64,000 bases of DNA from Limisphaerales bacterium (GTDB taxonomy: Bacteria; Verrucomicrobiota; Verrucomicrobiia; Limisphaerales; UBA11358): the NCBI GenBank assembly GCA_052145735.1, contig JBKQOA010000010.1, positions 38,169-102,168 of the forward strand, in the 5' to 3' direction. The notes beneath the pieces were generated by a model. It was not told the origin of the DNA. It searched no databases and saw only the letters and a program-made list of their open reading frames with translations. Shown in pieces: positions 1-64,000 of this stretch. A program made the translations under genes and the position numbers. How positions within the stretch are numbered: position 1 is the stretch's first letter; every line of letters begins with the position of its first letter.

Positions 1-412
1 CACCATTTTGAATTGTCGGGGCGGTGACATTGTGCAGGTGCGTGCCGACAAGATCAAGGGTTGGATCCCAGCCGCCATAATCAGAGCGCAAGGTAAAAAG
101 CTGGATTTGTGGATTATAGCGCGAAATCTGCACGTCCAGATTATGCTGCAAAACCTCCCGGATACAGTCTTCCAATGACATCGGCCGGGTCGCCCCGGCA
201 ACCACCAGATTAGTCAGGGTGGCGACTGGGTTAATGCCTAGGGGAGTGGTGACCATGTTTGTCTCCGACGGAGTGGCGGGCGCATTGGTGGCCGGTTGAA
301 CGGCTGGAGCGTTGGTGCCGGCTGCCGGAGTGGCCGGCGCATTGGTATCCGTCTGGGCCGCGGCTGACACGGCCACCAGAATCAAGGCCAAAAGAAAGCT
401 GAACCATTTCAT
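1..412 (-). CDS. TolC-family outer membrane efflux protein, N-terminal part (gene continues beyond window start)
   Basis: Not in the ORF track because there is no stop in the window. Manual translation from ATG at 412..410 gives the signal peptide MKWFSFLLALILVAVSAAAQ, then TNAPATP-type low complexity, then MSLEDCIREVLQHNLDVQISRYNPQ, typical of the first TolC/OEP repeat. Confidence 0.55.
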   Translation of the reverse strand, partial: MKWFSFLLALILVAVSAAAQTDTNAPATPAAGTNAPAVQPATNAPATPSETNMVTTPLGINPVATLTNLVVAGATRPMSLEDCIREVLQHNLDVQISRYNPQIQLFTLRSDYGGWDPTLDLVGTHLHNVTAPTIQNG

Positions 413-551
413 GCTGCTGCCATTTTGCGATATTTGCCGAAATTTTTCAAATTCAAGACGCACCGGCGCCCGTCACAGGTAACCGTTTGGTTAATTAGAC
501 CACACCGGTAAAAAAGTCACGCACTACCTTCAAATTTGCGGCGGCCCCACT

Positions 552-1874
552 TCAACCAGCTTTCGCGCCGGCCGCGGGCACTTGCTCGATTTTGGCGTTT
601 TGTTCGAGGAACGCGAGCACTTTTTCGTGCGCGATCTGGTCGTACAGTTCCGCCACGCCGTTGCGCTTCTGGAGGTCCTTGAGGAATTTTTCCAGCGGAA
701 TCTGGTACGCCACGGCCAGCGACTGCACCCGCTTCAAGACCTCGTCCTGCGAGACCTGGATGCCTTCCTTTTCGGCGATGCGCTGGACCAGGAACGACAA
801 TTTCACACGCTCCTTGGCGCTCTGGGCCGCGGCGGAGTAGATTTCGTCCTTTTGCTTTTCGATCAAATCGCGCGCCACGCCGCGCTGGGTGTTTTCGCGG
901 ACGATGTCATAGACCACGTTGCGCGTCTCGTGCGCCACGGCGGTTTCCGGCAGGTCAAAGTTGGTGGCCTGGAGCAGCGCCCGGATGATCTGGCTGCGCA
1001 CGGCCTTGGCCTGCGAATATTTCAATTCATTTTCCAGGTCGCGCTGCACGCCCTCGCGAAGCTTCGCCAGGGTTTCCGCGTCGAATTTTTTGGCAAAGGC
1101 ATCGTCCAGCGCCGGCAGAATTTTTTCCTTCACCTCGACGACTTCGACCTCGTAAACGCCCTTTTTGCCCGCGAGCTGTTTGGTCACGAAGTCGGCGGGG
1201 AAATCCACGTTGACCGTGCGTTTGTCGCCCGCCTTGGCGCCGATGAGTTGGTCGGCAAAACCGGGAAGGAATGAACCCGGAGCGGCGTCCACCCAGAAAT
1301 TCTTCTGCCCGGTCAGGCCCTTGGCCGTCGGCGCGGTGTCGGTGATGGGTTTGCCGTCGCACGTGCCGGTGTAATTGACCACCGCGATGTCGCCCGTTTT
1401 CAGTTCGCGCGCGACCGTCTCAAATTTCGTATGCTGCTGCGCCAGCAGCCCGATGGCGCGGTCCACGTCCTCCGGCGCGACCGATTTTGCCTCGCGCCTG
1501 GCCGGCAGCCCCTTGTATTCCGGCAGTTGGAATTCCGGCTCGGTCTCGAGGGTGGCGGCGAATTGCAGCGCCTGCCCGCGGCCAAACTGGATTTCCTCGA
1601 TGTCCGGGTAGCCGACCGCGGCGATCTTCTTTTCGTCCAGCGCTTTCCGATAATGGTCCCCGATGAGCTTGCGTTTGACCTCGACCTTGATGTCGGCTTC
1701 GTATTTTTTGAGCACGAGGTTGCGCGGCGCCTTGCCGGGACGGAACCCGGGCAGGGCCGCCTGCTTTTGAAAGTCCTTGGTGACGGTCTCGAACGCTTCG
1801 TCCACGGCCTGCGCGTCCACTTCCACCCGCAGCAATTTCTTGCACGGGGCCAGATTTTCGACGGTGATGTTCAC
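552..1874 (-). CDS. tig: trigger factor
   Basis: 440-aa ORF. The N-terminal ribosome-binding region (MNITVENLAPCKKLLRVEV...GFRPGKAP), central PPIase-like region and C-terminal helical arm fit trigger factor architecture. Confidence 0.93.
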   Translation of the reverse strand: MNITVENLAPCKKLLRVEVDAQAVDEAFETVTKDFQKQAALPGFRPGKAPRNLVLKKYEADIKVEVKRKLIGDHYRKALDEKKIAAVGYPDIEEIQFGRGQALQFAATLETEPEFQLPEYKGLPARREAKSVAPEDVDRAIGLLAQQHTKFETVARELKTGDIAVVNYTGTCDGKPITDTAPTAKGLTGQKNFWVDAAPGSFLPGFADQLIGAKAGDKRTVNVDFPADFVTKQLAGKKGVYEVEVVEVKEKILPALDDAFAKKFDAETLAKLREGVQRDLENELKYSQAKAVRSQIIRALLQATNFDLPETAVAHETRNVVYDIVRENTQRGVARDLIEKQKDEIYSAAAQSAKERVKLSFLVQRIAEKEGIQVSQDEVLKRVQSLAVAYQIPLEKFLKDLQKRNGVAELYDQIAHEKVLAFLEQNAKIEQVPAAGAKAG

Positions 1875-1978
1875 AATAATACCCGCGGTCAGCGGGTCGG
1901 GCAGAGTAGCCGACCCGCGCGGATTTCGTCAATGGTTTTGATGGCTTGCTCGTGTCGTTTCCGCTTTGATGGTGCGGC

Positions 1979-2650
1979 ATGAAGCGAACGTTTTTCATCA
2001 CCGGCACGGACACCGGTGTCGGCAAAACCGTGCTGGCCGCGCTGCTGGCGCGCCATTTGCGCCGGCAAGGGATCAACGCGGTGGCGCTCAAACCGGTCAG
2101 TTCCGGCGGGCGCGATGACGCCCGCGCACTCCACGCCGCCTTGGACGGCGTGCTCACGCTGAAGGAAATCAACCCGTGGTACTTTCGCGCGTCCGTCGCT
2201 CCGTTGCTCGCCGCCCGTCGCGAGCGCCGGCGGGTCCGGCTGGCTGAGGTGCTCGCGCACGTCCGCATCATGCAAAAACGTTTTGAGATGGTGCTGGTTG
2301 AAGGCGCCGGCGGTTTGTTGGGTCCGCTCGGGAAAAATTTCGATTCACGCGATTTGATCGCCGCCTTGCGCGCGATACCCGTCATCCTTGTGCCAAACCG
2401 GCTGGGTGCGGTGAACCACGTCCGGCTGACATTGGAATCGCTGCCGAAAACTTTCCGCGCGCAGGCAAGAATCGTTTTGGTGTCGCCGGCAAAACCGGAT
2501 TCCGCCACCGCCTCGAATGCAAAATTGCTGGAGCACTTTGTTCCGTCGGCAAAAATCTTCGGGCTGCCGTGGTTCAAAGAAAATTTGTCTCCCGCACGAC
2601 TGTTGGAGACACCACAGGTCAAACGAACGCTGGCCGGATTGGTTGATTAA
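1979..2650 (+). CDS. bioD: dethiobiotin synthase
   Basis: 223-aa ORF with FFITGTDTGVGKTV P-loop, LKPVSSGG and EGAGGLL motifs. Confidence 0.88.
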   Translation: MKRTFFITGTDTGVGKTVLAALLARHLRRQGINAVALKPVSSGGRDDARALHAALDGVLTLKEINPWYFRASVAPLLAARRERRRVRLAEVLAHVRIMQKRFEMVLVEGAGGLLGPLGKNFDSRDLIAALRAIPVILVPNRLGAVNHVRLTLESLPKTFRAQARIVLVSPAKPDSATASNAKLLEHFVPSAKIFGLPWFKENLSPARLLETPQVKRTLAGLVD

Positions 2651-2680
2651 AAAACAGCCAGGTTGCCACGGTACAAAACC

Positions 2681-3718
2681 TCAAGGTGATTTTGGCGGAA
2701 CCCCGCCCGCCGGCGGGAACACGGAGTGAAGAATATCGGTGTCCCACTGGCGCGTTTCCCGTTTGTAAATCCACATGTCGCCGCCGTCGTCCCAGATGGC
2801 CTGGGCAAAACCGCGGGCGGCGGCCTGGCTGGAAACGAAACCGTAATAGTTTGACCGCGAAGCCGGGTCGCACTTCCGGCTCGTTCCATATTCGCCCAGA
2901 TAAATTGGAACCCGGTGGGCATCGGACCACTGCTTGATGGGATTCATGGTGTGGAGGCAGGCCGCTTTTTGGGTCTCGGAGCCCCATTTGGCTTCGGCGG
3001 GATTGCGCGGTTCGCCACAGACAAAAAACCACGGATCGTAGCAATGGTAGGTCGCGATGACGCGGTCATCCGGCGGCATTTTCAGCTCCTTCACGAGGCG
3101 GCGGCCGTTGTCGCCGATGGCCCCGATGATCACACAACGCGTCGGGTTGGTTTCGCGGATGATTTTGAGAATGCGCTCGTTCATTTCGGTTGTCAGCGCC
3201 GGCGTGATGGTTTTTTCGTCGGATTCGTTCAGGATTTCAAGCACCAGAAGCTCGTCCGGCACGTCCTTGAACCGGGTCGCAATCTGGCGCCACAACTCTT
3301 CGAACCGTTTCATCTGTCCGGCAGGATCCTTTTTGAACCAATCCTCGTGATGCGCGTTCAGTACCACGATCAGCTGGCGATCGACCGCCCAGCCGACGAC
3401 TTCCGCGATACGGTCCATGAATCCGGCATCCACGGAAACCGGCCCGTTGGTCGTCATATGCTTCCCCCAGGTCACCGGCAGGCGCACGTGCTTGAACCCG
3501 GCCGCCTTGAAATCGTCGAAGAACGCGGGTTGCGCCGGCGCCTTACACCACGTTCCCTCGCCGTCCGGCGCGTCAAAGGTGTTGCCCAAATTGATGCCAT
3601 AACCCATTCGGGCCACTTCCTCCACGGCGGTCGGTGAACTGGCGAAACCGCGGCTGGGAAACAAGCCCATCAGCAACAGGAGAGCCGGACACACAAGACA
3701 ATATTTTTTATTCTTCAT
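2681..3718 (-). CDS. secreted glycoside hydrolase family 5 (endoglucanase-like)
   Basis: 345-aa ORF with signal peptide MKNKKYCLVCPALLLLMGLFPSRGFA. Contains GINLGNTFDAP, VRLPVTWGKH, VVLNAHHEDWF and LEILNESDE (catalytic NE) motifs. Confidence 0.82.
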   Translation of the reverse strand: MKNKKYCLVCPALLLLMGLFPSRGFASSPTAVEEVARMGYGINLGNTFDAPDGEGTWCKAPAQPAFFDDFKAAGFKHVRLPVTWGKHMTTNGPVSVDAGFMDRIAEVVGWAVDRQLIVVLNAHHEDWFKKDPAGQMKRFEELWRQIATRFKDVPDELLVLEILNESDEKTITPALTTEMNERILKIIRETNPTRCVIIGAIGDNGRRLVKELKMPPDDRVIATYHCYDPWFFVCGEPRNPAEAKWGSETQKAACLHTMNPIKQWSDAHRVPIYLGEYGTSRKCDPASRSNYYGFVSSQAAARGFAQAIWDDGGDMWIYKRETRQWDTDILHSVFPPAGGVPPKSP

Positions 3719-3801
3719 GGCAACAGGATTTCGGAGAACTTATCCAGCCGTGGAACACCATGGCAAATCAATTAATTTGACGGGTAGTGTTCTGATTTGC
3801 C

Positions 3802-3849
3802 GTAGCGTCGAGGCTGTGGCTCGATATCGGCGCACAGCGCCGACACTAC
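3802..3849. repeat. nested GC-rich hairpin in the GH5 / TMTC-like intergenic spacer
   Basis: gtagcgtcg (3802-3810) pairs with cgacactac (3841-3849). An inner perfect stem cggcgc-aca-gcgccg lies at 3828-3842. Confidence 0.5.
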
Positions 3850-3922
3850 AACAACCGAATTAGGACATTACCATTTAAAGCAAAGGCCAGGTGACAGCGA
3901 AGCACCGAATCAGGGGGAAAGG

Positions 3923-5866
3923 TCAATTTTTAACGGGTGCGTTGGTGGCCCGGAATGATTCACGCCAGGGCTGGTGATTTTTGTAGAGCTCCAATCGTTG
4001 TTGCAGGGGCTCAAGTTTGTTCATTTTCGCGGCGGCGGCCAGGTCAATGGCCTGTTGGGCGGCTTGTTGCGCCTCGTCAAAACGGCCGACTTCCGCGCAA
4101 GCCATGCCCAGCACATCGAGCACGAACGGTTGCGTGCCGCCGCTCAGGATGTTGGCCTTGATGGCGAATACCAGCGCGGCTTTCCCGTCACGAACCTCCG
4201 GATTTTGTTCAGCCGCCAGCACGTGGGCGGTATAAGCGAGGGTTTGAAAATTGTCCGGTTCAATCCGCAGCGCCTGGCGAAATTCTTCAATCGCCTCGGC
4301 GTCGCGTCCTTCTTTTAGCAGCACGCTGCCGAGAACGTTGTGCGCGTGCGCCTGGTTCGGATCGAGCTGGACGGCTTTGCGCAGTTCCGGCAGGGCCTCG
4401 GCCGGCTGGCCCATTTTATCGAGCAGGTTGCCAATGTTAAAATGGGCCGCGACGCTGTCGGGATCAATGCGCGCCGCTTCGTGGTATTGGACGAGAGCCC
4501 CGGCAAACTGTCCTTCCTGCTCGAGGGCCACGCCGTAATCAATATGGGCGTTGATATTGTCATCCGTTACCGCGAGGGCGTGGGCAAAGAGCGATTTGCT
4601 GTCATGCCAGTAACGCAACTGGTTTTCGGTGAGCACCAGGCACGCGGCCAGCGCCAGGGCGGCGGCGGCGATGACGGCGGGTTTCGGCAATTGAAACCGG
4701 CCGGTCAGATCGCGGACGCCGAACGTTACCGCAATAAAAATGCCAACCAGGGGAAAATAGGTGTAGCGATCCGCCAGCGCCGCGCTGCCGACCTGTACTA
4801 GGCCGATGACGGGCACCAGTGTTCCCAAAAACCAGAGCCAGCCGATCAGCAAGAAGGGATATGGCCGTCGCGTCCGCCAGACGAGCCAGGAAATCGTGCC
4901 CAGCACGGCGACGGCCATTGCTGTCATGGCCCGGATCCAGGACAAATGCTTGGGCAACGGGTAGAAAATGGCCAGTGGCCAGGGCCAGATCATTTTGGCC
5001 AGGTACCGTTCATAGGAAATCAGCGCGTTGGCGGCCCGCAATTTCAGCGGAAATTGTTCGAGTGTCATGACCGCCGCATCGTGGCGTTGGGCCCAAAAGG
5101 TGACGACGCACGAAATCACGACCAGCAGAAAGAACGGCCATTTTTCCAGCGCCAGGCGCACCAAATCCGGAAACCGGAATCCGGAAACCGGAATCCGGCG
5201 CAGCGGCCACCAGTCCAACAGCAGCATGACGAACGGGAGGGTGACCAGCATCGGCTTGGCCATGAGCCCGAGGGCAAAGAAAAACAAAGCGAGCCAGTAG
5301 AAACGTGACGTGTGACAGGTGACACGTGACAGGGCAGAAGCCGGGTCGGCTGTTTCTGTTCTTGTCACTTGCCACTTGCCACCTGTCACACGTTGCGCGT
5401 AGCGCACGTAGGCCAGCAGGGTCAGCAGCGCGAAGAACGTGCTCAAGACGTCCTTGCGCTCGGCAATCCAGGCGACGGATTCCACGTGGAGCGGATGCCA
5501 GGCAAACAGGGCGGCGACGAACGCCGCCGGCCACAATGCGCCGGTCAGGCGGAACAGCAAACCGAAAAGCAGGGCTGCGTTCATGGCGTGCAGCAATACG
5601 TTGACCGAGTGATGCGCCCCGGCATTGAGACCGAAGAGTTCGCAGTCGGTCATGTGCGAGAGCCAGGTGAGCGGATGCCAGTTGCCGCCATGCCCGGTGG
5701 TGAAGGCCCATTGGACTCCGGGCCACGAAAGGCCGTTTTGAACGACAGGATTTTCCGTCACGTAGGTGTTATCGTCATAAACCACAAACCCGCTATGCGT
5801 CACCGGCAGGTAAACCAGCAACGTGACCAAGGCGAGCAGCAGACCGATGAGGCGCGGCCGGGACAT
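3923..5866 (-). CDS. TMTC/PMT-like GT-C membrane protein with C-terminal TPR repeats (paralog 1)
   Basis: ATG at 5866 (MSRPRLIGLLLALVTLLVYLPVTHSGFVVYDDNTYV). The N-terminal half is polytopic and the C-terminal half carries several TPR-like repeats. The longer track ORF (to 5902) adds only 12 aa. Confidence 0.7.
   Translation of the reverse strand: MSRPRLIGLLLALVTLLVYLPVTHSGFVVYDDNTYVTENPVVQNGLSWPGVQWAFTTGHGGNWHPLTWLSHMTDCELFGLNAGAHHSVNVLLHAMNAALLFGLLFRLTGALWPAAFVAALFAWHPLHVESVAWIAERKDVLSTFFALLTLLAYVRYAQRVTGGKWQVTRTETADPASALSRVTCHTSRFYWLALFFFALGLMAKPMLVTLPFVMLLLDWWPLRRIPVSGFRFPDLVRLALEKWPFFLLVVISCVVTFWAQRHDAAVMTLEQFPLKLRAANALISYERYLAKMIWPWPLAIFYPLPKHLSWIRAMTAMAVAVLGTISWLVWRTRRPYPFLLIGWLWFLGTLVPVIGLVQVGSAALADRYTYFPLVGIFIAVTFGVRDLTGRFQLPKPAVIAAAALALAACLVLTENQLRYWHDSKSLFAHALAVTDDNINAHIDYGVALEQEGQFAGALVQYHEAARIDPDSVAAHFNIGNLLDKMGQPAEALPELRKAVQLDPNQAHAHNVLGSVLLKEGRDAEAIEEFRQALRIEPDNFQTLAYTAHVLAAEQNPEVRDGKAALVFAIKANILSGGTQPFVLDVLGMACAEVGRFDEAQQAAQQAIDLAAAAKMNKLEPLQQRLELYKNHQPWRESFRATNAPVKN
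5303..5393. repeat. in-frame palindromic element inside TMTC-like paralog 1
   Basis: Four GTGACNN heptamers at 5305-5332. The inverted arm ttgtcac/ttgccac/ttgccac/ctgtcac lies at 5362-5389. A perfect 13-bp inverted repeat cgtgtgacaggtg (5309-5321) pairs with cacctgtcacacg (5380-5392). The element encodes VTGGKWQVTRTETADPASALSRVTCHTS. Confidence 0.75.
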
Positions 5867-5920
5867 CGGGCTCCTTTGTAGGCGATTTTTCCGGCGCGGC
5901 AAGGACGGAAATGGCCGCTT

Positions 5921-7969
5921 TTAATGTTTTGGCAATCCGGACGGCGGGGTGTTGGTGGCCAAAAATGATTCACGCCAGGGCTGATGGTTCCGGTAAAGTT
6001 CCAGCCGTTGTTGCAACGGCGCGAGATTTTTCATCCCGGCCGTGGCGGCGAGGTTGATGGCTCTTTGCGTTGCTTCCCGGGCCTCGTCGTAACGGCCGGC
6101 CTCCGCGCAGGCCATGCCCAGCGCATCGAGCACGAACGGTTGGGCGCCGCCGCTCAATACATCCGCCCGAATCGCATATCCCCGGGCGGCTTCGCCGTCG
6201 CGGACCTCCGGCTTTTCGTCGTCGGCCAGCACACAAGCCAGGCGGGCGAGGATCTGGAAATTGTCCGGATCGAGGCGCACCGCCTCGCGGAACTCGTCAA
6301 TGGCCCCGGCATCCCGGCCTTGTTTGAGCAGCGCGTTGCCCATTTGGAAATGCGGCCACGGGGAAGCGGGATCGAGTTGCGCGGCGTTGATGAATTCGTT
6401 CATGGCCTCGGCGAACCGGCCGAGTTCCACGAACACAATCCCGACACCATCGTGCAGGGTGGGAGAATTTGGTTTGAGTTGCAGGGCCAGTCGGTATTCA
6501 GCCAGCGCCGCCTCCGGCTGGCCCAGGTCGTCCAGCACACTGCCCAGGTTGCCATGCGCGCGGGAGTAACCGGGCAACAGCCGGGCAGCTGCACGATATT
6601 CGGCCAGCGCCTCATCCAATCTGCCTTCATCTTGGAATTCCGTGCCCAGGTTGAGTTGCGCCATGCCGTTGTCTTTCGTCACCGCGAGCGCATGGCGGAA
6701 CAACGATCCGCTGTCCTGCCAGCAACCCAGCTGGCGTTCGGTGAGAACCAAACAACCGGCGAGCGCCAAAACGGCTGCTGCGGTGACGACGACCTTTGGA
6801 ACTCGAAATCGGGCCGCCAGATCGCGGACACCGAACACTACCGCAATGAAAATGCCAACCAAGGGAAGATAAGTGTAACGATCCGCCAAAGCCGCAATCC
6901 CGACTGGCACCAGGCCAATCACCGGCACGAGCGTGCCCAAAAACCAGAGCCAGCCGACCAGCCAGCAGGGGCTGTGCCCGCGCACCCGCCAGGCGGCGGC
7001 CGAAAGGAGGATCAAAACCGCTGCGGCGGACAGGACGGCAAACCAGGAAATGGCCGGGCGCAGCGGGTAGATGACCGCCAGATTCACCGGCCAGATCGTT
7101 TTCAGCAGATACTCTGCATAAGCCGTCAGCGAGTTTTCAAGGCGGAGACCCGCCGGATAATTTTCCAGCGGGACAATCGCTTCACCGTTCCGTTGCGCGA
7201 CAAAAGTCACCATACACGAAAGGCCTGCGAGCAAAAAAAAAGGCCATTTTTCCAAAACCAAACGCAAAACGAACCCCGGCCGCCGGTCCCCGGTCATGAG
7301 CCGCAGCGGCCAGTAATCCAGCAGCAACATCACGAATGGCAACGTGACCAGCATGGGTTTGGCCATGAGGCCGAAGGCAAAGAAAACCAGGGCGAGCCAG
7401 TAGAAACGTGACGTGTGACAGGTGACGTGTGACAGGGCAGAAGCCGGGTCGGCTGTTTCTGTTCTTGTCACCTGCCACTGGCCACCTGTCACACGTTGCG
7501 CGTAGCGCACGTAGGCCAGCAGGGCCAGCCAGGCGAAGAACGTGCTCAAGACATCCTTGCGTTCGGAAATCCAGGCGACGGACTCCACGTGGAGGGGATG
7601 CCAGGCGAACAGCGCGGCGACAAAGGCGCTGGGCCACAAGGCCCCCGTCAACCGGAAGAGCAGTGCGAAAAGCAGTGCCGCGTTCAGGGCGTGGAAGAGG
7701 GTGTTAACCACATGATGCGCGCCGGCATTCAGGCCGAACAGGGAACAGTCGGTCATGTGTGAGAGCCAGGTGAGCGGATGCCAGTTGCTGGCGTGCCCGG
7801 TGGTGAAGGCCCATTCGACCCCGGCCCAGGTCAGGCCGTTCTGGACGACACGGTTTTCCGTGACATAGTCGTTGTCGTCATAATTCACAAAGCCGTGATG
7901 CGCCACCGGCAGGTAAACCAGCAGTGTGCCAAGTGCGAGGAGCAGGGCGGTGAGTTTCGGACGGGACAT
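5921..7969 (-). CDS. TMTC/PMT-like GT-C membrane protein with C-terminal TPR repeats (paralog 2)
   Basis: ATG at 7969 (MSRPKLTALLLALGTLLVYLPVAHHGFVNYDDNDYV). The N-terminal membrane domain is highly similar to paralog 1, while the TPR region is more diverged and longer. Confidence 0.7.
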   Translation of the reverse strand: MSRPKLTALLLALGTLLVYLPVAHHGFVNYDDNDYVTENRVVQNGLTWAGVEWAFTTGHASNWHPLTWLSHMTDCSLFGLNAGAHHVVNTLFHALNAALLFALLFRLTGALWPSAFVAALFAWHPLHVESVAWISERKDVLSTFFAWLALLAYVRYAQRVTGGQWQVTRTETADPASALSHVTCHTSRFYWLALVFFAFGLMAKPMLVTLPFVMLLLDYWPLRLMTGDRRPGFVLRLVLEKWPFFLLAGLSCMVTFVAQRNGEAIVPLENYPAGLRLENSLTAYAEYLLKTIWPVNLAVIYPLRPAISWFAVLSAAAVLILLSAAAWRVRGHSPCWLVGWLWFLGTLVPVIGLVPVGIAALADRYTYLPLVGIFIAVVFGVRDLAARFRVPKVVVTAAAVLALAGCLVLTERQLGCWQDSGSLFRHALAVTKDNGMAQLNLGTEFQDEGRLDEALAEYRAAARLLPGYSRAHGNLGSVLDDLGQPEAALAEYRLALQLKPNSPTLHDGVGIVFVELGRFAEAMNEFINAAQLDPASPWPHFQMGNALLKQGRDAGAIDEFREAVRLDPDNFQILARLACVLADDEKPEVRDGEAARGYAIRADVLSGGAQPFVLDALGMACAEAGRYDEAREATQRAINLAATAGMKNLAPLQQRLELYRNHQPWRESFLATNTPPSGLPKH
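7406..7496. repeat. in-frame palindromic element inside TMTC-like paralog 2 (same element as 5303-5393)
   Basis: gtgacgt/gtgacag/gtgacgt/gtgacag heptamers at 7408-7435. The inverted arm ends in cacctgtcacacg (7483-7495). Encodes VTGGQWQVTRTETADPASALSHVTCHTS. Confidence 0.75.
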
Positions 7970-8144
7970 GGCGCGTTGGAACCGGTTTTTCGCACCACCA
8001 GAGTGGAGACAATTCCCGGTTTTTTCCAATAAAAAGGCATTGCATTTTTCCACCGGGCAGGCAGTATGGGCGCGGCAGGAAACAGCTCGACTACCTGCCG
8101 CTTGGCCGCAACATCGGTTCCTCACGACCAGGAAAATTGTCAGC

Positions 8145-8873
8145 ATGATTAACGGATACGTGTGCACTGTCGTGGGGGCCGCTTCCAATCAAGCGGAACT
8201 CATCTATGTCTGGGAGCAGGCGAGGCCGGAAGCGAAGGCCATCATCTTCCTGCTCATTGCCTTTTCCATCATCGCCTGGTCCACGATGTTCTACAAGGCC
8301 GCGCAGATGCGGCGCGCGCGGAGGCTGAACCACTATTTCAACGAGGAATTCCGTGCGCAAAAAGCCGTGCTCGATATTTTCGACCGCAAACTGCAGGTCG
8401 AGGGCTGCCCGCTCTATTCGGTCTATCAAACCGGCTGCGTGCAGCTCGACGCGCGGTTGCGCGGCCCCGGCGGCGAACGGCGCAAACAGAGCGTCACGCT
8501 CAAGAACATGGAGCACGTCAAACGCGCCATTGAAAATGTCGTCGCGCAGGAATCGTTGAAGCTGGAGTCGGGTTTGATCCTGCTCGCCATCGCGGTGAGC
8601 GGGGCGCCCTTCATGGGATTGCTCGGCACGGTCTGGGGGGTGATGAGCACGTTCGCCGGCATCGCGCAACAAGGTTCGGCGACCATGGCGGCGATGGCTC
8701 CCGGTGTGGCCGCGGCGCTGATTACGACGGTGGCCGGCCTGCTGGTGGCGATACCCTCGATGTTTGCTTACAATTGGCTGGTACACAACCTGCGGGTGTT
8801 TACCGTCAATCTGGACAATTTCGCGCAGGAACTCGTCTCCAAAATGGAGGCGGAATATCTGGCGGAGGAATAA
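8145..8873 (+). CDS. tolQ: MotA/TolQ/ExbB proton-channel protein
   Basis: ATG at 8145 (MINGYV...). Three TM segments and the conserved C-terminal GAPFMGLLGTVWGVM...MAPGVAAALITTVAGLLVAIP. It is the first gene of a tolR-tolB-pal cluster. Confidence 0.85.
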   Translation: MINGYVCTVVGAASNQAELIYVWEQARPEAKAIIFLLIAFSIIAWSTMFYKAAQMRRARRLNHYFNEEFRAQKAVLDIFDRKLQVEGCPLYSVYQTGCVQLDARLRGPGGERRKQSVTLKNMEHVKRAIENVVAQESLKLESGLILLAIAVSGAPFMGLLGTVWGVMSTFAGIAQQGSATMAAMAPGVAAALITTVAGLLVAIPSMFAYNWLVHNLRVFTVNLDNFAQELVSKMEAEYLAEE

Positions 8874-8884
8874 ATTTTGCGGCT

Positions 8885-9298
8885 ATGCGACGGTTTTCAC
8901 AACGCGGCGGGCTCGTGACGTTGAGTGAGATCAACATCACGCCGTTGCTCGACCTTGCGTTCGTGCTGCTCATCATCTTCGTCATCACCACGCCGCTGCT
9001 CGAGCAAAGCATCAACCTCAAACTGCCGCATGGCGGCCAGCCGGACCAGCGGATTGACAAACGTAACATCCGTACTGTGGAAATTAGCGGCACCGGCGTT
9101 TACGCACTCGACAAGCAACGCATGAGCCTGGAGCAATTGATCGCGCGGCTGGCGGGGGAGTTCCGTTCGAACCCGAACGTCATCGTTTACATCCGCGCCG
9201 ACCAGGACGGTCCCTATAAAAACGTTGCGGCGTTGATTGACGGCTGCCAGCGCGGCGGCATCACGCGCTATTCGTTGCGGACCGAACCGACCAAATGA
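8885..9298 (+). CDS. tolR: ExbD/TolR biopolymer transport protein
   Basis: ATG at 8885. SEINITPLLDLAFVLLIIFVITTP TM signature with a periplasmic ExbD-type domain. Confidence 0.85.
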   Translation: MRRFSQRGGLVTLSEINITPLLDLAFVLLIIFVITTPLLEQSINLKLPHGGQPDQRIDKRNIRTVEISGTGVYALDKQRMSLEQLIARLAGEFRSNPNVIVYIRADQDGPYKNVAALIDGCQRGGITRYSLRTEPTK

Positions 9299-9314
9299 AC
9301 CGCCTGCAAAAAAA

Positions 9315-10094
9315 ATGCGTCATTGTTACCGCGGGGTCCACCTGCTGTTGCTGACGATTTTGATCGTCGGCCCGGCATTTTTTTCGCCGAAGCCGAAGGA
9401 GGACGATCTCCAGGTGCTCGACGTGATTCCGGCCAATTTGATTGACGCGCCCTTCAACAGCGGTGTCGCCGATGCCACGCCTCCTCCGCCCGCGCCGGTC
9501 GCTCCGCCGACCCCGCCGCCGCCCGTTCCCATGGTCACCGCCCCGGAGCCGGTGACGCCGAAAGTGGAGCCACCCAAACCCGTCATCAAGGAAGCGGACA
9601 AGGCGCTGACCCCGCCGGAAAAACCGAAAGAGGCGCACAAGCCGCAAATCAATACCCAGCTCGTGACACGGACCGCACCCAAAGCGTCTCCCAATGCCAA
9701 TGACGCCGCCCGGGCGCGGGCCATCCGCAACGCGGTCAGGAAGTTGAAAAACAATCTCACCTCGGCCACGACCATTGACATGCCCGGCAACAGCAGCGTG
9801 GCGTACGCGAACTATGCCACGGTGGTCAAAAATATTTACGACCAGGCCTGGACATTGCCGGCCACGGTTCTTGGTGGTGACGAAGTCACAAAAGTCAGCG
9901 TCACCATTGCCAGTGATGGCACCGTTATTTCTGCGCGCATCGTTACTCCATCTGGCGACGCGAATTTGGATGCTTCCGTGCAACAAACCTTGGAACGTGT
10001 CAAATTCATCGCGCCATTCCCGGAAGGTGCGACGGAAAAAGAGCGGATTTACCCAATTAGTTTCAATCCTGAAATCAAACGAATGCTCGAATGA
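9315..10094 (+). CDS. TolA/TonB-like energy transducer (TM anchor, Pro-rich linker, TonB_C-like domain)
   Basis: Hydrophobic anchor VHLLLLTILIVGPAFF, Pro-rich PPPPAPVAPPTPPPPVP and C-terminal VSVTIASDGTVISARIVTPSGDANLDASV. The start is uncertain (see the finding on 9295). Confidence 0.65.
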   Translation: MRHCYRGVHLLLLTILIVGPAFFSPKPKEDDLQVLDVIPANLIDAPFNSGVADATPPPPAPVAPPTPPPPVPMVTAPEPVTPKVEPPKPVIKEADKALTPPEKPKEAHKPQINTQLVTRTAPKASPNANDAARARAIRNAVRKLKNNLTSATTIDMPGNSSVAYANYATVVKNIYDQAWTLPATVLGGDEVTKVSVTIASDGTVISARIVTPSGDANLDASVQQTLERVKFIAPFPEGATEKERIYPISFNPEIKRMLE

Positions 10095-11272
10095 AAAACT
10101 GCCTAAAAATATTACCGATTTTGATTGCGGTCCTTGCCGCCGGGCTTGCCCGCGGCCAGAACAATCAGGGCGAAATTGTTATCACGCGCCCGGTTTCTGT
10201 GCTTGGAAGCACCAAACCCATTCCTGTCTCACTCGACGGGTTCAGCGGCGAGGTCGCGGACGTTTTAAAATTTGACCTTTACGTCCAGGGTTTCTCGTTC
10301 GTCGCTCCGGATGCGGCACAATATCAAATCAGCGGCACCGGCGCCGGTAGCGTGCAGGGACGGGTCGTGGACCGGCTGGCCAAGAGCCCCATCCTGACGC
10401 GCAGCTACACCGGCGCGTCGTTGCGGCGGCAGGCACACGCGTTCGCCGACGACATCGTGCAGGCCATCACGCACAAGAACGGCATCGGGCAGACCAAGAT
10501 CGCGTTCAAGGCGCAGGCGCCGGGCGGCAACGGCGAAATTTTCGTGGCCGATTTTGACGGGCACAATGCCCAAGCCGTCACCCATGACAACACGATTGTC
10601 GCCGCGCCCGCGTGGGTGCCGGACCGGCTGGCCCTCTATTACGATTCCTACAAACTCGACAACCCCGACATCTGGTACCACAACCTGACCACCGGACAGC
10701 GTCACGTCATCGCCCATTATTCCGGTTCAAACATCAGCCCCGCGGTTTCACCGAATAGCGCGCGGGTGGCGATGATTTTGAGCAAAAGCGGCAGCCCGGA
10801 TGTGTGGGTGAGTGATGCTGACGGCTCGAATTTAAAACAATTAACCCGCACCCCCGAGGACTCCTCGCCATGCTGGTCGCCGGACGGACAATGGATTTGC
10901 TTCGCGACGAAGTTGAATGAACGGCGCATGCTCGCCAAGGTGCCCGCGGGCGGCGGCGAGGTGCAGCGCATCCCGACTCCCGGTGCGCCGAACCCAACCG
11001 AACCCAACTGGTCGCCGGACGGCAAATGGATCGCGTTCACCTCGCAGGCGGGCGAGTTCGACATCTGCGTGATGCCCGCCGACGGGAGCGCGCCGCCCAC
11101 GGTGCTGGTGGCGGGCGAAGGTCCGTCGTGGTCGCCGAATTCGCGGACGCTGATTTTTACGCGGCGCGCCGGAGGCCGCTACTCGCTATCTGTGCTTGAC
11201 GTGTTCACCAAACAAGTCAAGGATATTGCCCGGATTTCAGGCAACGATTCTCAGCCGGCTTGGGCAAGATGA
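10091..11272 (+). CDS. tolB: Tol-Pal system beta-propeller protein TolB
   Basis: 393-aa ORF with ATGA overlap to the upstream gene. Has a signal peptide and repeated SPDG/WSPDG beta-propeller blades. Confidence 0.9.
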   Translation: MKNCLKILPILIAVLAAGLARGQNNQGEIVITRPVSVLGSTKPIPVSLDGFSGEVADVLKFDLYVQGFSFVAPDAAQYQISGTGAGSVQGRVVDRLAKSPILTRSYTGASLRRQAHAFADDIVQAITHKNGIGQTKIAFKAQAPGGNGEIFVADFDGHNAQAVTHDNTIVAAPAWVPDRLALYYDSYKLDNPDIWYHNLTTGQRHVIAHYSGSNISPAVSPNSARVAMILSKSGSPDVWVSDADGSNLKQLTRTPEDSSPCWSPDGQWICFATKLNERRMLAKVPAGGGEVQRIPTPGAPNPTEPNWSPDGKWIAFTSQAGEFDICVMPADGSAPPTVLVAGEGPSWSPNSRTLIFTRRAGGRYSLSVLDVFTKQVKDIARISGNDSQPAWAR

Positions 11273-11310
11273 TTTTGACTTTTTAACAAACTTTTAACCG
11301 AAGGAAAAAA

Positions 11311-11895
11311 ATGAAAATGATGAAACTGACATGTTTACTGATATTCGCGGTGGCCGTCACGCTGGCCGTGACCGGTTGCAAAAACCACCGCCCCGTCGGA
11401 GTCACGAAGTTACCACCGGGGGCGGGAAGCACACTCCCTGAATCTTCTCCGGGCGGCACTTTGCCGGGAGGTGAACAGCCGACTGCTGGCGGTGGTCCTT
11501 TGCCGCCGATTGAAGAAATTGACAACATGAACGCGGACCGCGCGGCACTGGCCGCTTACACGGTGCATTTTGCCTACGACAGCGCCGCCGTGAGAAAGAG
11601 CGAGAAAGCGAATATCCAGGCTGTGGCCGACGCGTTGGGCCGGGATGCGAGCGCCAAACTGCTCATCGAGGGAAATTGCGACGAACGCGGCACGGAGGAG
11701 TACAACCGCTCGCTCGGCGAGCGCCGCGCGCTGGCCGTTCGCCAGGCGCTGGTCAAACTCGGCATTGATTCCATGCGCGTCGTCACCAAGAGTTACGGCA
11801 AGGACAAGCCGGTAGATGACGGTCACAACGAAGCGGCCTGGGCAAAAAACCGCCGCGATGATTTCGTCATGCTCCACCCCAAGAGCGGGTCCTGA
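11311..11895 (+). CDS. pal: peptidoglycan-associated lipoprotein (OmpA-family C-terminal domain)
   Basis: Lipobox LAVTGC. OmpA-like region FAYDSAAV...IEGNCDERGTEEYNRSLGERRA...NRRDDF. Immediately follows tolB. Confidence 0.85.
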   Translation: MKMMKLTCLLIFAVAVTLAVTGCKNHRPVGVTKLPPGAGSTLPESSPGGTLPGGEQPTAGGGPLPPIEEIDNMNADRAALAAYTVHFAYDSAAVRKSEKANIQAVADALGRDASAKLLIEGNCDERGTEEYNRSLGERRALAVRQALVKLGIDSMRVVTKSYGKDKPVDDGHNEAAWAKNRRDDFVMLHPKSGS

Positions 11896-11922
11896 ACCCG
11901 GGCAAATTTAAGGTTGTCCCAT

Positions 11923-11952
11923 GGCCGCGCGGGTCGCGCGGCCATTGTTTTT
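11923..11952 (+). terminator. rho-independent terminator after pal
   Basis: Perfect stem ggccgcgcg / cgcgcggcc with loop ggt, followed by attgttttt. Confidence 0.7.
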
Positions 11953-12086
11953 GGCAGTGTCTCAATCTGGTGGCGGCGGTGCCGCCGTGGCGCACCCCCA
12001 GGTTCAAATCCGGACATTGCCTTGTTTTTTTGGCGCTTTACTATCGGTGGAAGCGGGCGTAGGCTTGGCAAGGCTCGACAAAACTT

Positions 12087-12356
12087 ATGAATATCATGTT
12101 TGCGGCATTTCTCGGCGGATGGGAGTGGGTGATCGTCATATTGGCCGTATTGCTGCTGTTTGGCTCCAAGAAAATCCCCGAGTTGGCCCGGGGCTTGGGC
12201 CAGGGCATCAAGGAATTCAAAAAGGCAACGCGTGAAGTGACGGACGAAATCCAGAATACGACGATTGACGCGCCGCCGCCCGCTAAGCCAGCCGGCAACG
12301 GCCAGCCGCCGTCCGCGCCCGCGGTTTCGCAATCCTCCACACCGCCCAAAGCCTGA
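12087..12356 (+). CDS. tatA: twin-arginine translocase subunit TatA/E
   Basis: [40 protein letters not shown] is the canonical TatA TM plus amphipathic helix. Confidence 0.85.
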
Positions 12357-12373
12357 GGGGGGACGTTTCTGGC

Positions 12374-13372
12374 ATGGCCGGTGACCACGAAGCGGAGCGC
12401 CCCGACGAGGCCGAAGGTGGTCCCATCAAGACCTTTCTCGAGCACCTCGAGGATTTCCGATGGGTGCTCATCAAGAGCATTGTGGCGCTGTTCCTGGGGA
12501 TGCTGATCTGCCTCTTCGCGGCCAACCACGTCATCCAGATCATCAAGTGGCCGCTGATGCGCGCTCCCATTGGCTACCCCGGCACGAACCAGGTGGCCGT
12601 CGTCAGCTTCGGCACCAATCACGTCGGCAATTTTCAGCTCACGCCGGAACAGCAAAAGGAGTTGAACCTCGGCACAAACCGCTTCGTGTCCGTCCGGGTG
12701 GAACCCCTGTTCGTCGGCACCAACCAGGTGCTGGGCTGGCGGGTGACGCATGACCCCGGTGCGATCACCGAGGCGCAGCGGATGAAAATCGACCTGATCA
12801 ATCTCAGTCCGGCCGGTGGATTTGTCGTCGCGTTTCAGGTGGCGATTTACGGCGGGGTGGTGCTGGCCTCGCCGTTTATTTTCTATTTCATCGCCGCGTT
12901 TGTTTTCCCGGCCTTGAAAATCCGCGAACGCAAACACGTTTACCGCGGGTTGCTGGTCGGGGTCGGGTTGTTCCTGCTCGGCGTGGCCTTTTGTTATTTC
13001 ATCCTGATGCCGGTGGCGCTGGCGGCGGCGCAGATGTATTCGCGCTGGCTCGGCCTCGGCGCGTTCCAGTGGCGCGCGGAGGAGTACATCAGTTTCGTCT
13101 GCAAGTTCCTGCTCGGCATGGGGCTGGGTTTTGAACTGCCGGTGGTGGTGCTCACGCTCGTGAAAATCGGGGTGGTCGATTATCACATGTTGTCCCGGGC
13201 ACGCCGTTACATGATCATCATCAACCTGGTGCTCGGCGCGGTGTTGACGACGCCGGAGGTCATCACGCAACTGGTCATGTTCGTGCCGCTGCAACTGTTG
13301 TACGAAATCACCGTCTGGATTGCCTGGTATTGGGACCGGCGGGACCGGAAGCGCGCCGGGGGCGGGCCATAA
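12374..13372 (+). CDS. tatC: twin-arginine translocase subunit TatC (with enlarged first periplasmic loop)
   Basis: 332 aa, six TM segments. Contains FLEHLEDFRWVL, FVFPALKIRERK and VLTTPEVITQ motifs. About 75 extra residues lie between TM1 and TM2. Confidence 0.9.
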   Translation: MAGDHEAERPDEAEGGPIKTFLEHLEDFRWVLIKSIVALFLGMLICLFAANHVIQIIKWPLMRAPIGYPGTNQVAVVSFGTNHVGNFQLTPEQQKELNLGTNRFVSVRVEPLFVGTNQVLGWRVTHDPGAITEAQRMKIDLINLSPAGGFVVAFQVAIYGGVVLASPFIFYFIAAFVFPALKIRERKHVYRGLLVGVGLFLLGVAFCYFILMPVALAAAQMYSRWLGLGAFQWRAEEYISFVCKFLLGMGLGFELPVVVLTLVKIGVVDYHMLSRARRYMIIINLVLGAVLTTPEVITQLVMFVPLQLLYEITVWIAWYWDRRDRKRAGGGP

Positions 13373-13443
13373 ACCACGACTGCAAAACACGCTTTACAAC
13401 CGGCGATTTCGGCGTAAGCTCAACTCGTCAACTTGAATAACGT

Positions 13444-13896
13444 ATGCGAAACGCCATTTCCCTTCTCGCTTTGACCGCGGTGGCCGCCCTGTTCACGTCC
13501 GGATGCGCGGGTCCGGAACAAAAACTCGGTCGCGGCATCAGCAACACCATGGAAATCACCCGCTTTGGCGACATGCGCCGGTCCATCGAGCAGGAGGGCG
13601 TTTTTGATTCGCCCAGCGCCGGCTACACCGTCGGTGCGGTTCAAGGCCTTACCCAAACAGTGACCCGGACCGGAGTTGGCCTCTTTGAAGTCGTGACGTT
13701 TCCGATTCCGATGCCGGGATCCGGATACGGCCCGATATTCCCCCATTACCTTCCGCCCGGGCCCGTCTATCCCGACAGCTACAAGCCGGGTTTGATTTCC
13801 GGTTCGACGTTCGACACGGACACGTATGTCGGCATGAGTGGCGGCGACATTGCCCCGTTCGTTCCCGGCAGCCGGTTCAAGGTATTCGACAATTGA
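13444..13896 (+). CDS. small lipoprotein, resembles the exosortase-associated TIGR04073-type family
   Basis: Lipobox LFTSGC followed by KLGRGISNTMEITRFGDMRRSIEQEG...GLTQTVTRTGVGLFEVVTFPIP. The family call is from memory of that motif pattern only. Confidence 0.5.
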   Translation: MRNAISLLALTAVAALFTSGCAGPEQKLGRGISNTMEITRFGDMRRSIEQEGVFDSPSAGYTVGAVQGLTQTVTRTGVGLFEVVTFPIPMPGSGYGPIFPHYLPPGPVYPDSYKPGLISGSTFDTDTYVGMSGGDIAPFVPGSRFKVFDN

Positions 13897-13920
13897 CCGT
13901 GACCCGATCCGCTTTCAGCC

Positions 13921-13957
13921 ACGCGCCAACCTTTCCCCGTTGGCGCGTTTTGTTTTT
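13921..13957 (+). terminator. rho-independent terminator
   Basis: 10-bp perfect stem acgcgccaac / gttggcgcgt with an 8-nt loop, then tttgttttt. Confidence 0.75.
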
Positions 13958-13966
13958 GTGAAGGCC

Positions 13967-14839
13967 ATGGCGCTCGAAAAACATTCACCCGCCAAGGTCA
14001 ACCTGCTGCTGAACATCCTCGGCAAACGGCCCGACGGGTATCACGAACTCGAAACCGTGATGCAGCCGGTCAACTTTTGCGACCGGCTGACGTTTGAACG
14101 CCGCGGCGCCACGGTTGAACTTTCCTGCAACGACGCGACGCTGCCGGTGGATGCGCGCAACCTGGTTCACCGCGCGGCCACCGGATTCCTGTCCGCCGTA
14201 AAAACCGGCGACGGCGTGCGCGTGCATCTGGAAAAGAAAATTCCACTGGCGGCCGGGCTGGGCGGGGGCAGCGGCAATGCCGCCACGACCCTGCTCGCGT
14301 TGAACGAGCTGTTCGGCCGGCCGCTGGCCCCGGCCGAACTCGACGACCTGGCCGCGACGCTCGGTTCGGACGTGCCCTTTTTCCTGCAAAACCGGCCGGC
14401 GCTGGCCACCGGTCGCGGCGAAAAAATCCAGCCGCTGGATGATTTTCCCGCGTTGCAGGGCAAGGTGTTCCTGCTGATCCATCCCGGGTTCGGCATATCC
14501 ACACCCTGGGCGTACCAGGCCCTGGCGCGTTTCCCGAAAGCGTTGAACGGCCGGCCGGGCCGCGCGGCGGAATTGATTGCGAAGCTTCAAGCCAATGATT
14601 GGCCCGCTGTCGCGGACAGCTTTTACAATTCACTCGAGGCCCCGGCACTGGAAAAGTATCCGGTGCTCGCGCTGTTCCAGGAATTCCTCCGCACCAACGG
14701 CGCGCTGGCCGCGTTGATGTCCGGCAGCGGTTCCACCACCTTTGCCATTGCTGAAAACTCCGGGGCCGCGGAATCACTGGTGGAGAAATTCAAATCGAAA
14801 TTCGGACGAAACTGCTGGACCGCCGTGGTGGAGATTTGA
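13967..14839 (+). CDS. ispE: 4-diphosphocytidyl-2-C-methyl-D-erythritol kinase
   Basis: ATG at 13967 (MALEKHSPAKVNLLLNILGKRPDGYHEL). GHMP kinase motif PLAAGLGGGSGNAA. Confidence 0.9.
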   Translation: MALEKHSPAKVNLLLNILGKRPDGYHELETVMQPVNFCDRLTFERRGATVELSCNDATLPVDARNLVHRAATGFLSAVKTGDGVRVHLEKKIPLAAGLGGGSGNAATTLLALNELFGRPLAPAELDDLAATLGSDVPFFLQNRPALATGRGEKIQPLDDFPALQGKVFLLIHPGFGISTPWAYQALARFPKALNGRPGRAAELIAKLQANDWPAVADSFYNSLEAPALEKYPVLALFQEFLRTNGALAALMSGSGSTTFAIAENSGAAESLVEKFKSKFGRNCWTAVVEI

Positions 14840-14842
14840 ACC

Positions 14843-14923
14843 GGAGGCAACGAAGGAAACCGGGTTTTTTACAAAAGGTCAGCCGCTGGAAAATCAAAAT
14901 TCTATGTTTGCTTCGTTTGCTTC
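14843..14923. repeat. hairpin repeat element filling the convergent ispE/murJ spacer
   Basis: Left arm ggaggcaacgaaggaaac (14843-14860) and right arm gtttgcttcgtttgcttc (14906-14923) are approximate reverse complements. Same arm family as 29405-29464. Confidence 0.6.
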
Positions 14924-14926
14924 TGT

Positions 14927-16507
14927 TCAGCTCCGGGTTTTGAATTTCGCCAGCGCGAATTCCAGCATCTCCTTCGCCGCCGGAATTTTGAAGGCCAGCG
15001 CCAGCAGCCAATAAACCAGCCCGGCAACTCCCGCGGGCACAAACACCTCGCCAATCTTGAGCGCAAGCGTTTCGTGGCCGGATGATTTTTCCCAGAAATG
15101 CCAGCCAAACCACGCAATCAGCCCGGCCAGCACGCCGCCGGCTGCCAGCGGCAGCAGGGTTTTCCGGAGCAGTTCCATTTCCAACTTGCCCAATTTTTTT
15201 TGCAAGGTGAAAGCCAGCAGATAGACATTGCAGGCCGAGGTCAGGGTGTTTGCGATACCGAGGCCGCCCTGCTGCAATGGCACAACCAGCGCCGCGGCCA
15301 GAAGAAAATTCATCACCAGGCAGGCGATGCTGATTTGCATTGGCGTTTTGGTGTCGCCGAGCGCGAAAAACGCCCGGGCCAGGATGTTGACGGTTGAAAA
15401 CGCCACCAACCCCGGGGCGAGGCACATCAAGGCAAAGGCCACGCGGTGGGTTGAATCCGCAGTGAACGCGCCGCGTTCGAACAACAACCGCACGATGGGT
15501 TCGGCCAGCACCACGAGCAGGACGGAGGCAATCAGGTTCAAAAAAAACAGCGTGCTCAGGCCATGCCGCAGCGTGGTGCGGAATTCGGAATAATTTTTTT
15601 CCGCCGCCAGTCCGGAAAGCGTCGGCAGAAGATATGTTGCCAGCGAGATGCCGAACATGCCTTGGGGCAGTTCCATGAGCCGGACAGCGCCGGTGAACGA
15701 GGAAACGATGCCATTGCCGACCAAAAACGCCATGCCTTGCACGAGCGCCACATTGATTTGAAAGGCCGCCACGCCGATCGTGCCGGGGATCATTTTGTAA
15801 ATGACGCGATGCACGGTTTCATCGCGCCACGGAGAAACCCAACGGTAACGAAAGCCGTCGCGCCAGAGCGTCGGCAATTGAAAGGCCGCCTGCGCCACAC
15901 CCGCCGCCAGCACGCCGATGGCCAGCGCGAAGATTTGAACCGGCAGTTTTTCTTCCTTCGGCAGGCCGTGGCCGAACTGCGGCGCCAGCCATAGCACGGA
16001 GGCGATCATCACGACGTTGAGCATGGTTGCGCCCATCGCCGGTATGAAAAAGTGGCCGCGCGCGTTCAGCATTCCCATCATCGCCGCCGCCAGGCATACG
16101 AGCAGCATGTAGGGAAACATCACCCGCAACAGGCGCAGCATCAGCTCGGTCTTCGCATCAAATTGATGCATGGCCAGGACGAGGGAAACCACCAGCAGCA
16201 CCAGCACGATGACTCCGCTCGCAGCGACCACCAGCCCGGAAATGACCGCATTGGCCGCGCGCCACATTTCGGCCTCGCCGTGGATTTTTTCCTTTTCTTT
16301 GAAAACCGGGATAAACGCCGCGGTCAATGCGCCTTCGCCCAGCAGTCGCCGGAAAAGGTTCGGAATCATGAAAGCCAGCTGGAAGGCGTCGTTGACCCAG
16401 CCGGTGCCCATGAAATGGAAATAAACCATTTCGCGCACCATGCCGAGCACGCGGCTGACGAGCGTGGCGGCGGCCATGGAGCCCGATGACTTGAGCATTT
16501 GCGACAT
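14927..16507 (-). CDS. murJ: lipid II flippase MurJ (MviN)
   Basis: ATG at 16507 (MSQMLKSSGSMAAATLVSRVLGMVREMVYFHFMGTGWVNDAFQLAF). 526 aa, polytopic. The 794-aa track ORF is an artefactual upstream extension. Confidence 0.9.
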   Translation of the reverse strand: MSQMLKSSGSMAAATLVSRVLGMVREMVYFHFMGTGWVNDAFQLAFMIPNLFRRLLGEGALTAAFIPVFKEKEKIHGEAEMWRAANAVISGLVVAASGVIVLVLLVVSLVLAMHQFDAKTELMLRLLRVMFPYMLLVCLAAAMMGMLNARGHFFIPAMGATMLNVVMIASVLWLAPQFGHGLPKEEKLPVQIFALAIGVLAAGVAQAAFQLPTLWRDGFRYRWVSPWRDETVHRVIYKMIPGTIGVAAFQINVALVQGMAFLVGNGIVSSFTGAVRLMELPQGMFGISLATYLLPTLSGLAAEKNYSEFRTTLRHGLSTLFFLNLIASVLLVVLAEPIVRLLFERGAFTADSTHRVAFALMCLAPGLVAFSTVNILARAFFALGDTKTPMQISIACLVMNFLLAAALVVPLQQGGLGIANTLTSACNVYLLAFTLQKKLGKLEMELLRKTLLPLAAGGVLAGLIAWFGWHFWEKSSGHETLALKIGEVFVPAGVAGLVYWLLALAFKIPAAKEMLEFALAKFKTRS

Positions 16508-16569
16508 CGGGCGAAAGGCTAGAGTCGAATGCCCACAGGCTAAAGTCCAAAGTGCGCCGTAGTAGCGCT

Positions 16570-16660
16570 TTCGTCCTCGTTCTCGCAATCGAATCCGGCG
16601 AAGAATCGAGGACCCGCCTTCGCGCAGACGCTTCGGCACGGCAGGCGAGGACGAGAAGGA
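16570..16660. repeat. hairpin repeat element (CGTCCTCG / CGAGGACG family) in the murJ/tyrS divergent spacer
   Basis: tttcgtcctcgttctcg at 16569-16585. Complementary cgaggac at 16607-16613 and cgaggacgagaagga at 16646-16660. Confidence 0.6.
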
Positions 16661-16676
16661 GGGCGAGGCGGATTGA

Positions 16677-16711
16677 GCCAATTGGAAATTGGCAATTGGA
16701 AATTGGCAATT
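16677..16711. repeat. tandem heptamer repeat (AATTGGA/AATTGGC)
   Basis: gccaattggaaattggcaattggaaattggcaatt has period 7 (exact period 14) and contains the palindrome ccaattgg. It lies just upstream of the tyrS start. Confidence 0.8.
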
Positions 16712-16723
16712 TATCCTCTCCGC

Positions 16724-17998
16724 GTGAGCATTCTGGAAGAACTCAAATGGCGCGGGCTGGTGGCCGATTGTACCGACGCGGTGGAACTGGCCAAACGGCT
16801 CGCCTCGCCCGTAACGCTGTACTGCGGGTTTGACCCGACGGCCGACAGCCTGCACGTGGGCAACCTCGTACCGCTGCTGGCGCTGCGCCGGTTTCAGTTG
16901 CTCGGCCATCATCCCATCGCGGTCGCGGGCGGGGCGACCGGTTCCATCGGTGATCCGAGCGGCAGGACACAGGAGCGGCAATTGCTCACGAAAGAAGTTC
17001 TGGATCACAATATCGCCACGGTGAAGCTTCAGCTTGCGAAGCTGCTGGATTTTGAAACCAAACAAAATCCCGCGCGCCTGATGGACAATGCCGACTGGAC
17101 GAAACTGACGTATCTCGATTTTCTGCGCGACATCGGCAAGCATTTTTCCGTCAACCAGATGGTGGCCAAGGAGAGCGTCCGCGCCCGGATGGAAGACCGC
17201 GAGGCGGGCATCAGCTACACCGAGTTCAGCTACATGCTGCTGCAGGCGTTTGACTTCATGGTTTTGTGCCGCGACCACAATTGCGAACTGCAAATTGGCG
17301 GCAGCGACCAATGGGGCAACATCACCGCGGGGATTGATCTGACGCGCAAAAAACTCGGCAAGGCGGTTTACGGCCTCACGCTGCCGCTCATCACCAACGC
17401 CGACGGTTCGAAGTTTGGCAAGACCGTCGCCGGCGCCATCTGGCTCGACCCGAAGCGCACGAGCGTTTATCGCTTCTACCAGTTCTGGATCAACACCGAT
17501 GACCGCGACGTCATCCGTTACCTGAAATTTTTCACATTTTTATCGAAGGAAGAGATTGAGATGTTGGAGAAGAAGCACACGGAAAATCCCGGCCAGCGCG
17601 AAGCTCACCGGGCTTTGGCCAAAGCGGCGACCGATTTGATTCACGGCCCGAACGCAACGACGGAAGCCATCCGCGCCAGCGAAATTCTTTTTGGCGGCGA
17701 ACTGAAAGGCATTGCCGAGAGCACGTTCAATGACATTGTCGGCGAAGTGCCGACGAAGGAAATCGAGAAGTCAAAACTGGAGGGCGCCGGTCTGCCGCTG
17801 GTGGAATTGCTCGTTCATGCCGGTTTGTGTCCATCCAAGGGCCAGGCGCGCAAAGACATCGAAGGCGGTGGCGTGAACGTGAACAACATCCGCGAATCAA
17901 ACTTCCAACGCGCGGTGACGGCGAGCGACTTGCTTTTCGGCAAGCACCTGCTGTTGCGCAAAGGCAAAAAGAATTACGTGGTCGTGACGGCGAGGTGA
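16724..17998 (+). CDS. tyrS: tyrosine--tRNA ligase
   Basis: GTG at 16724 gives VSILEELKWRGLVADCTD. HVGN (HIGH-type) and KFGKT (KMSKS-type) motifs and a C-terminal S4-like domain. The TTG at 16673 would read through the heptamer repeat. Confidence 0.9.
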   Translation: MSILEELKWRGLVADCTDAVELAKRLASPVTLYCGFDPTADSLHVGNLVPLLALRRFQLLGHHPIAVAGGATGSIGDPSGRTQERQLLTKEVLDHNIATVKLQLAKLLDFETKQNPARLMDNADWTKLTYLDFLRDIGKHFSVNQMVAKESVRARMEDREAGISYTEFSYMLLQAFDFMVLCRDHNCELQIGGSDQWGNITAGIDLTRKKLGKAVYGLTLPLITNADGSKFGKTVAGAIWLDPKRTSVYRFYQFWINTDDRDVIRYLKFFTFLSKEEIEMLEKKHTENPGQREAHRALAKAATDLIHGPNATTEAIRASEILFGGELKGIAESTFNDIVGEVPTKEIEKSKLEGAGLPLVELLVHAGLCPSKGQARKDIEGGGVNVNNIRESNFQRAVTASDLLFGKHLLLRKGKKNYVVVTAR

Positions 17999-18001
17999 GT
18001 C

Positions 18002-19219
18002 TTATTTCAGTTCTCCGCGGGCTTTGGCTTCTGCTTGTGCCCGGCGAAGGCTCTGTTCATACAGTTGTTCGCCCCTGGCTTCCTGCGATGTTTCATCCAC
18101 CTGCCGCGGCAGCGATTGGATATGAAGGAACCGGCCGTCGAAGGCCGGGTCAATGGCCAGAATCCGTTTGGCCAGTGGCGGATGGGTGGCCTGAAAGTTG
18201 AACAGCGGATCGAAGGCCGAATTGACAAAGTACAAATGACTCGCGGATTCCGCGTGCGGCGTGTCGAGCCGGCCAGCTTTGTAAAGTCCGCCGATTTTTT
18301 TAAGCGCGCCCGCGATGCCCGCCGGGTTGCGCGTGAACTGCACCGCCGCCGCGTCAGCCAACCATTCACGCTCGCGGCAAATCAGACTCTTGATCAGGCG
18401 CACGAGCGGCGAACTGATGCCGCCGACGATCAAAAACAGAACGCCAATCGGCGCAGTCGGCAGGAAGGTGGGTTTTGCGTCTTCGTCGAAAATGGACGCG
18501 CCGATTTCCGGCGGTTGCGGCGAGCCGCGCAGCAAGACGCGCCCGACAATCGTCGGCCAGAAAAGTCCGTGCGCCAAGCCCATCAGTTTCAGGTTGAGCC
18601 GGGTGTCGCCGTTGAGCACGTGGCTGAACTCATGCGCGATGACGCCCTGCAGTTCGTCGCGCGTGAGCAATTTCAGCGCGCCGAAAGTGACGCCGATGAC
18701 CACGTCTTCGCGGGTGTGGCCGGCGGCGAAGGTGTTGATGCCGCGCTCGCGGTCGAGCACATAAATTCCCGGCACGGACATTCCGGAGGCGACGGCCATT
18801 TCCTCGACCACATCGCGCAATGTTTTTTCGGTCAGGTCGGAGGGGCTGGCTTCCAGCCGCCGGCCGCCCAGCAATTCCGCCACCGCCGGTCCGCCGGCGG
18901 CGAGCAGCCGGATTTTATAAAGGCAGCCCGCCGCAATCAAAAGCAGCGTGCCGATCGTGGTCCAGCAGAAAAGATGAGGATTCCAAAACCTTTCCAGAAC
19001 GTAGAGCGGATGAATCAATCCGTCCTGCCCCGGCGAAGCCGGGAAATCGTTGAAATAGCCGTAGAGACCGCTCTGCCATATGGGCTTGAGGAAAAACTGG
19101 AGGATGACGGCCAGAACGAGGTAGGTGAGGGCAACGACCACCAGCACGGCCGATCCAAAAAGCCAGATCAGCAGCCTGGTCTGCTTCCGCGCGTGTGCTT
19201 CCCGGTCAAAAAAGTCCAT
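18002..19219 (-). CDS. M48-family zinc metallopeptidase (membrane-anchored)
   Basis: ATG at 19219 (MDFFDREAHARKQ). Two N-terminal TM segments and the HEFSHV (HExxH) motif. Confidence 0.8.
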   Translation of the reverse strand: MDFFDREAHARKQTRLLIWLFGSAVLVVVALTYLVLAVILQFFLKPIWQSGLYGYFNDFPASPGQDGLIHPLYVLERFWNPHLFCWTTIGTLLLIAAGCLYKIRLLAAGGPAVAELLGGRRLEASPSDLTEKTLRDVVEEMAVASGMSVPGIYVLDRERGINTFAAGHTREDVVIGVTFGALKLLTRDELQGVIAHEFSHVLNGDTRLNLKLMGLAHGLFWPTIVGRVLLRGSPQPPEIGASIFDEDAKPTFLPTAPIGVLFLIVGGISSPLVRLIKSLICREREWLADAAAVQFTRNPAGIAGALKKIGGLYKAGRLDTPHAESASHLYFVNSAFDPLFNFQATHPPLAKRILAIDPAFDGRFLHIQSLPRQVDETSQEARGEQLYEQSLRRAQAEAKARGELK

Positions 19220-19275
19220 GGGCTGTTCTGGTTTGTAGCACAAGACCATCCGGCGCAAAACAATTTTGCGGAACG

Positions 19276-20034
19276 CTATTTCTTGCCGGCAAACTTCGCA
19301 AAAATCTGGTTGGCTTCTTCCAGAGTCTCCTTCGAGCCGATATCGAACCAAAGCCCCGGCACCCGCCAGGTGTAAACCGCCGTGCGCGGGTAAAGCCATT
19401 GCACCAGCCGGCCGGGCTGGTCGGGGTTGTTGCCCTCGGCGATGTATTGCTTGATGAGCGGAATGGTACCCTTCGGGTAAAAGTAAAGCGCGATGCCGGT
19501 GAGCGTGCTCGTCGGGTTTTTCGGTTTTTCCTCAAAGAAAGTGATGCGGCCGTCGGCGTCCGTGGAAATCGAGTTGTATTTTTTGATTTCCTCGAGGTTG
19601 CCCACGTCGTAGAGCGCCAGCACCGGCGCCTTCTTTTCGCGGCAGAATTTCCCGAATTCGCCGAGCTTCTCGCTGAACAGGTTGTCCCCGGCGACCACGA
19701 TCAAATCGTCGTCCACGTTCTGGGTTTTGAGGACGTAATGGATGTCGCCGATGGCGCCGAGCTTGTTGGTGTCGTCGGTCGAGCCGTCGTTGACGACGGT
19801 GAAGTCAAACTTGGATTTGGTGGCGCGGTAATGGTCGGCCCATTTCTGGAAATGGCCGGCAAACTTGGCGTTGGTGACGACGTAAACGCGGTCAATGCCG
19901 CTGATGGGGGCGAGGTTGTCGAGCACGTGCTCCACCATCGGCTTGCCGGCGACGGGCAGGAGCGGTTTGGGTTGCGTGAGGGTGAGGGGATACAGGCGCG
20001 TGGCGTAACCGGCGGCGAGAATGATGATTTTCAT
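19276..20034 (-). CDS. sugar-phosphate nucleotidyltransferase
   Basis: MKIIILAAGYATRLYPLTLTQPKPLLPVAGKPM is the canonical NTP_transferase N-terminus. 252 aa. Confidence 0.8.
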   Translation of the reverse strand: MKIIILAAGYATRLYPLTLTQPKPLLPVAGKPMVEHVLDNLAPISGIDRVYVVTNAKFAGHFQKWADHYRATKSKFDFTVVNDGSTDDTNKLGAIGDIHYVLKTQNVDDDLIVVAGDNLFSEKLGEFGKFCREKKAPVLALYDVGNLEEIKKYNSISTDADGRITFFEEKPKNPTSTLTGIALYFYPKGTIPLIKQYIAEGNNPDQPGRLVQWLYPRTAVYTWRVPGLWFDIGSKETLEEANQIFAKFAGKK

Positions 20035-20043
20035 TTTTTATTT

Positions 20044-20488
20044 AACCACGAATAAACACGAATGGACACGAATTAAAGAACAATTCTCTCCCACTCCAAT
20101 TTGGGATGCTTGAAATTTAAAATGACGCCGACGCGCAGCTTGGTGATCCGCAGATAATTCAACATCTGGCCGCGCTCCACATCCGTGATACGGTCAATCG
20201 TTTTCGCGTCAACATTAACGGCGTCAAAGGCAATCAAGTCCGGAATGAATTCGCTGATCTTACAACCCTTGTAAGCCATCGTGAATGATTTTTGTTGCTG
20301 GCAGGGGATATGGCGCACGCCAAATTCCACAACCAGTGCGTTCTCGTAAGGCTTTTCGTGGAAACCGTGACCGACCTGGTTCAAGACCTGCGATGGCAGC
20401 GCCAACAATTTGGAACACTTCTTCTTTCAACAACAGTTTGGTATTTTCCTTGAAATCCATTCGTGTTGATTCGTGTCCATTCGTGGTT
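20044..20488. mobile_element. small cassette bounded by inverted CACGAAT-repeat arms, carrying a GxxExxY gene
   Basis: Left end aaccacgaat-aaa-cacgaat-gga-cacgaat (20044-20073). The right end reverse complement reads aaccacgaat-gga-cacgaat-caa-cacgaat (20488-20459). The outermost 10 bp are perfect inverted repeats. The interior is visibly more AT-rich than the flanks. Confidence 0.35.
20073..20460 (-). pseudogene. GxxExxY-family (PD-(D/E)XK-like) protein, interrupted by a 1-nt frameshift
   Basis: Frame 1 from ATG 20460 gives MDFKENTKLLLKEEVFQIVGAAI. Frame 2 continues QVLNQVGHGFHEKPYENALVVEF...LNYLRITKLRVGVILNFKHPKLEWERIVL. Joined, they give the full family pattern with one extra base near 20391. 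Confidence 0.7.
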
Positions 20489-20492
20489 CAAT

Positions 20493-22271
20493 TCACGTTT
20501 TGTTTTCAAACAGGCTGGGGGCGGTGGCGCGGGCCAGTTCCTGGCAGCGCTGGTAAATTTCCAATGGCGATTCGCATTGCAGCGCAAATTCCGCCAGTGC
20601 CCGGGCCTCGCTCATTTTGAGCCGGCGGACGATATACTTCACCTGCGGGACGACGGACGGCGCGGCGCTCAATTCGTCCACGCCCAGGCCGATCAACAAT
20701 GGCGCGAGGACGGCGTCGCCCGCGATTTCGCCGCACACCCCGGTCCAGATGCCATGCTGATGCGAGGCGTCAACGGTTGTTTTGATCAGTTGCAGAATGG
20801 CCGGGTGTGTGGGCTCGTAGAGGTGGGAGACCCGTTCGTTCGTGCGGTCGGCGGCCAGCGTGTACTGGATCAAATCGTTGCTGCCGATGCTGAAAAATTT
20901 CACCCGCTGCGCCAGCGTGCCGGCAATCAGGGCGGCGGAGGGGATTTCAATCATCGCGCCGACGGCCATATTTTCGTCGAAGGGTTTGCCCTCGGCGCGC
21001 AACTCGCCCTTGCATTTTTCAACGATGGCGTTGGCCTGGTTCAATTCATCCAGGCCGGAAATCATCGGGTACATCATTTTCACATTGCCCTCGGCGCTGG
21101 CGCGGAGAATGGCGCGGAGTTGGGCGCGGAACAATTCGGGCTGGGCGAGGCAGAACCGGATCGCCCGCCAGCCGAGAAACGGGTTCATCTCCTGCGCCAA
21201 TTGCAGGTGCGAGGCAAATTTATCGCCGCCCAGGTCGAGGGTGCGGATGATGATCGAATTCGGTTTGAGCGCGACGGCGACCTCGCGGTAGACCTTATAT
21301 TGCTCCTCCTCGGTCGGCAGGCTGTCGCGGTTGATGAACAGGAATTCCGTGCGGAACAGGCCCACGCCCTCCGCGCCGTTCGCGATCACGGCCTCGATGT
21401 CGTTCTGATCCTCGATGTTGGCGGAGAGGTGGATGGGTTTGCCGTCCAGCGTGACCGCGGGTTGATTCTGGATTTCGCGGAGTTTCTCATCCAGGGACGC
21501 CTTGATTTTCGCCAGCTGACCGTATTCAAACAGCGTCTGATCGGTCGGGTTGACGATGACGGTGCCGTTGTAGCCGTCCAGCAGCGCGTAGTCGCCGCTG
21601 TCCAGTTCCTGGCTGGCCGTCTGCAGGCCGACGACGGCGGGGATGCCCAGCGACCGCGCCATGATGGCGGTATGCGAGGTTTTGCCGCCGATGTCCGTGG
21701 CAAAGCCCAGCACGAATTGCTTGTTCAATTGCGCGGTGGCGGACGGGCTGAGGTCGTGGCTGACGAGGATGCAGGGTTCGGTGAGATGATGCAGGTTCAG
21801 GGCGTCCTTCACCTCGAGCAGATTGTCCAGCACCCGCGACGTCAAATCGCGCATGTCGGCGGCGCGCTCGCGAAGATACTCATCGTTGGCCGCGAGGAGC
21901 GCCTGGGCGTAACGCTCGGCTATGGTGTGGAAGGCATGCTCGGCGTTGACCTTCTCCTCCTTGATCAGCCGGATGGCTTCGCCCACCAGGGCATGATCCT
22001 CCAGCATCAGCAGGTGCGCTTCAAAAATGTCCGCCTCCTTCGCGCCGAGGTTTTCCACGACCTTGCGCTGCACTTCCAGAATTTGCTGGCGGGTCTGGAC
22101 GAGCGCCTTTTCAAAACGGCCGGCCTCTCCGTCCACTTCGCCGGCTGAAAGCTCGCGCCTGGCGATGACGTGGCGGGCGCGGTGAAGCACGAGGATTTTT
22201 CCGCGACAAACGCCGTCGGAAACGGCAATGCCCCGAAGAATTTGTTCTCCCTTTTGGATCCGCTCGGCCAT
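20493..22271 (-). CDS. ptsI: phosphoenolpyruvate--protein phosphotransferase (PTS enzyme I)
   Basis: ATG at 22271 (MAERIQKGEQILRGIAVSDG). Phosphohistidine region GGKTSHTAIMARSLGIPAVVG and a C-terminal PEP-utilising TIM-barrel region. Confidence 0.92.
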   Translation of the reverse strand: MAERIQKGEQILRGIAVSDGVCRGKILVLHRARHVIARRELSAGEVDGEAGRFEKALVQTRQQILEVQRKVVENLGAKEADIFEAHLLMLEDHALVGEAIRLIKEEKVNAEHAFHTIAERYAQALLAANDEYLRERAADMRDLTSRVLDNLLEVKDALNLHHLTEPCILVSHDLSPSATAQLNKQFVLGFATDIGGKTSHTAIMARSLGIPAVVGLQTASQELDSGDYALLDGYNGTVIVNPTDQTLFEYGQLAKIKASLDEKLREIQNQPAVTLDGKPIHLSANIEDQNDIEAVIANGAEGVGLFRTEFLFINRDSLPTEEEQYKVYREVAVALKPNSIIIRTLDLGGDKFASHLQLAQEMNPFLGWRAIRFCLAQPELFRAQLRAILRASAEGNVKMMYPMISGLDELNQANAIVEKCKGELRAEGKPFDENMAVGAMIEIPSAALIAGTLAQRVKFFSIGSNDLIQYTLAADRTNERVSHLYEPTHPAILQLIKTTVDASHQHGIWTGVCGEIAGDAVLAPLLIGLGVDELSAAPSVVPQVKYIVRRLKMSEARALAEFALQCESPLEIYQRCQELARATAPSLFENKT

Positions 22272-22321
22272 GCGTGAGAAATAGACCAAATCGGCCGGTT
22301 TAGCAATTCCCTCTGCAAAAT

Positions 22322-22350
22322 AAAAAAACCCGCGCCAGGCGGGCTTTTTC
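22322..22350 (-). terminator. rho-independent terminator after efp
   Basis: The minus strand reads agaaaaagcccgcctggcgcgggttttttt, with GC stem cccgc/gcggg flanked by A- and T-runs (could act bidirectionally). Confidence 0.65.
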
Positions 22351-22383
22351 TCCCCATTCGAAATTCGGAATCCAATATTCCCG

Positions 22384-22941
22384 TCAGGCGCGTTCCATAT
22401 ACTTGCCGGTGCGCGTGTCCACCTTGATCTTCTCGCCGGTCTTGATAAACAACGGCACCTGCACGGTGATGCCGGTTTCGAGCGTCACCGGCTTTTGCAC
22501 GTTGTTCGACGAGTCGCCCCGAATGCCTTCCGGCGCGTCGGACACCGTCAACACCACGCTGGACGGCAATTCGATGGACACGGCCTTTTCCTCGACGAAG
22601 GTCACGGTCATCGAGGCATTCTCCACCAGATAATTCTTTGCGTCACCGACCAGTTCTGCCGCGAGCGTGACCGTTTCGTAGGTTTCTCCGTCGGTGAAAA
22701 CGTAATCGTCGCCGTCCTTGTAGCTGAATTCCATTTTTTTGGTGATCATGGGCACCGGCTCGATGCGCTCGGTGGAACTGAACCGCACGTCGGAGGATTT
22801 GCCGGTGCGGATGCTGCGGAGGGTGGCTTGCACGAAGGCGCGCAGGTTGCCTGGCGTGCGGTGCTGCATGTCCAGCACCACGGCAATATCGCCGTTGTAA
22901 TTGATCGCCATGCCGCGGCGGAGGTCGTTTGCTGTTGCCAT
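22384..22941 (-). CDS. efp: elongation factor P
   Basis: 185 aa. MATANDLRRGMAINYNGDIAVVLDMQHRTPGNLRAFVQ is the canonical EF-P N-terminus. Confidence 0.95.
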   Translation of the reverse strand: MATANDLRRGMAINYNGDIAVVLDMQHRTPGNLRAFVQATLRSIRTGKSSDVRFSSTERIEPVPMITKKMEFSYKDGDDYVFTDGETYETVTLAAELVGDAKNYLVENASMTVTFVEEKAVSIELPSSVVLTVSDAPEGIRGDSSNNVQKPVTLETGITVQVPLFIKTGEKIKVDTRTGKYMERA

Positions 22942-23094
22942 AGGTTCAAAAATAAGGTCCTACACTAAAATTCCCGGTCAACGGGAGCCGCAAAAAGTAA
23001 CCTAAAACCGGGTGAACGCAAGCGCGGTTTTGGGGAAACGGCGGGGAAAGGAGTTATTAACAATTAGCATTTATTTAACAACTCCGCCTTGACA

Positions 23095-23110
23095 CCACAA
23101 AATTTTGTAT
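23095..23110 (+). promoter_or_regulatory. NrdR-box-like palindrome 1
   Basis: ccACAAAATTTTGTat has a 12-bp perfect palindromic core. It matches most positions of the known NrdR-box pattern (acaCwAtATaTwGtgt) and overlaps a TTGACA hexamer at 23089-23094. Confidence 0.5.
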
Positions 23111-23125
23111 GTTACAAACGGGTGA

Positions 23126-23141
23126 CCACAATAAGCTGTGG
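23126..23141 (+). promoter_or_regulatory. NrdR-box-like palindrome 2
   Basis: CCACAATAAGCTGTGG has arms accaca/tgtggt. Its centre is 31 bp from the box 1 centre, and it ends 5 nt before the nrdR ATG. Confidence 0.45.
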
Positions 23142-23145
23142 TGTT

Positions 23146-23601
23146 ATGCGTTGCCCTAAATGTGGCTGTCAGGAAGATAAAGTCATTGATTCGCGCGCGT
23201 CACGCGAAGGGGCCACGATTCGGCGCCGCCGCGAGTGCACCAAATGCGGGCATCGGTTCACGACTTATGAGGAAGTGGAACGGGAAGGTTTGATGGTGCT
23301 CAAGCGCGATGGGCGGCATGAGGAATTGTCACGCGAGAAACTTCTGTCCGGAATCAAAAAAGCCTGCCAGAAGCGCCCCGTCAGTCCGAAAGCCATGGAA
23401 GATCTGGTAGATCACATTGTCGCTGCGGTGACCGGCAAATTCGAGGGCGAGGTGCCCGCCGAATTCATCGGCACAATGATCATGGACGGCCTGCGCGACA
23501 TTGACGAGGTGGCCTACGTGCGCTTTGCGAGTGTTTACCGCCGGTTTCAGGAAGCCACCGACTTCGTTCATGAGGTCAAAAAGCTGGAGGCCAAGCAATG
23601 A
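23146..23601 (+). CDS. nrdR: transcriptional repressor NrdR
   Basis: ATG at 23146. MRCPKCGCQEDKVIDSRASREGATIRRRRECTKCGHRFTTYE zinc ribbon plus an ATP-cone. Confidence 0.93.
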   Translation: MRCPKCGCQEDKVIDSRASREGATIRRRRECTKCGHRFTTYEEVEREGLMVLKRDGRHEELSREKLLSGIKKACQKRPVSPKAMEDLVDHIVAAVTGKFEGEVPAEFIGTMIMDGLRDIDEVAYVRFASVYRRFQEATDFVHEVKKLEAKQ

Positions 23602-24155
23602 TTGCGCTTCAATCCGGCTGCCTGCTTTTCCAACTGGCCAGCGGCGAGAGCGTGCCGTGCTCGGCGGAAATGATCTCCGTTGAACTGACCGGCAACGCCG
23701 AGGGCCTGCTTGACCCGGAGGTGTTGCGTCATGCCACGGCGTCCGTTTTTCACTATTTCAAGACCGAGCTCGAACGCGAATCCGTCACCGTGGGCGAATT
23801 CGCCCAGGCCCTGGAAAAGGTCCTGCGCAATCTTGGGTTTGTCATCCGCACCGGGACGATGGAAAACTGTTCGCGGGAAATCATCGAGACCGACCTTTGC
23901 CTGTTCGCGCGCGAATCCGCCAACAGCCTCGAGCTGTTTTTCTTTCCCCGCCTGCGCAACGAGCTCCGGACCCAGCTCCGCCAGTCGCCGCGCCTCCTGC
24001 GTTTTCGCGGCCTGCGCGGCTGTGTCAAGCAGCTCGCCGGCGCGCGGCGCTGGAGTCTCCGCTGCGAAAAGCTCCAGGACTACATCGTCGAATACCTGCG
24101 CCGTTGTCTCACCGCCGAACCGGAGCAGGCCGAATGTTCGTTGGTGGTGGAATAG
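23598..24155 (+). CDS. hypothetical protein, translationally coupled to nrdR
   Basis: 185-aa ORF whose ATG overlaps the nrdR stop (ATGA). No TM segment and no recognisable motif. Confidence 0.5.
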   Translation: MIALQSGCLLFQLASGESVPCSAEMISVELTGNAEGLLDPEVLRHATASVFHYFKTELERESVTVGEFAQALEKVLRNLGFVIRTGTMENCSREIIETDLCLFARESANSLELFFFPRLRNELRTQLRQSPRLLRFRGLRGCVKQLAGARRWSLRCEKLQDYIVEYLRRCLTAEPEQAECSLVVE

Positions 24156-24238
24156 ACAATTTCAGAGGGGTGAGTGCTGCGAGCCCCAAACTTTTTTGTG
24201 CAGGGCGGCGCGGAGGTCCGCCCTCCGGAAGAACAATT

Positions 24239-24583
24239 ATGAGCAAAACCCTGTTTGAAAAAATCGCCGCCCGGGAAATTCCCGCGACCATTGTTTATGA
24301 AGATGACCTGGTGTTCGCAGTGCGCGACATCAATCCCCAGGCGCCCAAGCACGTCTTGCTGGTGCCCAAAAAGCCCATCCCGCGCCTGGCCGGGGCCAAA
24401 CTGGAGGACGGCCCGTTGCTCGGGCATCTGTTGCTCAAAGCCGCCGAGGTCGCGGACAAGCTGGGGTTGAATGAGAACGGCTACCGGGTGGTCATCAACA
24501 ACGGCGAAGACGGCGGCGAGAGTGTGCCGCACCTGCACGTCCATATTCTCGGCGGACGCCACATGGCCTGGCCGCCGGGATGA
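24239..24583 (+). CDS. HIT-family (Hint-like) nucleotide hydrolase
   Basis: ATG at 24239. MSKTLFEKIAAREIPATIVYEDD...HLHVHILGG histidine triad. 114 aa. Confidence 0.9.
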   Translation: MSKTLFEKIAAREIPATIVYEDDLVFAVRDINPQAPKHVLLVPKKPIPRLAGAKLEDGPLLGHLLLKAAEVADKLGLNENGYRVVINNGEDGGESVPHLHVHILGGRHMAWPPG

Positions 24584-24592
24584 TTCAACTCA

Positions 24593-25918
24593 TCACACAA
24601 CCGGGTTGCGCAACCCCTTCCCCAGCCGCCGGATGCCTTCGCGGATGTCGGCCTCGCTCGCGTTGCCGAAGCTGAGGCGCATTTCGTGGTCCGGCTTTTT
24701 CCGCGCCGGGTCGTCCGCGTAGCAAATTTCACCCGGCACGTAGAGCACGTCGTTTCTCAGCGCGTTCCGGAAAACTTTTGATTTCACTCCCGCCGGCACG
24801 TGGCGCGGCAGCCGGGCCCAGAAATAAAGTCCGCCGGCCGGCTCCCACCATTCGACGGCCGGGGGAAGGTATTTTTCAATCGCCTGTTTCATCACGCGGG
24901 CCTTGTGCGCGTAACGCGTTTGCAGCTGGGCAACGTGTTTCCCGTAGCTTCCCGAGGCCAGGGCTTGGATGAAGAGCTGTTGCAACAGGTTCGCCGTGCC
25001 GAAATCGTGGTTGCCCTTGATGTGCTTCACGGTGGAAAACACCGGCTCGGGCAGGATGCCGTAGCCGACGCGGGCGCCGGTCGCAAACGGCTTGCTGAAC
25101 GTGCCCGCATAAATCACCCGCCCGGCCGCGCCGTGCAGCGTCAGCGCCGCCGGCACGTCCCGCCCGGCAAAACGCAATTCGCGGTACGCCGCGTCTTCGA
25201 GCAGGTAAATCGGGTGTCCCGCCGCGGGCTCGAATTGTTTCAGCAGCTTCAAAAGGCCGCGTTTTTTTTCGAAACCAGTTGTGACGCCGGTCGGGTTCTG
25301 AAAATAGCTGACGAGGTAGAGCATTTTGACACGGCGCAATTCACCACGGCGTTGGAGCGATTGCAAAACGCTTTCCAGGTGAGCGAGGTCAAGGCCGTCG
25401 CGTTCCAGACGGACGCCGCGCGCGCGCAGGCCCCGGCTTTGGAGAATGCCCAGAAAGACAAAGTAAGTCGGGTCTTCCACGAGCACGATATCGCCTTCGT
25501 CGCACAAGGCCTCGGTCGTCATGTAAAGCAATTGCTGCGAACCGCCGGTGATGAGCAGGCGCTCGGAGGAATAAATTTCGTCCTCGTTCTTCGTTCTCGT
25601 CCTCGATTTTTGTTCGGGGGACGAGGACGGGGAGGATTTCGCTGCTTGTGCATCCAGCTTCTGAAGATGCTCCGCCGTCAGTTTGCGCAGTGCCGGATCG
25701 CCGGCGGTGATGCCGTATTGCAACGCGGGCCGGCCGGTTTTGGACGAGCGCAAAACCCGGTTCAGCGCGGCCCGCGCCCCGGCCACGGGCAGGGAGGCGT
25801 TGTCGGTGAAGCCGGCGGCGAGCGAAATCAGCCGGGGCCGCGACAGGGCCGCGTGCATGAGCCACGAGATAGGCGGCTCAACAGTGCGTCGGCCCATTTG
25901 GGACAAACACGATTTCAT
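24593..25918 (-). CDS. PLP-dependent aminotransferase, class I/II
   Basis: ATG at 25918 (MKSCLSQMGRRTVEPPISWLMH). Contains SLAAGFTDN, ITGGSQQLL, YFQNPTGV and GTFSKPFATGARVGY motifs. The 548-aa track ORF is an upstream extension. Confidence 0.8.
   Translation of the reverse strand: MKSCLSQMGRRTVEPPISWLMHAALSRPRLISLAAGFTDNASLPVAGARAALNRVLRSSKTGRPALQYGITAGDPALRKLTAEHLQKLDAQAAKSSPSSSPEQKSRTRTKNEDEIYSSERLLITGGSQQLLYMTTEALCDEGDIVLVEDPTYFVFLGILQSRGLRARGVRLERDGLDLAHLESVLQSLQRRGELRRVKMLYLVSYFQNPTGVTTGFEKKRGLLKLLKQFEPAAGHPIYLLEDAAYRELRFAGRDVPAALTLHGAAGRVIYAGTFSKPFATGARVGYGILPEPVFSTVKHIKGNHDFGTANLLQQLFIQALASGSYGKHVAQLQTRYAHKARVMKQAIEKYLPPAVEWWEPAGGLYFWARLPRHVPAGVKSKVFRNALRNDVLYVPGEICYADDPARKKPDHEMRLSFGNASEADIREGIRRLGKGLRNPVV
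25575..25640. repeat. in-frame hairpin element (CGTCCTCG / CGAGGACG family) inside the aminotransferase gene
   Basis: cgtcctcg at 25579-25586 and 25598-25605. The complement cgaggacg at 25622-25629 gives an 8-bp perfect stem. Encodes SSPSSSPEQKSRTRTKNEDE. Shares tttcgtcctcgttct with 16569-16583. Confidence 0.7.
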
Positions 25919-26016
25919 CTGAAAAGGACGGAAAGGATAATCCAGGATCCGGAATTGAACAACAAAGGAACCAGGGAATACGTTCGGTAGCAACGGGCAC
26001 GCCCGTCGCAACCATT

Positions 26017-26721
26017 TCAATGGCGGGGGCCGAAGACGCTGTCGAGGATGACTTCCTTGGCTTTCCAGAGGAGCGCCATGGTCATGGCCAGCGGCAGCAG
26101 GGCGAAAAAGGTCAAAGCCCAGAAACCGATGGATTGGAATTGAACAAAAAGCGCGCCGAGCGCCGGGGGCAGGCGTGGTTGGTGGAGCAGGACCACGTAG
26201 GCGATGCCGAGCAGCAGGATCGCGAAAAGCAGCCAGCAATTGAGCAGGGTGAACAAACGCGTTTCGTGGCGGAGGGTTTCATCCGGCAGCATGGCGCCCA
26301 GTTGTTTGAGCACGACATTCAAATTAAACAGGAAAAGCAGCGCCGACAGGGCGAGCACCGCAACCGCCGCGTTGAAGAAAGGTTGTTCGGGCATCTTGTT
26401 CTGCCAGTAAAGAAACGGACACAGGCCGAAATTGACGAGGCCAAGAAGTTTCGCGCGGTCGAGCGCATGGCGCCAGGGACGTTCCTGTTTTTGGAAATCA
26501 CCCATCTGCCGGAGGCCGTAGAGCAGCAGCCCGGTGCCGGCCAGCGTGGGCACAACGCCCAGCGGCCGGAGCCAGTCGGCGCGCGCGGTTTCCGCACAAA
26601 TGACCAGGGACGCGGGCAATCCCCAGAACAGGGCGGAGAGGCCGCGCGCCAGCCGCCCGAGCGAACGGAGCAGCGCGGCTTCGTTTCGGGTCCGGGCTTC
26701 GGGATTTTGGGTTTCGGTCAA
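26017..26721 (-). CDS. hypothetical polytopic membrane protein, coupled to speA
   Basis: 234-aa ORF with about six hydrophobic segments. Its start overlaps the speA stop codon region (26718-26721). Confidence 0.5.
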   Translation of the reverse strand: MTETQNPEARTRNEAALLRSLGRLARGLSALFWGLPASLVICAETARADWLRPLGVVPTLAGTGLLLYGLRQMGDFQKQERPWRHALDRAKLLGLVNFGLCPFLYWQNKMPEQPFFNAAVAVLALSALLFLFNLNVVLKQLGAMLPDETLRHETRLFTLLNCWLLFAILLLGIAYVVLLHQPRLPPALGALFVQFQSIGFWALTFFALLPLAMTMALLWKAKEVILDSVFGPRH

Positions 26722-28658
26722 AACGAGAGGTACGTATACGCCTTCAAACCGCGTTCGTAATCGTCGAGCAGCCGCATGGCCTCGGACGGTTTCATGCGGT
26801 CGGATTTGATGGCTTCGTCCATCTGCGCCTTCATCTGCCGCTTGAGTTCATTTTCGTCGTATTGCACCGCTGCGAGCGACTGGATGACGGTGTTGCCTTC
26901 GATGATTTCCTCGATGTAATAGCCGGTGGGTTCGTCGGGCTCGAGAAAGACGTGGACCTCGTTGACGCGGCCGAACAGGTTGTGCAGGTCGCCCATGATG
27001 TCCTGGTACGCGCCCATCAGGAAAAAGCCGAGGTAATACGGTTCGGGCAGGCCGTTGCCGTTGGTTTTAAGCTGGTGCAGCGGCAGCGTGTCGCGCACGT
27101 CCCGCAGATCGATGAACTTGCTGACCTGGCCGTCGGAATCGCACGTGATGTCCACGAGCGTGGCTTCGCGCGTGGGACGCTCGTTCAAACGGGCCACCGG
27201 CATGATGGGAAACAACTGGTCGAGCGCCCAGTGGTCGAGCAACGACTGGAAAACGGAAAAATTGCAAAGATACTGGTCGCCGAGGCTGTCCTCGAGCAGG
27301 CGGATCTCCTCCGGAGCATAAGCCTGGTCCTTGTAACTTTCCACCACGTCGCGGCTGATCTGCCAGTAAAGATTCTCGATTTTTGCCTTGTCGGGCAGAT
27401 CCAGGACGCCCAGCGTGAACATGTGCTGCGCGTCTTCGCGGCGTTCCAGCGCATCATGATAGGCTTCGAGCCGGTTTGACTTGGAAAGATTCTTTTTGAT
27501 GTCGACCAACTCCCTGACGAGCGGGTGCTCGTGGTCGCCGAATTTCAAAAATTCGCCGGGCCGGATTTTTTCAATCGCCCCGAACACCTCGACAATCAAA
27601 ACGCTGTGGTACGCGACGATGGCGCGGCCGCTTTCGCTGACAATGTCCGGGTGCGGCACATTTTCGGCATTGCACACGTCGGCCACGTAATAGACCACGT
27701 CATTGGTGTATTCCTGCAGCGTGTAATTCGTCGAGCTGTCGAACGCCGACCGGCTGCCGTCGTAGTCCACCCCCAGCCCGCCGCCGACGTCGAGATACGA
27801 AATCGGGAAACCCATCTTGTGCAGTTTGGCGTAGAGCCGGGCGGCCTCCTGCACCGCCTTCTTCACCGTGAGAATGTCCGGCACCTGCGAACCGATGTGG
27901 AAATGCAGCAGCTTGAGGCAATGGCCGAGATTTTCCGCCTTCAGCAATTCCGTCGCCTCCAGCAGTTCCGCCGTGCTCAGGCCGAACTTGGCGTTTTCGC
28001 CGCCGCTGCCGGCCCAGCGCCCCGCGCCCTTGCTCAGCAGCCGGGCGCGGATGCCGAGGTGCGGTTCGACCCCCGCCGATTTTGAAATGGCGATGATCTG
28101 GCGCAACTCCTCGAGTTTTTCAACGACCAGGATGACCGTTTTGCCCAGCTTGATGCCGAGCAGGGCCATCTTGATGAACTCCGCATCCTTGTAGCCATTG
28201 CAAATGATGAGGCTGCCCGGCTGGTTTTGCAGCGCCAGACCGGCGAACAGTTCCGGCTTGCTGCCGACCTCCAGGCCGAACTCGAACGGCTTGCCTGCAT
28301 CGAGGATTTCCTCCACGACCTCGCGCAGCTGGTTCACCTTGATGGGAAACACGCCGCGATACCGGCCTTTGTAGTTGTATTCCGTGATCGCGCCGCGAAA
28401 CGCCAGGTTGATGGACTCGACCCGGTGGCGCAGAATGTCCTGGAACCGGATGAGCAGCGGAAATTTCAGCCCGCGGGCCTTGGCCTCCTCGATCACGTCC
28501 GTCAAATCCACCGCCACGCCGGCGTCCTGCAACGGGCGCGCCACGACGTGTCCGGCCTCGTTGATGTCGTAATACTTCGCGCCCCAGCGGGGAATGTTGT
28601 ACAGGTTGCGCGCCGCTTCGATGTCCCACGGCGGCGCCCCATCGGTTGAATTGCTCAT
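26718..28658 (-). CDS. speA: biosynthetic arginine decarboxylase
   Basis: 646 aa. WDIEAARNLYNIPRWGAKYYDINEAGHV N-terminus, with a PLP-binding alanine-racemase-like barrel and C-terminal domain typical of SpeA. Confidence 0.92.
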   Translation of the reverse strand: MSNSTDGAPPWDIEAARNLYNIPRWGAKYYDINEAGHVVARPLQDAGVAVDLTDVIEEAKARGLKFPLLIRFQDILRHRVESINLAFRGAITEYNYKGRYRGVFPIKVNQLREVVEEILDAGKPFEFGLEVGSKPELFAGLALQNQPGSLIICNGYKDAEFIKMALLGIKLGKTVILVVEKLEELRQIIAISKSAGVEPHLGIRARLLSKGAGRWAGSGGENAKFGLSTAELLEATELLKAENLGHCLKLLHFHIGSQVPDILTVKKAVQEAARLYAKLHKMGFPISYLDVGGGLGVDYDGSRSAFDSSTNYTLQEYTNDVVYYVADVCNAENVPHPDIVSESGRAIVAYHSVLIVEVFGAIEKIRPGEFLKFGDHEHPLVRELVDIKKNLSKSNRLEAYHDALERREDAQHMFTLGVLDLPDKAKIENLYWQISRDVVESYKDQAYAPEEIRLLEDSLGDQYLCNFSVFQSLLDHWALDQLFPIMPVARLNERPTREATLVDITCDSDGQVSKFIDLRDVRDTLPLHQLKTNGNGLPEPYYLGFFLMGAYQDIMGDLHNLFGRVNEVHVFLEPDEPTGYYIEEIIEGNTVIQSLAAVQYDENELKRQMKAQMDEAIKSDRMKPSEAMRLLDDYERGLKAYTYLSF

Positions 28659-28681
28659 CTCAGTGAAATCAAATCAACCGA

Positions 28682-28734
28682 ACTATAAAATCCCCAGCGC
28701 AGAAATCAACAAGGGGAATGATAAATTTTTGCGG
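28682..28734 (-). promoter_or_regulatory. candidate sigma70-type promoter module upstream of speA
   Basis: The minus strand reads TTGATT-N16-TATAGT (plus coordinates: -10 at 28682-28687, -35 at 28704-28709). The -10 lies 24 nt from the ATG. An A-tract sits upstream. Near-identical to the module at 29195-29250. Confidence 0.45.
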
Positions 28735-28757
28735 CGAAATAATCGCCTTTGCAGAAC

Positions 28758-29171
28758 TTACCAGTCCACGACGCAGGGTTGCCGGGTGAACTGCGAGCTT
28801 TGCGCGGTGTATTGGTGGAACTCGATATCCGTTCCGTCGGGATCCTGGAACCAACATTGCCAGGTCTGGTCGCAGCCCTTCTTTTTCGCGGTCACCTTCA
28901 CCCCGCGCCGGATCAAGGCGTCCCGCATCGCGTCCAGGTCATCCACTTCCAGGCAGAGATGATGGATCCGCTGTGGGCCGGCGGTTTCCCCCGGGCCGGC
29001 CTTGAAGATTTCGATGAATTGATTCGGGTTGATCTGGAGATAAAATCCGAACAGCTCGCCGTTCTTCATGAAATCAAAGTGCCGGCGCAATCCGAGCGCC
29101 CCGCAATAGAAATCCAGGCTGCGATTCAGGTCCTTCGAAAAAATGCATGCATGAGCCAGGGTCTTGATCAT
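28758..29171 (-). CDS. VOC-family (glyoxalase/bleomycin-resistance/dioxygenase) protein
   Basis: 137 aa. MIKTLAHACIFSKDLNRSLDFYCGALGL...HLCLEVDDLD...FQDPDGTDIEF. Confidence 0.8.
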   Translation of the reverse strand: MIKTLAHACIFSKDLNRSLDFYCGALGLRRHFDFMKNGELFGFYLQINPNQFIEIFKAGPGETAGPQRIHHLCLEVDDLDAMRDALIRRGVKVTAKKKGCDQTWQCWFQDPDGTDIEFHQYTAQSSQFTRQPCVVDW

Positions 29172-29194
29172 AAATTTATACTTGAAACGGGGGC

Positions 29195-29250
29195 ACTATA
29201 AAATCCTTGGCGCAGAAAGCAACCAGCGGAACGGACATTTTTTTGTAGGA
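29195..29250 (-). promoter_or_regulatory. candidate sigma70-type promoter module upstream of the VOC gene
   Basis: The minus strand reads TTGCTT-N16-TATAGT (plus coordinates: -10 at 29195-29200, -35 at 29217-29222). The -10 again lies 24 nt from the ATG. 24 of 28 nt are identical to the speA module. Confidence 0.45.
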
Positions 29251-29404
29251 GCCGAGGTGACGAGGTTCAAAATTCCCAAACCCCAGACCCAAATCAGTGA
29301 GAGACTCCTCGCGTCGTCTCCTGCCAAAACACGAACGGTTTTGCGGGTGTCTGGTTCCGGGGCGTGAAAACCACTGCGCTTCCGCGCCGGCAAGGAGACG
29401 AACA

Positions 29405-29464
29405 GAAGGCAACGAAAGGGACGAAGAAAGAAATGCCCGGTCTTGGTTTGCTTCGTTTTCTTCT
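29405..29464. repeat. hairpin repeat element (GGCAACGAA / TTTGCTTCG family)
   Basis: gaaggcaacgaaagggacgaagaaagaaa (29405-29433) and ggtttgcttcgttttcttct (29445-29464) are approximate reverse complements. Second copy of the family seen at 14843-14923. Confidence 0.6.
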
Positions 29465-29534
29465 ATAAAAGTTTTTGCCTTCGCAACAAGGATTTGCGCC
29501 TTGCGTCGGCGCACGCTTTTGTTTTCATTCCGCC

Positions 29535-30296
29535 ATGCCGAAAGTTTCACTGAACGCCATCGTCCAATATTGCGATGTCCTGCTGCGCACCGACAAAATC
29601 GGCGACTACGACGGCGCGGTGAACGGGCTGCAGGTGGCCAATCGCGGCGGCGTCACGCGTATCGCCGCCGCCGTGGACGCCAGCCTGGCCACGGTAAGGC
29701 TGGCGATCGCCGCCGGGGCCGACTTGCTCATCGTCCATCACGGATTGTTCTGGGGGCCGATGCATCCGTGGACGGACAGAAAATACGAGCTGCTCCGGCT
29801 GTTGATTGAAAACGACCTGGCGGTTTACAGCTCGCACCTGCCGCTGGATGTGCATCCCAAATTCGGCAACAACGCGCAACTTTGCGCCGAGCTCGGCTTG
29901 AAACGGCTCAAGCCGTTCTTCCTGACGCACGGCCAGACCATCGGCTTCAAATCGCCGACCCGGATTTCCCGGGCCGGACTGGCCGCCAGACTCGCGCGCG
30001 CCACCGGCGTCAGGCCGCGGATCATTCCCGGCGGCCCGGAACTTTGCCGGCGCATCGGGGTCGTGACGGGCGGGGCGGGCGGCGATTTGAAACTGGCGGC
30101 GGCGGAGGGCGTGGACACCTTCGTCACCGGCGAAGGCCCGCACTGGACTTACGCGCTGGCGGAGGAATTGGGCATCAACGTGCTTTACGGCGGCCATTAC
30201 GCGACGGAAACCTTCGGCGTGAAGGCGCTGGCGGCCGGGTTGTCGAAAAAATTCAGGGTGCCGTGGGATTTTCTCGATCACCCGACGGGGCTTTGA
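29535..30296 (+). CDS. Nif3-like dinuclear metal centre protein (GTP cyclohydrolase 1 type 2 homolog)
   Basis: ATG at 29535 (MPKVSLNAIVQYCDVLLRTDKIGDYDGAVNGLQV). Contains LLIVHHGLFW and GGHYATETFG motifs. Confidence 0.87.
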   Translation: MPKVSLNAIVQYCDVLLRTDKIGDYDGAVNGLQVANRGGVTRIAAAVDASLATVRLAIAAGADLLIVHHGLFWGPMHPWTDRKYELLRLLIENDLAVYSSHLPLDVHPKFGNNAQLCAELGLKRLKPFFLTHGQTIGFKSPTRISRAGLAARLARATGVRPRIIPGGPELCRRIGVVTGGAGGDLKLAAAEGVDTFVTGEGPHWTYALAEELGINVLYGGHYATETFGVKALAAGLSKKFRVPWDFLDHPTGL

Positions 30297-30321
30297 CATC
30301 CGGCCTATGGCAGATCACAAA

Positions 30322-30428
30322 AACATTGGCACATGGGTCGTTGGAAGGGTTGGTAGGGCGGCGCTGCTGCGCCGCCAGGTTCGGCTGACCAGCAGGTCAG
30401 CCCTACCACTGCAATTTGTGCCAATGTT
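30322..30428. repeat. 107-nt multi-stem palindromic element between convergent nif3-like and dinG genes
   Basis: Outer 12-bp perfect stem aacattggcaca (30322-30333) / tgtgccaatgtt (30417-30428). Second stem ggtaggg / ccctacc. Two inner perfect hairpins: ggcggcgc-tgct-gcgccgcc (30357-30376) and ctgacc-agca-ggtcag (30385-30400). Confidence 0.65.
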
Positions 30429-30485
30429 AATTGAAACTGCTATAGGGCTGCGACGGATGGACGGTGGTTCCGACGGTTACACGAA

Positions 30486-32639
30486 TTAAACAATTTCCAC
30501 CGGACACTTTGGCAGCGCATCGAGGAAGGTCTGCCCGTATTGCTTGGTGAGCACGCGATTGTCCAGCACGACAATGATGCCGGTGTCGGTGTTGGTCCGG
30601 ATCAGCCGGCCGACGCCCTGGCGGAATTTCAAAACCGCCTCGGGCAGGGAGAATTCGCCGAAGGAGTTCCCGCCGCGCGCCTCGATGGCCTCGATGCGCG
30701 CCTCGATGAGCGGGTGATCCGGCACGGCAAACGGCAGCCGCGTGATGATGACGTTGCTCAACGCCTCGCCCGGCACGTCCACGCCCTGCCAGAAACTGTC
30801 CGTGCCGAACAACACCGAATCCACGTCGTCCTTGAATTTTTCCAGCATGGTCGAGCGCGGAGTGCCGGTGCCCTGCACGAAGCAGGCGACACCCAGTCGG
30901 TTGAAAAACGGCTCCATCCGTTCACCCAACTCCCGCATGAGCTTGTAGTTCGTGAACAGGACGAACGCCTTGCCGTGCGTCTGCTTCACAAAATGCGCGA
31001 TCCAATGTTCGAGCGCGTCGGCATATCCGGCCTCACGCGGATCGGGCATCTTGCTGGCGACGAACAATTTCATCTGCCGCTCATAATCGAACGGCGTGCC
31101 GACCTGAAGCAGGGTGGCGGATTCAGCGCCAATGCGCCGGGCAAAATAATTCAACGGGGAGTTCGCAGTTTTCAGTTTCAGGTTTTCAGACCGTCCACGC
31201 AAGGTTCCGCCACTTGAAACTGAGGACTTGAAACTTGAAACTCCCAAGGTTGCGCTGGTCATGATGATGCTGGTATCGCTCTCGAACAGCCGCCGGCGCA
31301 GAAATTCCGCCACGTCAACCGGCGCGGCATTCAACGCAAGATTTTTATGCGCCTTGCCGCCGCGCTCCACCCAGTACACGTGGTCGCCCGCGCTTTGCTC
31401 GAGGAAGGCCTTCACCTCTTCACGCAGCTCGGCCAGGCGGCGGTTGCATTCCACCAGTTCCTGTCCGATGTCCTTGTCCTCGCTCAATTTGATCAGGTTG
31501 CTGACGGCCTCTCGCAGGCGCTGGAGCGGCAACGTGAGATTGTCCGGCACCAGTCCGGCGCGGCGGATGCGCAATTCCGTCCACGCGCGTCGGCGGCCGC
31601 CCGCTTCCCCGCCGCCAAAGCGGTCGCGCCCGGCATTTTTCTGGATTTCATCGCACGTGGCTTCGACGTTTTCGAAGAATTTATCCGCCGCTTCAAGCAA
31701 ATCGGCCGCGAGCTTCACCGCGGCACCTTTGCGCAGGGTGGCCAGCAGGCCTTTTTCAGTGCGGGGATTCCACAGCCGGTTCAGTGCGTAATGCACCTGT
31801 CCGCTCGACACGCTCAAGCCGATGTGTTTCGAGGCAACCTGTTCCATCTGATGCGCCTCATCGAAAATCACGAAATCGTTTTTGAACAGGATGCCGCCTT
31901 CCTGCTCTTCTTCGATGCCGCCGAGCAGCGTGAAAAACAGGGTGTGATTCAGCACCAGCACGTCTGAGGAGAGGAACCGGTTCCGCGCCCGCTGGAAAAA
32001 GCAGACGCCATGGTCTTTGGCAAAGTCCGACGGGAAACCGCAGATTTTCGGCGAACAGAGTCCGCGCTCGGAACAAACCTGCGCCCAGACCTTCGGGTCC
32101 GGTTCGACGTCAAAATCCGAGAGGCTGCCGTCCGTGGTTTCCTTTGCCCATTCGGCGATACGACGCAATTCTTCAGACTCGGAAGAAGTAAAAAGGTTGC
32201 CGGACTGCTGCATCGCCTTGTGCAGCCGGCGGGTGCAAAGATAGTTCGCGCGCCCTTTGAGCATGGAGAAACTGAATTTGACCGGTTCGGGCAACGTGCC
32301 GAACAGGCCGGCCAACATCGGCAGGTCTTTTTCCGTGAGCTGCTCCTGCAGATTGATGGTGTGGGTGGCAATGACGGCCTTTTTCCGGTTCGCCACCGCG
32401 AACAAAATCGCCGGAATCAGGTAGGCCAACGATTTGCCGACGCCGGTGCCAGCCTCGACGGCGAGATGTCCGCGGTTTTGCAGCGCGCGCGCCACGGCCA
32501 TGGCCATCTGCTGTTGTTGCGGGCGGAATTCAAAATTTTTCGCCCGCGAAAGCACCCCGGTCGGCGAAAAAATTGCCTCGACCTGGGTGACCAGGTCAAC
32601 GCCCGCCCCGGCGGGCTGATGTTCAATGGCGGAAATCAT
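30486..32639 (-). CDS. dinG: ATP-dependent DNA helicase, DinG/Rad3-like
   Basis: 717 aa. Walker A AGTGVGKS, DEAH-type box FDEAHQ, and C-terminal helicase motifs (VLFGTDSFWQGVDVPG, VGRLIRT). Confidence 0.85.
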   Translation of the reverse strand: MISAIEHQPAGAGVDLVTQVEAIFSPTGVLSRAKNFEFRPQQQQMAMAVARALQNRGHLAVEAGTGVGKSLAYLIPAILFAVANRKKAVIATHTINLQEQLTEKDLPMLAGLFGTLPEPVKFSFSMLKGRANYLCTRRLHKAMQQSGNLFTSSESEELRRIAEWAKETTDGSLSDFDVEPDPKVWAQVCSERGLCSPKICGFPSDFAKDHGVCFFQRARNRFLSSDVLVLNHTLFFTLLGGIEEEQEGGILFKNDFVIFDEAHQMEQVASKHIGLSVSSGQVHYALNRLWNPRTEKGLLATLRKGAAVKLAADLLEAADKFFENVEATCDEIQKNAGRDRFGGGEAGGRRRAWTELRIRRAGLVPDNLTLPLQRLREAVSNLIKLSEDKDIGQELVECNRRLAELREEVKAFLEQSAGDHVYWVERGGKAHKNLALNAAPVDVAEFLRRRLFESDTSIIMTSATLGVSSFKSSVSSGGTLRGRSENLKLKTANSPLNYFARRIGAESATLLQVGTPFDYERQMKLFVASKMPDPREAGYADALEHWIAHFVKQTHGKAFVLFTNYKLMRELGERMEPFFNRLGVACFVQGTGTPRSTMLEKFKDDVDSVLFGTDSFWQGVDVPGEALSNVIITRLPFAVPDHPLIEARIEAIEARGGNSFGEFSLPEAVLKFRQGVGRLIRTNTDTGIIVVLDNRVLTKQYGQTFLDALPKCPVEIV
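31168..31241. repeat. in-frame hairpin element (GTTTCAG / CTTGAAA heptamers) inside dinG
   Basis: Arms gttttcagtttcaggttttcag (31168-31189) and cttgaaactgaggacttgaaacttgaaac (31213-31241). Encodes SSFKSSVSSGGTLRGRSENLKLKT. Confidence 0.7.
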
Positions 32640-32643
32640 CGGG

Positions 32644-33549
32644 TCATAGTGGCCGGCTGTTTAAAACCACCTGCAGGGTTGTCGTCTGGCCGGGCGGCAG
32701 CGAAAGCCGGTTTTGCTTCACGTTGCCGGATTCCACACAAACCATGCGCTGGTGTTCCGCCGGACCGAAGTCGGCGGGCATTTTCTGCGTCGTCCACGGA
32801 TTCCAGATGACCGTCGAGCGGGAGTTGAATTTCTCCACGCGAATCGTCCGCCGGAGATTTTGGTCGCGGATTTCCACCGCGCCCGTCGCATCCGGGTAAA
32901 CCCGGTTCGTTTCCTGCATGATGCGGAGGAGAGAATTGTTTTCCACCTTGCGCGCGCCGCCGGCACCCGCCGCGTGGTCCAGGAAGGGCGCGCCTTGCAA
33001 CCCGGTGAGGGAAACCTCGCGAATATTGCCGACGGAAAAATACGTGTGCAGACAATTCTCAAATTCAAAATTCCGGTCCGGGGAGCGGTTGGTGACCACC
33101 AGGGCCATGGTCAGTTGGTCGGTGACGGTGACAATGAATTCCGCGTGGTACGGCGGCCATGATTCCGCGGCTTTGGTCCTTGGCAGATGGAACCTGACTT
33201 TCACGGCGCCGTCGGGGGCGACGGTCGTTTCGATCATTTCCCATTCCGTGATCCGTGCGAACCCGTGCGCCACATCGCCCGGGCGCAGGCCGAACCACGG
33301 AAAACAGATGGGCACGCCGCCGCGAATCGCCTTGCCGGCGGCGAAATGGCTGCGCCCGCTCAGGAACAACAGCGGCGGCTCGCTGTTTTTCTGGAAACCG
33401 GTGACGTGCGCGCCGTGCAGATAAATTTCCGCCGTGCTCCGGTCGGTCCTGGCGTTGATTTTGGTCAAGCCGCCGTGGCCCCTGGCAAACGCGACCCGGT
33501 TGGGAATTTCAAATTTTCGCAACCGTTCAGGAATGTCTTTGATTTCCAT
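32644..33549 (-). CDS. D-hexose-6-phosphate mutarotase (aldose 1-epimerase family)
   Basis: ATG at 33549 (MEIKDIPERLRKFEIP). GGVPICFPWFG motif. The 412-aa track ORF is an upstream extension. Confidence 0.85.
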   Translation of the reverse strand: MEIKDIPERLRKFEIPNRVAFARGHGGLTKINARTDRSTAEIYLHGAHVTGFQKNSEPPLLFLSGRSHFAAGKAIRGGVPICFPWFGLRPGDVAHGFARITEWEMIETTVAPDGAVKVRFHLPRTKAAESWPPYHAEFIVTVTDQLTMALVVTNRSPDRNFEFENCLHTYFSVGNIREVSLTGLQGAPFLDHAAGAGGARKVENNSLLRIMQETNRVYPDATGAVEIRDQNLRRTIRVEKFNSRSTVIWNPWTTQKMPADFGPAEHQRMVCVESGNVKQNRLSLPPGQTTTLQVVLNSRPL

Positions 33550-33619
33550 AAAAAGCGCGGACAGTGTATCACAAACAGCCGGTTGGAGCAGGCTTTTTGT
33601 CACTGCCGAAATCGGGCGG

Positions 33620-33657
33620 AAAAGCAAAAGGCACGTCCCGGATTGGGAACGTGCCCG
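33620..33657 (-). terminator. rho-independent terminator after the triple-repeat protein gene
   Basis: The minus strand reads gggcacgttcc-caatcc-gggacgtgcc (10-bp stem including one G-U pair), followed by ttttgctttt. Confidence 0.7.
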
Positions 33658-33676
33658 ATGAATTGGACGGGCTTGA

Positions 33677-34516
33677 TTATGGCGTCGTGGGCTGGGCGGC
33701 GGTCGTATCCGATTGCTGCGGGGTCCCGGCCGGCGAGATCCGGTTCGCCACATTGACGCCGTTGATCTCGTCGTAGCTGAAGACCAGCTTGTCGTTCGGC
33801 TTGAGATCAGCCAGTTGCCCGCCGATTTTGCCATTGATGACAATGGCGCAGTTGTCGCCCAGGGTGAATTTCTTCGTATCAAACAGCGTCTTGGCCTTGA
33901 CGGTCTTTGCTTCGAGATCTATCGCCGTCAGCGAACCGGTGAACGTCTCACTTGTTTGCGCGATCCTCCGCGCGATCAGCTTGTCGTTCGGGGTTTCATA
34001 AGTCACCGTGACGTAATTGCCGGTCTGGATGTCGGCCAGCGTGCCCGGCTTGTAATCGCGGAGCATTACTTTGCAGCCGTCGGCAATTTGAAACGTCCGG
34101 TCCATGCTCCGGCTGTGGAGGGTCAAGGTGCGTCCGACCGGGTCGAAGTCCTTTACAGTGCCTTCGTAAGCCATCGGTTGCTGGGCGACGCGGTTCGCCA
34201 CCCGCACGTCGTGCGCTTCCTGGTAAACCACCTTGACCCGCTGGCCCGGGCGCAAATCACTGATGGCCCCCGTGCTTTTGTCCGCCAGCGTGTAGGTGCA
34301 GTCGTCGCCCAGATTGAACGACCTGGTCAGAAAAACTCCTTTCACACCCAGCGTGCGTTCTTTCGTGTCAACGGACATGACCATGCCGGTGTAGGATTTG
34401 TGTGGCAACGCCGCCGCCGCGTCGTCCGCCGATGACTTGAGTGCTCCCGCCATCGTCAGCAACGACACGCCAATAATTGTCCAGATGCGTATTGCGTTCG
34501 TTTTCATAATAATCAT
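33677..34516 (-). CDS. secreted protein made of three tandem ~70-aa repeats
   Basis: Signal peptide MKTNAIRIWTIIGVSLLTMAGALKSSA. Three units each carry the pattern Y/F-xG-...-F-x-(L/I)-(G/A)-D-x-C-...-L-(A/S)-D-(L/I)-...-V-...-VANR(V/I). Confidence 0.55.
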   Translation of the reverse strand: MIIMKTNAIRIWTIIGVSLLTMAGALKSSADDAAAALPHKSYTGMVMSVDTKERTLGVKGVFLTRSFNLGDDCTYTLADKSTGAISDLRPGQRVKVVYQEAHDVRVANRVAQQPMAYEGTVKDFDPVGRTLTLHSRSMDRTFQIADGCKVMLRDYKPGTLADIQTGNYVTVTYETPNDKLIARRIAQTSETFTGSLTAIDLEAKTVKAKTLFDTKKFTLGDNCAIVINGKIGGQLADLKPNDKLVFSYDEINGVNVANRISPAGTPQQSDTTAAQPTTP

Positions 34517-34541
34517 TGGAGAACTCTAACCGGGATGGCGT

Positions 34542-37322
34542 TCAACCTCCACCACCATCCTGTTGGCTGAACAAATCCATCTGTGGCGGCGGAGCGAGTT
34601 GCTTGAGTTTGTCGCGGTCCTGCTGGCGGCGCGGCTGGCGCACCGTGCCTTCGGGGGTAAGTTCGGATTCTTCGAGGTTGGCCAGAATCACCTTGGCGCG
34701 TTCCAGCACTTCCCGGGGCACGCCGGCCAGGCGCGCGACGTGGATGCCGTAACTCTTGTCCGTGCCGCCCTCGACGATTTTGCGGAGGAACACGATCTGA
34801 TCGCGCCATTCGCGCACGGCCACGTTGAAATTTTTCAATCGCGGCAGGCGCTGGGCCAGTTCGGTCAGCTCGTGGTAATGCGTGGCGAACAGGGTTTTCG
34901 CGCCGACCTGGTTGTGCAGGTGCTCCACGATGCTCCACGCGAGGCTCAGGCCGTCAAACGTGCTGGTGCCGCGCCCGATTTCGTCCAGCACAATGAGACT
35001 GCGCGGTGTGGCGTTGTTCAGGATGTTCGCCGTCTCGGTCATCTCGACCATGAACGTGGACTGCCCGCGGGTGAGATCGTCGCTGGCGCCGATGCGGGTG
35101 AAGATGCGATCCACCAGGTCAATCCGCGCCCCGGCCGCCGGCACAAACGAACCGGTATGCGCCAGCAAGGTGATGAGCGCGACCTGCCGGATATAGGTGC
35201 TCTTGCCCGCCATGTTCGGCCCGGTGATAAGCCCGATTTGGGGAAACAAGAAAGTTGTTTCCCTCGCCCCGCCTGTAGCGGGGAGAGGGTCGGGGCGAGG
35301 GGTTTGTGACTGCGCCACCCCACCCCGGCCCTCTCCCCCGCTCTGCGGCGGAGAGGGAGAAGACAATCCGCTGCCCGAAAGCCCCGCGTCATTCGGCACA
35401 AAACGCTCGTCCTGCAGGCTTTGCTCCAGAACCGGATGACGCCCGTCGCGGATTTGCAGCACGCCTTCATCGCCGACCTGCGGCCGGCAATAATTATGCA
35501 GCCGCGCGGTTTCGGCAAACGACGCCAGCACGTCGAGTTGCGCCAGCGCGGCGGCGGTCTGCTGGATTTGCGGCAGGCGGCCAAGGACTTCTTCGCGCAC
35601 GCGCTGGAACAATTCGTATTCCAATTTCACGCTGCGTTCCTCCGCGCCGAGGATTTTGCCTTCCATTTCCTTCAACTCGGGCGTGATGTAGCGCTCCCCG
35701 TTGGCGACGGTCTGTTTGCGGATGTAATGGGGCGGCACCTTGTCGAGGTTCGATTTCGTAACCTCGATGTAGTAACCGAACACGGAATTGAACCGGACCT
35801 TGAGCGAGCTGATGCCGGTGCGCCCGATTTCGTCCGCCTGCAGTTTGGCAATCCAATCCTTGCCCCCGCGCGTCGCCGCACGGAGTTCATCGAGCGCCGC
35901 ATCGAAACCATCGCGGATCATGCCGCCTTCCTTCAACGCCAGCGGCGGGTCGTCCACGATGGCCCGGGAAATCAATTCCACGAGGTCGGGCAATTCGGTG
36001 AGTTGGCTGTTCAGTTCCGCAATCAAGCCGGTGGGGCGGGCGTCCACGCGAGCCGCCGGATCATCTTGCACCGACGATGCGGCTCGCCCGGAGTCTCGCC
36101 CCACCGTTTCAAGGATCCGCTTTATCGCCGGGATTTGTTCCAATGCCATCCGCAAGACGATGAGGTCGCGGGCGTTGCCGCTGCCGGTGCTCAATCGGCC
36201 GATGGTGCGCTCCAGATCGCGCACCCGGGAAAGCTGCGCGCGAAAATCATCCAAGCCCGGGGGGGTTTCTATGAAGGTCTGCACCGCTTCCTGCCGGCGG
36301 CGAATCGGGTCCACGGCGGCCAGCGGTTGGGAAAGCCAGTTGCGCAGCATTCGCGCTCCCATCGGCGTGGCCGTGCGATTGACCGCACCATAAAGCGATG
36401 CATTGCGCTGCGCGTCGTGGTGGAGTGGTTCCAGGATTTCCAGATGGCGCAAGGTGGTGAAATCCAGCGCCAGATAATCGCTGCGGCGATAAAATGAGAG
36501 CCGCGTGAGATGTTTCACATCGCGGCGCAAATGTTGCGTCAAATAGTGCAGCGCCGCTCCCGCCGCGCCGATGGCCGCCGTGCGGTCCTTCAGCCCGAAG
36601 CCGTCCAGCGAGGCCACCTTGAAATGGTCGCGCACGGTGAACAACGCGGTCTCGGGCGCAAACGTCCAGTCGTCGTAACCGTTGACAATCCAGCCCTGCC
36701 CCGTGGCCGCGCTGGTGAAAGCGCGAATGCCGGCGACCGGCGGGGATTCCGCCGATTCACATCGGCGGCTACCAAGCAACTCGCGCACGGGTGCCGACTC
36801 GCTTGGATAAATGATTTCCGCCGGGCGCAATCGTTCCAATTCTGTCAGGAGGGCGGCTCCAGTCTCCAGTTCCGTCGTCATGAAATCGCCGGTGGTCAGG
36901 TCCACCAGCGCGAGGCCGAAGGCTTTTCCGCTTGGATAAACCGCGGCAAGGAAGTTGTTCCGTTCCGCCACCAGCATCCGCTCATCGAAATGGGTGCCGG
37001 GGCTGAGGATTTGAGTCACCTCGCGTTTGACGAGTTTGCCGGGCCGGGCATCCTCCAGTTGATCGCAGATGGCGACCTTGCGGCCGGCCTTGAGCAACCG
37101 GCCGATGTAGGCAGGGGCGGCGTGATGCGGCAGGCCGCACATGGGCACGCCGTTGCGGGCCGTGAGGGCGAGGTTGAGGATCTGCGCGCCGGTCTGCGCG
37201 TCCTCGAAGAACATCTCGTAAAAATCCCCGAGCCGGAACAGCAACAACGCGTCCCTGGGCAGCTCGCCTTTGATCCGGCGATACTGCGTCATCATGGGCG
37301 TGAGTTGGGTTTCGGCGGCCAT
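34542..37322 (-). CDS. mutS: DNA mismatch repair protein MutS
   Basis: 926 aa. TPMMTQYRRIKGE N-terminus, ITGPNMAGKSTYIRQ Walker A, and DEIGRGTSTFDG. Confidence 0.95.
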   Translation of the reverse strand: MAAETQLTPMMTQYRRIKGELPRDALLLFRLGDFYEMFFEDAQTGAQILNLALTARNGVPMCGLPHHAAPAYIGRLLKAGRKVAICDQLEDARPGKLVKREVTQILSPGTHFDERMLVAERNNFLAAVYPSGKAFGLALVDLTTGDFMTTELETGAALLTELERLRPAEIIYPSESAPVRELLGSRRCESAESPPVAGIRAFTSAATGQGWIVNGYDDWTFAPETALFTVRDHFKVASLDGFGLKDRTAAIGAAGAALHYLTQHLRRDVKHLTRLSFYRRSDYLALDFTTLRHLEILEPLHHDAQRNASLYGAVNRTATPMGARMLRNWLSQPLAAVDPIRRRQEAVQTFIETPPGLDDFRAQLSRVRDLERTIGRLSTGSGNARDLIVLRMALEQIPAIKRILETVGRDSGRAASSVQDDPAARVDARPTGLIAELNSQLTELPDLVELISRAIVDDPPLALKEGGMIRDGFDAALDELRAATRGGKDWIAKLQADEIGRTGISSLKVRFNSVFGYYIEVTKSNLDKVPPHYIRKQTVANGERYITPELKEMEGKILGAEERSVKLEYELFQRVREEVLGRLPQIQQTAAALAQLDVLASFAETARLHNYCRPQVGDEGVLQIRDGRHPVLEQSLQDERFVPNDAGLSGSGLSSPSPPQSGGEGRGGVAQSQTPRPDPLPATGGARETTFLFPQIGLITGPNMAGKSTYIRQVALITLLAHTGSFVPAAGARIDLVDRIFTRIGASDDLTRGQSTFMVEMTETANILNNATPRSLIVLDEIGRGTSTFDGLSLAWSIVEHLHNQVGAKTLFATHYHELTELAQRLPRLKNFNVAVREWRDQIVFLRKIVEGGTDKSYGIHVARLAGVPREVLERAKVILANLEESELTPEGTVRQPRRQQDRDKLKQLAPPPQMDLFSQQDGGGG
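35241..35378. repeat. in-frame ~138-nt GC-rich palindromic insertion in mutS, just before the Walker A codons
   Basis: Hairpins gaaacaa-gaaag-ttgtttc, ccctcgccccg ... cggggcgaggg (11-bp perfect), ccctcgcc..ggagaggg and ccctctcc-cccgctctgcggc-ggagaggg. Encodes SGSGLSSPSPPQSGGEGRGGVAQSQTPRPDPLPATGGARETTFLFP between FVPNDAGL and QIGLITGPNMAGKS. Confidence 0.7.
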
Positions 37323-37384
37323 CGGTGGAAAGTTATGCCGGAACGCTCACCAGGTCGAAACGAATTTGCTCACAACCGGGACGG

Positions 37385-38293
37385 TCACCGTTCATCCGGC
37401 TCGATATGCAGCTGGCCGGCCCGTTCGAGCCGCAAAATCTCCGCGCTGTAACCCTTCCGAAAATTCGGATACTTGAACTGATAGCCGAGCTCCATTTTCA
37501 ACCGGCGATTGGACACACGCTTGTTGGTAACGCCGCGTTTGCGGTTTCCGTCGGGATTTTCGGGTTCGGACGGCGGCGGATATTTGCCGACGGTGCCGGC
37601 CAGCCACTGGAAAAAGTTCGCCTGGGTCACCGGTTCATCGTCCACGGCGTTGTAAATTTCACCGGGCCGCCCGCTCTTCAACGCCGCGATGATGCCGCCG
37701 ATCAAATCGTCGCGGTGAATCATGTTCAGGTAGCGCGAGCCGTCGCCTTCGATGAGCGCCTCGTTCTTCAGGAATTGCTTGAACCAGTGGCCGCGGTCGG
37801 GTCCGTAAATGCCGGCCACGCGCAAAATCACTGCCGGGAACTTTTTCTCCCGCGCCGCCGCCAACAAGACATTTTCCGTTTCGAGCAGGACCTTCGCCGT
37901 TTCCACGAGCGGCTCGGCGGGGCTGGATTCCTTGACCGGCGAACCATCGGTCTGGCCGTAAACGCTCGTGCTGCTGGTATAAACGAATTTTTTCGGCGGG
38001 CCGGCCCCCAGCCATTCAATCAGGTGGCAGGTGCCCTGGAGATAAACCTGCCGGTAATTTTCCGCGTCCCCGCCCGCCGCGACGCAATTCACCACCCAAT
38101 CAAATTCGCGCGGCAGCCCGGCCAGCGTTTCCGGCCGGGTCACGTCGCCGAACAACGGCCGGATGCCGGCCGCTTTCAATTCGCCTTCCGCCGTGGAACT
38201 CCGGCGCAGGCCAAAAACTTCGTGGCCGAAACGGACAAGTTCCGCCCCGAGGGGCAATCCCACATAACCACAGCCGACAATCAAGACGCGCAT
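37385..38293 (-). CDS. NAD-dependent epimerase/dehydratase family (SDR) protein
   Basis: MRVLIVGCGYVGLPLGAELVRFGHEVFGLRRS Rossmann N-terminus. 302 aa. Confidence 0.8.
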   Translation of the reverse strand: MRVLIVGCGYVGLPLGAELVRFGHEVFGLRRSSTAEGELKAAGIRPLFGDVTRPETLAGLPREFDWVVNCVAAGGDAENYRQVYLQGTCHLIEWLGAGPPKKFVYTSSTSVYGQTDGSPVKESSPAEPLVETAKVLLETENVLLAAAREKKFPAVILRVAGIYGPDRGHWFKQFLKNEALIEGDGSRYLNMIHRDDLIGGIIAALKSGRPGEIYNAVDDEPVTQANFFQWLAGTVGKYPPPSEPENPDGNRKRGVTNKRVSNRRLKMELGYQFKYPNFRKGYSAEILRLERAGQLHIEPDER

Positions 38294-38378
38294 CGGGATT
38301 TACGATATACGATTTACGATGGACGCGCTGCTCGAATTTTACCAAACGCGTAAATCCAATATCGCAAATCGCAAATGG
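38294..38378. repeat. heptamer-repeat hairpin element filling the ppx / SDR spacer
   Basis: tacgata/tacgatt/tacgatg at 38301-38321 and atcgcaa/atcgcaa/atgg at 38361-38377. The arms are near reverse complements. The central acgcg...cgcgt also pairs. Confidence 0.65.
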
Positions 38379-38379
38379 C

Positions 38380-39327
38380 TCAGTCCATCACCGCCGCGAA
38401 ACGCAGGCCGCGGGTGCTGATGCGAAGTTGTCCGAAACCAAATTCCTCCATGACCGCTTCGTAAATCGCGACGCCGGTGAGGATCACGTCCGCGCGCAAT
38501 TTCGGCAGGCCAACGATTTCCTTGCGCTCCTCCAATGGCCGGCTCCACAGGCGCTTCCGGTGCGCGACCACCTGCTGGAAACCCAGGCGAGTGGCCTCGA
38601 TGCGTTCGCGGTCAAAGCGATCCAGCCTGTTCTCAATCCGCGCGAGGATGGTGGCCGTGCCGCCGGTGCCGACCAGTTGAATTTCCCCGGATGAGCCGCG
38701 GGCTTCGCGCCGCAGGGCGGGATCAATCCGGGGCCGGACTTCGGTCTGCAGTAAATGTTTCAACCAGTCACGGCAGGCGGTGAATTCCCCGCGCGTGGGC
38801 GGATCGCTATGCGGAAACTTCTCCATGAGCCGCACTGTGCCCAGCGGGAAACTGCGCGCGAAATGCTTGTGCTCGCCCTGGCCGAGGATGAATTCCGTGC
38901 TGCCGCCGCCGACATCCAGCAACAGCAACGGCTCCCGCGCCAGTTCCGGGTCGGTCGTCACGCCCTGAAACACCCATTCGGCTTCCCGCTCGCCGGAGAT
39001 GATTTCCACCTTGAGATCGGAGGCGCGTTCGATGGCCGAGGTCAGGTCGCCCGGGTTCACCGCGTCGCGCGCGGCGCTGGTGGCGATGACGCGGATGGAC
39101 GCGGAATTTTTTTCGCGCGCCGTGTTGGCAAATTCCCAGACGGCTTCGGCGGTATGCGCAATGTTGTCGGGCTGGAGCCGGTGGGTTTCATAGAAGCCCC
39201 GGCCGAGCCGCGTCTGGCGGCTTTCCTCGTGAACGGGACGCACATCACGCCCCGACACGTCGGCCACCAACAGTTTGATCGAGTTGGTCCCGACATCGAT
39301 GACGGCGCGGCGGACTGGTTGCATCAT
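38380..39327 (-). CDS. ppx: exopolyphosphatase / guanosine pentaphosphate phosphohydrolase family
   Basis: ATG at 39327 (MMQPVRRAVIDVGTNSIKLLVADV). Ppx/GppA actin-like ATPase fold motifs (DVGGGSTEF). Confidence 0.87.
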   Translation of the reverse strand: MMQPVRRAVIDVGTNSIKLLVADVSGRDVRPVHEESRQTRLGRGFYETHRLQPDNIAHTAEAVWEFANTAREKNSASIRVIATSAARDAVNPGDLTSAIERASDLKVEIISGEREAEWVFQGVTTDPELAREPLLLLDVGGGSTEFILGQGEHKHFARSFPLGTVRLMEKFPHSDPPTRGEFTACRDWLKHLLQTEVRPRIDPALRREARGSSGEIQLVGTGGTATILARIENRLDRFDRERIEATRLGFQQVVAHRKRLWSRPLEERKEIVGLPKLRADVILTGVAIYEAVMEEFGFGQLRISTRGLRFAAVMD

Positions 39328-39511
39328 GGGCGCGCCCAGATTATGCGGCGCGGTCGGGCGTGCCCAAGCGAAAAAGACACGCCGGCCGGCGGACGATTTG
39401 ACCGGCAACCGTGAAATTTGCTTGCCCGGCAGGATTTGTCACCGGATTGTAACCTTCGACCGGCAGGGACAAATCTATCCTGCGGATGTTTGCCTCCCTG
39501 CGGACGACGAC

Positions 39512-40459
39512 ATGAGCCGGTTCAAAGCAAAGCATCTTTTAAATCGTGACGGGCGCCGGCAAGGCCGGGCGGACGCCAGCCCGCCTCCGACCGGCGACGT
39601 GCTTCAGCATCTCGGTGATTCGTTGGCGGCGCGGTGGCGGCGTTATCGCAAGCGGTTGAAACGCTGCCAGCAGCACTTTTCCGAGGATGCCGTGCATGCC
39701 TCGCGTGTGGAAACCCGCCGGCTGCTCTCGACCCTCGAGTTGCTCGGCGCGTTCATCCCCGGGCGCAACCTCCGGAAGGCCCGCCGCGCGCTCAAGCGTC
39801 ACCTTGACACGTTCGATCAACTCCGCGATACGCAGGTCCAATTGACCTACGTGGGGCGGATGGCGGGCACGTTCCCCGATGCCTGGCCTTTTCATGACTG
39901 GTTGCGGGACCGCAAAACGCACTTCACCCGCAAAACCCGCAAGGCCGTCAAGCATATCCAGACCAAACGCCTGGGTCGGCGTCTGGCGGTATTGGAAAAG
40001 GAAATCCGCCGCCAACGCAAACAGATTACGCGCGGACAGGCCTTCGCGATGGTCCAGCGCGCCATTAACCAGGCGTTTGTCCGGGTGGCGCGGCTTTGCC
40101 GGCAGGTGCGGGCCGGCGACACCAGGACCATTCACCGCACGCGGATTGCGTTCAAACGTTTCCGTTACATGGTTGAAGCCATGGCGCCCCTGTTGCCCGC
40201 CGTCACGCAGGAGCATCACCGCGCCATGCGCGGTTATCAATGCATGATGGGCGACATCCAGGACATGGAAGTCCTGCTGGCGGCGTTGGACAAATTCGTG
40301 CGCACGGAGGCGGTGAATCTCGCGTCGGCCCGGCGATTGAAACGGGAACTGATGCGCTGGCGCCAGATGCTGATCCAGATCTACCTGAATGCGGCCGGCC
40401 GGTTGCAACGCTTCTGGCCGCCGCCGGAATCCGGAAGACAAACACCCAGGCATAAATAA
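39512..40459 (+). CDS. CHAD domain protein
   Basis: ATG at 39512. Repeated basic helices with VHASRVETRRLLSTLELL and IHRTRIAFKRFRYMVEAM, typical of the CHAD pattern. Confidence 0.75.
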   Translation: MSRFKAKHLLNRDGRRQGRADASPPPTGDVLQHLGDSLAARWRRYRKRLKRCQQHFSEDAVHASRVETRRLLSTLELLGAFIPGRNLRKARRALKRHLDTFDQLRDTQVQLTYVGRMAGTFPDAWPFHDWLRDRKTHFTRKTRKAVKHIQTKRLGRRLAVLEKEIRRQRKQITRGQAFAMVQRAINQAFVRVARLCRQVRAGDTRTIHRTRIAFKRFRYMVEAMAPLLPAVTQEHHRAMRGYQCMMGDIQDMEVLLAALDKFVRTEAVNLASARRLKRELMRWRQMLIQIYLNAAGRLQRFWPPPESGRQTPRHK

Positions 40460-40461
40460 TC

Positions 40462-40965
40462 ATGAATCTTTACCTGTTCCGCCACGGCATCGCCGTCGAG
40501 CCCGGCATGGCCGCTTACGAATTGGATTCCGAGCGTCCCCTCACCGCCAGGGGCAAAAACCGTTTGCGCATCGCCGCCCGGGCCATGGAGGAATTGGGGC
40601 TGTCCTTTGACCTGATCCTCTCGAGCCCGTTTTTGCGGGCGAAGCAGACCGCCGAGATCATTGCCAAAGACCTCAAGTTGCGGAAAAAACTGGCCTTCTC
40701 CGACGACCTGACACCCGCCGGCAATCCGCGGTTGCTGATTCAACAGTTGAATCAATTCCGGCCCGAACCGGAGAGCGTTCTGCTGGTCGGCCACGAACCG
40801 TACCTGGGCAAGCTCCTTGCGCTGCTGGCTGCGGGCAACACCAGCCTGGAGATTGATTTCAAGAAGGGCGGTTTGTGCAAATTGGAGGCGGAATTCCTGC
40901 TGTATGGCCGCTGCGCGAAACTGGTGTGGCTGCTCACCCCGCGGCAGATGGAAATGATGGTGTGA
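40462..40965 (+). CDS. sixA: phosphohistidine phosphatase SixA
   Basis: MNLYLFRHGIAVE...RPLTARGK...LLVGHEPYLG histidine-phosphatase motifs. 167 aa. Confidence 0.85.
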   Translation: MNLYLFRHGIAVEPGMAAYELDSERPLTARGKNRLRIAARAMEELGLSFDLILSSPFLRAKQTAEIIAKDLKLRKKLAFSDDLTPAGNPRLLIQQLNQFRPEPESVLLVGHEPYLGKLLALLAAGNTSLEIDFKKGGLCKLEAEFLLYGRCAKLVWLLTPRQMEMMV

Positions 40966-40970
40966 CGCAG

Positions 40971-41351
40971 TCAGCCGACGCGGAACGAAATCCGCCGGAT
41001 CAAATCCCGCCCAAAACTGTATTGCAACCGGTCGAGGATTTCCTTCCGGCGATAACGGACAATTTCCGAAAGCCACACGCTGCTGTCCACGTTCACGAAC
41101 AGCGTGCCGTTCCGGATGCCCGCCGGCTGCGCGTGCGCGACAATGTCCGGCTCAATCAGGGAATTCCACACCTTGGTGATTTCCGCCTCGGCCCGGCGCT
41201 GGTCCAGATGCAGGTCCTGCGCCACGCGCGGCAGCACGTCGGCAACGTGGCGCGCCCGCACCGCCTGTGCGCTTTCCAGCGGGGCAAGATCCACCCCGCG
41301 CCATTGCGCCAACACCCGCTGGCGGGAGGAAATTTTTCTGGACGGCGGCAT
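40971..41351 (-). CDS. DUF721 / DciA-like protein
   Basis: 126 aa. ITKVWNSLIEPDIVAHAQPAGIRNGTLFVNVDSSVWLSEIVRYRRKEILDRL matches the DUF721 pattern. Confidence 0.7.
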   Translation of the reverse strand: MPPSRKISSRQRVLAQWRGVDLAPLESAQAVRARHVADVLPRVAQDLHLDQRRAEAEITKVWNSLIEPDIVAHAQPAGIRNGTLFVNVDSSVWLSEIVRYRRKEILDRLQYSFGRDLIRRISFRVG

Positions 41352-41466
41352 GGCCCGGAAATCTTCGGTGGAACCGGCCGGGAAAGCAAGCCGGCAGGGC
41401 GCTGTTTACCTTTCCTCGCCGGGGTTCGGTGTCAGTGCCCCGGTATTTTACGCTTGCCAATTTAAG

Positions 41467-41481
41467 CTTTGTAATGCAAAG
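41467..41481 (+). promoter_or_regulatory. 15-nt palindromic motif CTTTGTAATGCAAAG (candidate operator, site 1)
   Basis: Ends 8 nt before the ATG of the membrane-protein / HTH pair. Shares the pattern CTTTGTA-NNN-CAAAG and the following T(T)AATT with site 2. Confidence 0.4.
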
Positions 41482-41489
41482 TAATTGAC

Positions 41490-42101
41490 ATGGACTCAAA
41501 CTGGGCCGCCGAACATCTTCAAACCATCCGCACCTTGATGGAACGTTCCGCCGTGTACCGGCGGGCGCTCGCACCGATCATGCTGTTCGCCGGCGTCATG
41601 GGCGTTGCGGCCGCCTTCGTGGGTCTTTGGTTTCGGCTGGATTCGATGGCCGCCTTTGGAGCCTTGTGGCTGGGCACCGCCGCCCTCGTTGTCGCTGGCG
41701 CGTTTCTCATCGCCCGGCGGCAGGCGCTCAAGGATCATGAGCCATTTTGGTCCCTGCCGACGCGGCGGGTGACCCAGGCTTTGCTGCCGCCGTTGACGGC
41801 TGGAATGGTTCTGGGTCTGGCGTTCGTGTTCGTCGGGCTGGCCAATGCGGTTGCTTTGACGTTTATCTGGCTGCTGTTTTACGGTTGCGCTCTGCACGCG
41901 TCGGGTTTTTTCATGCCTCGCGGCATGAAATGGTTTGGATGGATATATATTGGACTAGCCTGCGTAACCTTGGTTGTTTTGGTCGTTATCCGACCGGCCA
42001 GGCTCAACGCTCACTGGCTCATGGGCCTCTTCTTCGGCGTGCTGCATCTGGCTTATGGCGCATACCTGTACCTGACCGAAAAAGGAAAGAATCCGGCGTG
42101 A
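41490..42101 (+). CDS. hypothetical membrane protein (about five TM segments)
   Basis: 203-aa hydrophobic ORF. Its stop overlaps the GTG start of the downstream HTH gene (GTGA). Confidence 0.5.
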   Translation: MDSNWAAEHLQTIRTLMERSAVYRRALAPIMLFAGVMGVAAAFVGLWFRLDSMAAFGALWLGTAALVVAGAFLIARRQALKDHEPFWSLPTRRVTQALLPPLTAGMVLGLAFVFVGLANAVALTFIWLLFYGCALHASGFFMPRGMKWFGWIYIGLACVTLVVLVVIRPARLNAHWLMGLFFGVLHLAYGAYLYLTEKGKNPA

Positions 42102-42403
42102 ATCCGGAACTGCTTCTACAGCTCGACCGCGTGATCCACGAGAAGGGCCGGCTGGCCATCATGTCGATGCTCGCCGCCTCGCCGGAACTGTCGTTCACCG
42201 AGTTGCGCGACGCGCTGGCCATGACCGACGGCAACCTCACCACCCACATCCGCGCGCTGCAACAGGAAGGCTACGTGGCCGTGGCCAAATCGTACCAGAA
42301 AAACCGGCCGCTCACGACCTGCTCGCTCACCCCCGCCGGCCGCAAGGCCTTCGCTGAATACATCAACCTGCTGGAACAGATTGTCCGGCAGAACAAAAAG
42401 TAA
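42098..42403 (+). CDS. small winged-helix transcriptional regulator (HTH_34/ArsR-like)
   Basis: GTG at 42098 preceded by aaagga. LDRVIHEKGRLAIMSMLAASPELSFTELRDALAMTDGNLTTHIRALQQEGYV is the winged-helix pattern. Confidence 0.7.
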   Translation: MNPELLLQLDRVIHEKGRLAIMSMLAASPELSFTELRDALAMTDGNLTTHIRALQQEGYVAVAKSYQKNRPLTTCSLTPAGRKAFAEYINLLEQIVRQNKK

Positions 42404-42442
42404 AAAATGTTTTGAACAGCTTAAAATCTTCACGGTCTTTTA

Positions 42443-42457
42443 CTTTGTATCACAAAG
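42443..42457 (+). promoter_or_regulatory. 15-nt palindromic motif CTTTGTATCACAAAG (candidate operator, site 2)
   Basis: Lies 19 nt upstream of the ispH ATG. Arms ctttgt/acaaag. Confidence 0.4.
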
Positions 42458-42476
42458 TTAATTTGCCGGAGCCAAT

Positions 42477-43361
42477 ATGAAAATCATCCAGGCCGAACAT
42501 CGGGGCATGTGTTTTGGGGTGAAGGACGCCATCGCGCTGGCGCTGGAGGCCGCCAAACACCGCCCGCTCACCATCCTGGGCGACCTCGTCCACAACGGAA
42601 CCGTGCTGGCGGAATTGCGCGCCCAGGGCATCCGCATTGAGCAACGGCCGGCCGAAGTCGGAACCCGGACGGTAATGATCACGGCGCATGGTGCCTCGGA
42701 ACGCGCGATGGCTGAAGCGCGCGGACGCGGCCTGAACGTGATTGAAGCCACCTGTCCGCTGGTCCGGCTCGCCCACCGCAGCCTGGCGAAACTTGTGCGC
42801 GAAGGCTGCCACCCGGTCGTCATTGGCAAGCGCGACCATGTGGAGGTGCGCGGTTTGACGGGCGACCTCGATGAATTTGACGTGGTGTTGGAGGCGGGGG
42901 ACGTCGCCGCGCTGCGCGAACGGCCGCGATTTGGCGTCGTTACCCAGACCACCCAGCCGGTTGACAAGGTCCGGCAGCTCGTGCGGCTGATGCGCGAACG
43001 GTTTCCCAAATCGGAGGTCCGCCTGGTGGACACCGTCTGCCAGCCGACAAAACAGCGGCAGCATGCGGCTGTTGAACTTGCCCAAAAATGCGACGTGGTT
43101 GTCGTCATCGGCGGGGCCCATAGCAACAACACGCAGGAACTGGTCAAAACGTGCGCCCGTTTTTGCGCCCGGGTCCATCATGTCCAGACCGCTGCTGACC
43201 TGCGCGAAGAATGGTTTGACCCCGCCGACATCGTGGGGATTACGGCGGGCACCTCCACCCCGGACCCGATCATTGCCCGGGTGGAACAGGTGCTTCATGA
43301 CCTGGCCGACCAGAGCGCCGAGGCCCGGCTGGAGACGGTTGGCAGTGCAATCCAAAAGTAA
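42477..43361 (+). CDS. ispH: 4-hydroxy-3-methylbut-2-enyl diphosphate reductase
   Basis: 294 aa. MKIIQAEHRGMCFGVKDAI, ATCPLV and the TVCQPT cysteine motifs of IspH/LytB. Confidence 0.93.
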   Translation: MKIIQAEHRGMCFGVKDAIALALEAAKHRPLTILGDLVHNGTVLAELRAQGIRIEQRPAEVGTRTVMITAHGASERAMAEARGRGLNVIEATCPLVRLAHRSLAKLVREGCHPVVIGKRDHVEVRGLTGDLDEFDVVLEAGDVAALRERPRFGVVTQTTQPVDKVRQLVRLMRERFPKSEVRLVDTVCQPTKQRQHAAVELAQKCDVVVVIGGAHSNNTQELVKTCARFCARVHHVQTAADLREEWFDPADIVGITAGTSTPDPIIARVEQVLHDLADQSAEARLETVGSAIQK

Positions 43362-43374
43362 AAAGGGAACAACG

Positions 43375-43602
43375 ATGAAAACAACCTGGTTCAAACGTTG
43401 GGGCTGGTTTTACCTCCCTGTTTCACTGCCGGGAATTATCATCACCCTGGCGGCACTGGCATTTTGTGCGCAGGTGTTCCGGGCCATTGACCGGCATTCA
43501 CATTCGGTCAGCGACACGCTGTACGGGGTGTTTCCGTTCTTTGCCTGTTGCTTTTTACTGTTCGATTGGATTGCCCGGAGAACCAGCCGCCCACCGGATT
43601 AA
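43375..43602 (+). CDS. small hypothetical two-TM membrane protein
   Basis: ATG at 43375, 13 nt after the ispH stop. MKTTWFKRWGWFYLPVSLPGIIITLAALAFCAQVF...VFPFFACCFLLFDWI. Confidence 0.4.
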   Translation: MKTTWFKRWGWFYLPVSLPGIIITLAALAFCAQVFRAIDRHSHSVSDTLYGVFPFFACCFLLFDWIARRTSRPPD

Positions 43603-43607
43603 GTCGC

Positions 43608-45047
43608 ATGAATGAGATCGCTTCCATTCAACCGGCTTTGAGCACAGTTCCCGGCACGGCGGGCGCCCGGAAACGCATCCTGCTGATCACGCCGGAAAAC
43701 CCGGAGATCAACCGGGTGCGCCGGCGACAATTCAACAATTTCACCCAAATCACCATGCCCTACCTCGCGGGATTCATTGACGAAGCCCGCTACCAGATTG
43801 AATTGGTGGACGAATACAACCAACGCATCCCTTACGAGCGGCCGGTTGATCTCGTGGCCATTACGGTGAACACGCCCAATGCTCCGCACTGTTATCGCAT
43901 GGCGGCGCGTTTCCGGTCCGGCGGCGCCCGGGTGGTGATGGGTGGACCGCACGCCACGCTGCGGCCGGAGGAGGCGGCGCAGCACTGCGACCATCTGGTG
44001 GTGGGCGAAGCGGAGGAAACCTGGCCGCGATTTCTGGACGAATTTCATCGTGGCGGCGCCCGGCCGCGCTACACCAGCGATCATGCGCCTTCGTTGCAGG
44101 GTCTCCCGATTCCGCGCCGCGATCTGATCCGGCGCCGGCACTTCACGAAGGGGGCGGTGTTCGCCACGCGGGGCTGTCCCTTCGCTTGCAGCTATTGCAA
44201 CCTCAAACAGATTTATCACGGCGGATTTCGCACCCGCCCGGCGCCTGAAGTGGTGGCGGACATTCAAAGCATGGGAAACCGGTACTTCGTTTTCTGGGAT
44301 GACAACTTTTTCGGCGACCTGGACTATGCCGCCCGGCTGATGACCGCGCTCAAGCCGTTGCATCGGCGGTGGGCGGCACAGGTGAGCATTGACCGTTGTG
44401 CCGACGAACGATTGCTGCAACTCGCCCGCGAGGCCGGCTGTGTCTATTTGTTCATCGGCCTGGAATCTTTTTCGGCGGCAAGCCTCGCCAGCGTCAACAA
44501 GGGGTTCAACCAGGTGCCACGCTATGCAGAAATCATTCAACGCATCCATCGGCACGGCATCTGCGTGCAAGCGGGCGTGATTTTTGGTTTCGACACGGAC
44601 GGCAAAGACGTTTTCGCCCGCACACTTGACGCCTGCGAATCTCTGGGCATTGATGGCGTGACGGTGAGCGTGCTGACCCCCCTGCCCGGCACGCGGCTTT
44701 ATGATGAGATGCAGCGGGAGGGCCGGTTGGTCACCGGCGACTGGGCCTGGTTCAACGGCAAGACGCACGTGGCCTTTCAGCCGAAGCAACTGACCGCGGA
44801 AGAGTTGTTTTCCGGATACATGTGGTTCCGCCGGCGTTTCTTCTCCTTCCGATCCATGCTGAAACGGATGTCCGTGTCGCGGACGAATCTCGTCCACAAC
44901 CTCCTCGTAAATCTGGGTTACAAATGGTCTCTCCGGGCCACGGCCAGGCCGGAGCTGATCCCCGGATCTGAACCCCGTCGCGGCGATTTTGTCGGGACAA
45001 TTTTCAAGGCGGTGTGCAGATTGATGTTCGCATGCAGGCGCACCTGA
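43608..45047 (+). CDS. B12-binding-domain radical SAM protein
   Basis: ATG at 43608. The N-terminal Rossmann-like region (RILLITPEN...VDLVAITV...VVMGGPHAT) is followed by the CPFACSYC (CxxxCxxC) cluster. Confidence 0.85.
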   Translation: MNEIASIQPALSTVPGTAGARKRILLITPENPEINRVRRRQFNNFTQITMPYLAGFIDEARYQIELVDEYNQRIPYERPVDLVAITVNTPNAPHCYRMAARFRSGGARVVMGGPHATLRPEEAAQHCDHLVVGEAEETWPRFLDEFHRGGARPRYTSDHAPSLQGLPIPRRDLIRRRHFTKGAVFATRGCPFACSYCNLKQIYHGGFRTRPAPEVVADIQSMGNRYFVFWDDNFFGDLDYAARLMTALKPLHRRWAAQVSIDRCADERLLQLAREAGCVYLFIGLESFSAASLASVNKGFNQVPRYAEIIQRIHRHGICVQAGVIFGFDTDGKDVFARTLDACESLGIDGVTVSVLTPLPGTRLYDEMQREGRLVTGDWAWFNGKTHVAFQPKQLTAEELFSGYMWFRRRFFSFRSMLKRMSVSRTNLVHNLLVNLGYKWSLRATARPELIPGSEPRRGDFVGTIFKAVCRLMFACRRT

Positions 45048-45304
45048 AAAGAATCCTGGCCGGACTGACGGCTTTGACAATCGCGGGGCTGCGGGAGTTT
45101 ACCAGCATGTTGAATGGAACGGTCGGTTCGGTGGCTGCGGGTTGGAAACTTTCCGGTTTTCTGGCGCTGATTTACATCCTGTTGTCTCTGGCGTTCGTTA
45201 TTCTGGTCCCCGTGCTGGTTCTGGCGGCGATGATCCTGACGGCCTGGCAGCGCTGCGTTCGAACAGAAGGGAATTCCCCGGCACCCCCCGGAATGAAATC
45301 TTAA
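45032..45304 (+). CDS. small hypothetical membrane protein (start uncertain)
   Basis: ORF overlapping the radical SAM stop. Hydrophobic core WKLSGFLALIYILLSLAFVILVPVLVLAAMIL. Confidence 0.3.
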   Translation: MQAHLKRILAGLTALTIAGLREFTSMLNGTVGSVAAGWKLSGFLALIYILLSLAFVILVPVLVLAAMILTAWQRCVRTEGNSPAPPGMKS

Positions 45305-45308
45305 AAAC

Positions 45309-46868
45309 ATGATGCCACAAAATCAGCCGACATCCGCGCCTGTTTTGATGGGCATCTGCCGCCAGGCCAACGCCGCCCTTCTGGTCCTGATCGCGCTTTT
45401 CTTTTTTTTCCTCCCGGTAGTTGTCACCGTTCACGACCTGTCGGACCCAAACATCCGGTCCGCCGGCATTCCTCGGTCCGCCTGGAAGCTTCACCGGGTT
45501 TTATCGCCCCAGTTTGAGCGATGGGCCAGGAAACGTCTCGCCTCCACGCGTGCGGCAGAACTGCCCACCACCAATATTTCGGGAACGGAATGGCCGTTGT
45601 TCGGCGCGGTGTTTTATCTCTGGGCCACGGAATCGCTCCAGACGGAATGGGAAAAACGCCGCGCTCCTCAAATCGTGGCGCCGAACGTTTATGCCCGCGG
45701 CGCCATCGAGGCCGCGACACGCCTGGTCATTGATCCCACACAGGCGAACTGGGTTAAAATTCACTGGGGCAAAAACTATTTGAAAACTGAAAATGTGTTT
45801 TACCGGATGCTCGTCATTGCCGCGCTGACCAGCCACGCCCGACTTACCGGCGACAAGGAATACCTGCCCTGGTTGAGGGATCAGGTTGACAGTTTGTCCG
45901 TTGAGCTGGATGCCAGTCGCCATGGCCTGCTGGATGATTATCCGGGCGAATGCTATCCGGGCGACGTGCTGACGGCGATTGCGATGATACACCGGGCGGA
46001 CAAGGTCCTGGGGACTGATCATTCGGCATTTGTTGCCCGTGCCCTGCGGGGTTTTCAAGACCAGACGCTGGATTCCCGGGGGTTGGTCCCCTACTTCGCC
46101 GTCGCGCCGCTGGGAGAACCCGTCGATTCAAGCCGTGGTTGTGGCAATTCTTACGTCTCACTCTTCTCGCCGGAAATCTGGCCCGAACAGGCCCGAAAAT
46201 GGTATGACCTTTACACGCAATATTTCTGGCAGGAATCCTGGACCTGCGCAGGATTTCGGGAATTTCCGAATGACGAGCCAGACAACAACTGGCACTTCGA
46301 TGTGGATTCCGGACCGGTACTCAAAGGTTTTGGTTGTGCTGCCTGCGCGTACGGCGTCGGAGCCGCCCGGGTCAACGGCCACTTCGAACACGCCTATCCG
46401 CTGACCGCAGAAATGTTGGTCACTTCGTGGCCGCTGCCGAACGGCACACGGCTCTTTCCGCGGCTGCTTTCCAACGCGGCTGATGCTCCTTGCCTTGGCG
46501 AGGCCGGGATCCTATTCAACCTCACCCGCCTGCCGGCTGAAGGGGTTCCCATCAAGACCGGCGGTTCGATGCCTGTGTTTGTCCTGATTTTTTTGGCGCT
46601 GCAATCCGGGATTGGCCTGATGCTGCTGACCGCTTCCATCCTGTCACTTCGTCGATGGCGAAAATATCATGCCGCAATGCTGCTTCATCGACCGGGCCTC
46701 CAATTTGGCATCTGGGCCGGACTATTGATTGCCTGTGCCCTCTGCCTGTTTCTTGGCCAAACGCTCCCCGCGTTGCTTTTCCTGGTCTGCGCTCAACTCT
46801 TTCCCCGGTATCAGCCAAAGGTGGTTGCTCCCGCGGAACCGCCCACCGGCAAGCCGGTTGAAACATGA
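45309..46868 (+). CDS. hypothetical membrane-anchored protein with a ~380-aa extracytoplasmic domain
   Basis: 519 aa. One N-terminal TM (ALLVLIALFFFFLPVVVTV) and two C-terminal TMs. The Cys- and Trp-rich central domain has no motif I recognise. Starts 4 nt after the previous ORF. Confidence 0.5.
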   Translation: MMPQNQPTSAPVLMGICRQANAALLVLIALFFFFLPVVVTVHDLSDPNIRSAGIPRSAWKLHRVLSPQFERWARKRLASTRAAELPTTNISGTEWPLFGAVFYLWATESLQTEWEKRRAPQIVAPNVYARGAIEAATRLVIDPTQANWVKIHWGKNYLKTENVFYRMLVIAALTSHARLTGDKEYLPWLRDQVDSLSVELDASRHGLLDDYPGECYPGDVLTAIAMIHRADKVLGTDHSAFVARALRGFQDQTLDSRGLVPYFAVAPLGEPVDSSRGCGNSYVSLFSPEIWPEQARKWYDLYTQYFWQESWTCAGFREFPNDEPDNNWHFDVDSGPVLKGFGCAACAYGVGAARVNGHFEHAYPLTAEMLVTSWPLPNGTRLFPRLLSNAADAPCLGEAGILFNLTRLPAEGVPIKTGGSMPVFVLIFLALQSGIGLMLLTASILSLRRWRKYHAAMLLHRPGLQFGIWAGLLIACALCLFLGQTLPALLFLVCAQLFPRYQPKVVAPAEPPTGKPVET

Positions 46869-46975
46869 AGGCAATTCGTATGCAAATGGGGTGTCATGCT
46901 TGGTGATGTGCCGCCGGGGGAAGTTATCTTTCAACTAGACAAATGCTGCCCCCGGGCGCGTCATACGGTTAAACC

Positions 46976-47518
46976 ATGCGGCATGACCCGCCTTCGCCAG
47001 CTTCGGCGCGGCAAAAACCGGAACTCGAACGGCTCTATGACGAGCACGCCCAGGCACTTTATGCCTTTCTTCTGAACCTGACCCGCGACGAGGCTGACAC
47101 CCGCGACCTGCTTCAGGACATCTTCGTCAAACTGGCCCGCGAGGAACAGATGCTCAACGGCGTGCGGGACGAACGCGCGTTTCTCATCCGGCTGGCCCAC
47201 AACGCCGCGATTGACTTGATGCGCCGACGCGGGACGCGGGCGAAAACCTGCGACCAATTCGCCGCCGAAGTCATTTCACCGTTTGCCCCCGCCGGCAATC
47301 CGGACGACCGGACCTTTCGCGCCGTGCTGGCCGAAGCGCTGGCCGAGTTGCCGGCGGAGCAGCGCGCGGTGGTGCATTTGAAATTATGGGAGCGACTGAC
47401 CTTTGAGCGGATCGCCGAGGCCTTGGACATTCCGCTGAACACCGCGGCCAGCCGGTATCGTTACGGCTTAGACAAATTGCGCGAGCGGCTGCGTCCCCTT
47501 TACGAAGAAATCAAATGA
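46976..47518 (+). CDS. ECF-type RNA polymerase sigma factor
   Basis: Region 2 (LYDEHAQALYAFLLNLTRDEADTRDLLQDIFVKL) and region 4 (LPAEQRAVVHLKLWERLTFERIAEALDIPLNTAASRYRYGLDKLR). Confidence 0.88.
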   Translation: MRHDPPSPASARQKPELERLYDEHAQALYAFLLNLTRDEADTRDLLQDIFVKLAREEQMLNGVRDERAFLIRLAHNAAIDLMRRRGTRAKTCDQFAAEVISPFAPAGNPDDRTFRAVLAEALAELPAEQRAVVHLKLWERLTFERIAEALDIPLNTAASRYRYGLDKLRERLRPLYEEIK

Positions 47519-47976
47519 ACATGGATGATTTTGAACATAAACTTCAACGCCAGCCGTTGCGGCAGGTCCCCGCCGGATGGCGCGAAGAAATTCTAGCAGC
47601 TGCCGATGTGAATCGGCGGCAAGTCATAAACCGGGAAGAAGTTGGCCGCGGATTCACATCCGCGGCTACGCGCTCTACTTGGCTCTCAACCGTCAACGCT
47701 CAACTCTCAGCCATCCTGTGGCCTCATCCCAAGGCCTGGGCCGGTCTGGCGGCGGTCTGGGTTTTGATTTTTGCCGTGAATTTTTCGATCCGCGACAAGT
47801 CACCGGTCATGGCGGGAAAATCCGCACCCACGTCGCCGGAAGTCATGGTGGAGTTAAGACAGCAACAGCGGATGCTGGTGGAATTGATCGGCCTGCGTGA
47901 CACGCGCGCGGCTGACCGGGCCAAACCCCTTGTCCCGCAGCCGCGCAGCGAGCGGGCGGAGATTTTGATGACGTGA
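47515..47976 (+). CDS. putative anti-sigma factor (single-TM protein coupled to the ECF sigma gene)
   Basis: ATGA overlap with the sigma gene. One TM (AWAGLAAVWVLIFAVNF). The call is by position only. Confidence 0.45.
   Translation: MNMDDFEHKLQRQPLRQVPAGWREEILAAADVNRRQVINREEVGRGFTSAATRSTWLSTVNAQLSAILWPHPKAWAGLAAVWVLIFAVNFSIRDKSPVMAGKSAPTSPEVMVELRQQQRMLVELIGLRDTRAADRAKPLVPQPRSERAEILMT
47603..47665. repeat. in-frame hairpin element inside the anti-sigma-like gene
   Basis: ccgatgtgaatcggcgg (47603-47619) pairs with ccgcggattcacatccgcgg (47646-47665), with a 10-bp perfect core gatgtgaatc/gattcacatc. Encodes ADVNRRQVINREEVGRGFTSAA. Confidence 0.7.
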
Positions 47977-48035
47977 AATGGCAGGGACGACCTGGCGGTT
48001 GTCCGTAGGCCGCGCGGCCCTGCCAAAATGGATTT

Positions 48036-49790
48036 ATGAACGAAGAGCCCAAAAGCATCTGGAAAAAGTCATGGAAAGGCCGGAGTGCGATTCTGATTTG
48101 GAGCGCGCTCATTGGCCTCGCAATTTTTCTGGCGATTCTCATTGCCGCCGCGGGAAAGCTGGACACGACGTTGGGCGGCAGTTTTGCGGCCGCCGCGTTT
48201 ATCGGCATTGTCGTTGTCATCTGCGGTCTCTTTGCCATCTACGCCGTGGTTCCGTTTCTTCGCTGGTTGCTTTGGAAACACTGGCGGCGAACGCTTTTTG
48301 GCTTTGCCTGTTTCATCACCTTGATCGCACTATTTTATGCCGAGGAGGACTGGCGCGGGAAACGGGACTGGGAAAAATTCAAACACGAATGGGAGGCCAG
48401 GGGCGAAAAATTTGATCGGGCCAGCGTGGTTCCGCCGCCCGTGCCGCAGGATCAGAATTTTGCGCTGACGCCGGTTGTCGCCAGCAGTTATGAAACGTTT
48501 CTGGACAAAAGCGGGCAGGCTTTGTCGCCGCGAAACACCAACGTCGTAAACCGGCTGCAAATGAGCATTTATGGCGACCAGGCGTTGTGCAAAGGGCCCA
48601 CCAATGGCACGGGCGACTGGCGAACCGCCAAAACCTGCTCCTTGGACGCCTGGCAACAATACTACCGCGCCTTGGCTGCCAAAACGAATGAGTTCCCCAT
48701 TCCACCACAACCACAATCGCCCGCCGCCGATGTGTTGCTCGCGTTGAGCAAATACGATTCGACGATTGAGGAACTGCGCCAGGCGGCCCGGTTGCCTGAA
48801 TCGCGTTTCCCGCTGGAATACGGCAAGGACTACCCGCCGGCCATGTTGCTGCCGCATCTGGCGCCAATTAAAGGATGCGCGCAAGTGCTTCAACTGCGCG
48901 CCCTCGCCGAATTGCAAAACGGCCAAAGTGAAAAGGCGACGGACGACGTGAAATTGTCGCTGCGACTGGCGGATGCCCTTCGCCCCGAGCCAATTTTGAT
49001 TTCGCACCTGGTCCGGATTGCCTTGACGCAAATCGCGTTGCAGCCGGTTTGGGAGGGATTGGCGGAACACCAATGGTCGGAGGCACAGCTCGCCGGGCTT
49101 GAGCAGGAACTGGCCAGGTTGGATTTTCTGGCGGATTATAAACTGGCCATGCGTGGAGAGATGGTGCTGTGCCAGGGCGGCGCCATGGATTATCTACGCC
49201 ATCACCCGGATCAGATTGTGAATCTGGGGAATGACAATAACTCTGACTATCCTCCGAGTTCATTCATGTTGCATTTGATTCCCGGCGGCTGGTTTTATCA
49301 AAATCAATTGCATTGCGCCCGTCCGATGGTGGAATTTTATCTGCCCGCGGCGGATGTAAATCAGGGGATTATTTCACCAACCGTCACCCGTCGGGCGGAT
49401 GCAGCCGTTGCCGCTGACGCCAAAAAACTCAACCCTTACAACCTGGTTGAGAGACTATTGCTGCCGGCGCTGGGCATCGCCGCGAGGAAATTCGCCTTCG
49501 GGCAAAATGAGGTGAATCTGGCGCGCACGGCTTGTGCGCTGGAACGCTATCGCCTTGCGCACGGCAAATATCCCGAAGCACTCGACACGCTGGCGCCGCA
49601 GTACATTGCCAAAGTGCCGCACGATGTCATCAACGGCCAGCCGCTGCATTATCGCCGCGAGGCAAACGGACAATTTGTGCTCTATTCGGTCGGCTGGAAC
49701 GAAACGGACGAGGGTGGAGAGATCAGCCTCACAAAGTATGGCGTGGATGTATCGACCGGTGACTGGGTCTGGCGGTATCCTTCGAAGTAA
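48036..49790 (+). CDS. hypothetical membrane protein with large extracytoplasmic domain
   Basis: 584 aa with three N-terminal TMs. The C-terminal segment VINGQPLHYRREANGQFVLYSVGWNETDEGGE resembles the C-terminal beta-domain pattern of type II secretion pseudopilins. Confidence 0.5.
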   Translation: MNEEPKSIWKKSWKGRSAILIWSALIGLAIFLAILIAAAGKLDTTLGGSFAAAAFIGIVVVICGLFAIYAVVPFLRWLLWKHWRRTLFGFACFITLIALFYAEEDWRGKRDWEKFKHEWEARGEKFDRASVVPPPVPQDQNFALTPVVASSYETFLDKSGQALSPRNTNVVNRLQMSIYGDQALCKGPTNGTGDWRTAKTCSLDAWQQYYRALAAKTNEFPIPPQPQSPAADVLLALSKYDSTIEELRQAARLPESRFPLEYGKDYPPAMLLPHLAPIKGCAQVLQLRALAELQNGQSEKATDDVKLSLRLADALRPEPILISHLVRIALTQIALQPVWEGLAEHQWSEAQLAGLEQELARLDFLADYKLAMRGEMVLCQGGAMDYLRHHPDQIVNLGNDNNSDYPPSSFMLHLIPGGWFYQNQLHCARPMVEFYLPAADVNQGIISPTVTRRADAAVAADAKKLNPYNLVERLLLPALGIAARKFAFGQNEVNLARTACALERYRLAHGKYPEALDTLAPQYIAKVPHDVINGQPLHYRREANGQFVLYSVGWNETDEGGEISLTKYGVDVSTGDWVWRYPSK

Positions 49791-49792
49791 AT

Positions 49793-49900
49793 TAACCGCC
49801 AAGATGCAAAGCGCGCCAAGTTTTTGGCAGAAATACCAGCATCTTCAAAATTAGATTTCAGGGATTTCTTTCCTTGGCGAACTGGACGGCTTGGTGGTTA
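49793..49900. repeat. long hairpin repeat element upstream of the MBL/beta-CASP gene
   Basis: taaccgccaag...gcgccaag (49793-49820) pairs with ccttggcg...cttggtggtta (49872-49900). Confidence 0.6.
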
Positions 49901-49948
49901 AAACGCTTTTTGCTTCGCGCCTTTGTGTCTTTGTGGTGAAATTCATTT

Positions 49949-51325
49949 GTGAACATCACCAATCTGAATCCGGACACGGACATCGGCGCGAGCGCGTGGC
50001 TGGTGGAGGTGGACGATCACCGCATTCTGCTCGACGCGGGGATGCATCCGAAACGCGAGGGGCGCGCCGGCCTGCCGCTCTTCGGCAAGGCGGGGGACGC
50101 CGAGGTGGATGCCATCGCGATTTCGCACTGCCATCACGACCACGTCGGCGGGCTGCCGGTGGCGTGCCGGCATTTCCCCAAGGCGCACGTGCTGATGAGC
50201 GAACTCAGCTATTTCATCGTCGAGCGCGTGCTGCACAATTCGGTGAACGTGATGACGCGCCAGCGCGACGAACTGGGCATCCGGGAATATCCGCTCTACT
50301 CGCACGACGAGGTGGACGACCTCGCGCCGCTGTTTCAGGGTTTCAAATACAATCGCGAAGTCGAGTGGGCGGCATTTCACAAAACCCGCGCCGGATTGGT
50401 CTCGCCGACGCTGGAGTTTTTCGACGCCGGCCATACGCTGGGTTCGGCGGGCATTTTGATCCGCGGCAAAAAGGAGACGCTGTTTTACACCGGCGACGTG
50501 TGCTTCCACGACCAGACGATTTTGCGCGCCGCGCGCTTTGAAGACGTCAAGGCTGACGTGATGATCATGGAGACAACGCGCGGCAACCGCGCGCTGCCGG
50601 CGCAGGTTTCCCGCGAAAGCGAAATCGAGCGGCTCACCGCGGCCATCCAGCACGCGCTCAAACGCAAGGGCTGCGTGCTCATCCCGGCGTTTGCGCTGGG
50701 GCGCACCCAGGAAATTCTGGCGCTGCTGGCGCTGCTCATGCGCGCGGGAAAGTTGAAGCCGCAGCCGGTTTACATCGGCGGACTGGGCCGCGTATTCACG
50801 GAAATTTACGACCTGGAAGCGCACCGGACGCACCGGCAGCACACGAGTTTGCAGTTGCACGAGGCGCTGGAGCTCATCGTCCTCGAAAAAGGCCAGGCGG
50901 AAAAAATGAAGCTCAGCGGCGGCCGCATCTTCGTGATCACCGCCGGGATGATGAGCGAGAACACCGCCGCGCATGACCTCGCGGTCCGCATGGCGGGGGA
51001 TGAACGGCAGTCCATCTTCTTTGTCGGTTATGCGGACCCGGACACCCCGGGCGGACGGCTGAAGGCGGCCCAACCGGGTGAAACGTTCGTTTTCAGCCCC
51101 GGCGCCGGGCGTGTCACCCGCCATTGTGAAGTGCTGGATTTTGATTTGACCGCGCACGCCAACCGGGGGGATTTGCTGGATTTTGTCGGGCAGGTCTCGC
51201 CCCGCGCGATTTTGCTCGGCCACGGCGGCGAGGAATCCCGCGGCTGGTTCGAGGAACAAATCCGCGCGCGCCATCCCAAAATCAAAATCCTCCAGCCGCA
51301 ACCGGCCAGGACAGTCCCGGTGTGA
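49949..51325 (+). CDS. MBL-fold / beta-CASP family hydrolase (RNA-metabolising type)
   Basis: GTG start. HCHHDHVGGLP metallo-beta-lactamase motif, and 458-aa length with a C-terminal beta-CASP-like region. Confidence 0.83.
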   Translation: MNITNLNPDTDIGASAWLVEVDDHRILLDAGMHPKREGRAGLPLFGKAGDAEVDAIAISHCHHDHVGGLPVACRHFPKAHVLMSELSYFIVERVLHNSVNVMTRQRDELGIREYPLYSHDEVDDLAPLFQGFKYNREVEWAAFHKTRAGLVSPTLEFFDAGHTLGSAGILIRGKKETLFYTGDVCFHDQTILRAARFEDVKADVMIMETTRGNRALPAQVSRESEIERLTAAIQHALKRKGCVLIPAFALGRTQEILALLALLMRAGKLKPQPVYIGGLGRVFTEIYDLEAHRTHRQHTSLQLHEALELIVLEKGQAEKMKLSGGRIFVITAGMMSENTAAHDLAVRMAGDERQSIFFVGYADPDTPGGRLKAAQPGETFVFSPGAGRVTRHCEVLDFDLTAHANRGDLLDFVGQVSPRAILLGHGGEESRGWFEEQIRARHPKIKILQPQPARTVPV

Positions 51326-51333
51326 AAAGCTGA

Positions 51334-51376
51334 ACCGCCGGACGAAATGGCTTCGGCCGGCGGTCGGTTCGTTTTG
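51334..51376. terminator. hairpin between convergent genes (possible bidirectional terminator)
   Basis: accgccgg (51334-51341) pairs with ccggcggt (51357-51364). Only a weak T-run (gtttt) follows. Confidence 0.4.
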
Positions 51377-51386
51377 CGCTCCAAGT

Positions 51387-52598
51387 TTAATGCCCGCCGT
51401 TGACGATGTTGGCGAGGTTGAAAATCGGCAGGAACATGCAAATGACCATGCCGCCGATGACCACCCCCAGGAAAACAATCAGCATGGGTTCAAGGAGCGA
51501 CATGAGACCCGAGAGCGTGGTTTCGATTTCCTCGTCGAGAAATTTCGAGACCCGCTCGAGCATGTTGTCGATGTTGCCGGTTTGTTCACCGGCGCTCAAC
51601 ATGCGCACGATCATGCTCGGAAAGATCGGGTTCTTGCCCAGCGCGGCGGAGATGCCTTCGCCCCGCTCGATGTCCCCGGCGGCGGTCTTGATGGCCTTTT
51701 CCATGATGACGTTGCCGACGGTCTGGGAAACAATCTGGAGCACTTCCAGGATGGGCACGCCGCTGCGAACGAGCGAGGCGAGTGTGCGCGTGAAGCGGAC
51801 CAGGCAGATTTTATGCGCAATGGGGCCGAAGATCGGCAGCTTGATGCGGCGGGCATCCCAAAAGGTGCGTCCGGTTTTGGTCTTGATGAAAGACAACCAG
51901 CCCCAGATGGCCGCGCCGCCGGCGATGAGCATCAGGAGCAAAAATCTTTTGACGAGTTCGCTGAGATCCATCATGAACTGCGTCGGGCCAGGCAGGGCGG
52001 CGCCAAAACCCTCATAAACCTCCTTGAAGGTGGGAATGACCTTCACCATGAGGAAGATGGTGATGCCGATGGCCACAATGCTGACGGCCGATGGATACAT
52101 CAACGCCGTCTTGACCTTTTTGCGGAGGCGTTCGGCATTTTCCAGGTAGGTCGCCAGCCGCGCGAGAATTTCCGCCAACAAACCGCCCTTTTCGCCCGCC
52201 GACACCATGGAATAGTACAGTTTGTTGAACGTCTTGGGATGCTTTTGCAGGGCCTCGGAAAAACTTTCACCGCTTTCCACGCGCGTGCACACGTCCCGGA
52301 TAACGTCGCGCATGACCTTGTTCGGCGTCTGTTCCGCCAGCGCCTGGAGGCACTGCACGATGGCAATGCCCGCCTCGATCATCGTCGCCAATTGGCGGGT
52401 GAAAACGACCAGGTCGGCCAGCGCCACCGATCCGCCCTTCGTCTTGCCCTTTTTGGAGATCTTTTCCTGGATGGACACCACCAGCAGATTGCGGTTCAGC
52501 AACGCGGCGATGGCGGCCTGTTCCGTCACGGCTTCGACCGTGCTGTTGATTTCCCGCCCGGTGGCTGTCTCCCGGGCCGTGTAAGCAAATGATGGCAT
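51387..52598 (-). CDS. type II secretion / type IV pilus platform protein (GspF/PilC family)
   Basis: 403 aa with two T2SSF repeats (GESFSEALQKHPKTF... and GEGISAALGKNPIFP...) and three TM segments. Confidence 0.88.
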   Translation of the reverse strand: MPSFAYTARETATGREINSTVEAVTEQAAIAALLNRNLLVVSIQEKISKKGKTKGGSVALADLVVFTRQLATMIEAGIAIVQCLQALAEQTPNKVMRDVIRDVCTRVESGESFSEALQKHPKTFNKLYYSMVSAGEKGGLLAEILARLATYLENAERLRKKVKTALMYPSAVSIVAIGITIFLMVKVIPTFKEVYEGFGAALPGPTQFMMDLSELVKRFLLLMLIAGGAAIWGWLSFIKTKTGRTFWDARRIKLPIFGPIAHKICLVRFTRTLASLVRSGVPILEVLQIVSQTVGNVIMEKAIKTAAGDIERGEGISAALGKNPIFPSMIVRMLSAGEQTGNIDNMLERVSKFLDEEIETTLSGLMSLLEPMLIVFLGVVIGGMVICMFLPIFNLANIVNGGH

Positions 52599-52867
52599 AT
52601 ATTTGTTTTTGTATTAAAACCGCTCTTAAAACCACCTGCCCCGATTGCAATCTGCAACGGGCCTCCGCCGTCTGACAAAGCACGATTTGTTCCAGTCTGG
52701 CCCCTGAAATTCCGGCGCCGGAAAGCCCATAACCAGCAATGACTGGAATGGTTACGGGTGCTCGAACTTCACGCAACCACCGCGCAAAACCGGAACAAAA
52801 ACGCCGGCTACAACCCTAAGTTGTTCATTACCAAACAATTACTCCGATGTGATTACCAAAAAAATTT

Positions 52868-52896
52868 GTTGTCAAATTTTTGGAATTCTCCTATTT
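52868..52896 (+). promoter_or_regulatory. candidate promoter for the porin gene
   Basis: TTGTCA (52868-52873), 17-nt spacer, TATTTT (52891-52896), in an AT-rich divergent spacer. A GGAGG lies 7 nt before the ATG at 53004. Confidence 0.3.
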
Positions 52897-53003
52897 TCAT
52901 TGCAATTGCACCATTTGGTGCCGGGGCAAACCGTTTTTCGCCCTGAGTGTGCACAGGCACAAATGAGAGAAAACAATCAAACAAACAACATCGGAGGAAC
53001 CAG

Positions 53004-54269
53004 ATGAAGTTTAATAAATGGACATTGGGTCTGGCAGCGCTCGGGGTGGTCAGCCTCTCCTCGGCCGCACGCGCAGACGAAGCGAAACTGAGCCCGGTGC
53101 AAACCGCGCTCTCCAATACCACCCTCAGTGGTTATGTGGATACCTCAATCCAGTGGAATCCGTCAGGCGGCGCCAGTGTTGCCCCGGTCGCTTTCCAAAA
53201 CTCCCCCCAAGGCATTGTCGGAAGCAGTACAGCCACCTCTTCCAAGGCCAATGGGTTCAACCTCAATGTCATTGACCTGGCTCTTGACAAGCCGCAGGAT
53301 GAAGGTCCTTGGGCTGCCGGTTATCACGTCGAACTTTGGTTCGGTCAGGATGCCACCACGCTGGGAACCAGCGGACAGAACAGCCTTTTGAACAACAATG
53401 GCGGGGGCGCCCTTGGCAACGATGTTGCCATTCGTCAGGCCTACATCAGCCTGCGGACACCGGTAGGCAACGGTATTGATTGGAAACTCGGCGTATTCGA
53501 TACCATCATCGGTTACGAATCCACCAGTTCGCCATTGAATCCCAATTACACCCGTTCCTATGGCTACTCCATGGAGCCATCGTCCCATACTGGGTTGCTG
53601 GCGACCTACAAGTTCTGTGATGCGTTCTCGGTTACTGCCGGCATCGCCGACAGCAAGGGGCCGGTTATGAATGACCATTCACCCCAAACAGTCGGTGGAG
53701 CGTCTGATTCCTTCAAGACGTACATGGGTTCAGTCACCTTGACGGCGCCGCAAAGCTGGGGTTGGGCCAATGGCGCGACGCTCTCTGGCGGGGTGATAAA
53801 CGGTGATTTCAGCAATACAACTGGTGGCTCCAGCGACGCCTCGACCAGTTGGTATGTAGGCGGCACGCTGCCAACGCCTAATTCAAACTTGAAGTTGGGT
53901 GCATCGTTTGACTATCTGACTGACTATCAGCATCCGGGCTTCGGCGGTACAGGCAACCCCTGGGCGCTGGCGGGCTATGTCAACTTCCAGGCAACCCCGA
54001 AACTGTCCCTCAATGGACGCGCCGAGTGGGCCAAGAACTACTTGAGCACCGTTGCGGGCTTTACCTCGCTGCCGAGCGAACAGAACGCCGTTGCCCTCAC
54101 CGGCACCGTCCAGTACAACCTGTGGGCCAACGTGCTGACCCGAGTTGAATTCCGGTGGGATCATGCCAGCCACGATATTTATGGTGGCAACCTCAATGGC
54201 TCCACCGCCTCGCAAAGCTACGTGGAGAACGCCATCATGGTTGCGTTGCAGGCCGTCTATCAGTTCTAA
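53004..54269 (+). CDS. outer-membrane beta-barrel porin (OmpL-like pattern)
   Basis: ATG at 53004. Signal peptide MKFNKWTLGLAALGVVSLSSAARA, LSGYVDTSIQWNP start, alternating beta-strand pattern, and a C-terminal ...AVYQF aromatic end. Confidence 0.65.
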   Translation: MKFNKWTLGLAALGVVSLSSAARADEAKLSPVQTALSNTTLSGYVDTSIQWNPSGGASVAPVAFQNSPQGIVGSSTATSSKANGFNLNVIDLALDKPQDEGPWAAGYHVELWFGQDATTLGTSGQNSLLNNNGGGALGNDVAIRQAYISLRTPVGNGIDWKLGVFDTIIGYESTSSPLNPNYTRSYGYSMEPSSHTGLLATYKFCDAFSVTAGIADSKGPVMNDHSPQTVGGASDSFKTYMGSVTLTAPQSWGWANGATLSGGVINGDFSNTTGGSSDASTSWYVGGTLPTPNSNLKLGASFDYLTDYQHPGFGGTGNPWALAGYVNFQATPKLSLNGRAEWAKNYLSTVAGFTSLPSEQNAVALTGTVQYNLWANVLTRVEFRWDHASHDIYGGNLNGSTASQSYVENAIMVALQAVYQF

Positions 54270-54287
54270 TCCGGGTTGGATAATCAT

Positions 54288-54322
54288 GCCCCTTCCGGAA
54301 AATCCGGAAGGGGCTTTTTGTT
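54288..54322 (+). terminator. rho-independent terminator after the porin gene
   Basis: 11-bp perfect stem gccccttccgg / ccggaaggggc with loop aaaat, followed by tttttgtt. Confidence 0.8.
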
Positions 54323-54364
54323 GCTCAAATTTCCGCAGGAGCCGGGGCGACGTGGCTGACTGGA

Positions 54365-54447
54365 AAGGCAGAAGGCAGAATGAGGAATGAAGACAATTCG
54401 GCTTCGAACGGCCGGCATCTGAACTCTCCCTTCTTCATTCTGTCTTT
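54365..54447. repeat. heptamer-repeat hairpin element upstream of metF
   Basis: aaggcag/aaggcag/aatgagg/aatgaag at 54365-54392. The approximate inverted arm ctcccttcttcattctgtctttg is at 54425-54447. Confidence 0.65.
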
Positions 54448-54531
54448 GAAGCGAGCCTCGCTGAGTTGGCTCCGGTAACTCATTTCAAAACTTGGCTTCC
54501 GGCGTGCTTCCGCCGATAATTCGCCGCTCAA

Positions 54532-55419
54532 ATGCAATTGATTCGGGACATTTACACGGCAAAGGCGGCGACCGGGGAGCCGGTCATTTCCTTTGAATTT
54601 TTCCCCCCGAAAACCGACGAGGGGGACCGCAACCTTTTGGAGCGGCAGATCCCCGCCTTGTGCCAGGCCCGGCCCGACTTTTGCTCCGTCACCTATGGCG
54701 CCGGCGGCAGCACGCGCGACAAAACGCTGATGATTGTGGACCGCATCCAGCGGCAACACGGGTTGACCGCGCTGGCGCATCTCACCTGTGTCGGCCATAC
54801 CCGCGAGCAGGTCGGGGAGCTCCTGGAGAAAATCCGCGGGCTGGGTTGCCAGAACATCCTGGCGTTGCGCGGGGACCCGCCCGGCGGCGGCGAATTTCAA
54901 CCCGCCCCCGGCGGTTTCGAATTCACCGCGCAGCTCGTCCGGTTCATCCGGGAAGCGGGTGATTTCTCCATTGGCGTGGCCGGGTTTCCCGAAGGCCACC
55001 TTGCCTGCCGGGACGGCAAACACGCCGACTGGCGGCATTTGCAGGAAAAGGTGGACGCCGGCGCGGATTTTGTCCTCACCCAGTTGTTTTTCGACAACGC
55101 GGATTTTTTTGAATTTCGCGATCACCTTGCCGGCCGACTGGGGGTCCGCGTTCCGCTTGTCCCCGGGATCATCCCGATTTTGAGCGCCGGGCAAATCACA
55201 AGATTCACGCAGCTCTGCGGCGCGAAAATCCCGCCCGCCCTTCGCGCAAGGCTGGATCAATTGGCCGATGATGACGAAGCCGCCGGCGAATTTGGCATCG
55301 AGTACGCCACGCGGCAGTGCCAGGAATTACTGCAGGCAGGCGCGCCGGGACTGCACTTTTATACGCTGAACCGGTCGCGTTCGGTCGTGCAGGTGCTAAA
55401 AAACATCGGCCTGGCTTGA
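54532..55419 (+). CDS. metF: methylenetetrahydrofolate reductase
   Basis: 295 aa. SFEFFPPKT, SVTYGAGGSTR and ALRGDPP motifs. Confidence 0.92.
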   Translation: MQLIRDIYTAKAATGEPVISFEFFPPKTDEGDRNLLERQIPALCQARPDFCSVTYGAGGSTRDKTLMIVDRIQRQHGLTALAHLTCVGHTREQVGELLEKIRGLGCQNILALRGDPPGGGEFQPAPGGFEFTAQLVRFIREAGDFSIGVAGFPEGHLACRDGKHADWRHLQEKVDAGADFVLTQLFFDNADFFEFRDHLAGRLGVRVPLVPGIIPILSAGQITRFTQLCGAKIPPALRARLDQLADDDEAAGEFGIEYATRQCQELLQAGAPGLHFYTLNRSRSVVQVLKNIGLA

Positions 55420-55443
55420 ATGACGCCGCCCGGCGGCTGTGCG

Positions 55444-56397
55444 CTACAGTCCCAAGTTGTTCGCCATGATGCCGATGACGGTCAATGGTCCCTGATCTTC
55501 CAGGCTGTCGGCGGCCTTGTCCACCTTCTGCAGCGTGAGCTTGGCGTTCTTGTAAAAGTCCTGTTCGTTGACGAGCTTGCCGATCGTGCCCTGGCCCTGG
55601 TTGATCTTCAGCAAAATCTGATCGAGGTTGGTCATCGAGGCCGTGGTCGCGTTGTAGAGGGTTGCATCGGTCACCAGCTTGCCGATCGTGCCCTGGCCGT
55701 TGGTGATCCCGCTGACCACCCCCCGCACTTCGACGACGGTGTCCTGCAGGTTGGTGACGGTGACCAGCGCGGAGTTGTAGAGTGTATCCGAGTAGATCAA
55801 TTTGCCGACCGTGCCCTGGCCGCTCGCGATCTGGCCGGAAATGTTCTCGATGTTGGAGATGGCTCCGCCGAGGTGGCCGCTGTTTTGTTTGACGAAATCC
55901 ACCAGCGGCCCCATCAAATTATTGATGGTATCGGGCGTGAAGCTCTTGGTGAGGTTTTGGATGCCGGTGGTGGCGCCATCCAGTTTGGTCATGATGGCAT
56001 TGAGGTCCGGTTGTTCCTCCGTCGTGAGCACCATGCCGTCGGTCGCGCGGGGCGCATCGGTCGAGCCAAAATCAACAGCCACAAAATTCTGGCCCATCAG
56101 GCCGGTGAATTTGACGACCGCCTTGCTGTCCGTCTTCACCACGGCGTCGGAATGAAGTTTCATCGTGACCTTGACCTTGTTGCCGGTGAGCGCGATTTTT
56201 TCGACACGGCCAACCTCCACGCCGGCCATTTTAACACTGTTGCCGACCTTCAAATCCTGCACCGTGTCGAACAGGGCGTTGAGACGGTAGCCGCCGTGGA
56301 AGGATTCCATGCCGCCGAGCGTTTCCATGATGAAGAAGGCGGCGAAGATGACGAGAACGACAAATACGCCCAGGCGGGTTTCAAGTGAGTTTTTCAT
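55444..56397 (-). CDS. mlaD: MCE-domain protein (MlaD-like) with repeat-containing C-terminal extension
   Basis: N-terminal TM plus MCE domain (YRLNALFDTVQDLKVGNSVKMAGVEVGRVEKI). Three C-terminal GQGT(I/V)GKL(I/V) modules. Confidence 0.85.
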   Translation of the reverse strand: MKNSLETRLGVFVVLVIFAAFFIMETLGGMESFHGGYRLNALFDTVQDLKVGNSVKMAGVEVGRVEKIALTGNKVKVTMKLHSDAVVKTDSKAVVKFTGLMGQNFVAVDFGSTDAPRATDGMVLTTEEQPDLNAIMTKLDGATTGIQNLTKSFTPDTINNLMGPLVDFVKQNSGHLGGAISNIENISGQIASGQGTVGKLIYSDTLYNSALVTVTNLQDTVVEVRGVVSGITNGQGTIGKLVTDATLYNATTASMTNLDQILLKINQGQGTIGKLVNEQDFYKNAKLTLQKVDKAADSLEDQGPLTVIGIMANNLGL

Positions 56398-56409
56398 AAA
56401 ATTTCGAGC

Positions 56410-57168
56410 TCAAGGTTCGCGTTTAAAGTCGGCGTGCAAAAATGTTTGGACGAGCGGGTCCTGGTAACTTTTCACTTCATCGGGGGTGCCGATGATGAGG
56501 ATGCGGCCTTCGTTGATGACGGCAATGCGGTCGGCCACGCCAAACGCGAGGTCCCGGTCATGCGACACCACGAGCGACGTGACGTGAATGCGCCGCTGGA
56601 GATGGAGAATCTCCTCGCCAATCATCACGGATGAAAGCGGATCCAGCTCGCTGGTCGGCTCGTCGTAAAGAATCAGTTGCGGCTCGATGATCAGCGCCCG
56701 GGCAATGGCGGCGCGCTTTTTCATGCCGCCGGAAAGCTCGCTGGGCATTTTGTCCTCGGTGCCTTTGAGCCCGACGTCTTCGAGTATTTCACCAACGATG
56801 CGGGCGATTTCCAGCGGCGGTTTGAGCCGGTGCTCGCTCAGGTACAGCCCGACATTCTCCCCGACGGTCAGCGAATTCAGCAGGGCGCCGGACTGGAAGA
56901 CCATCGCGAGCCGGTATTTGGTGGCGATTTCCGGCGATTGGATGGATTCGCCGTTGATAAGGATCTCGCCGGCGTCGGGCGGTTCGAGCCCGATGAGATG
57001 TTTGAGCAGCACGCTTTTGCCGCTGCCGCTGGGCCCCATGATGACAAAGATTTCGCCCGGCCGGACCTCGAAATCAATGCCCTTGAGCACTTCCTGCCCG
57101 CCAAAACTCTTGCGCAGGCCATGCACTTGCAGGCTGACTCCGGAATGGTTGCTGGTCGAAGTGTTCAT
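56410..57168 (-). CDS. mlaF: ABC transporter ATP-binding protein (MlaF-like)
   Basis: Walker A GPSGSGKS, signature LSGGMKKR and Walker B LILYDEP. Confidence 0.9.
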   Translation of the reverse strand: MNTSTSNHSGVSLQVHGLRKSFGGQEVLKGIDFEVRPGEIFVIMGPSGSGKSVLLKHLIGLEPPDAGEILINGESIQSPEIATKYRLAMVFQSGALLNSLTVGENVGLYLSEHRLKPPLEIARIVGEILEDVGLKGTEDKMPSELSGGMKKRAAIARALIIEPQLILYDEPTSELDPLSSVMIGEEILHLQRRIHVTSLVVSHDRDLAFGVADRIAVINEGRILIIGTPDEVKSYQDPLVQTFLHADFKREP

Positions 57169-57905
57169 TATTTCAACAGGACCCGCGTCAGCACGTAGTC
57201 AAAAATCACAATCAGGACAATGGAATTGACGACCGCCTTGGTGACCGAGCGGCCGATGCCCCGCGGCCCGCCGATGGTCGCCAGGCCTTGATGGCACGAA
57301 ACCGCCCCGATGATCAGCGCGAAACAAAAGCTCTTGAATACGCCGTTGGCCACGTCCTTCAATTCCACCACGTCGCGCAAATTGGCCCAAAAGGACTGAA
57401 ACGGAATCGCAATGTGGCTGTTGGTCTGGGCCACCACCGCGCCGCCCAGCCAGCCGACCAGGATGGCAAAAACCACCAGCATCGGCAGCGCCACCGCAAT
57501 GGCCAGGAGGCGCGGCAGCACCAGATAATGCACCGGGTTGATGTTCATGGTGCGCAGCGCGTCAACCTCTTGATAAACGCGCATGGAACCAATTTCCGCC
57601 GCCATGGCCGAGCCAATGCGGCCGGCAATGAGGATGGCCATCATCACCGGCGCCAGTTCCTTGGCCATCGCGATGCCAACGATGCCGCCGACGGCGCTGG
57701 CCAGGCCGCGTTCGACCAGCACCGGGCCGGTTTGCAGCGCGATGACCGCGCCGATGAAAAACGACAGCATGCAGACCATCAACAGGCTGGCGTTGCCGAT
57801 TTCAAAGAATTGGTCGAAGACCTTCTGGCGCTGCCGCCAGGCCAGCGGCAGGGACAGCAGCGTGCGCCAGAACAGCAGGACGATTTCTCCGATGTTTTCA
57901 AACAT
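57168..57905 (-). CDS. mlaE: ABC transporter permease (MlaE-like)
   Basis: 245 aa, polytopic. Contains ELAPVMMAILIAGRIGSAMAAEIGSMRVYQEVDAL. Its stop overlaps the mlaF ATG by 1 nt. Confidence 0.9.
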   Translation of the reverse strand: MFENIGEIVLLFWRTLLSLPLAWRQRQKVFDQFFEIGNASLLMVCMLSFFIGAVIALQTGPVLVERGLASAVGGIVGIAMAKELAPVMMAILIAGRIGSAMAAEIGSMRVYQEVDALRTMNINPVHYLVLPRLLAIAVALPMLVVFAILVGWLGGAVVAQTNSHIAIPFQSFWANLRDVVELKDVANGVFKSFCFALIIGAVSCHQGLATIGGPRGIGRSVTKAVVNSIVLIVIFDYVLTRVLLK

Positions 57906-57908
57906 AAC

Positions 57909-59381
57909 TCATTTCACCGGATGGTCCGCCGCCGCCTGCCAGTTGAGCAACGGCACGTAAAACAGTCGCATTTTTCTCATTTCCGCATCCGATTGATACT
58001 GGAAAAGCCCGAACAGGAGCGAGCATTTTCTGGATGCGGGGCTCGTGTCGCGCCGATACAGGTTCCAGAGCAACGACTGGCTCGCCGCGCCAGCCTTCGG
58101 GTTGTTCTCCGAACGCCACAATGACCACAACGGCGACCAGTTGCGTTCGACCCCCCGGTTGTTGGGCAGCGCCGATTCAACCAGCGCGAGGACCTGCAGC
58201 CGGCGGGTGCCGTTGAATTCGCGGTGCCAGGTGAACAACGGCCAGCAATCAACCCGCTTGCGCTCCGCCCCGGTTTCGACGTTCTTTTCCGTCACGTCCT
58301 GAAACAGGTAGAACAGGATGCGGGTGCGCTCCCGGTCCAGCACAGGGGTGTGCAGGCGGTTGTATTTGTAAAGCGGCCAGAGATAATAATCGTTTTCCAT
58401 GGTATCGTTGTGTGAACGGCTGAACAACGGCCAGAACCGGGTGGTGGTTTTGCCTTCGCCCCGGGCGACAACAACAATCGGCCAGGGGCCTTCCCATTCG
58501 TGATATTTCCTTTCTCGGTCGTCAATCCAGGTGAACAAAGGCCAGATCACGGTCGTGACATCGCGTTCCGGCGAACGTGTCAGGCTGTAAAGCGGAATCA
58601 CCGCGCGGAATTTTTCCGGATTGGCGGTGCCCAGCCCGTTGTTCTGGCGGAAATAAACCGGCCAGAGGGCGAAGAACCGGTCATGGCCGCCAATGATCTC
58701 GGTGTCGCCGAAACCGTTGGTGCTCATCGTCACGTCCTTGTGTTCGTTGCCCGCCAGCGGCCAGAATTGCCAGCCCTGCAGCCCATCCCCGTGACGCAAA
58801 TGGAAGAACGGGAACAGATAGTTATCGGTGACCACGTCGCGTTTGCGGGTTTCGCTGTAAAGCGGGAACAGGACGACAAAAATGTCGTCACGGAAGAGCC
58901 GGTCCTTGATGTGCCCGTAAAATGGAACCAACGCAGTGTAATTCCGGTTCAGGTCGGGCGAGCGTTGCTGAAAATAGAGCGGGAAAATGGTGAAGCGCCT
59001 GGCCAGGGCATCATCCGGGTTCTGACCGCCGGAAAAACTGATCAACTCGCCCAACTGCCAGCGGTATTCCATGCCAAATCGCTCGTACGTCAGCACTGGA
59101 TAAAGCAGATCGAATTCCTTTGATTCCGTGGCCGGGTCGGTGTCGTACGAAAGCAGCGGCGGGATGGCCCAGGTCCATTCCGAATCTTTCTGCTGGTCAT
59201 AAAACAACGGGCCGACGGCTTCGTTGCGATGGCCGGCATCCAGTGTCAGCGCAAACTCATCGAAGACCGGCCCGGCGTGAAAGCCTTCTTCAGCCAGGAC
59301 AGCGCCCGGCAAACCGATCACCAGGCTCAAGCCGAAAATCCGCAGGTCATGAATGAATGCCTTGAGCCGGGCAAAAATCAT
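57909..59381 (-). CDS. secreted repeat protein (~20 degenerate WPLF-type repeats), function unknown
   Basis: ATG at 59381 gives the signal peptide MIFARLKAFIHDLRIFGLSLVIGLPGAVLA. Recurring FPLY, WPLF, IPLY, WPVY and WPLY motifs occur every ~20-35 aa. Ends 3 nt before mlaE. The track ORF start (59426) is a TTG. Confidence 0.55.
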   Translation of the reverse strand: MIFARLKAFIHDLRIFGLSLVIGLPGAVLAEEGFHAGPVFDEFALTLDAGHRNEAVGPLFYDQQKDSEWTWAIPPLLSYDTDPATESKEFDLLYPVLTYERFGMEYRWQLGELISFSGGQNPDDALARRFTIFPLYFQQRSPDLNRNYTALVPFYGHIKDRLFRDDIFVVLFPLYSETRKRDVVTDNYLFPFFHLRHGDGLQGWQFWPLAGNEHKDVTMSTNGFGDTEIIGGHDRFFALWPVYFRQNNGLGTANPEKFRAVIPLYSLTRSPERDVTTVIWPLFTWIDDRERKYHEWEGPWPIVVVARGEGKTTTRFWPLFSRSHNDTMENDYYLWPLYKYNRLHTPVLDRERTRILFYLFQDVTEKNVETGAERKRVDCWPLFTWHREFNGTRRLQVLALVESALPNNRGVERNWSPLWSLWRSENNPKAGAASQSLLWNLYRRDTSPASRKCSLLFGLFQYQSDAEMRKMRLFYVPLLNWQAAADHPVK

Positions 59382-59552
59382 GATGCCTTTAAACTGAAAG
59401 ACCGGATTGTGACAGGATTTGGACAAAGGAGTTATGCCTCGCGTTATCGTTATTGGAAATGGGATTCTTCCGTTTTTGAGTTGTTAACAGTCAGGTTTAA
59501 CATTGATATTGACTTCCTCTGAAATTTCTTTATGTTTTACGCGATTGAGGTT

Positions 59553-62363
59553 TTACCTCGGTTCCTCCTGACCCAGTGTCGACGGCGATTTGTCGGCGCT
59601 GGGTTGTTTTATTAACGGACGCCACCGGCCCAGCAAATTCAACAACGCCGGCAAAAGGGTCAATCCCGCAATCATGCACGCGGCAATCCCTGTCGCCATG
59701 ACACACCCCAAGCTGTGAATGCCGCGGTCTTTGGCGATGATCAGACTGCCGAAACCGGCGATGGCCGTCAACCCGGACACCAACACGGCCTTGCCCGTGC
59801 TGCGGGCCAGGATGTTCGGTGTGCGCTCTTCGGCAAAACGATTCAGGATTTGAATGCCATTCGTCACCCCGATGCCAATGACCAGGGGCAGGGTCATGAT
59901 GTTTGCCAGATTGACCGGAATGCCAAACCAGCCCATCAATCCCGCGAGCCAAAGCGTGCCAATGCCGACCGGCAACAAAGCCAGAATCACCGAGCCGAGG
60001 CTGCGAAAGTGGAACAAAACCAGCACGGCAATCGCCGCCAAAGAATACCAGGCCGCCTGGATGTAACTGTCTTTGAGCAGCTCCTCCAGTTCGTAAAGCT
60101 GCACCGGCGTGCCGGTGACATTGGGATCCACCGTCCGCAATTCAGCAATGAATTTTTCCTGATTCTCGCGCTGCCACATATTGTCTCGGGGAAAGATGTG
60201 CAGCAGGAACTTCCCGGTCACGCCCACAAATTGGTCGCGAAAGACCTGGGGCAGATCCTCCACGTGCAAAGGCGCGCTGTCATCCTGGTTTTGCAGCAAC
60301 TGGAACGTCGTACGCATGTCGTTGAACAGCGCCTGCTGAAATTGCGCCAGCTTGTCCGCGTGCTCCGCAAGCGTATTAGTGTCGCCTTGTAACATCGTCT
60401 TGCGCAAATCTTCAATCGCCTCGCGTAGCGAGACCAGATTCTTTGTCAGTTCCGGGTCGCTGGTACCCACCTCGTCCTTGGCCAGCCCCAAGTAGCCGTA
60501 AAGCCCATAAAGCGTCCGGCTGAACGCATAGACATCCACGGAACCCAAGTCCGGCGTGCCAAACTCCAGCGGCGCCAGTTCCTGCTTGATTTGGCCAATC
60601 AACTTGAGCTTCTCGGCGTTGCTCGAGTTCAGAAAGTTTTCAAAAAAACTGGCCGGGGGCTCGACATCCACCACCGTCGGCAGCTTTCTGATTTTTCCCT
60701 CCAAATCAATGGCCTGGGGCAGGGAATCGGCGACGACCGCAGCTTCCAGCATGGACTGGTCCGCCGCCAGCAGCTTATGCTCAAACACCACCGAGGGCAG
60801 TCCGGCACTCTGCAGTTTTTCCAGATTGTAATCAAAATAGACCTTGCGCGCCTGGACCAGCGCCAGGGCGCACAGGACGGCCATGATCACCATTACCAGC
60901 ACGGGGCGTTGCAACCATAAATTCTCGATGCGCGCGCGGGTGTCGTCTTCGGAAGACCGGTGATCCATGATGTTTTGCCGGCCGCGCAACAACAGGGCCG
61001 GCAACAACGTCATCATCGGAATGAAGCAGATCAACAAGCCGCCGCCACAGATGATGCCCATTTCCTGGATGCCCTTGAAATGGGTGAAATACATCGCCAG
61101 AAACGCTCCGGCCGTCGTCAAAGCGCCGGTGAAAATGCCCTGCCCGGTAAAAACCATCGCTTTCGTCAAGGCGGCTTCCTCCGTTTTGCCGTGCCGCAGC
61201 TCCTCCTCATAGCGGGTGATCAAATGCACACCATAATCAATTCCCAGTCCAATGAGCATCGGCACAAAGGGCAGCGTCAGGACGTTCAAATGTCCGACCA
61301 CCAGCGTGGTAAACGCCAGCGTGTAGGCCAGCCCGACCACCAGGCAGATTGTCGCCTTCACCGGCCGGCCGGTTTCATTGTATCCGTAGATGAAAATCAA
61401 CGCACAGAGCACCAGCGACAGGATGCTGGCGACGGTGATGTCTTTTTGCGACTGCATCGTTTCGTCGTAATCCAGCACCGGTTCTCCGATCAGCCCGACA
61501 TTGAGGCCGGGCACCTCGCTTTGGGTCTGCTGGAGGAGCTGGCGCAGGCGATCAATCGCATAACCATTCAATTCATCCTGCGTTTGCCTGACCGGCTGGC
61601 GCAAAGGTTCCGCAACCGGACTATTTGTTTCCGCATTGGGCACGTACGCGTTCACCAGAAAAATCCGGCCACGATCGAAGGTGATGTAGGTGTTCGTTTC
61701 GCTGCCCGCATTGAAAAGCGACGTGACACTGGGTGACGGCGGCGCGCCGGGCCTTCCCAGGCTGTCGGCCGCCTGCCTCACAATGCGCGTCAAAGCCGGC
61801 AGCGCCTGGACCAACGATTCCGTCTGGGCGTTCGTTTCCCGGGGTGCGGTGCGAAAGGCCGTGTTGACCTGGTCGAAAAACGAGATGAGATTCGTTGTCG
61901 GCGTAAACTGGCGGATGAACGGCAGGGTGTCGTCGAGTTTCCCTTTCAGCTCAATCAGATCATCCTCGTCAGCGAACAGCAGGGCCTTTGCCCCCATCAC
62001 CGACAGGCTTTGCTGGTAAAAAACGTCGCGGAACAGATTGGTTTCCGCCTGCATCTTCGCGGCGATGCGTTCCACAAACTGCCGGTTTTTCTCGAGGTCG
62101 TCGCTCTCCACCACCACCACGAGACGGTTGCCCTGCTGGGGAAATTCCTTCTGCAGTTTGAGAAAATTCTGATGGTACTTCTGGTTGGCCCCCACCAGGT
62201 TGTCCCGGTTCATGTCGGTCTTCAAATAGCCGACGGTGTAAAGGATGCTGGCCAGAAAAAGCACCGCTTGCGAGTAGATGAACCAACGCGGGTGGCGAAT
62301 GACTGCCGCCGCCAGCCTGGCCAGCAACCGGGCAAGAAGGGAATTGGCGCTTAATGCTTTCAT
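59553..62363 (-). CDS. RND-superfamily lipid exporter (MMPL / HpnN-like)
   Basis: 936 aa. Two blocks of about six TM segments, each preceded by a large soluble loop. N-terminus ...HPRWFIYSQAVLFLASILYTVGYLKTDMNRDNLV is typical of HpnN/MMPL exporters. Confidence 0.82.
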   Translation of the reverse strand: MKALSANSLLARLLARLAAAVIRHPRWFIYSQAVLFLASILYTVGYLKTDMNRDNLVGANQKYHQNFLKLQKEFPQQGNRLVVVVESDDLEKNRQFVERIAAKMQAETNLFRDVFYQQSLSVMGAKALLFADEDDLIELKGKLDDTLPFIRQFTPTTNLISFFDQVNTAFRTAPRETNAQTESLVQALPALTRIVRQAADSLGRPGAPPSPSVTSLFNAGSETNTYITFDRGRIFLVNAYVPNAETNSPVAEPLRQPVRQTQDELNGYAIDRLRQLLQQTQSEVPGLNVGLIGEPVLDYDETMQSQKDITVASILSLVLCALIFIYGYNETGRPVKATICLVVGLAYTLAFTTLVVGHLNVLTLPFVPMLIGLGIDYGVHLITRYEEELRHGKTEEAALTKAMVFTGQGIFTGALTTAGAFLAMYFTHFKGIQEMGIICGGGLLICFIPMMTLLPALLLRGRQNIMDHRSSEDDTRARIENLWLQRPVLVMVIMAVLCALALVQARKVYFDYNLEKLQSAGLPSVVFEHKLLAADQSMLEAAVVADSLPQAIDLEGKIRKLPTVVDVEPPASFFENFLNSSNAEKLKLIGQIKQELAPLEFGTPDLGSVDVYAFSRTLYGLYGYLGLAKDEVGTSDPELTKNLVSLREAIEDLRKTMLQGDTNTLAEHADKLAQFQQALFNDMRTTFQLLQNQDDSAPLHVEDLPQVFRDQFVGVTGKFLLHIFPRDNMWQRENQEKFIAELRTVDPNVTGTPVQLYELEELLKDSYIQAAWYSLAAIAVLVLFHFRSLGSVILALLPVGIGTLWLAGLMGWFGIPVNLANIMTLPLVIGIGVTNGIQILNRFAEERTPNILARSTGKAVLVSGLTAIAGFGSLIIAKDRGIHSLGCVMATGIAACMIAGLTLLPALLNLLGRWRPLIKQPSADKSPSTLGQEEPR

Positions 62364-62379
62364 GCCTCAGGTTGGCAGA

Positions 62380-63111
62380 TCACGTTTCGGGAAATTCGGC
62401 GTTGGAATACACTTCCTTCACGTCATCATGTTCCTCCAGCGCCTCAATCAATTTGTTGACGGCATTGATGGCTCCCGCATCCGTCAACGGCACGGTCAGG
62501 GTGGGCAGCCACGTGATTTCCGCCGCCTCGCACTTGATCCCCTTCGTTTCAATTTGTTTGTGCACCGCCTCAAACTTCCCCGGCCCGGTCAGAATTTCAT
62601 ATCCTTGCGGCTCGGCCTTGAAATCTTCCGCGCCCGCCTCCAGCGCCAGCTCCATCAACTGGTCCTCGCCTGCCGCTTCGCGTGAGACAATCATCTGCCC
62701 CTGGCGTTGAAACAGGCGGCTGACCGAACCCGGCGTCGCAATGCTGCCGCCGCCTTTGGTCACAATGCTCCGGATGTCCGACGCCGTGCGATTGCGATTG
62801 TCCGTGCTCACCTCCACGAGCAGCGCCACGCCGTGCGGCCCGTAAATTTCGTAGGTCAAATCCTCGAAGTTCGCGCCTTCGCCGCCCCCCGTGCCCTTCT
62901 TGATGGCGCGCTCGATGTTGTCGCGCGGCATGTTCGCCGTGCGACATTTGAGCAGCACCATGCGCAGGCGCGGATTCATGTCCGGATCGCCGCCGCCGAT
63001 TTTGGCGGCAATGGTGATTTCGCGGCCCAGCTTGGAAAAAATCTTTCCGCGCTTGGCGTCAATCGCGCCCTTGAAGTGCTTGACCTTGGCCCATTTGCTG
63101 TGTCCGGCCAT
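62380..63111 (-). CDS. yebC: YebC/PmpR-family transcriptional regulator
   Basis: MAGHSKWAKVKHFKGAIDAKRGKIFSKL canonical N-terminus. 243 aa. Confidence 0.93.
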   Translation of the reverse strand: MAGHSKWAKVKHFKGAIDAKRGKIFSKLGREITIAAKIGGGDPDMNPRLRMVLLKCRTANMPRDNIERAIKKGTGGGEGANFEDLTYEIYGPHGVALLVEVSTDNRNRTASDIRSIVTKGGGSIATPGSVSRLFQRQGQMIVSREAAGEDQLMELALEAGAEDFKAEPQGYEILTGPGKFEAVHKQIETKGIKCEAAEITWLPTLTVPLTDAGAINAVNKLIEALEEHDDVKEVYSNAEFPET

Positions 63112-63124
63112 TTTTTAGTGATGA

Positions 63125-63152
63125 GTTGAGGGTTGAAGGTTGAGAGTGAAGA
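63125..63152. repeat. tandem heptamer repeat (GTTGAGG-type)
   Basis: gttgagg/gttgaag/gttgaga/gtgaaga, four consecutive heptamers in the yebC / ybjQ spacer. Confidence 0.7.
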
Positions 63153-63178
63153 CAAGGTCTTTCCTCGACTCCCGGTTT

Positions 63179-63523
63179 TTATCTTTCACCTGCCTGCTCC
63201 ACATATACCGCCGTGCCATAACACAACACTTCGGTGATGCCCGCCGCGATCTCGGTGGCGTCATAGCGCACCCCGATGACGGCGTTGGCGCCGAGCTCTC
63301 CGGCATGGGTCAGCATCAGGTTGTAGGCGTCTCCCCGCGTCTGTTCGCAGAGATTGGTGTAAAGCGAGATGTTGCCGCCAAAAATCGCCTGGATGCCCGC
63401 GCCCCAGTTGCCGATGATCGAGCGCGACCGCACGATGATGCCGCGGACGACCCCGAATGATTTGGTCACCCGGTAACCGGGCAGTTCAAAGGCCGTGGTT
63501 GTCAATGGATGTGTCAGACTCAT
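63179..63523 (-). CDS. ybjQ: YbjQ-family (UPF0145) protein
   Basis: ATG at 63523 (MSLTHPLTTTAFELPGYRVTKSFGVVRGIIVRSRS...GANAVIGVRYD). Confidence 0.85.
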   Translation of the reverse strand: MSLTHPLTTTAFELPGYRVTKSFGVVRGIIVRSRSIIGNWGAGIQAIFGGNISLYTNLCEQTRGDAYNLMLTHAGELGANAVIGVRYDATEIAAGITEVLCYGTAVYVEQAGER

Positions 63524-63580
63524 AGGCCAACGATTGAACACGACCCCGCTGGTTGACAAAAGCGAAAAGTTCCCGGGTCC

Positions 63581-63997
63581 TCAGGGCGAAAGCCAGGCAA
63601 AAGCCGGCAAATTCCGCAAAACCGTAAATCCGATGGCGATGACAAGAAATGCCCACCAGACCTTTGCCGGCACCTCCCAGGTCGCTGGCTGCTTCCGCAT
63701 TTTTTGCACCACCCAGCGCACGCTCCCGGCCGCCAGCCCCGCGAGCATCAGCACCAACAGCGCGTTGTCGTGCAATGCGCGAACCAGGTGGCCGTGCAAC
63801 AATTGATACGCCGCCCGCGTCCCGCCGCAGCCCGGACAGTTCCAGCCGGTCAGTGAATGAAACAGACAAATGGGATAAAAACCGTGCTGGGCCGGATCGA
63901 AGAAAAACAAGACGGCGCCCGAACCCAGCACGGCCACGGTCAGCGCCGCCGCCACGAAAAACGCGGGCGACGATGACACGGCAATCTTCGGCGGCAC
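63581..63997 (-). CDS. DUF2752-family membrane protein
   Basis: CLFHSLTGWNCPGCGGTRA motif flanked by TM segments. The start (GTG at 63997) is near the window end and uncertain. Confidence 0.65.
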   Translation of the reverse strand: MPPKIAVSSSPAFFVAAALTVAVLGSGAVLFFFDPAQHGFYPICLFHSLTGWNCPGCGGTRAAYQLLHGHLVRALHDNALLVLMLAGLAAGSVRWVVQKMRKQPATWEVPAKVWWAFLVIAIGFTVLRNLPAFAWLSP

Positions 63998-64000
63998 GGA

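Follow-up and report, generated by a model that had tools for sequence, protein, structure and literature searches.

Introduction

The needle proteins of MCE-type transporters have been shown to bind an outer-membrane partner through a C-terminal peptide (PMC13631591). In PA3211-PA3214, PqiABC and the Mpc system, the exported protein of the operon is found at the outer-membrane end, and the C-terminal peptide of the MCE protein docks there (PMC13631591, PMC12436622). One survey describes MlaEFD alone as widespread and ancestral, and MlaABC as a largely proteobacterial addition (PMC10665443). In the same survey, long MlaD proteins have an alpha-helical extension that is suggested to bridge the periplasm (Grasekamp et al. 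2023, PMC10665443), and the MlaD proteins of the PVC group are described as lacking the beta-barrel by which those of other phyla reach the outer membrane. Certain barrel-less MlaD proteins are also predicted to build a small 6-stranded terminal barrel of their own (PMC10665443), in which case a partner might be unnecessary. Two RND transporters are also relevant here. HpnN, a hopanoid exporter, has been proposed to work with HpnM (MlaC-like) and HpnS (MlaA-like) in Proteobacteria (PMC12324291), and BstABC is a three-compartment transporter set proposed for sterols (PMC10942540).

The locus discussed here combines genes of both kinds. It lies in a 64-kb stretch of DNA that was analysed as a whole and is called the window below. 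Five genes are arranged in the same direction on the minus strand, and every open reading frame was recovered where the initial annotation had placed it. In order of transcription they encode an HpnN-like RND protein (here RND), a secreted repeat protein (here REP), an MlaE permease, an ABC ATPase and MlaD. The junctions were also as previously described. A 171-nt AT-rich spacer separates RND from REP, only 3 nt lie between the REP stop codon and the ATG of mlaE, the mlaE stop and the mlaF start share one base (TAATG), and 12 nt separate mlaF from mlaD. The REP reading frame is counted from its ATG; the longest REP frame opens with TTG at 59426.

The MlaEFD components

The permease gene mlaE (57168..57905, minus strand) encodes 245 aa and is assigned to the MlaE family by both Pfam (PF02405, E 6e-72) and TIGR00056 (228 bits, above the 212-bit cutoff). 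The gene in the MlaF position (56410..57168, minus strand) encodes an ABC ATPase of 252 aa (Pfam ABC_tran, E 2e-34). Its score against the MlaF equivalog NF008809 is 168 bits, below the 441-bit cutoff, and its MlaF role is therefore assigned from context. The last gene, mlaD (55444..56397, minus strand), encodes a long MlaD of 317 aa with a single N-terminal transmembrane segment (residues 9-27) and one MCE domain (Pfam MlaD, residues 36-111, E 6e-19, 68 bits vs a 25-bit cutoff). TIGR04430 (OM_asym_MlaD) gives 93 bits on this protein vs a 135-bit cutoff.

A scan of the roughly 50 larger open reading frames across the whole window found no MlaA, MlaC or STAS protein. The initial annotation had correctly recorded the absence of MlaA, MlaB and MlaC in and beside the cluster. 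According to the published survey, this absence is the norm outside Proteobacteria (PMC10665443).

Beyond its MCE domain, the window MlaD carries three GxGTxGKL helical "needle" repeats followed by a hydrophobic tail some 15 residues long. A precomputed Pfam call of PF28544 (Helical_needle), marked as faint, is present on this protein, and the same call is found on REP-linked MlaD proteins of distant genomes. GxGTLGKL repeats, in 1-5 copies, and a tail of the form [ES]-D-x-G-P-Phi-S-V-Phi-G...L-F are common to REP-linked MlaD proteins of different phyla. Phe is the final residue in 103 of 131 paired loci; the window MlaD, which ends in ...GL, is a natural variant. In the one REP-less mlaEFD paralogue compared, from the genome at locus L089, MlaD has neither the GxGTLGKL repeats nor the tail. 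No C-terminal beta-barrel was detected on the window MlaD, which has no beta region of barrel length, in line with the barrel-less MlaD proteins published for PVC bacteria.

The REP family

The gene for REP (57909..59381, minus strand) encodes a secreted protein of 490 aa, built of beta-hairpin repeats, and belongs to an unannotated family. Its earlier description as a signal-peptide protein with WPLF repeats was borne out: a Sec-type signal peptide precedes a mature protein of about 460 aa, in which the Phi-P-Phi-Phi (WPLF-like) motif occurs at least 14 times, for the most part at intervals of 17-22 residues. REP has no sequence match in Pfam, NCBIfam or the PDB, and no Pfam repeat model matches its Phi-W-P-Phi-Phi signature. 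The family is large, with more than 3,200 homologues, and comprises 1,260 clusters at 50% identity. A lipobox-like motif was found in 8 of 139 family members and is absent in the other 131, and a terminal F or W was found in 4 of the 139.

An AlphaFold2 model built from a deep alignment predicts an all-beta protein with high confidence (pLDDT 94.6, pTM 0.83). The model contains about 45 strands of 5-6 residues each, arranged as roughly 20 beta-hairpin repeats. The predicted hairpins are polarised lengthwise: the Phi-W-P-Phi-Phi turn forms a conserved, strongly aromatic end, and the opposite end is polar. Hydrophobicity sits at one hairpin end, with no alternation along the strands. F, W and Y together make up 16% of the mature protein. 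Foldseek comparison of the model with solved structures gave no global match (TM <=0.21, rmsd 10-40 A). It retrieved only beta-hairpin arrays (MORN, CPAP G-box, OspA and YD/Rhs), and no outer-membrane protein barrel was among the matches.

Several known classes were considered for REP, and none fits its features. An outer-membrane beta-barrel is not indicated by signature, as the strands are short, hydrophobicity is polarised and nearly all members lack the aromatic beta-signal. A PqiC-like or ABC-transport auxiliary lipoprotein, a class of small, ring-forming alpha/beta protomers, is not indicated either, given the lack of a Pfam or NCBIfam match, the rarity of the lipobox and the all-beta architecture of about 460 aa. 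Neither the MlaC model (PF05494) nor the MlaA model (PF04333) matches REP.

Conservation of the REP-mlaEFD linkage

In 72 of the 74 Limisphaerales species genomes that were testable, mlaE comes next after REP. The same linkage was observed far outside this order. REP lies directly 5' of mlaE in all 11 distant loci checked by hand, including those of Lacunisphaera limnophila (Opitutales) and Geomesophilobacter sediminis (Geobacterales); the flanking genes are unrelated, and the stop and start codons often overlap. Among 80 metagenomic REP loci, 65 are linked to mla genes and 15 are untestable, with no counter-examples. The order in the linked loci is REP-mlaE... in 51 and mlaE-F-D-REP in 14, and in the permuted loci the gap is only a few nucleotides. 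REP-mlaE-(F)-D linkage has thus been found in Verrucomicrobiota (Limisphaerales, Opitutales) and in Thermodesulfobacteriota (Geobacterales, Dadabacteria-like lineages). The ATPase gene is missing from the Geobacterales clusters. Outside Limisphaerales, no REP locus among those sampled breaks the linkage to mla genes.

REP-mlaE-mlaF-mlaD is a real four-gene module, with its gene linkage observed in at least two phyla. Since REP accompanies mlaE-mlaF-mlaD in at least two phyla, it is a strong candidate for the periplasmic or outer-membrane component that MlaEFD would otherwise lack. The initial annotation had proposed the repeat protein as the partner of MlaEFD, and linkage that spans two phyla, two gene orders and unrelated flanks supports this proposal. 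No description of the module was found in the literature; the available part of the published survey reports no fourth gene beside mlaEFD (PMC10665443).

The RND gene and the spacer

The RND gene (59553..62363, minus strand) encodes an HpnN-like MMPL/RND inner-membrane transporter of 936 aa. Pfam MMPL matches in two stretches (E 2e-50), and in the hydropathy profile the membrane segments fall into two groups, with a hydrophilic loop of about 250 aa ahead of each. This pattern fits a two-loop RND protein with 12 transmembrane segments, in agreement with the earlier assignment. The best NCBIfam model is TIGR03480 (HpnN), with 523 bits against a cutoff of 752 bits; lower scores were obtained with NF052374 (297 bits, cutoff 1100) and BstA (263 bits, cutoff 1400). 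The only full-length solved relative is HpnN of B. multivorans (5KHN/6WU0, E ~1e-44). Overall, the families expected from the initial annotation (MMPL, MlaE, ABC_tran and MlaD) were all matched, but RND does not reach the equivalog cutoffs of HpnN and BstA. No shc, hpnH or other hopanoid biosynthesis gene was found in the window. A radical-SAM (B12) frame at 43548-45047 was considered as HpnJ and rejected (92 bits vs a 578-bit cutoff), and it was not HpnR either.

The spacer between RND and REP (59382..59552, minus strand, 171 nt) has a GC content of 38%, compared with about 59% for the genome. The 76 aligned Limisphaerales spacers at this position are likewise AT-rich (median length 157 nt, mean GC 35%) and contain the conserved blocks AAGTCAA..TCAATGTTA and CAATAACGATAACG. 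Neither a minus-strand site resembling a terminator nor an Rfam match was found in the spacer. It is probably a promoter or operator region of REP-mlaEFD, and RND probably has its own transcriptional context, separate from that of REP-mlaEFD.

A proposed function and its alternatives

On balance, we consider it probable that REP-mlaE-mlaF-mlaD encodes an ATP-driven MCE-type "needle" lipid transporter with a dedicated secreted partner, which caps the needle or docks it at the outer-membrane end. By family assignment, MlaE and the ABC ATPase form the inner-membrane ABC part. A membrane-anchored MlaD hexamer would extend into the periplasm as a needle, as in PqiB and PA3213. REP would then be an element of fixed size at the far, outer-membrane end, where it could take up the needle tip or the C-terminal tail of MlaD, and its aromatic rim may touch the inner leaflet of the outer membrane. 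In this position REP would receive the needle and would therefore stand in for the PqiC/PA3214 lipoproteins, MlaA or the Veillonella MlaD barrel, while being unrelated to all of them. REP length does not vary with how many repeats the needle has (rho 0.09, n = 131), which fits a cap or dock and not a sheath. Attachment of REP to the outer membrane is a conjecture, because a lipid anchor is absent in 131 of 139 members, most members have no aromatic beta-signal and the strands are too short. Also weighing against the proposed function are the two Limisphaerales loci (L047 and L057) in which REP is not beside mlaEFD, the missing ATPase gene of the Geobacterales clusters and the small terminal barrel predicted for some barrel-less MlaD proteins.

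Other roles for REP have to be weighed against this one. REP could be a lipid carrier, soluble in the periplasm and functionally analogous to MlaC, that shuttles between the needle tip and the outer membrane. Its Sec signal peptide and the general lack of a lipobox or outer-membrane signature would suit such a carrier, as would the strongly aromatic, hydrophobic character of its surface or interior; linkage to mlaEFD fits equally well, and so does a REP length that stays fixed whatever the length of the needle. However, the needle of MlaD is long and its conserved tail is of the docking type, which suggests bridging rather than shuttling, and known lipid shuttles are much smaller than the 460-aa repeat architecture of REP. 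We regard this reading as unlikely. An integral outer-membrane protein, either an unusual beta-barrel or a TGD4/LptD-like lipid portal into which the MlaD needle plugs, might be suggested by an all-beta, secreted protein so rich in F, W and Y and linked to an MlaD without its own barrel. Predicted strands of 5-6 residues are too short to cross a membrane, though, and the one-ended hydrophobicity of the hairpins, the scarcity of Phe or Trp ends and the lack of any Foldseek barrel also argue against it, which makes this role highly improbable. The least credible view is that REP is a conserved and perhaps co-transcribed neighbour that is functionally unconnected with lipid transport. Indeed, no functional motif can be recognised in REP, and it is homologous to no characterised protein. 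Nevertheless, its adjacency survives across phyla, permutation of gene order and wholly different flanks, its reading frame often overlaps or nearly abuts those of the mla genes, and it accompanies one MlaD subtype only.

A further possibility concerns RND. The initial annotation had joined RND and MlaEFD into one coupled supercluster, and in the verrucomicrobial clade REP might serve both transporters in a single trans-envelope pathway. Of the 72 testable Limisphaerales loci, 71 have RND upstream of REP, and so do two deeper lineages (L088 and L089), where the RND-REP gap is just 36-46 nt. Two Limisphaerales loci (L047 and L057) retain RND-REP although mlaEFD no longer adjoins it, and RND proteins of the HpnN/BstA type offer precedents with periplasmic and outer-membrane partners (PMC12324291, PMC10942540). 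The adjacency is, however, confined to the verrucomicrobial clade, in which REP is at least 51% identical to the window REP: no RND gene was found near REP at 9 hand-checked distant loci or at 80 metagenomic loci. One locus (L078) has REP-mlaEFD without an RND gene, and in Limisphaerales the conserved, motif-bearing spacer parts RND from REP. Four unrelated genes (yebC, ybjQ, metF and gspF) are kept in the neighbourhood within the clade to a similar degree, and the RND-REP adjacency may therefore be inherited synteny. A shared pathway is accordingly improbable, and RND is a lineage-specific neighbour outside the conserved REP-mlaEFD module. Thus, of the arrangement that had been put forward as undescribed, the REP-MlaEFD module, of which no description was found, co-occurs across phyla, whereas the RND supercluster is unsupported as a functional unit.

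Comparison with known systems

The cluster shares its ABC part, its gene order and its MCE-domain MlaD with the proteobacterial Mla system. It differs from this system in that the window has no STAS MlaB, MlaC or MlaA, and in that MlaD and the ATPase score below the equivalog cutoffs. The window MlaD, encoded in a contiguous mlaE-mlaF-mlaD, has 317 aa compared with 183 aa in E. coli. Another parallel is the minimal MlaEFD of Veillonella parvula, which likewise has mlaE, mlaF and mlaD without mlaA, mlaB or mlaC and a long MlaD (PMC10665443). The Veillonella MlaD ends in its own outer-membrane beta-barrel (PMC10665443), whereas the window MlaD is barrel-less and paired with REP.

RND can be aligned from end to end with the solved structure of HpnN from B. 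multivorans. Unlike in the HpnN system, its neighbours are MlaEFD and REP and not MlaC-like or MlaA-like proteins, and the window contains no hpn genes. REP itself resembles MORN, the CPAP G-box, the OspA single-layer sheet and the YD/Rhs shell in its local architecture, in which antiparallel hairpins follow one another and each repeat is about 18-23 residues long. It differs from these arrays in having no global superposition (TM <=0.21) and no sequence-family match with them.

The module can also be compared with PA3211-PA3214 of P. aeruginosa, PqiABC of E. coli and Mpc of Brucella, a chimeric Mla-Pqi system, all of which combine an MCE protein that has a long helical needle with an extra exported protein from the same operon. 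A MlaE/MlaF-like ABC part is common to PA3211-3212, Mpc and the window cluster, and the window MlaD resembles the MCE proteins of those systems in its needle region and its conserved C-terminal tail. Unlike the needles of Pqi and PA3213, the window-type needle is punctuated by GxGTLGKL repeats. REP is an all-beta hairpin repeat of about 460 aa, usually without a lipobox, in contrast to the PqiC-type lipoprotein. The hosts also differ: PqiABC, PA3211-PA3214 and Mpc are found in Pseudomonadota, and the module described here is found in Verrucomicrobiota and Thermodesulfobacteriota.

Gene Cluster and Genomic Context

An ORF check recovered all five minus-strand genes where the initial annotation had placed them. 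These are an HpnN-like MMPL/RND gene (RND; 59553-62363), the gene of a secreted repeat protein (REP; 57909-59381, 490 aa counted from the ATG at 59381), mlaE (57168-57905), an ABC ATPase gene in the mlaF position (56410-57168) and mlaD (55444-56397). The junctions also agree, with a 171-nt spacer between RND and REP, 3 nt between the REP stop and the mlaE ATG, and 12 nt between mlaF and mlaD. One base is shared by the mlaE stop and the mlaF start (TAATG). Searches against Pfam and NCBIfam matched the expected MMPL, MlaE, ABC ATPase and MCE/MlaD families and left REP unmatched. MlaE passes the TIGR00056 cutoff of NCBIfam. The protein in the MlaF position is a generic ABC ATPase scoring below the MlaF equivalog cutoff, and MlaD (317 aa), which contains one MCE domain, falls short of the equivalog cutoff for proteobacterial MlaD.

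The cluster is neighbored by yebC, ybjQ, a DUF2752 gene, metF, a BBP2 porin gene and gspF, and GC content is ~59% throughout the window. The remaining genes are housekeeping genes, including those for trigger factor, Tol-Pal, TatC, MurJ, TyrRS, PtsI, EF-P, SpeA, MutS, Ppx and IspH. The Tol-Pal-like cluster (7926-11895) comprises an ExbB/TolQ-like gene, intervening ORFs, a PD40 TolB-like gene and an OmpA-domain Pal-like gene, and is preceded by two large TPR proteins (3923-8188). An ECF-type sigma factor gene (46976-47518) is overlapped by a small ORF (47515-47976), and on either side of the pair lies a large ORF that neither Pfam nor NCBIfam matched (45309-46868, 519 aa; 48036-49790, 584 aa; region 45309-49790). 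Rfam gave no match anywhere in the window.

No gene for MlaA, MlaC or a STAS protein and no hopanoid gene was found among the ~50 larger ORFs of the 64-kb window, and a B12 radical-SAM ORF was rejected as a marker of hopanoid synthesis, being neither HpnJ nor HpnR. The absence of MlaA, MlaB and MlaC, to which the initial annotation had drawn attention, thus holds for these ORFs but is not an oddity. According to a phylogenomic survey, MlaEFD alone is the rule outside Proteobacteria, and most bacteria have only MlaEFD (PMC10665443).

The REP Family

REP carries a Sec-type signal peptide, and a Phi-P-Phi-Phi (WPLF-like) motif recurs at least 14 times in its sequence, mostly at intervals of 17-22 residues. 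F, W and Y make up 16% of the mature protein, whose calculated pI is ~6.2. An exhaustive search over cluster representatives (50% identity) found 1,260 REP clusters at E <= 1e-3 and 887 at E <= 1e-10, with full-length members down to ~27% identity. Neither the Pfam and NCBIfam searches with the window's REP, nor Pfam searches with 32 divergent members at E up to 1, nor a REP profile run against the full set of PDB sequences (E up to 10) produced a match to any known family or structure. All retrieved homologues are named "hypothetical protein" and none has a Pfam domain. A lipobox-like motif occurs in 8 of 139 members, most of the others having plain Sec signal peptides, and a terminal aromatic residue is not a feature of the family across the same 139 sequences.

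Close homologues and 80 syntenic genome loci belong to Verrucomicrobiota, order Limisphaerales. Profile searches with distant members extended the family to Thermodesulfobacteriota, Candidatus Dadabacteria, "Deltaproteobacteria", Geobacteraceae and Opitutaceae; cultured carriers are Geomesophilobacter sediminis (Geobacteraceae) and Lacunisphaera limnophila (Opitutaceae). Twelve homologous loci (L010, L012, L020-L022, L045, L047, L052, L061-L063 and L070) have GenBank titles naming unrelated taxa: uncultured Bifidobacteriaceae, Ca. Acidoferrum, Methylomirabilota, Limnocylindrales, Sulfopaludibacter and Aquilonibacter. These titles look mislabelled, since the contigs match Limisphaerales loci in the gene order of the REP cluster and in high protein identity. 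One distant homologue (P0186, L081:10001-11962; 653 aa) has an N-terminal extension of ~200 residues before the repeat domain, rich in P, E, S and A and holding a long internal duplication.

Linkage of REP to mlaEFD

The initial annotation had proposed the repeat protein as a partner of MlaEFD, and the neighborhood survey bears this out. The scan of a genome collection returned close Limisphaerales relatives only, in which the whole yebC-RND-REP-mlaE-F-D-metF-porin-gspF stretch is syntenic. The adjacencies in this order (REP-mlaE in 72/74 loci, RND-REP in 71/72) are therefore weak evidence on their own. Two Limisphaerales loci (L047:3262-12285 and L057:6974-17230) have RND-REP with no adjacent mlaEFD; downstream lie PIN and DprA genes in the first and a GH2/laminin-G protein gene in the second.

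Distant loci were obtained by exact-protein look-ups and by a metagenome scan. Eleven distant proteins led to eleven loci, and REP lies directly 5' of mlaE in every one; the REP stop and the mlaE start often overlap. An ABC ATPase gene follows (missing in two Geobacterales loci) and then a mlaD gene whose product has the PF28544 Helical_needle domain in precomputed Pfam annotation. The metagenome scan, for which the Dadabacteria-type clade served as seed, added 80 loci that are 24-83% identical to it: 51 begin REP-mlaE, 14 are ordered mlaE-mlaF-mlaD-REP, 15 are too short to judge, and none is a counter-example. In the permuted loci (L147-L154, L156, L157, L159, L160, L162 and L166; order alr-mlaE-mlaF-mlaD-REP), REP begins a few nucleotides past mlaD and encodes a protein of ~440 aa with ~30% identity to other REPs. 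The flanks vary by lineage, with alanine racemase in Dadabacteria-type loci, aconitase subunits in two Geobacterales loci, a TPR gene in L090 and L091, and methyltransferase and peptidase genes in other distant loci. REP and mlaEFD have stayed together through deep divergence, in a second gene order and among entirely different flanking genes, which is strong evidence of a functional association between REP and MlaEFD.

Other features of the distant loci were also recorded. An alanine racemase gene lies directly upstream of the REP-mlaEFD module in four Thermodesulfobacteriota/Dadabacteria-type loci (L081-L083 and L159), in both gene orders. In the Geobacterales loci L084:10001-14441 and L087:10001-14334, REP-mlaE-mlaD has no ABC ATPase gene and is followed by a PF04240 (Caroten_synth) gene; L084 has an AsmA-family gene ~4 kb further downstream.

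The MlaD Subtype Paired with REP

When aligned, the REP-linked MlaDs show a TM helix and an MCE domain followed by one to five helical repeats of ~36 residues, punctuated by G-x-G-T-Phi-G-K-L. They end in a common tail, [E/S]-D-x-G-P-Phi-S-V-Phi-G-x-x-x-G-x-L-F-COOH. The C-terminal Phe is present in 103 of 131 paired loci, and about one-fifth of Limisphaerales share the ...GL ending of the window's MlaD, a natural variant. In the permuted subgroup, MlaD carries RGEGTLGKL five times and keeps the common tail (...LGLIF). The deeper-branching locus L089 has a second mlaE-F-D set with no REP, and its 410-aa MlaD has neither the repeats nor the tail. This second set and an AsmA/DUF748 fragment, which lies between the two sets, were recorded for 1004-3938 and 5280-5879 of that locus.

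Predicted Structure of REP

AF2 gave a pLDDT of 30 from a shallow alignment (21 sequences, 63-81% identity) and a pLDDT of 94.6 with pTM 0.83 from 139 sequences (22-81% identity), whose distant members were gathered through two profile searches. Besides the signal-peptide helix, the predicted protein is all-beta, with ~45 strands of 5-6 residues forming ~20 beta-hairpin repeats. Across the 139 sequences the hairpins are polarized lengthwise: the Phi-W-P-Phi-Phi turn end is strongly hydrophobic and aromatic and the other end polar or charged. Foldseek comparison of the model with PDB and BFVD gave no global match (all TM-scores <= 0.21). The local matches are hairpin arrays, namely OspA, the CPAP G-box, the teneurin YD shell, the ApoB100 belt, WD40 tandems, MORN repeats and phage fibres. 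As modelled, the REP fold is apparently new relative to solved structures. Mean-field DCA applied to the closing or stacking of the meander (410 homologues, Meff ~282) was too noisy and was rejected as evidence; its sole signal, ~2.4-fold more couplings at a separation of 30-40 residues, could equally arise from misalignment of the repeat register.

The RND Gene and the Upstream Spacer

RND (936 aa) matches the Pfam MMPL family in two stretches. Its best NCBIfam model is HpnN (TIGR03480; 523 bits, below the 752-bit cutoff), and BstA scores 263 bits, below 1400. The only full-length solved relative is Burkholderia HpnN (E ~1e-44); MmpL3, MmpL4 and MmpL5 match the membrane core alone. Cooperation of HpnN-type RND exporters with Mla-type envelope proteins has been proposed in Proteobacteria, involving the MlaC-like HpnM and the MlaA-like HpnS (PMC12324291), and BstABC is its sterol counterpart (PMC10942540). 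Given this precedent, a functional tie between RND and REP-MlaEFD is conceivable, if unsupported by the evidence.

RND lies upstream of REP in Limisphaerales and in two deeper lineages, L088 and L089 (REP 51-54% identical; gap 36-46 nt). In both lineages the unrelated yebC or ybjQ is also still in place, so RND-REP adjacency is no better conserved than the surrounding synteny. RND was not found at REP loci in L086 (46% identity), in Opitutales, in any Thermodesulfobacteriota-type locus or in any of the 80 metagenomic loci, and L078 has REP-mlaEFD with no RND. The coupling of RND and MlaEFD in one supercluster, as first proposed, is therefore not supported: RND is confined to the REP loci of one verrucomicrobial clade, where unrelated neighbors are equally kept.

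The RND-REP spacer (59382-59552) has 38% GC in the window, and its counterparts in 76 Limisphaerales loci average 35% GC with a median length of 157 nt. Conserved blocks in these spacers are AAGTCAA..TCAATGTTA and CAATAACGATAACG, the second of which includes a TAACG direct repeat. REP-mlaEFD probably has its own promoter or operator in this AT-rich spacer with its conserved blocks. No terminator-like site and no Rfam match was found in the spacer, and a promoter/terminator consensus scan of the cluster performed no better than on shuffled sequence.

A Possible Role for REP and Future Perspectives

MCE proteins form hexamers, and their C-terminal helices can build a needle that spans the periplasm. 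The MCE proteins of PA3211-PA3214 and PqiABC dock into a ring of outer-membrane lipoproteins by their C-terminal peptide (PMC13631591), and a comparable chimeric Mla-Pqi system is present in Brucella (PMC12436622). The survey in PMC10665443 describes MlaD of PVC and FCB bacteria as having no beta-barrel like the one with which Veillonella MlaD reaches the outer membrane, so that the lipid bridge in these groups has no explained far end. REP may be a partner of fixed size at the outer-membrane end of the MlaD needle, with the function that PqiC/PA3214, MlaA or the MlaD barrel has elsewhere but with no homology to them.

Other roles can be considered for REP. The main rival is a soluble shuttle with an MlaC-like role. 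A classical outer-membrane barrel is argued against by the type of signal peptide, the lack of a terminal aromatic residue and the short strands. A ruler or sheath that tracks the needle is disfavored, because REP length does not correlate with the number of needle repeats (rho 0.09, n=131): REP size is constant while the repeats vary.

[quoted passage not shown] REP is a concrete and testable candidate for the missing end of the bridge, as it is widespread, conserved and secreted, and travels with exactly the barrel-less type of MlaD. In that role REP would also bring a new fold to the parts of envelope lipid transport, next to MlaA, MlaC, PqiC, LptD/TGD4 and AsmA-like proteins. For annotation, thousands of "hypothetical proteins" beside mlaE or mlaD can now be grouped and named. 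In its fullest form the proposal is a long shot: REP would be a new class of terminal component of MCE-type lipid bridges, with a fold unseen among solved structures, and would link the barrel-less needle MlaD to the outer membrane in Verrucomicrobiota, Thermodesulfobacteriota and related phyla. Within the verrucomicrobial clade of the window it would also serve the adjacent HpnN-like RND, so that ATP-driven and proton-driven lipid transporters converge on one periplasmic or outer-membrane element. No description of a REP-like partner of MlaEFD was found in the literature searched, and the Pfam release that contains PF28544 has no family for REP. Compared with known MCE/ABC transporters that have a periplasmic needle, the system is of the same kind; what is new is REP, a widespread accessory component.
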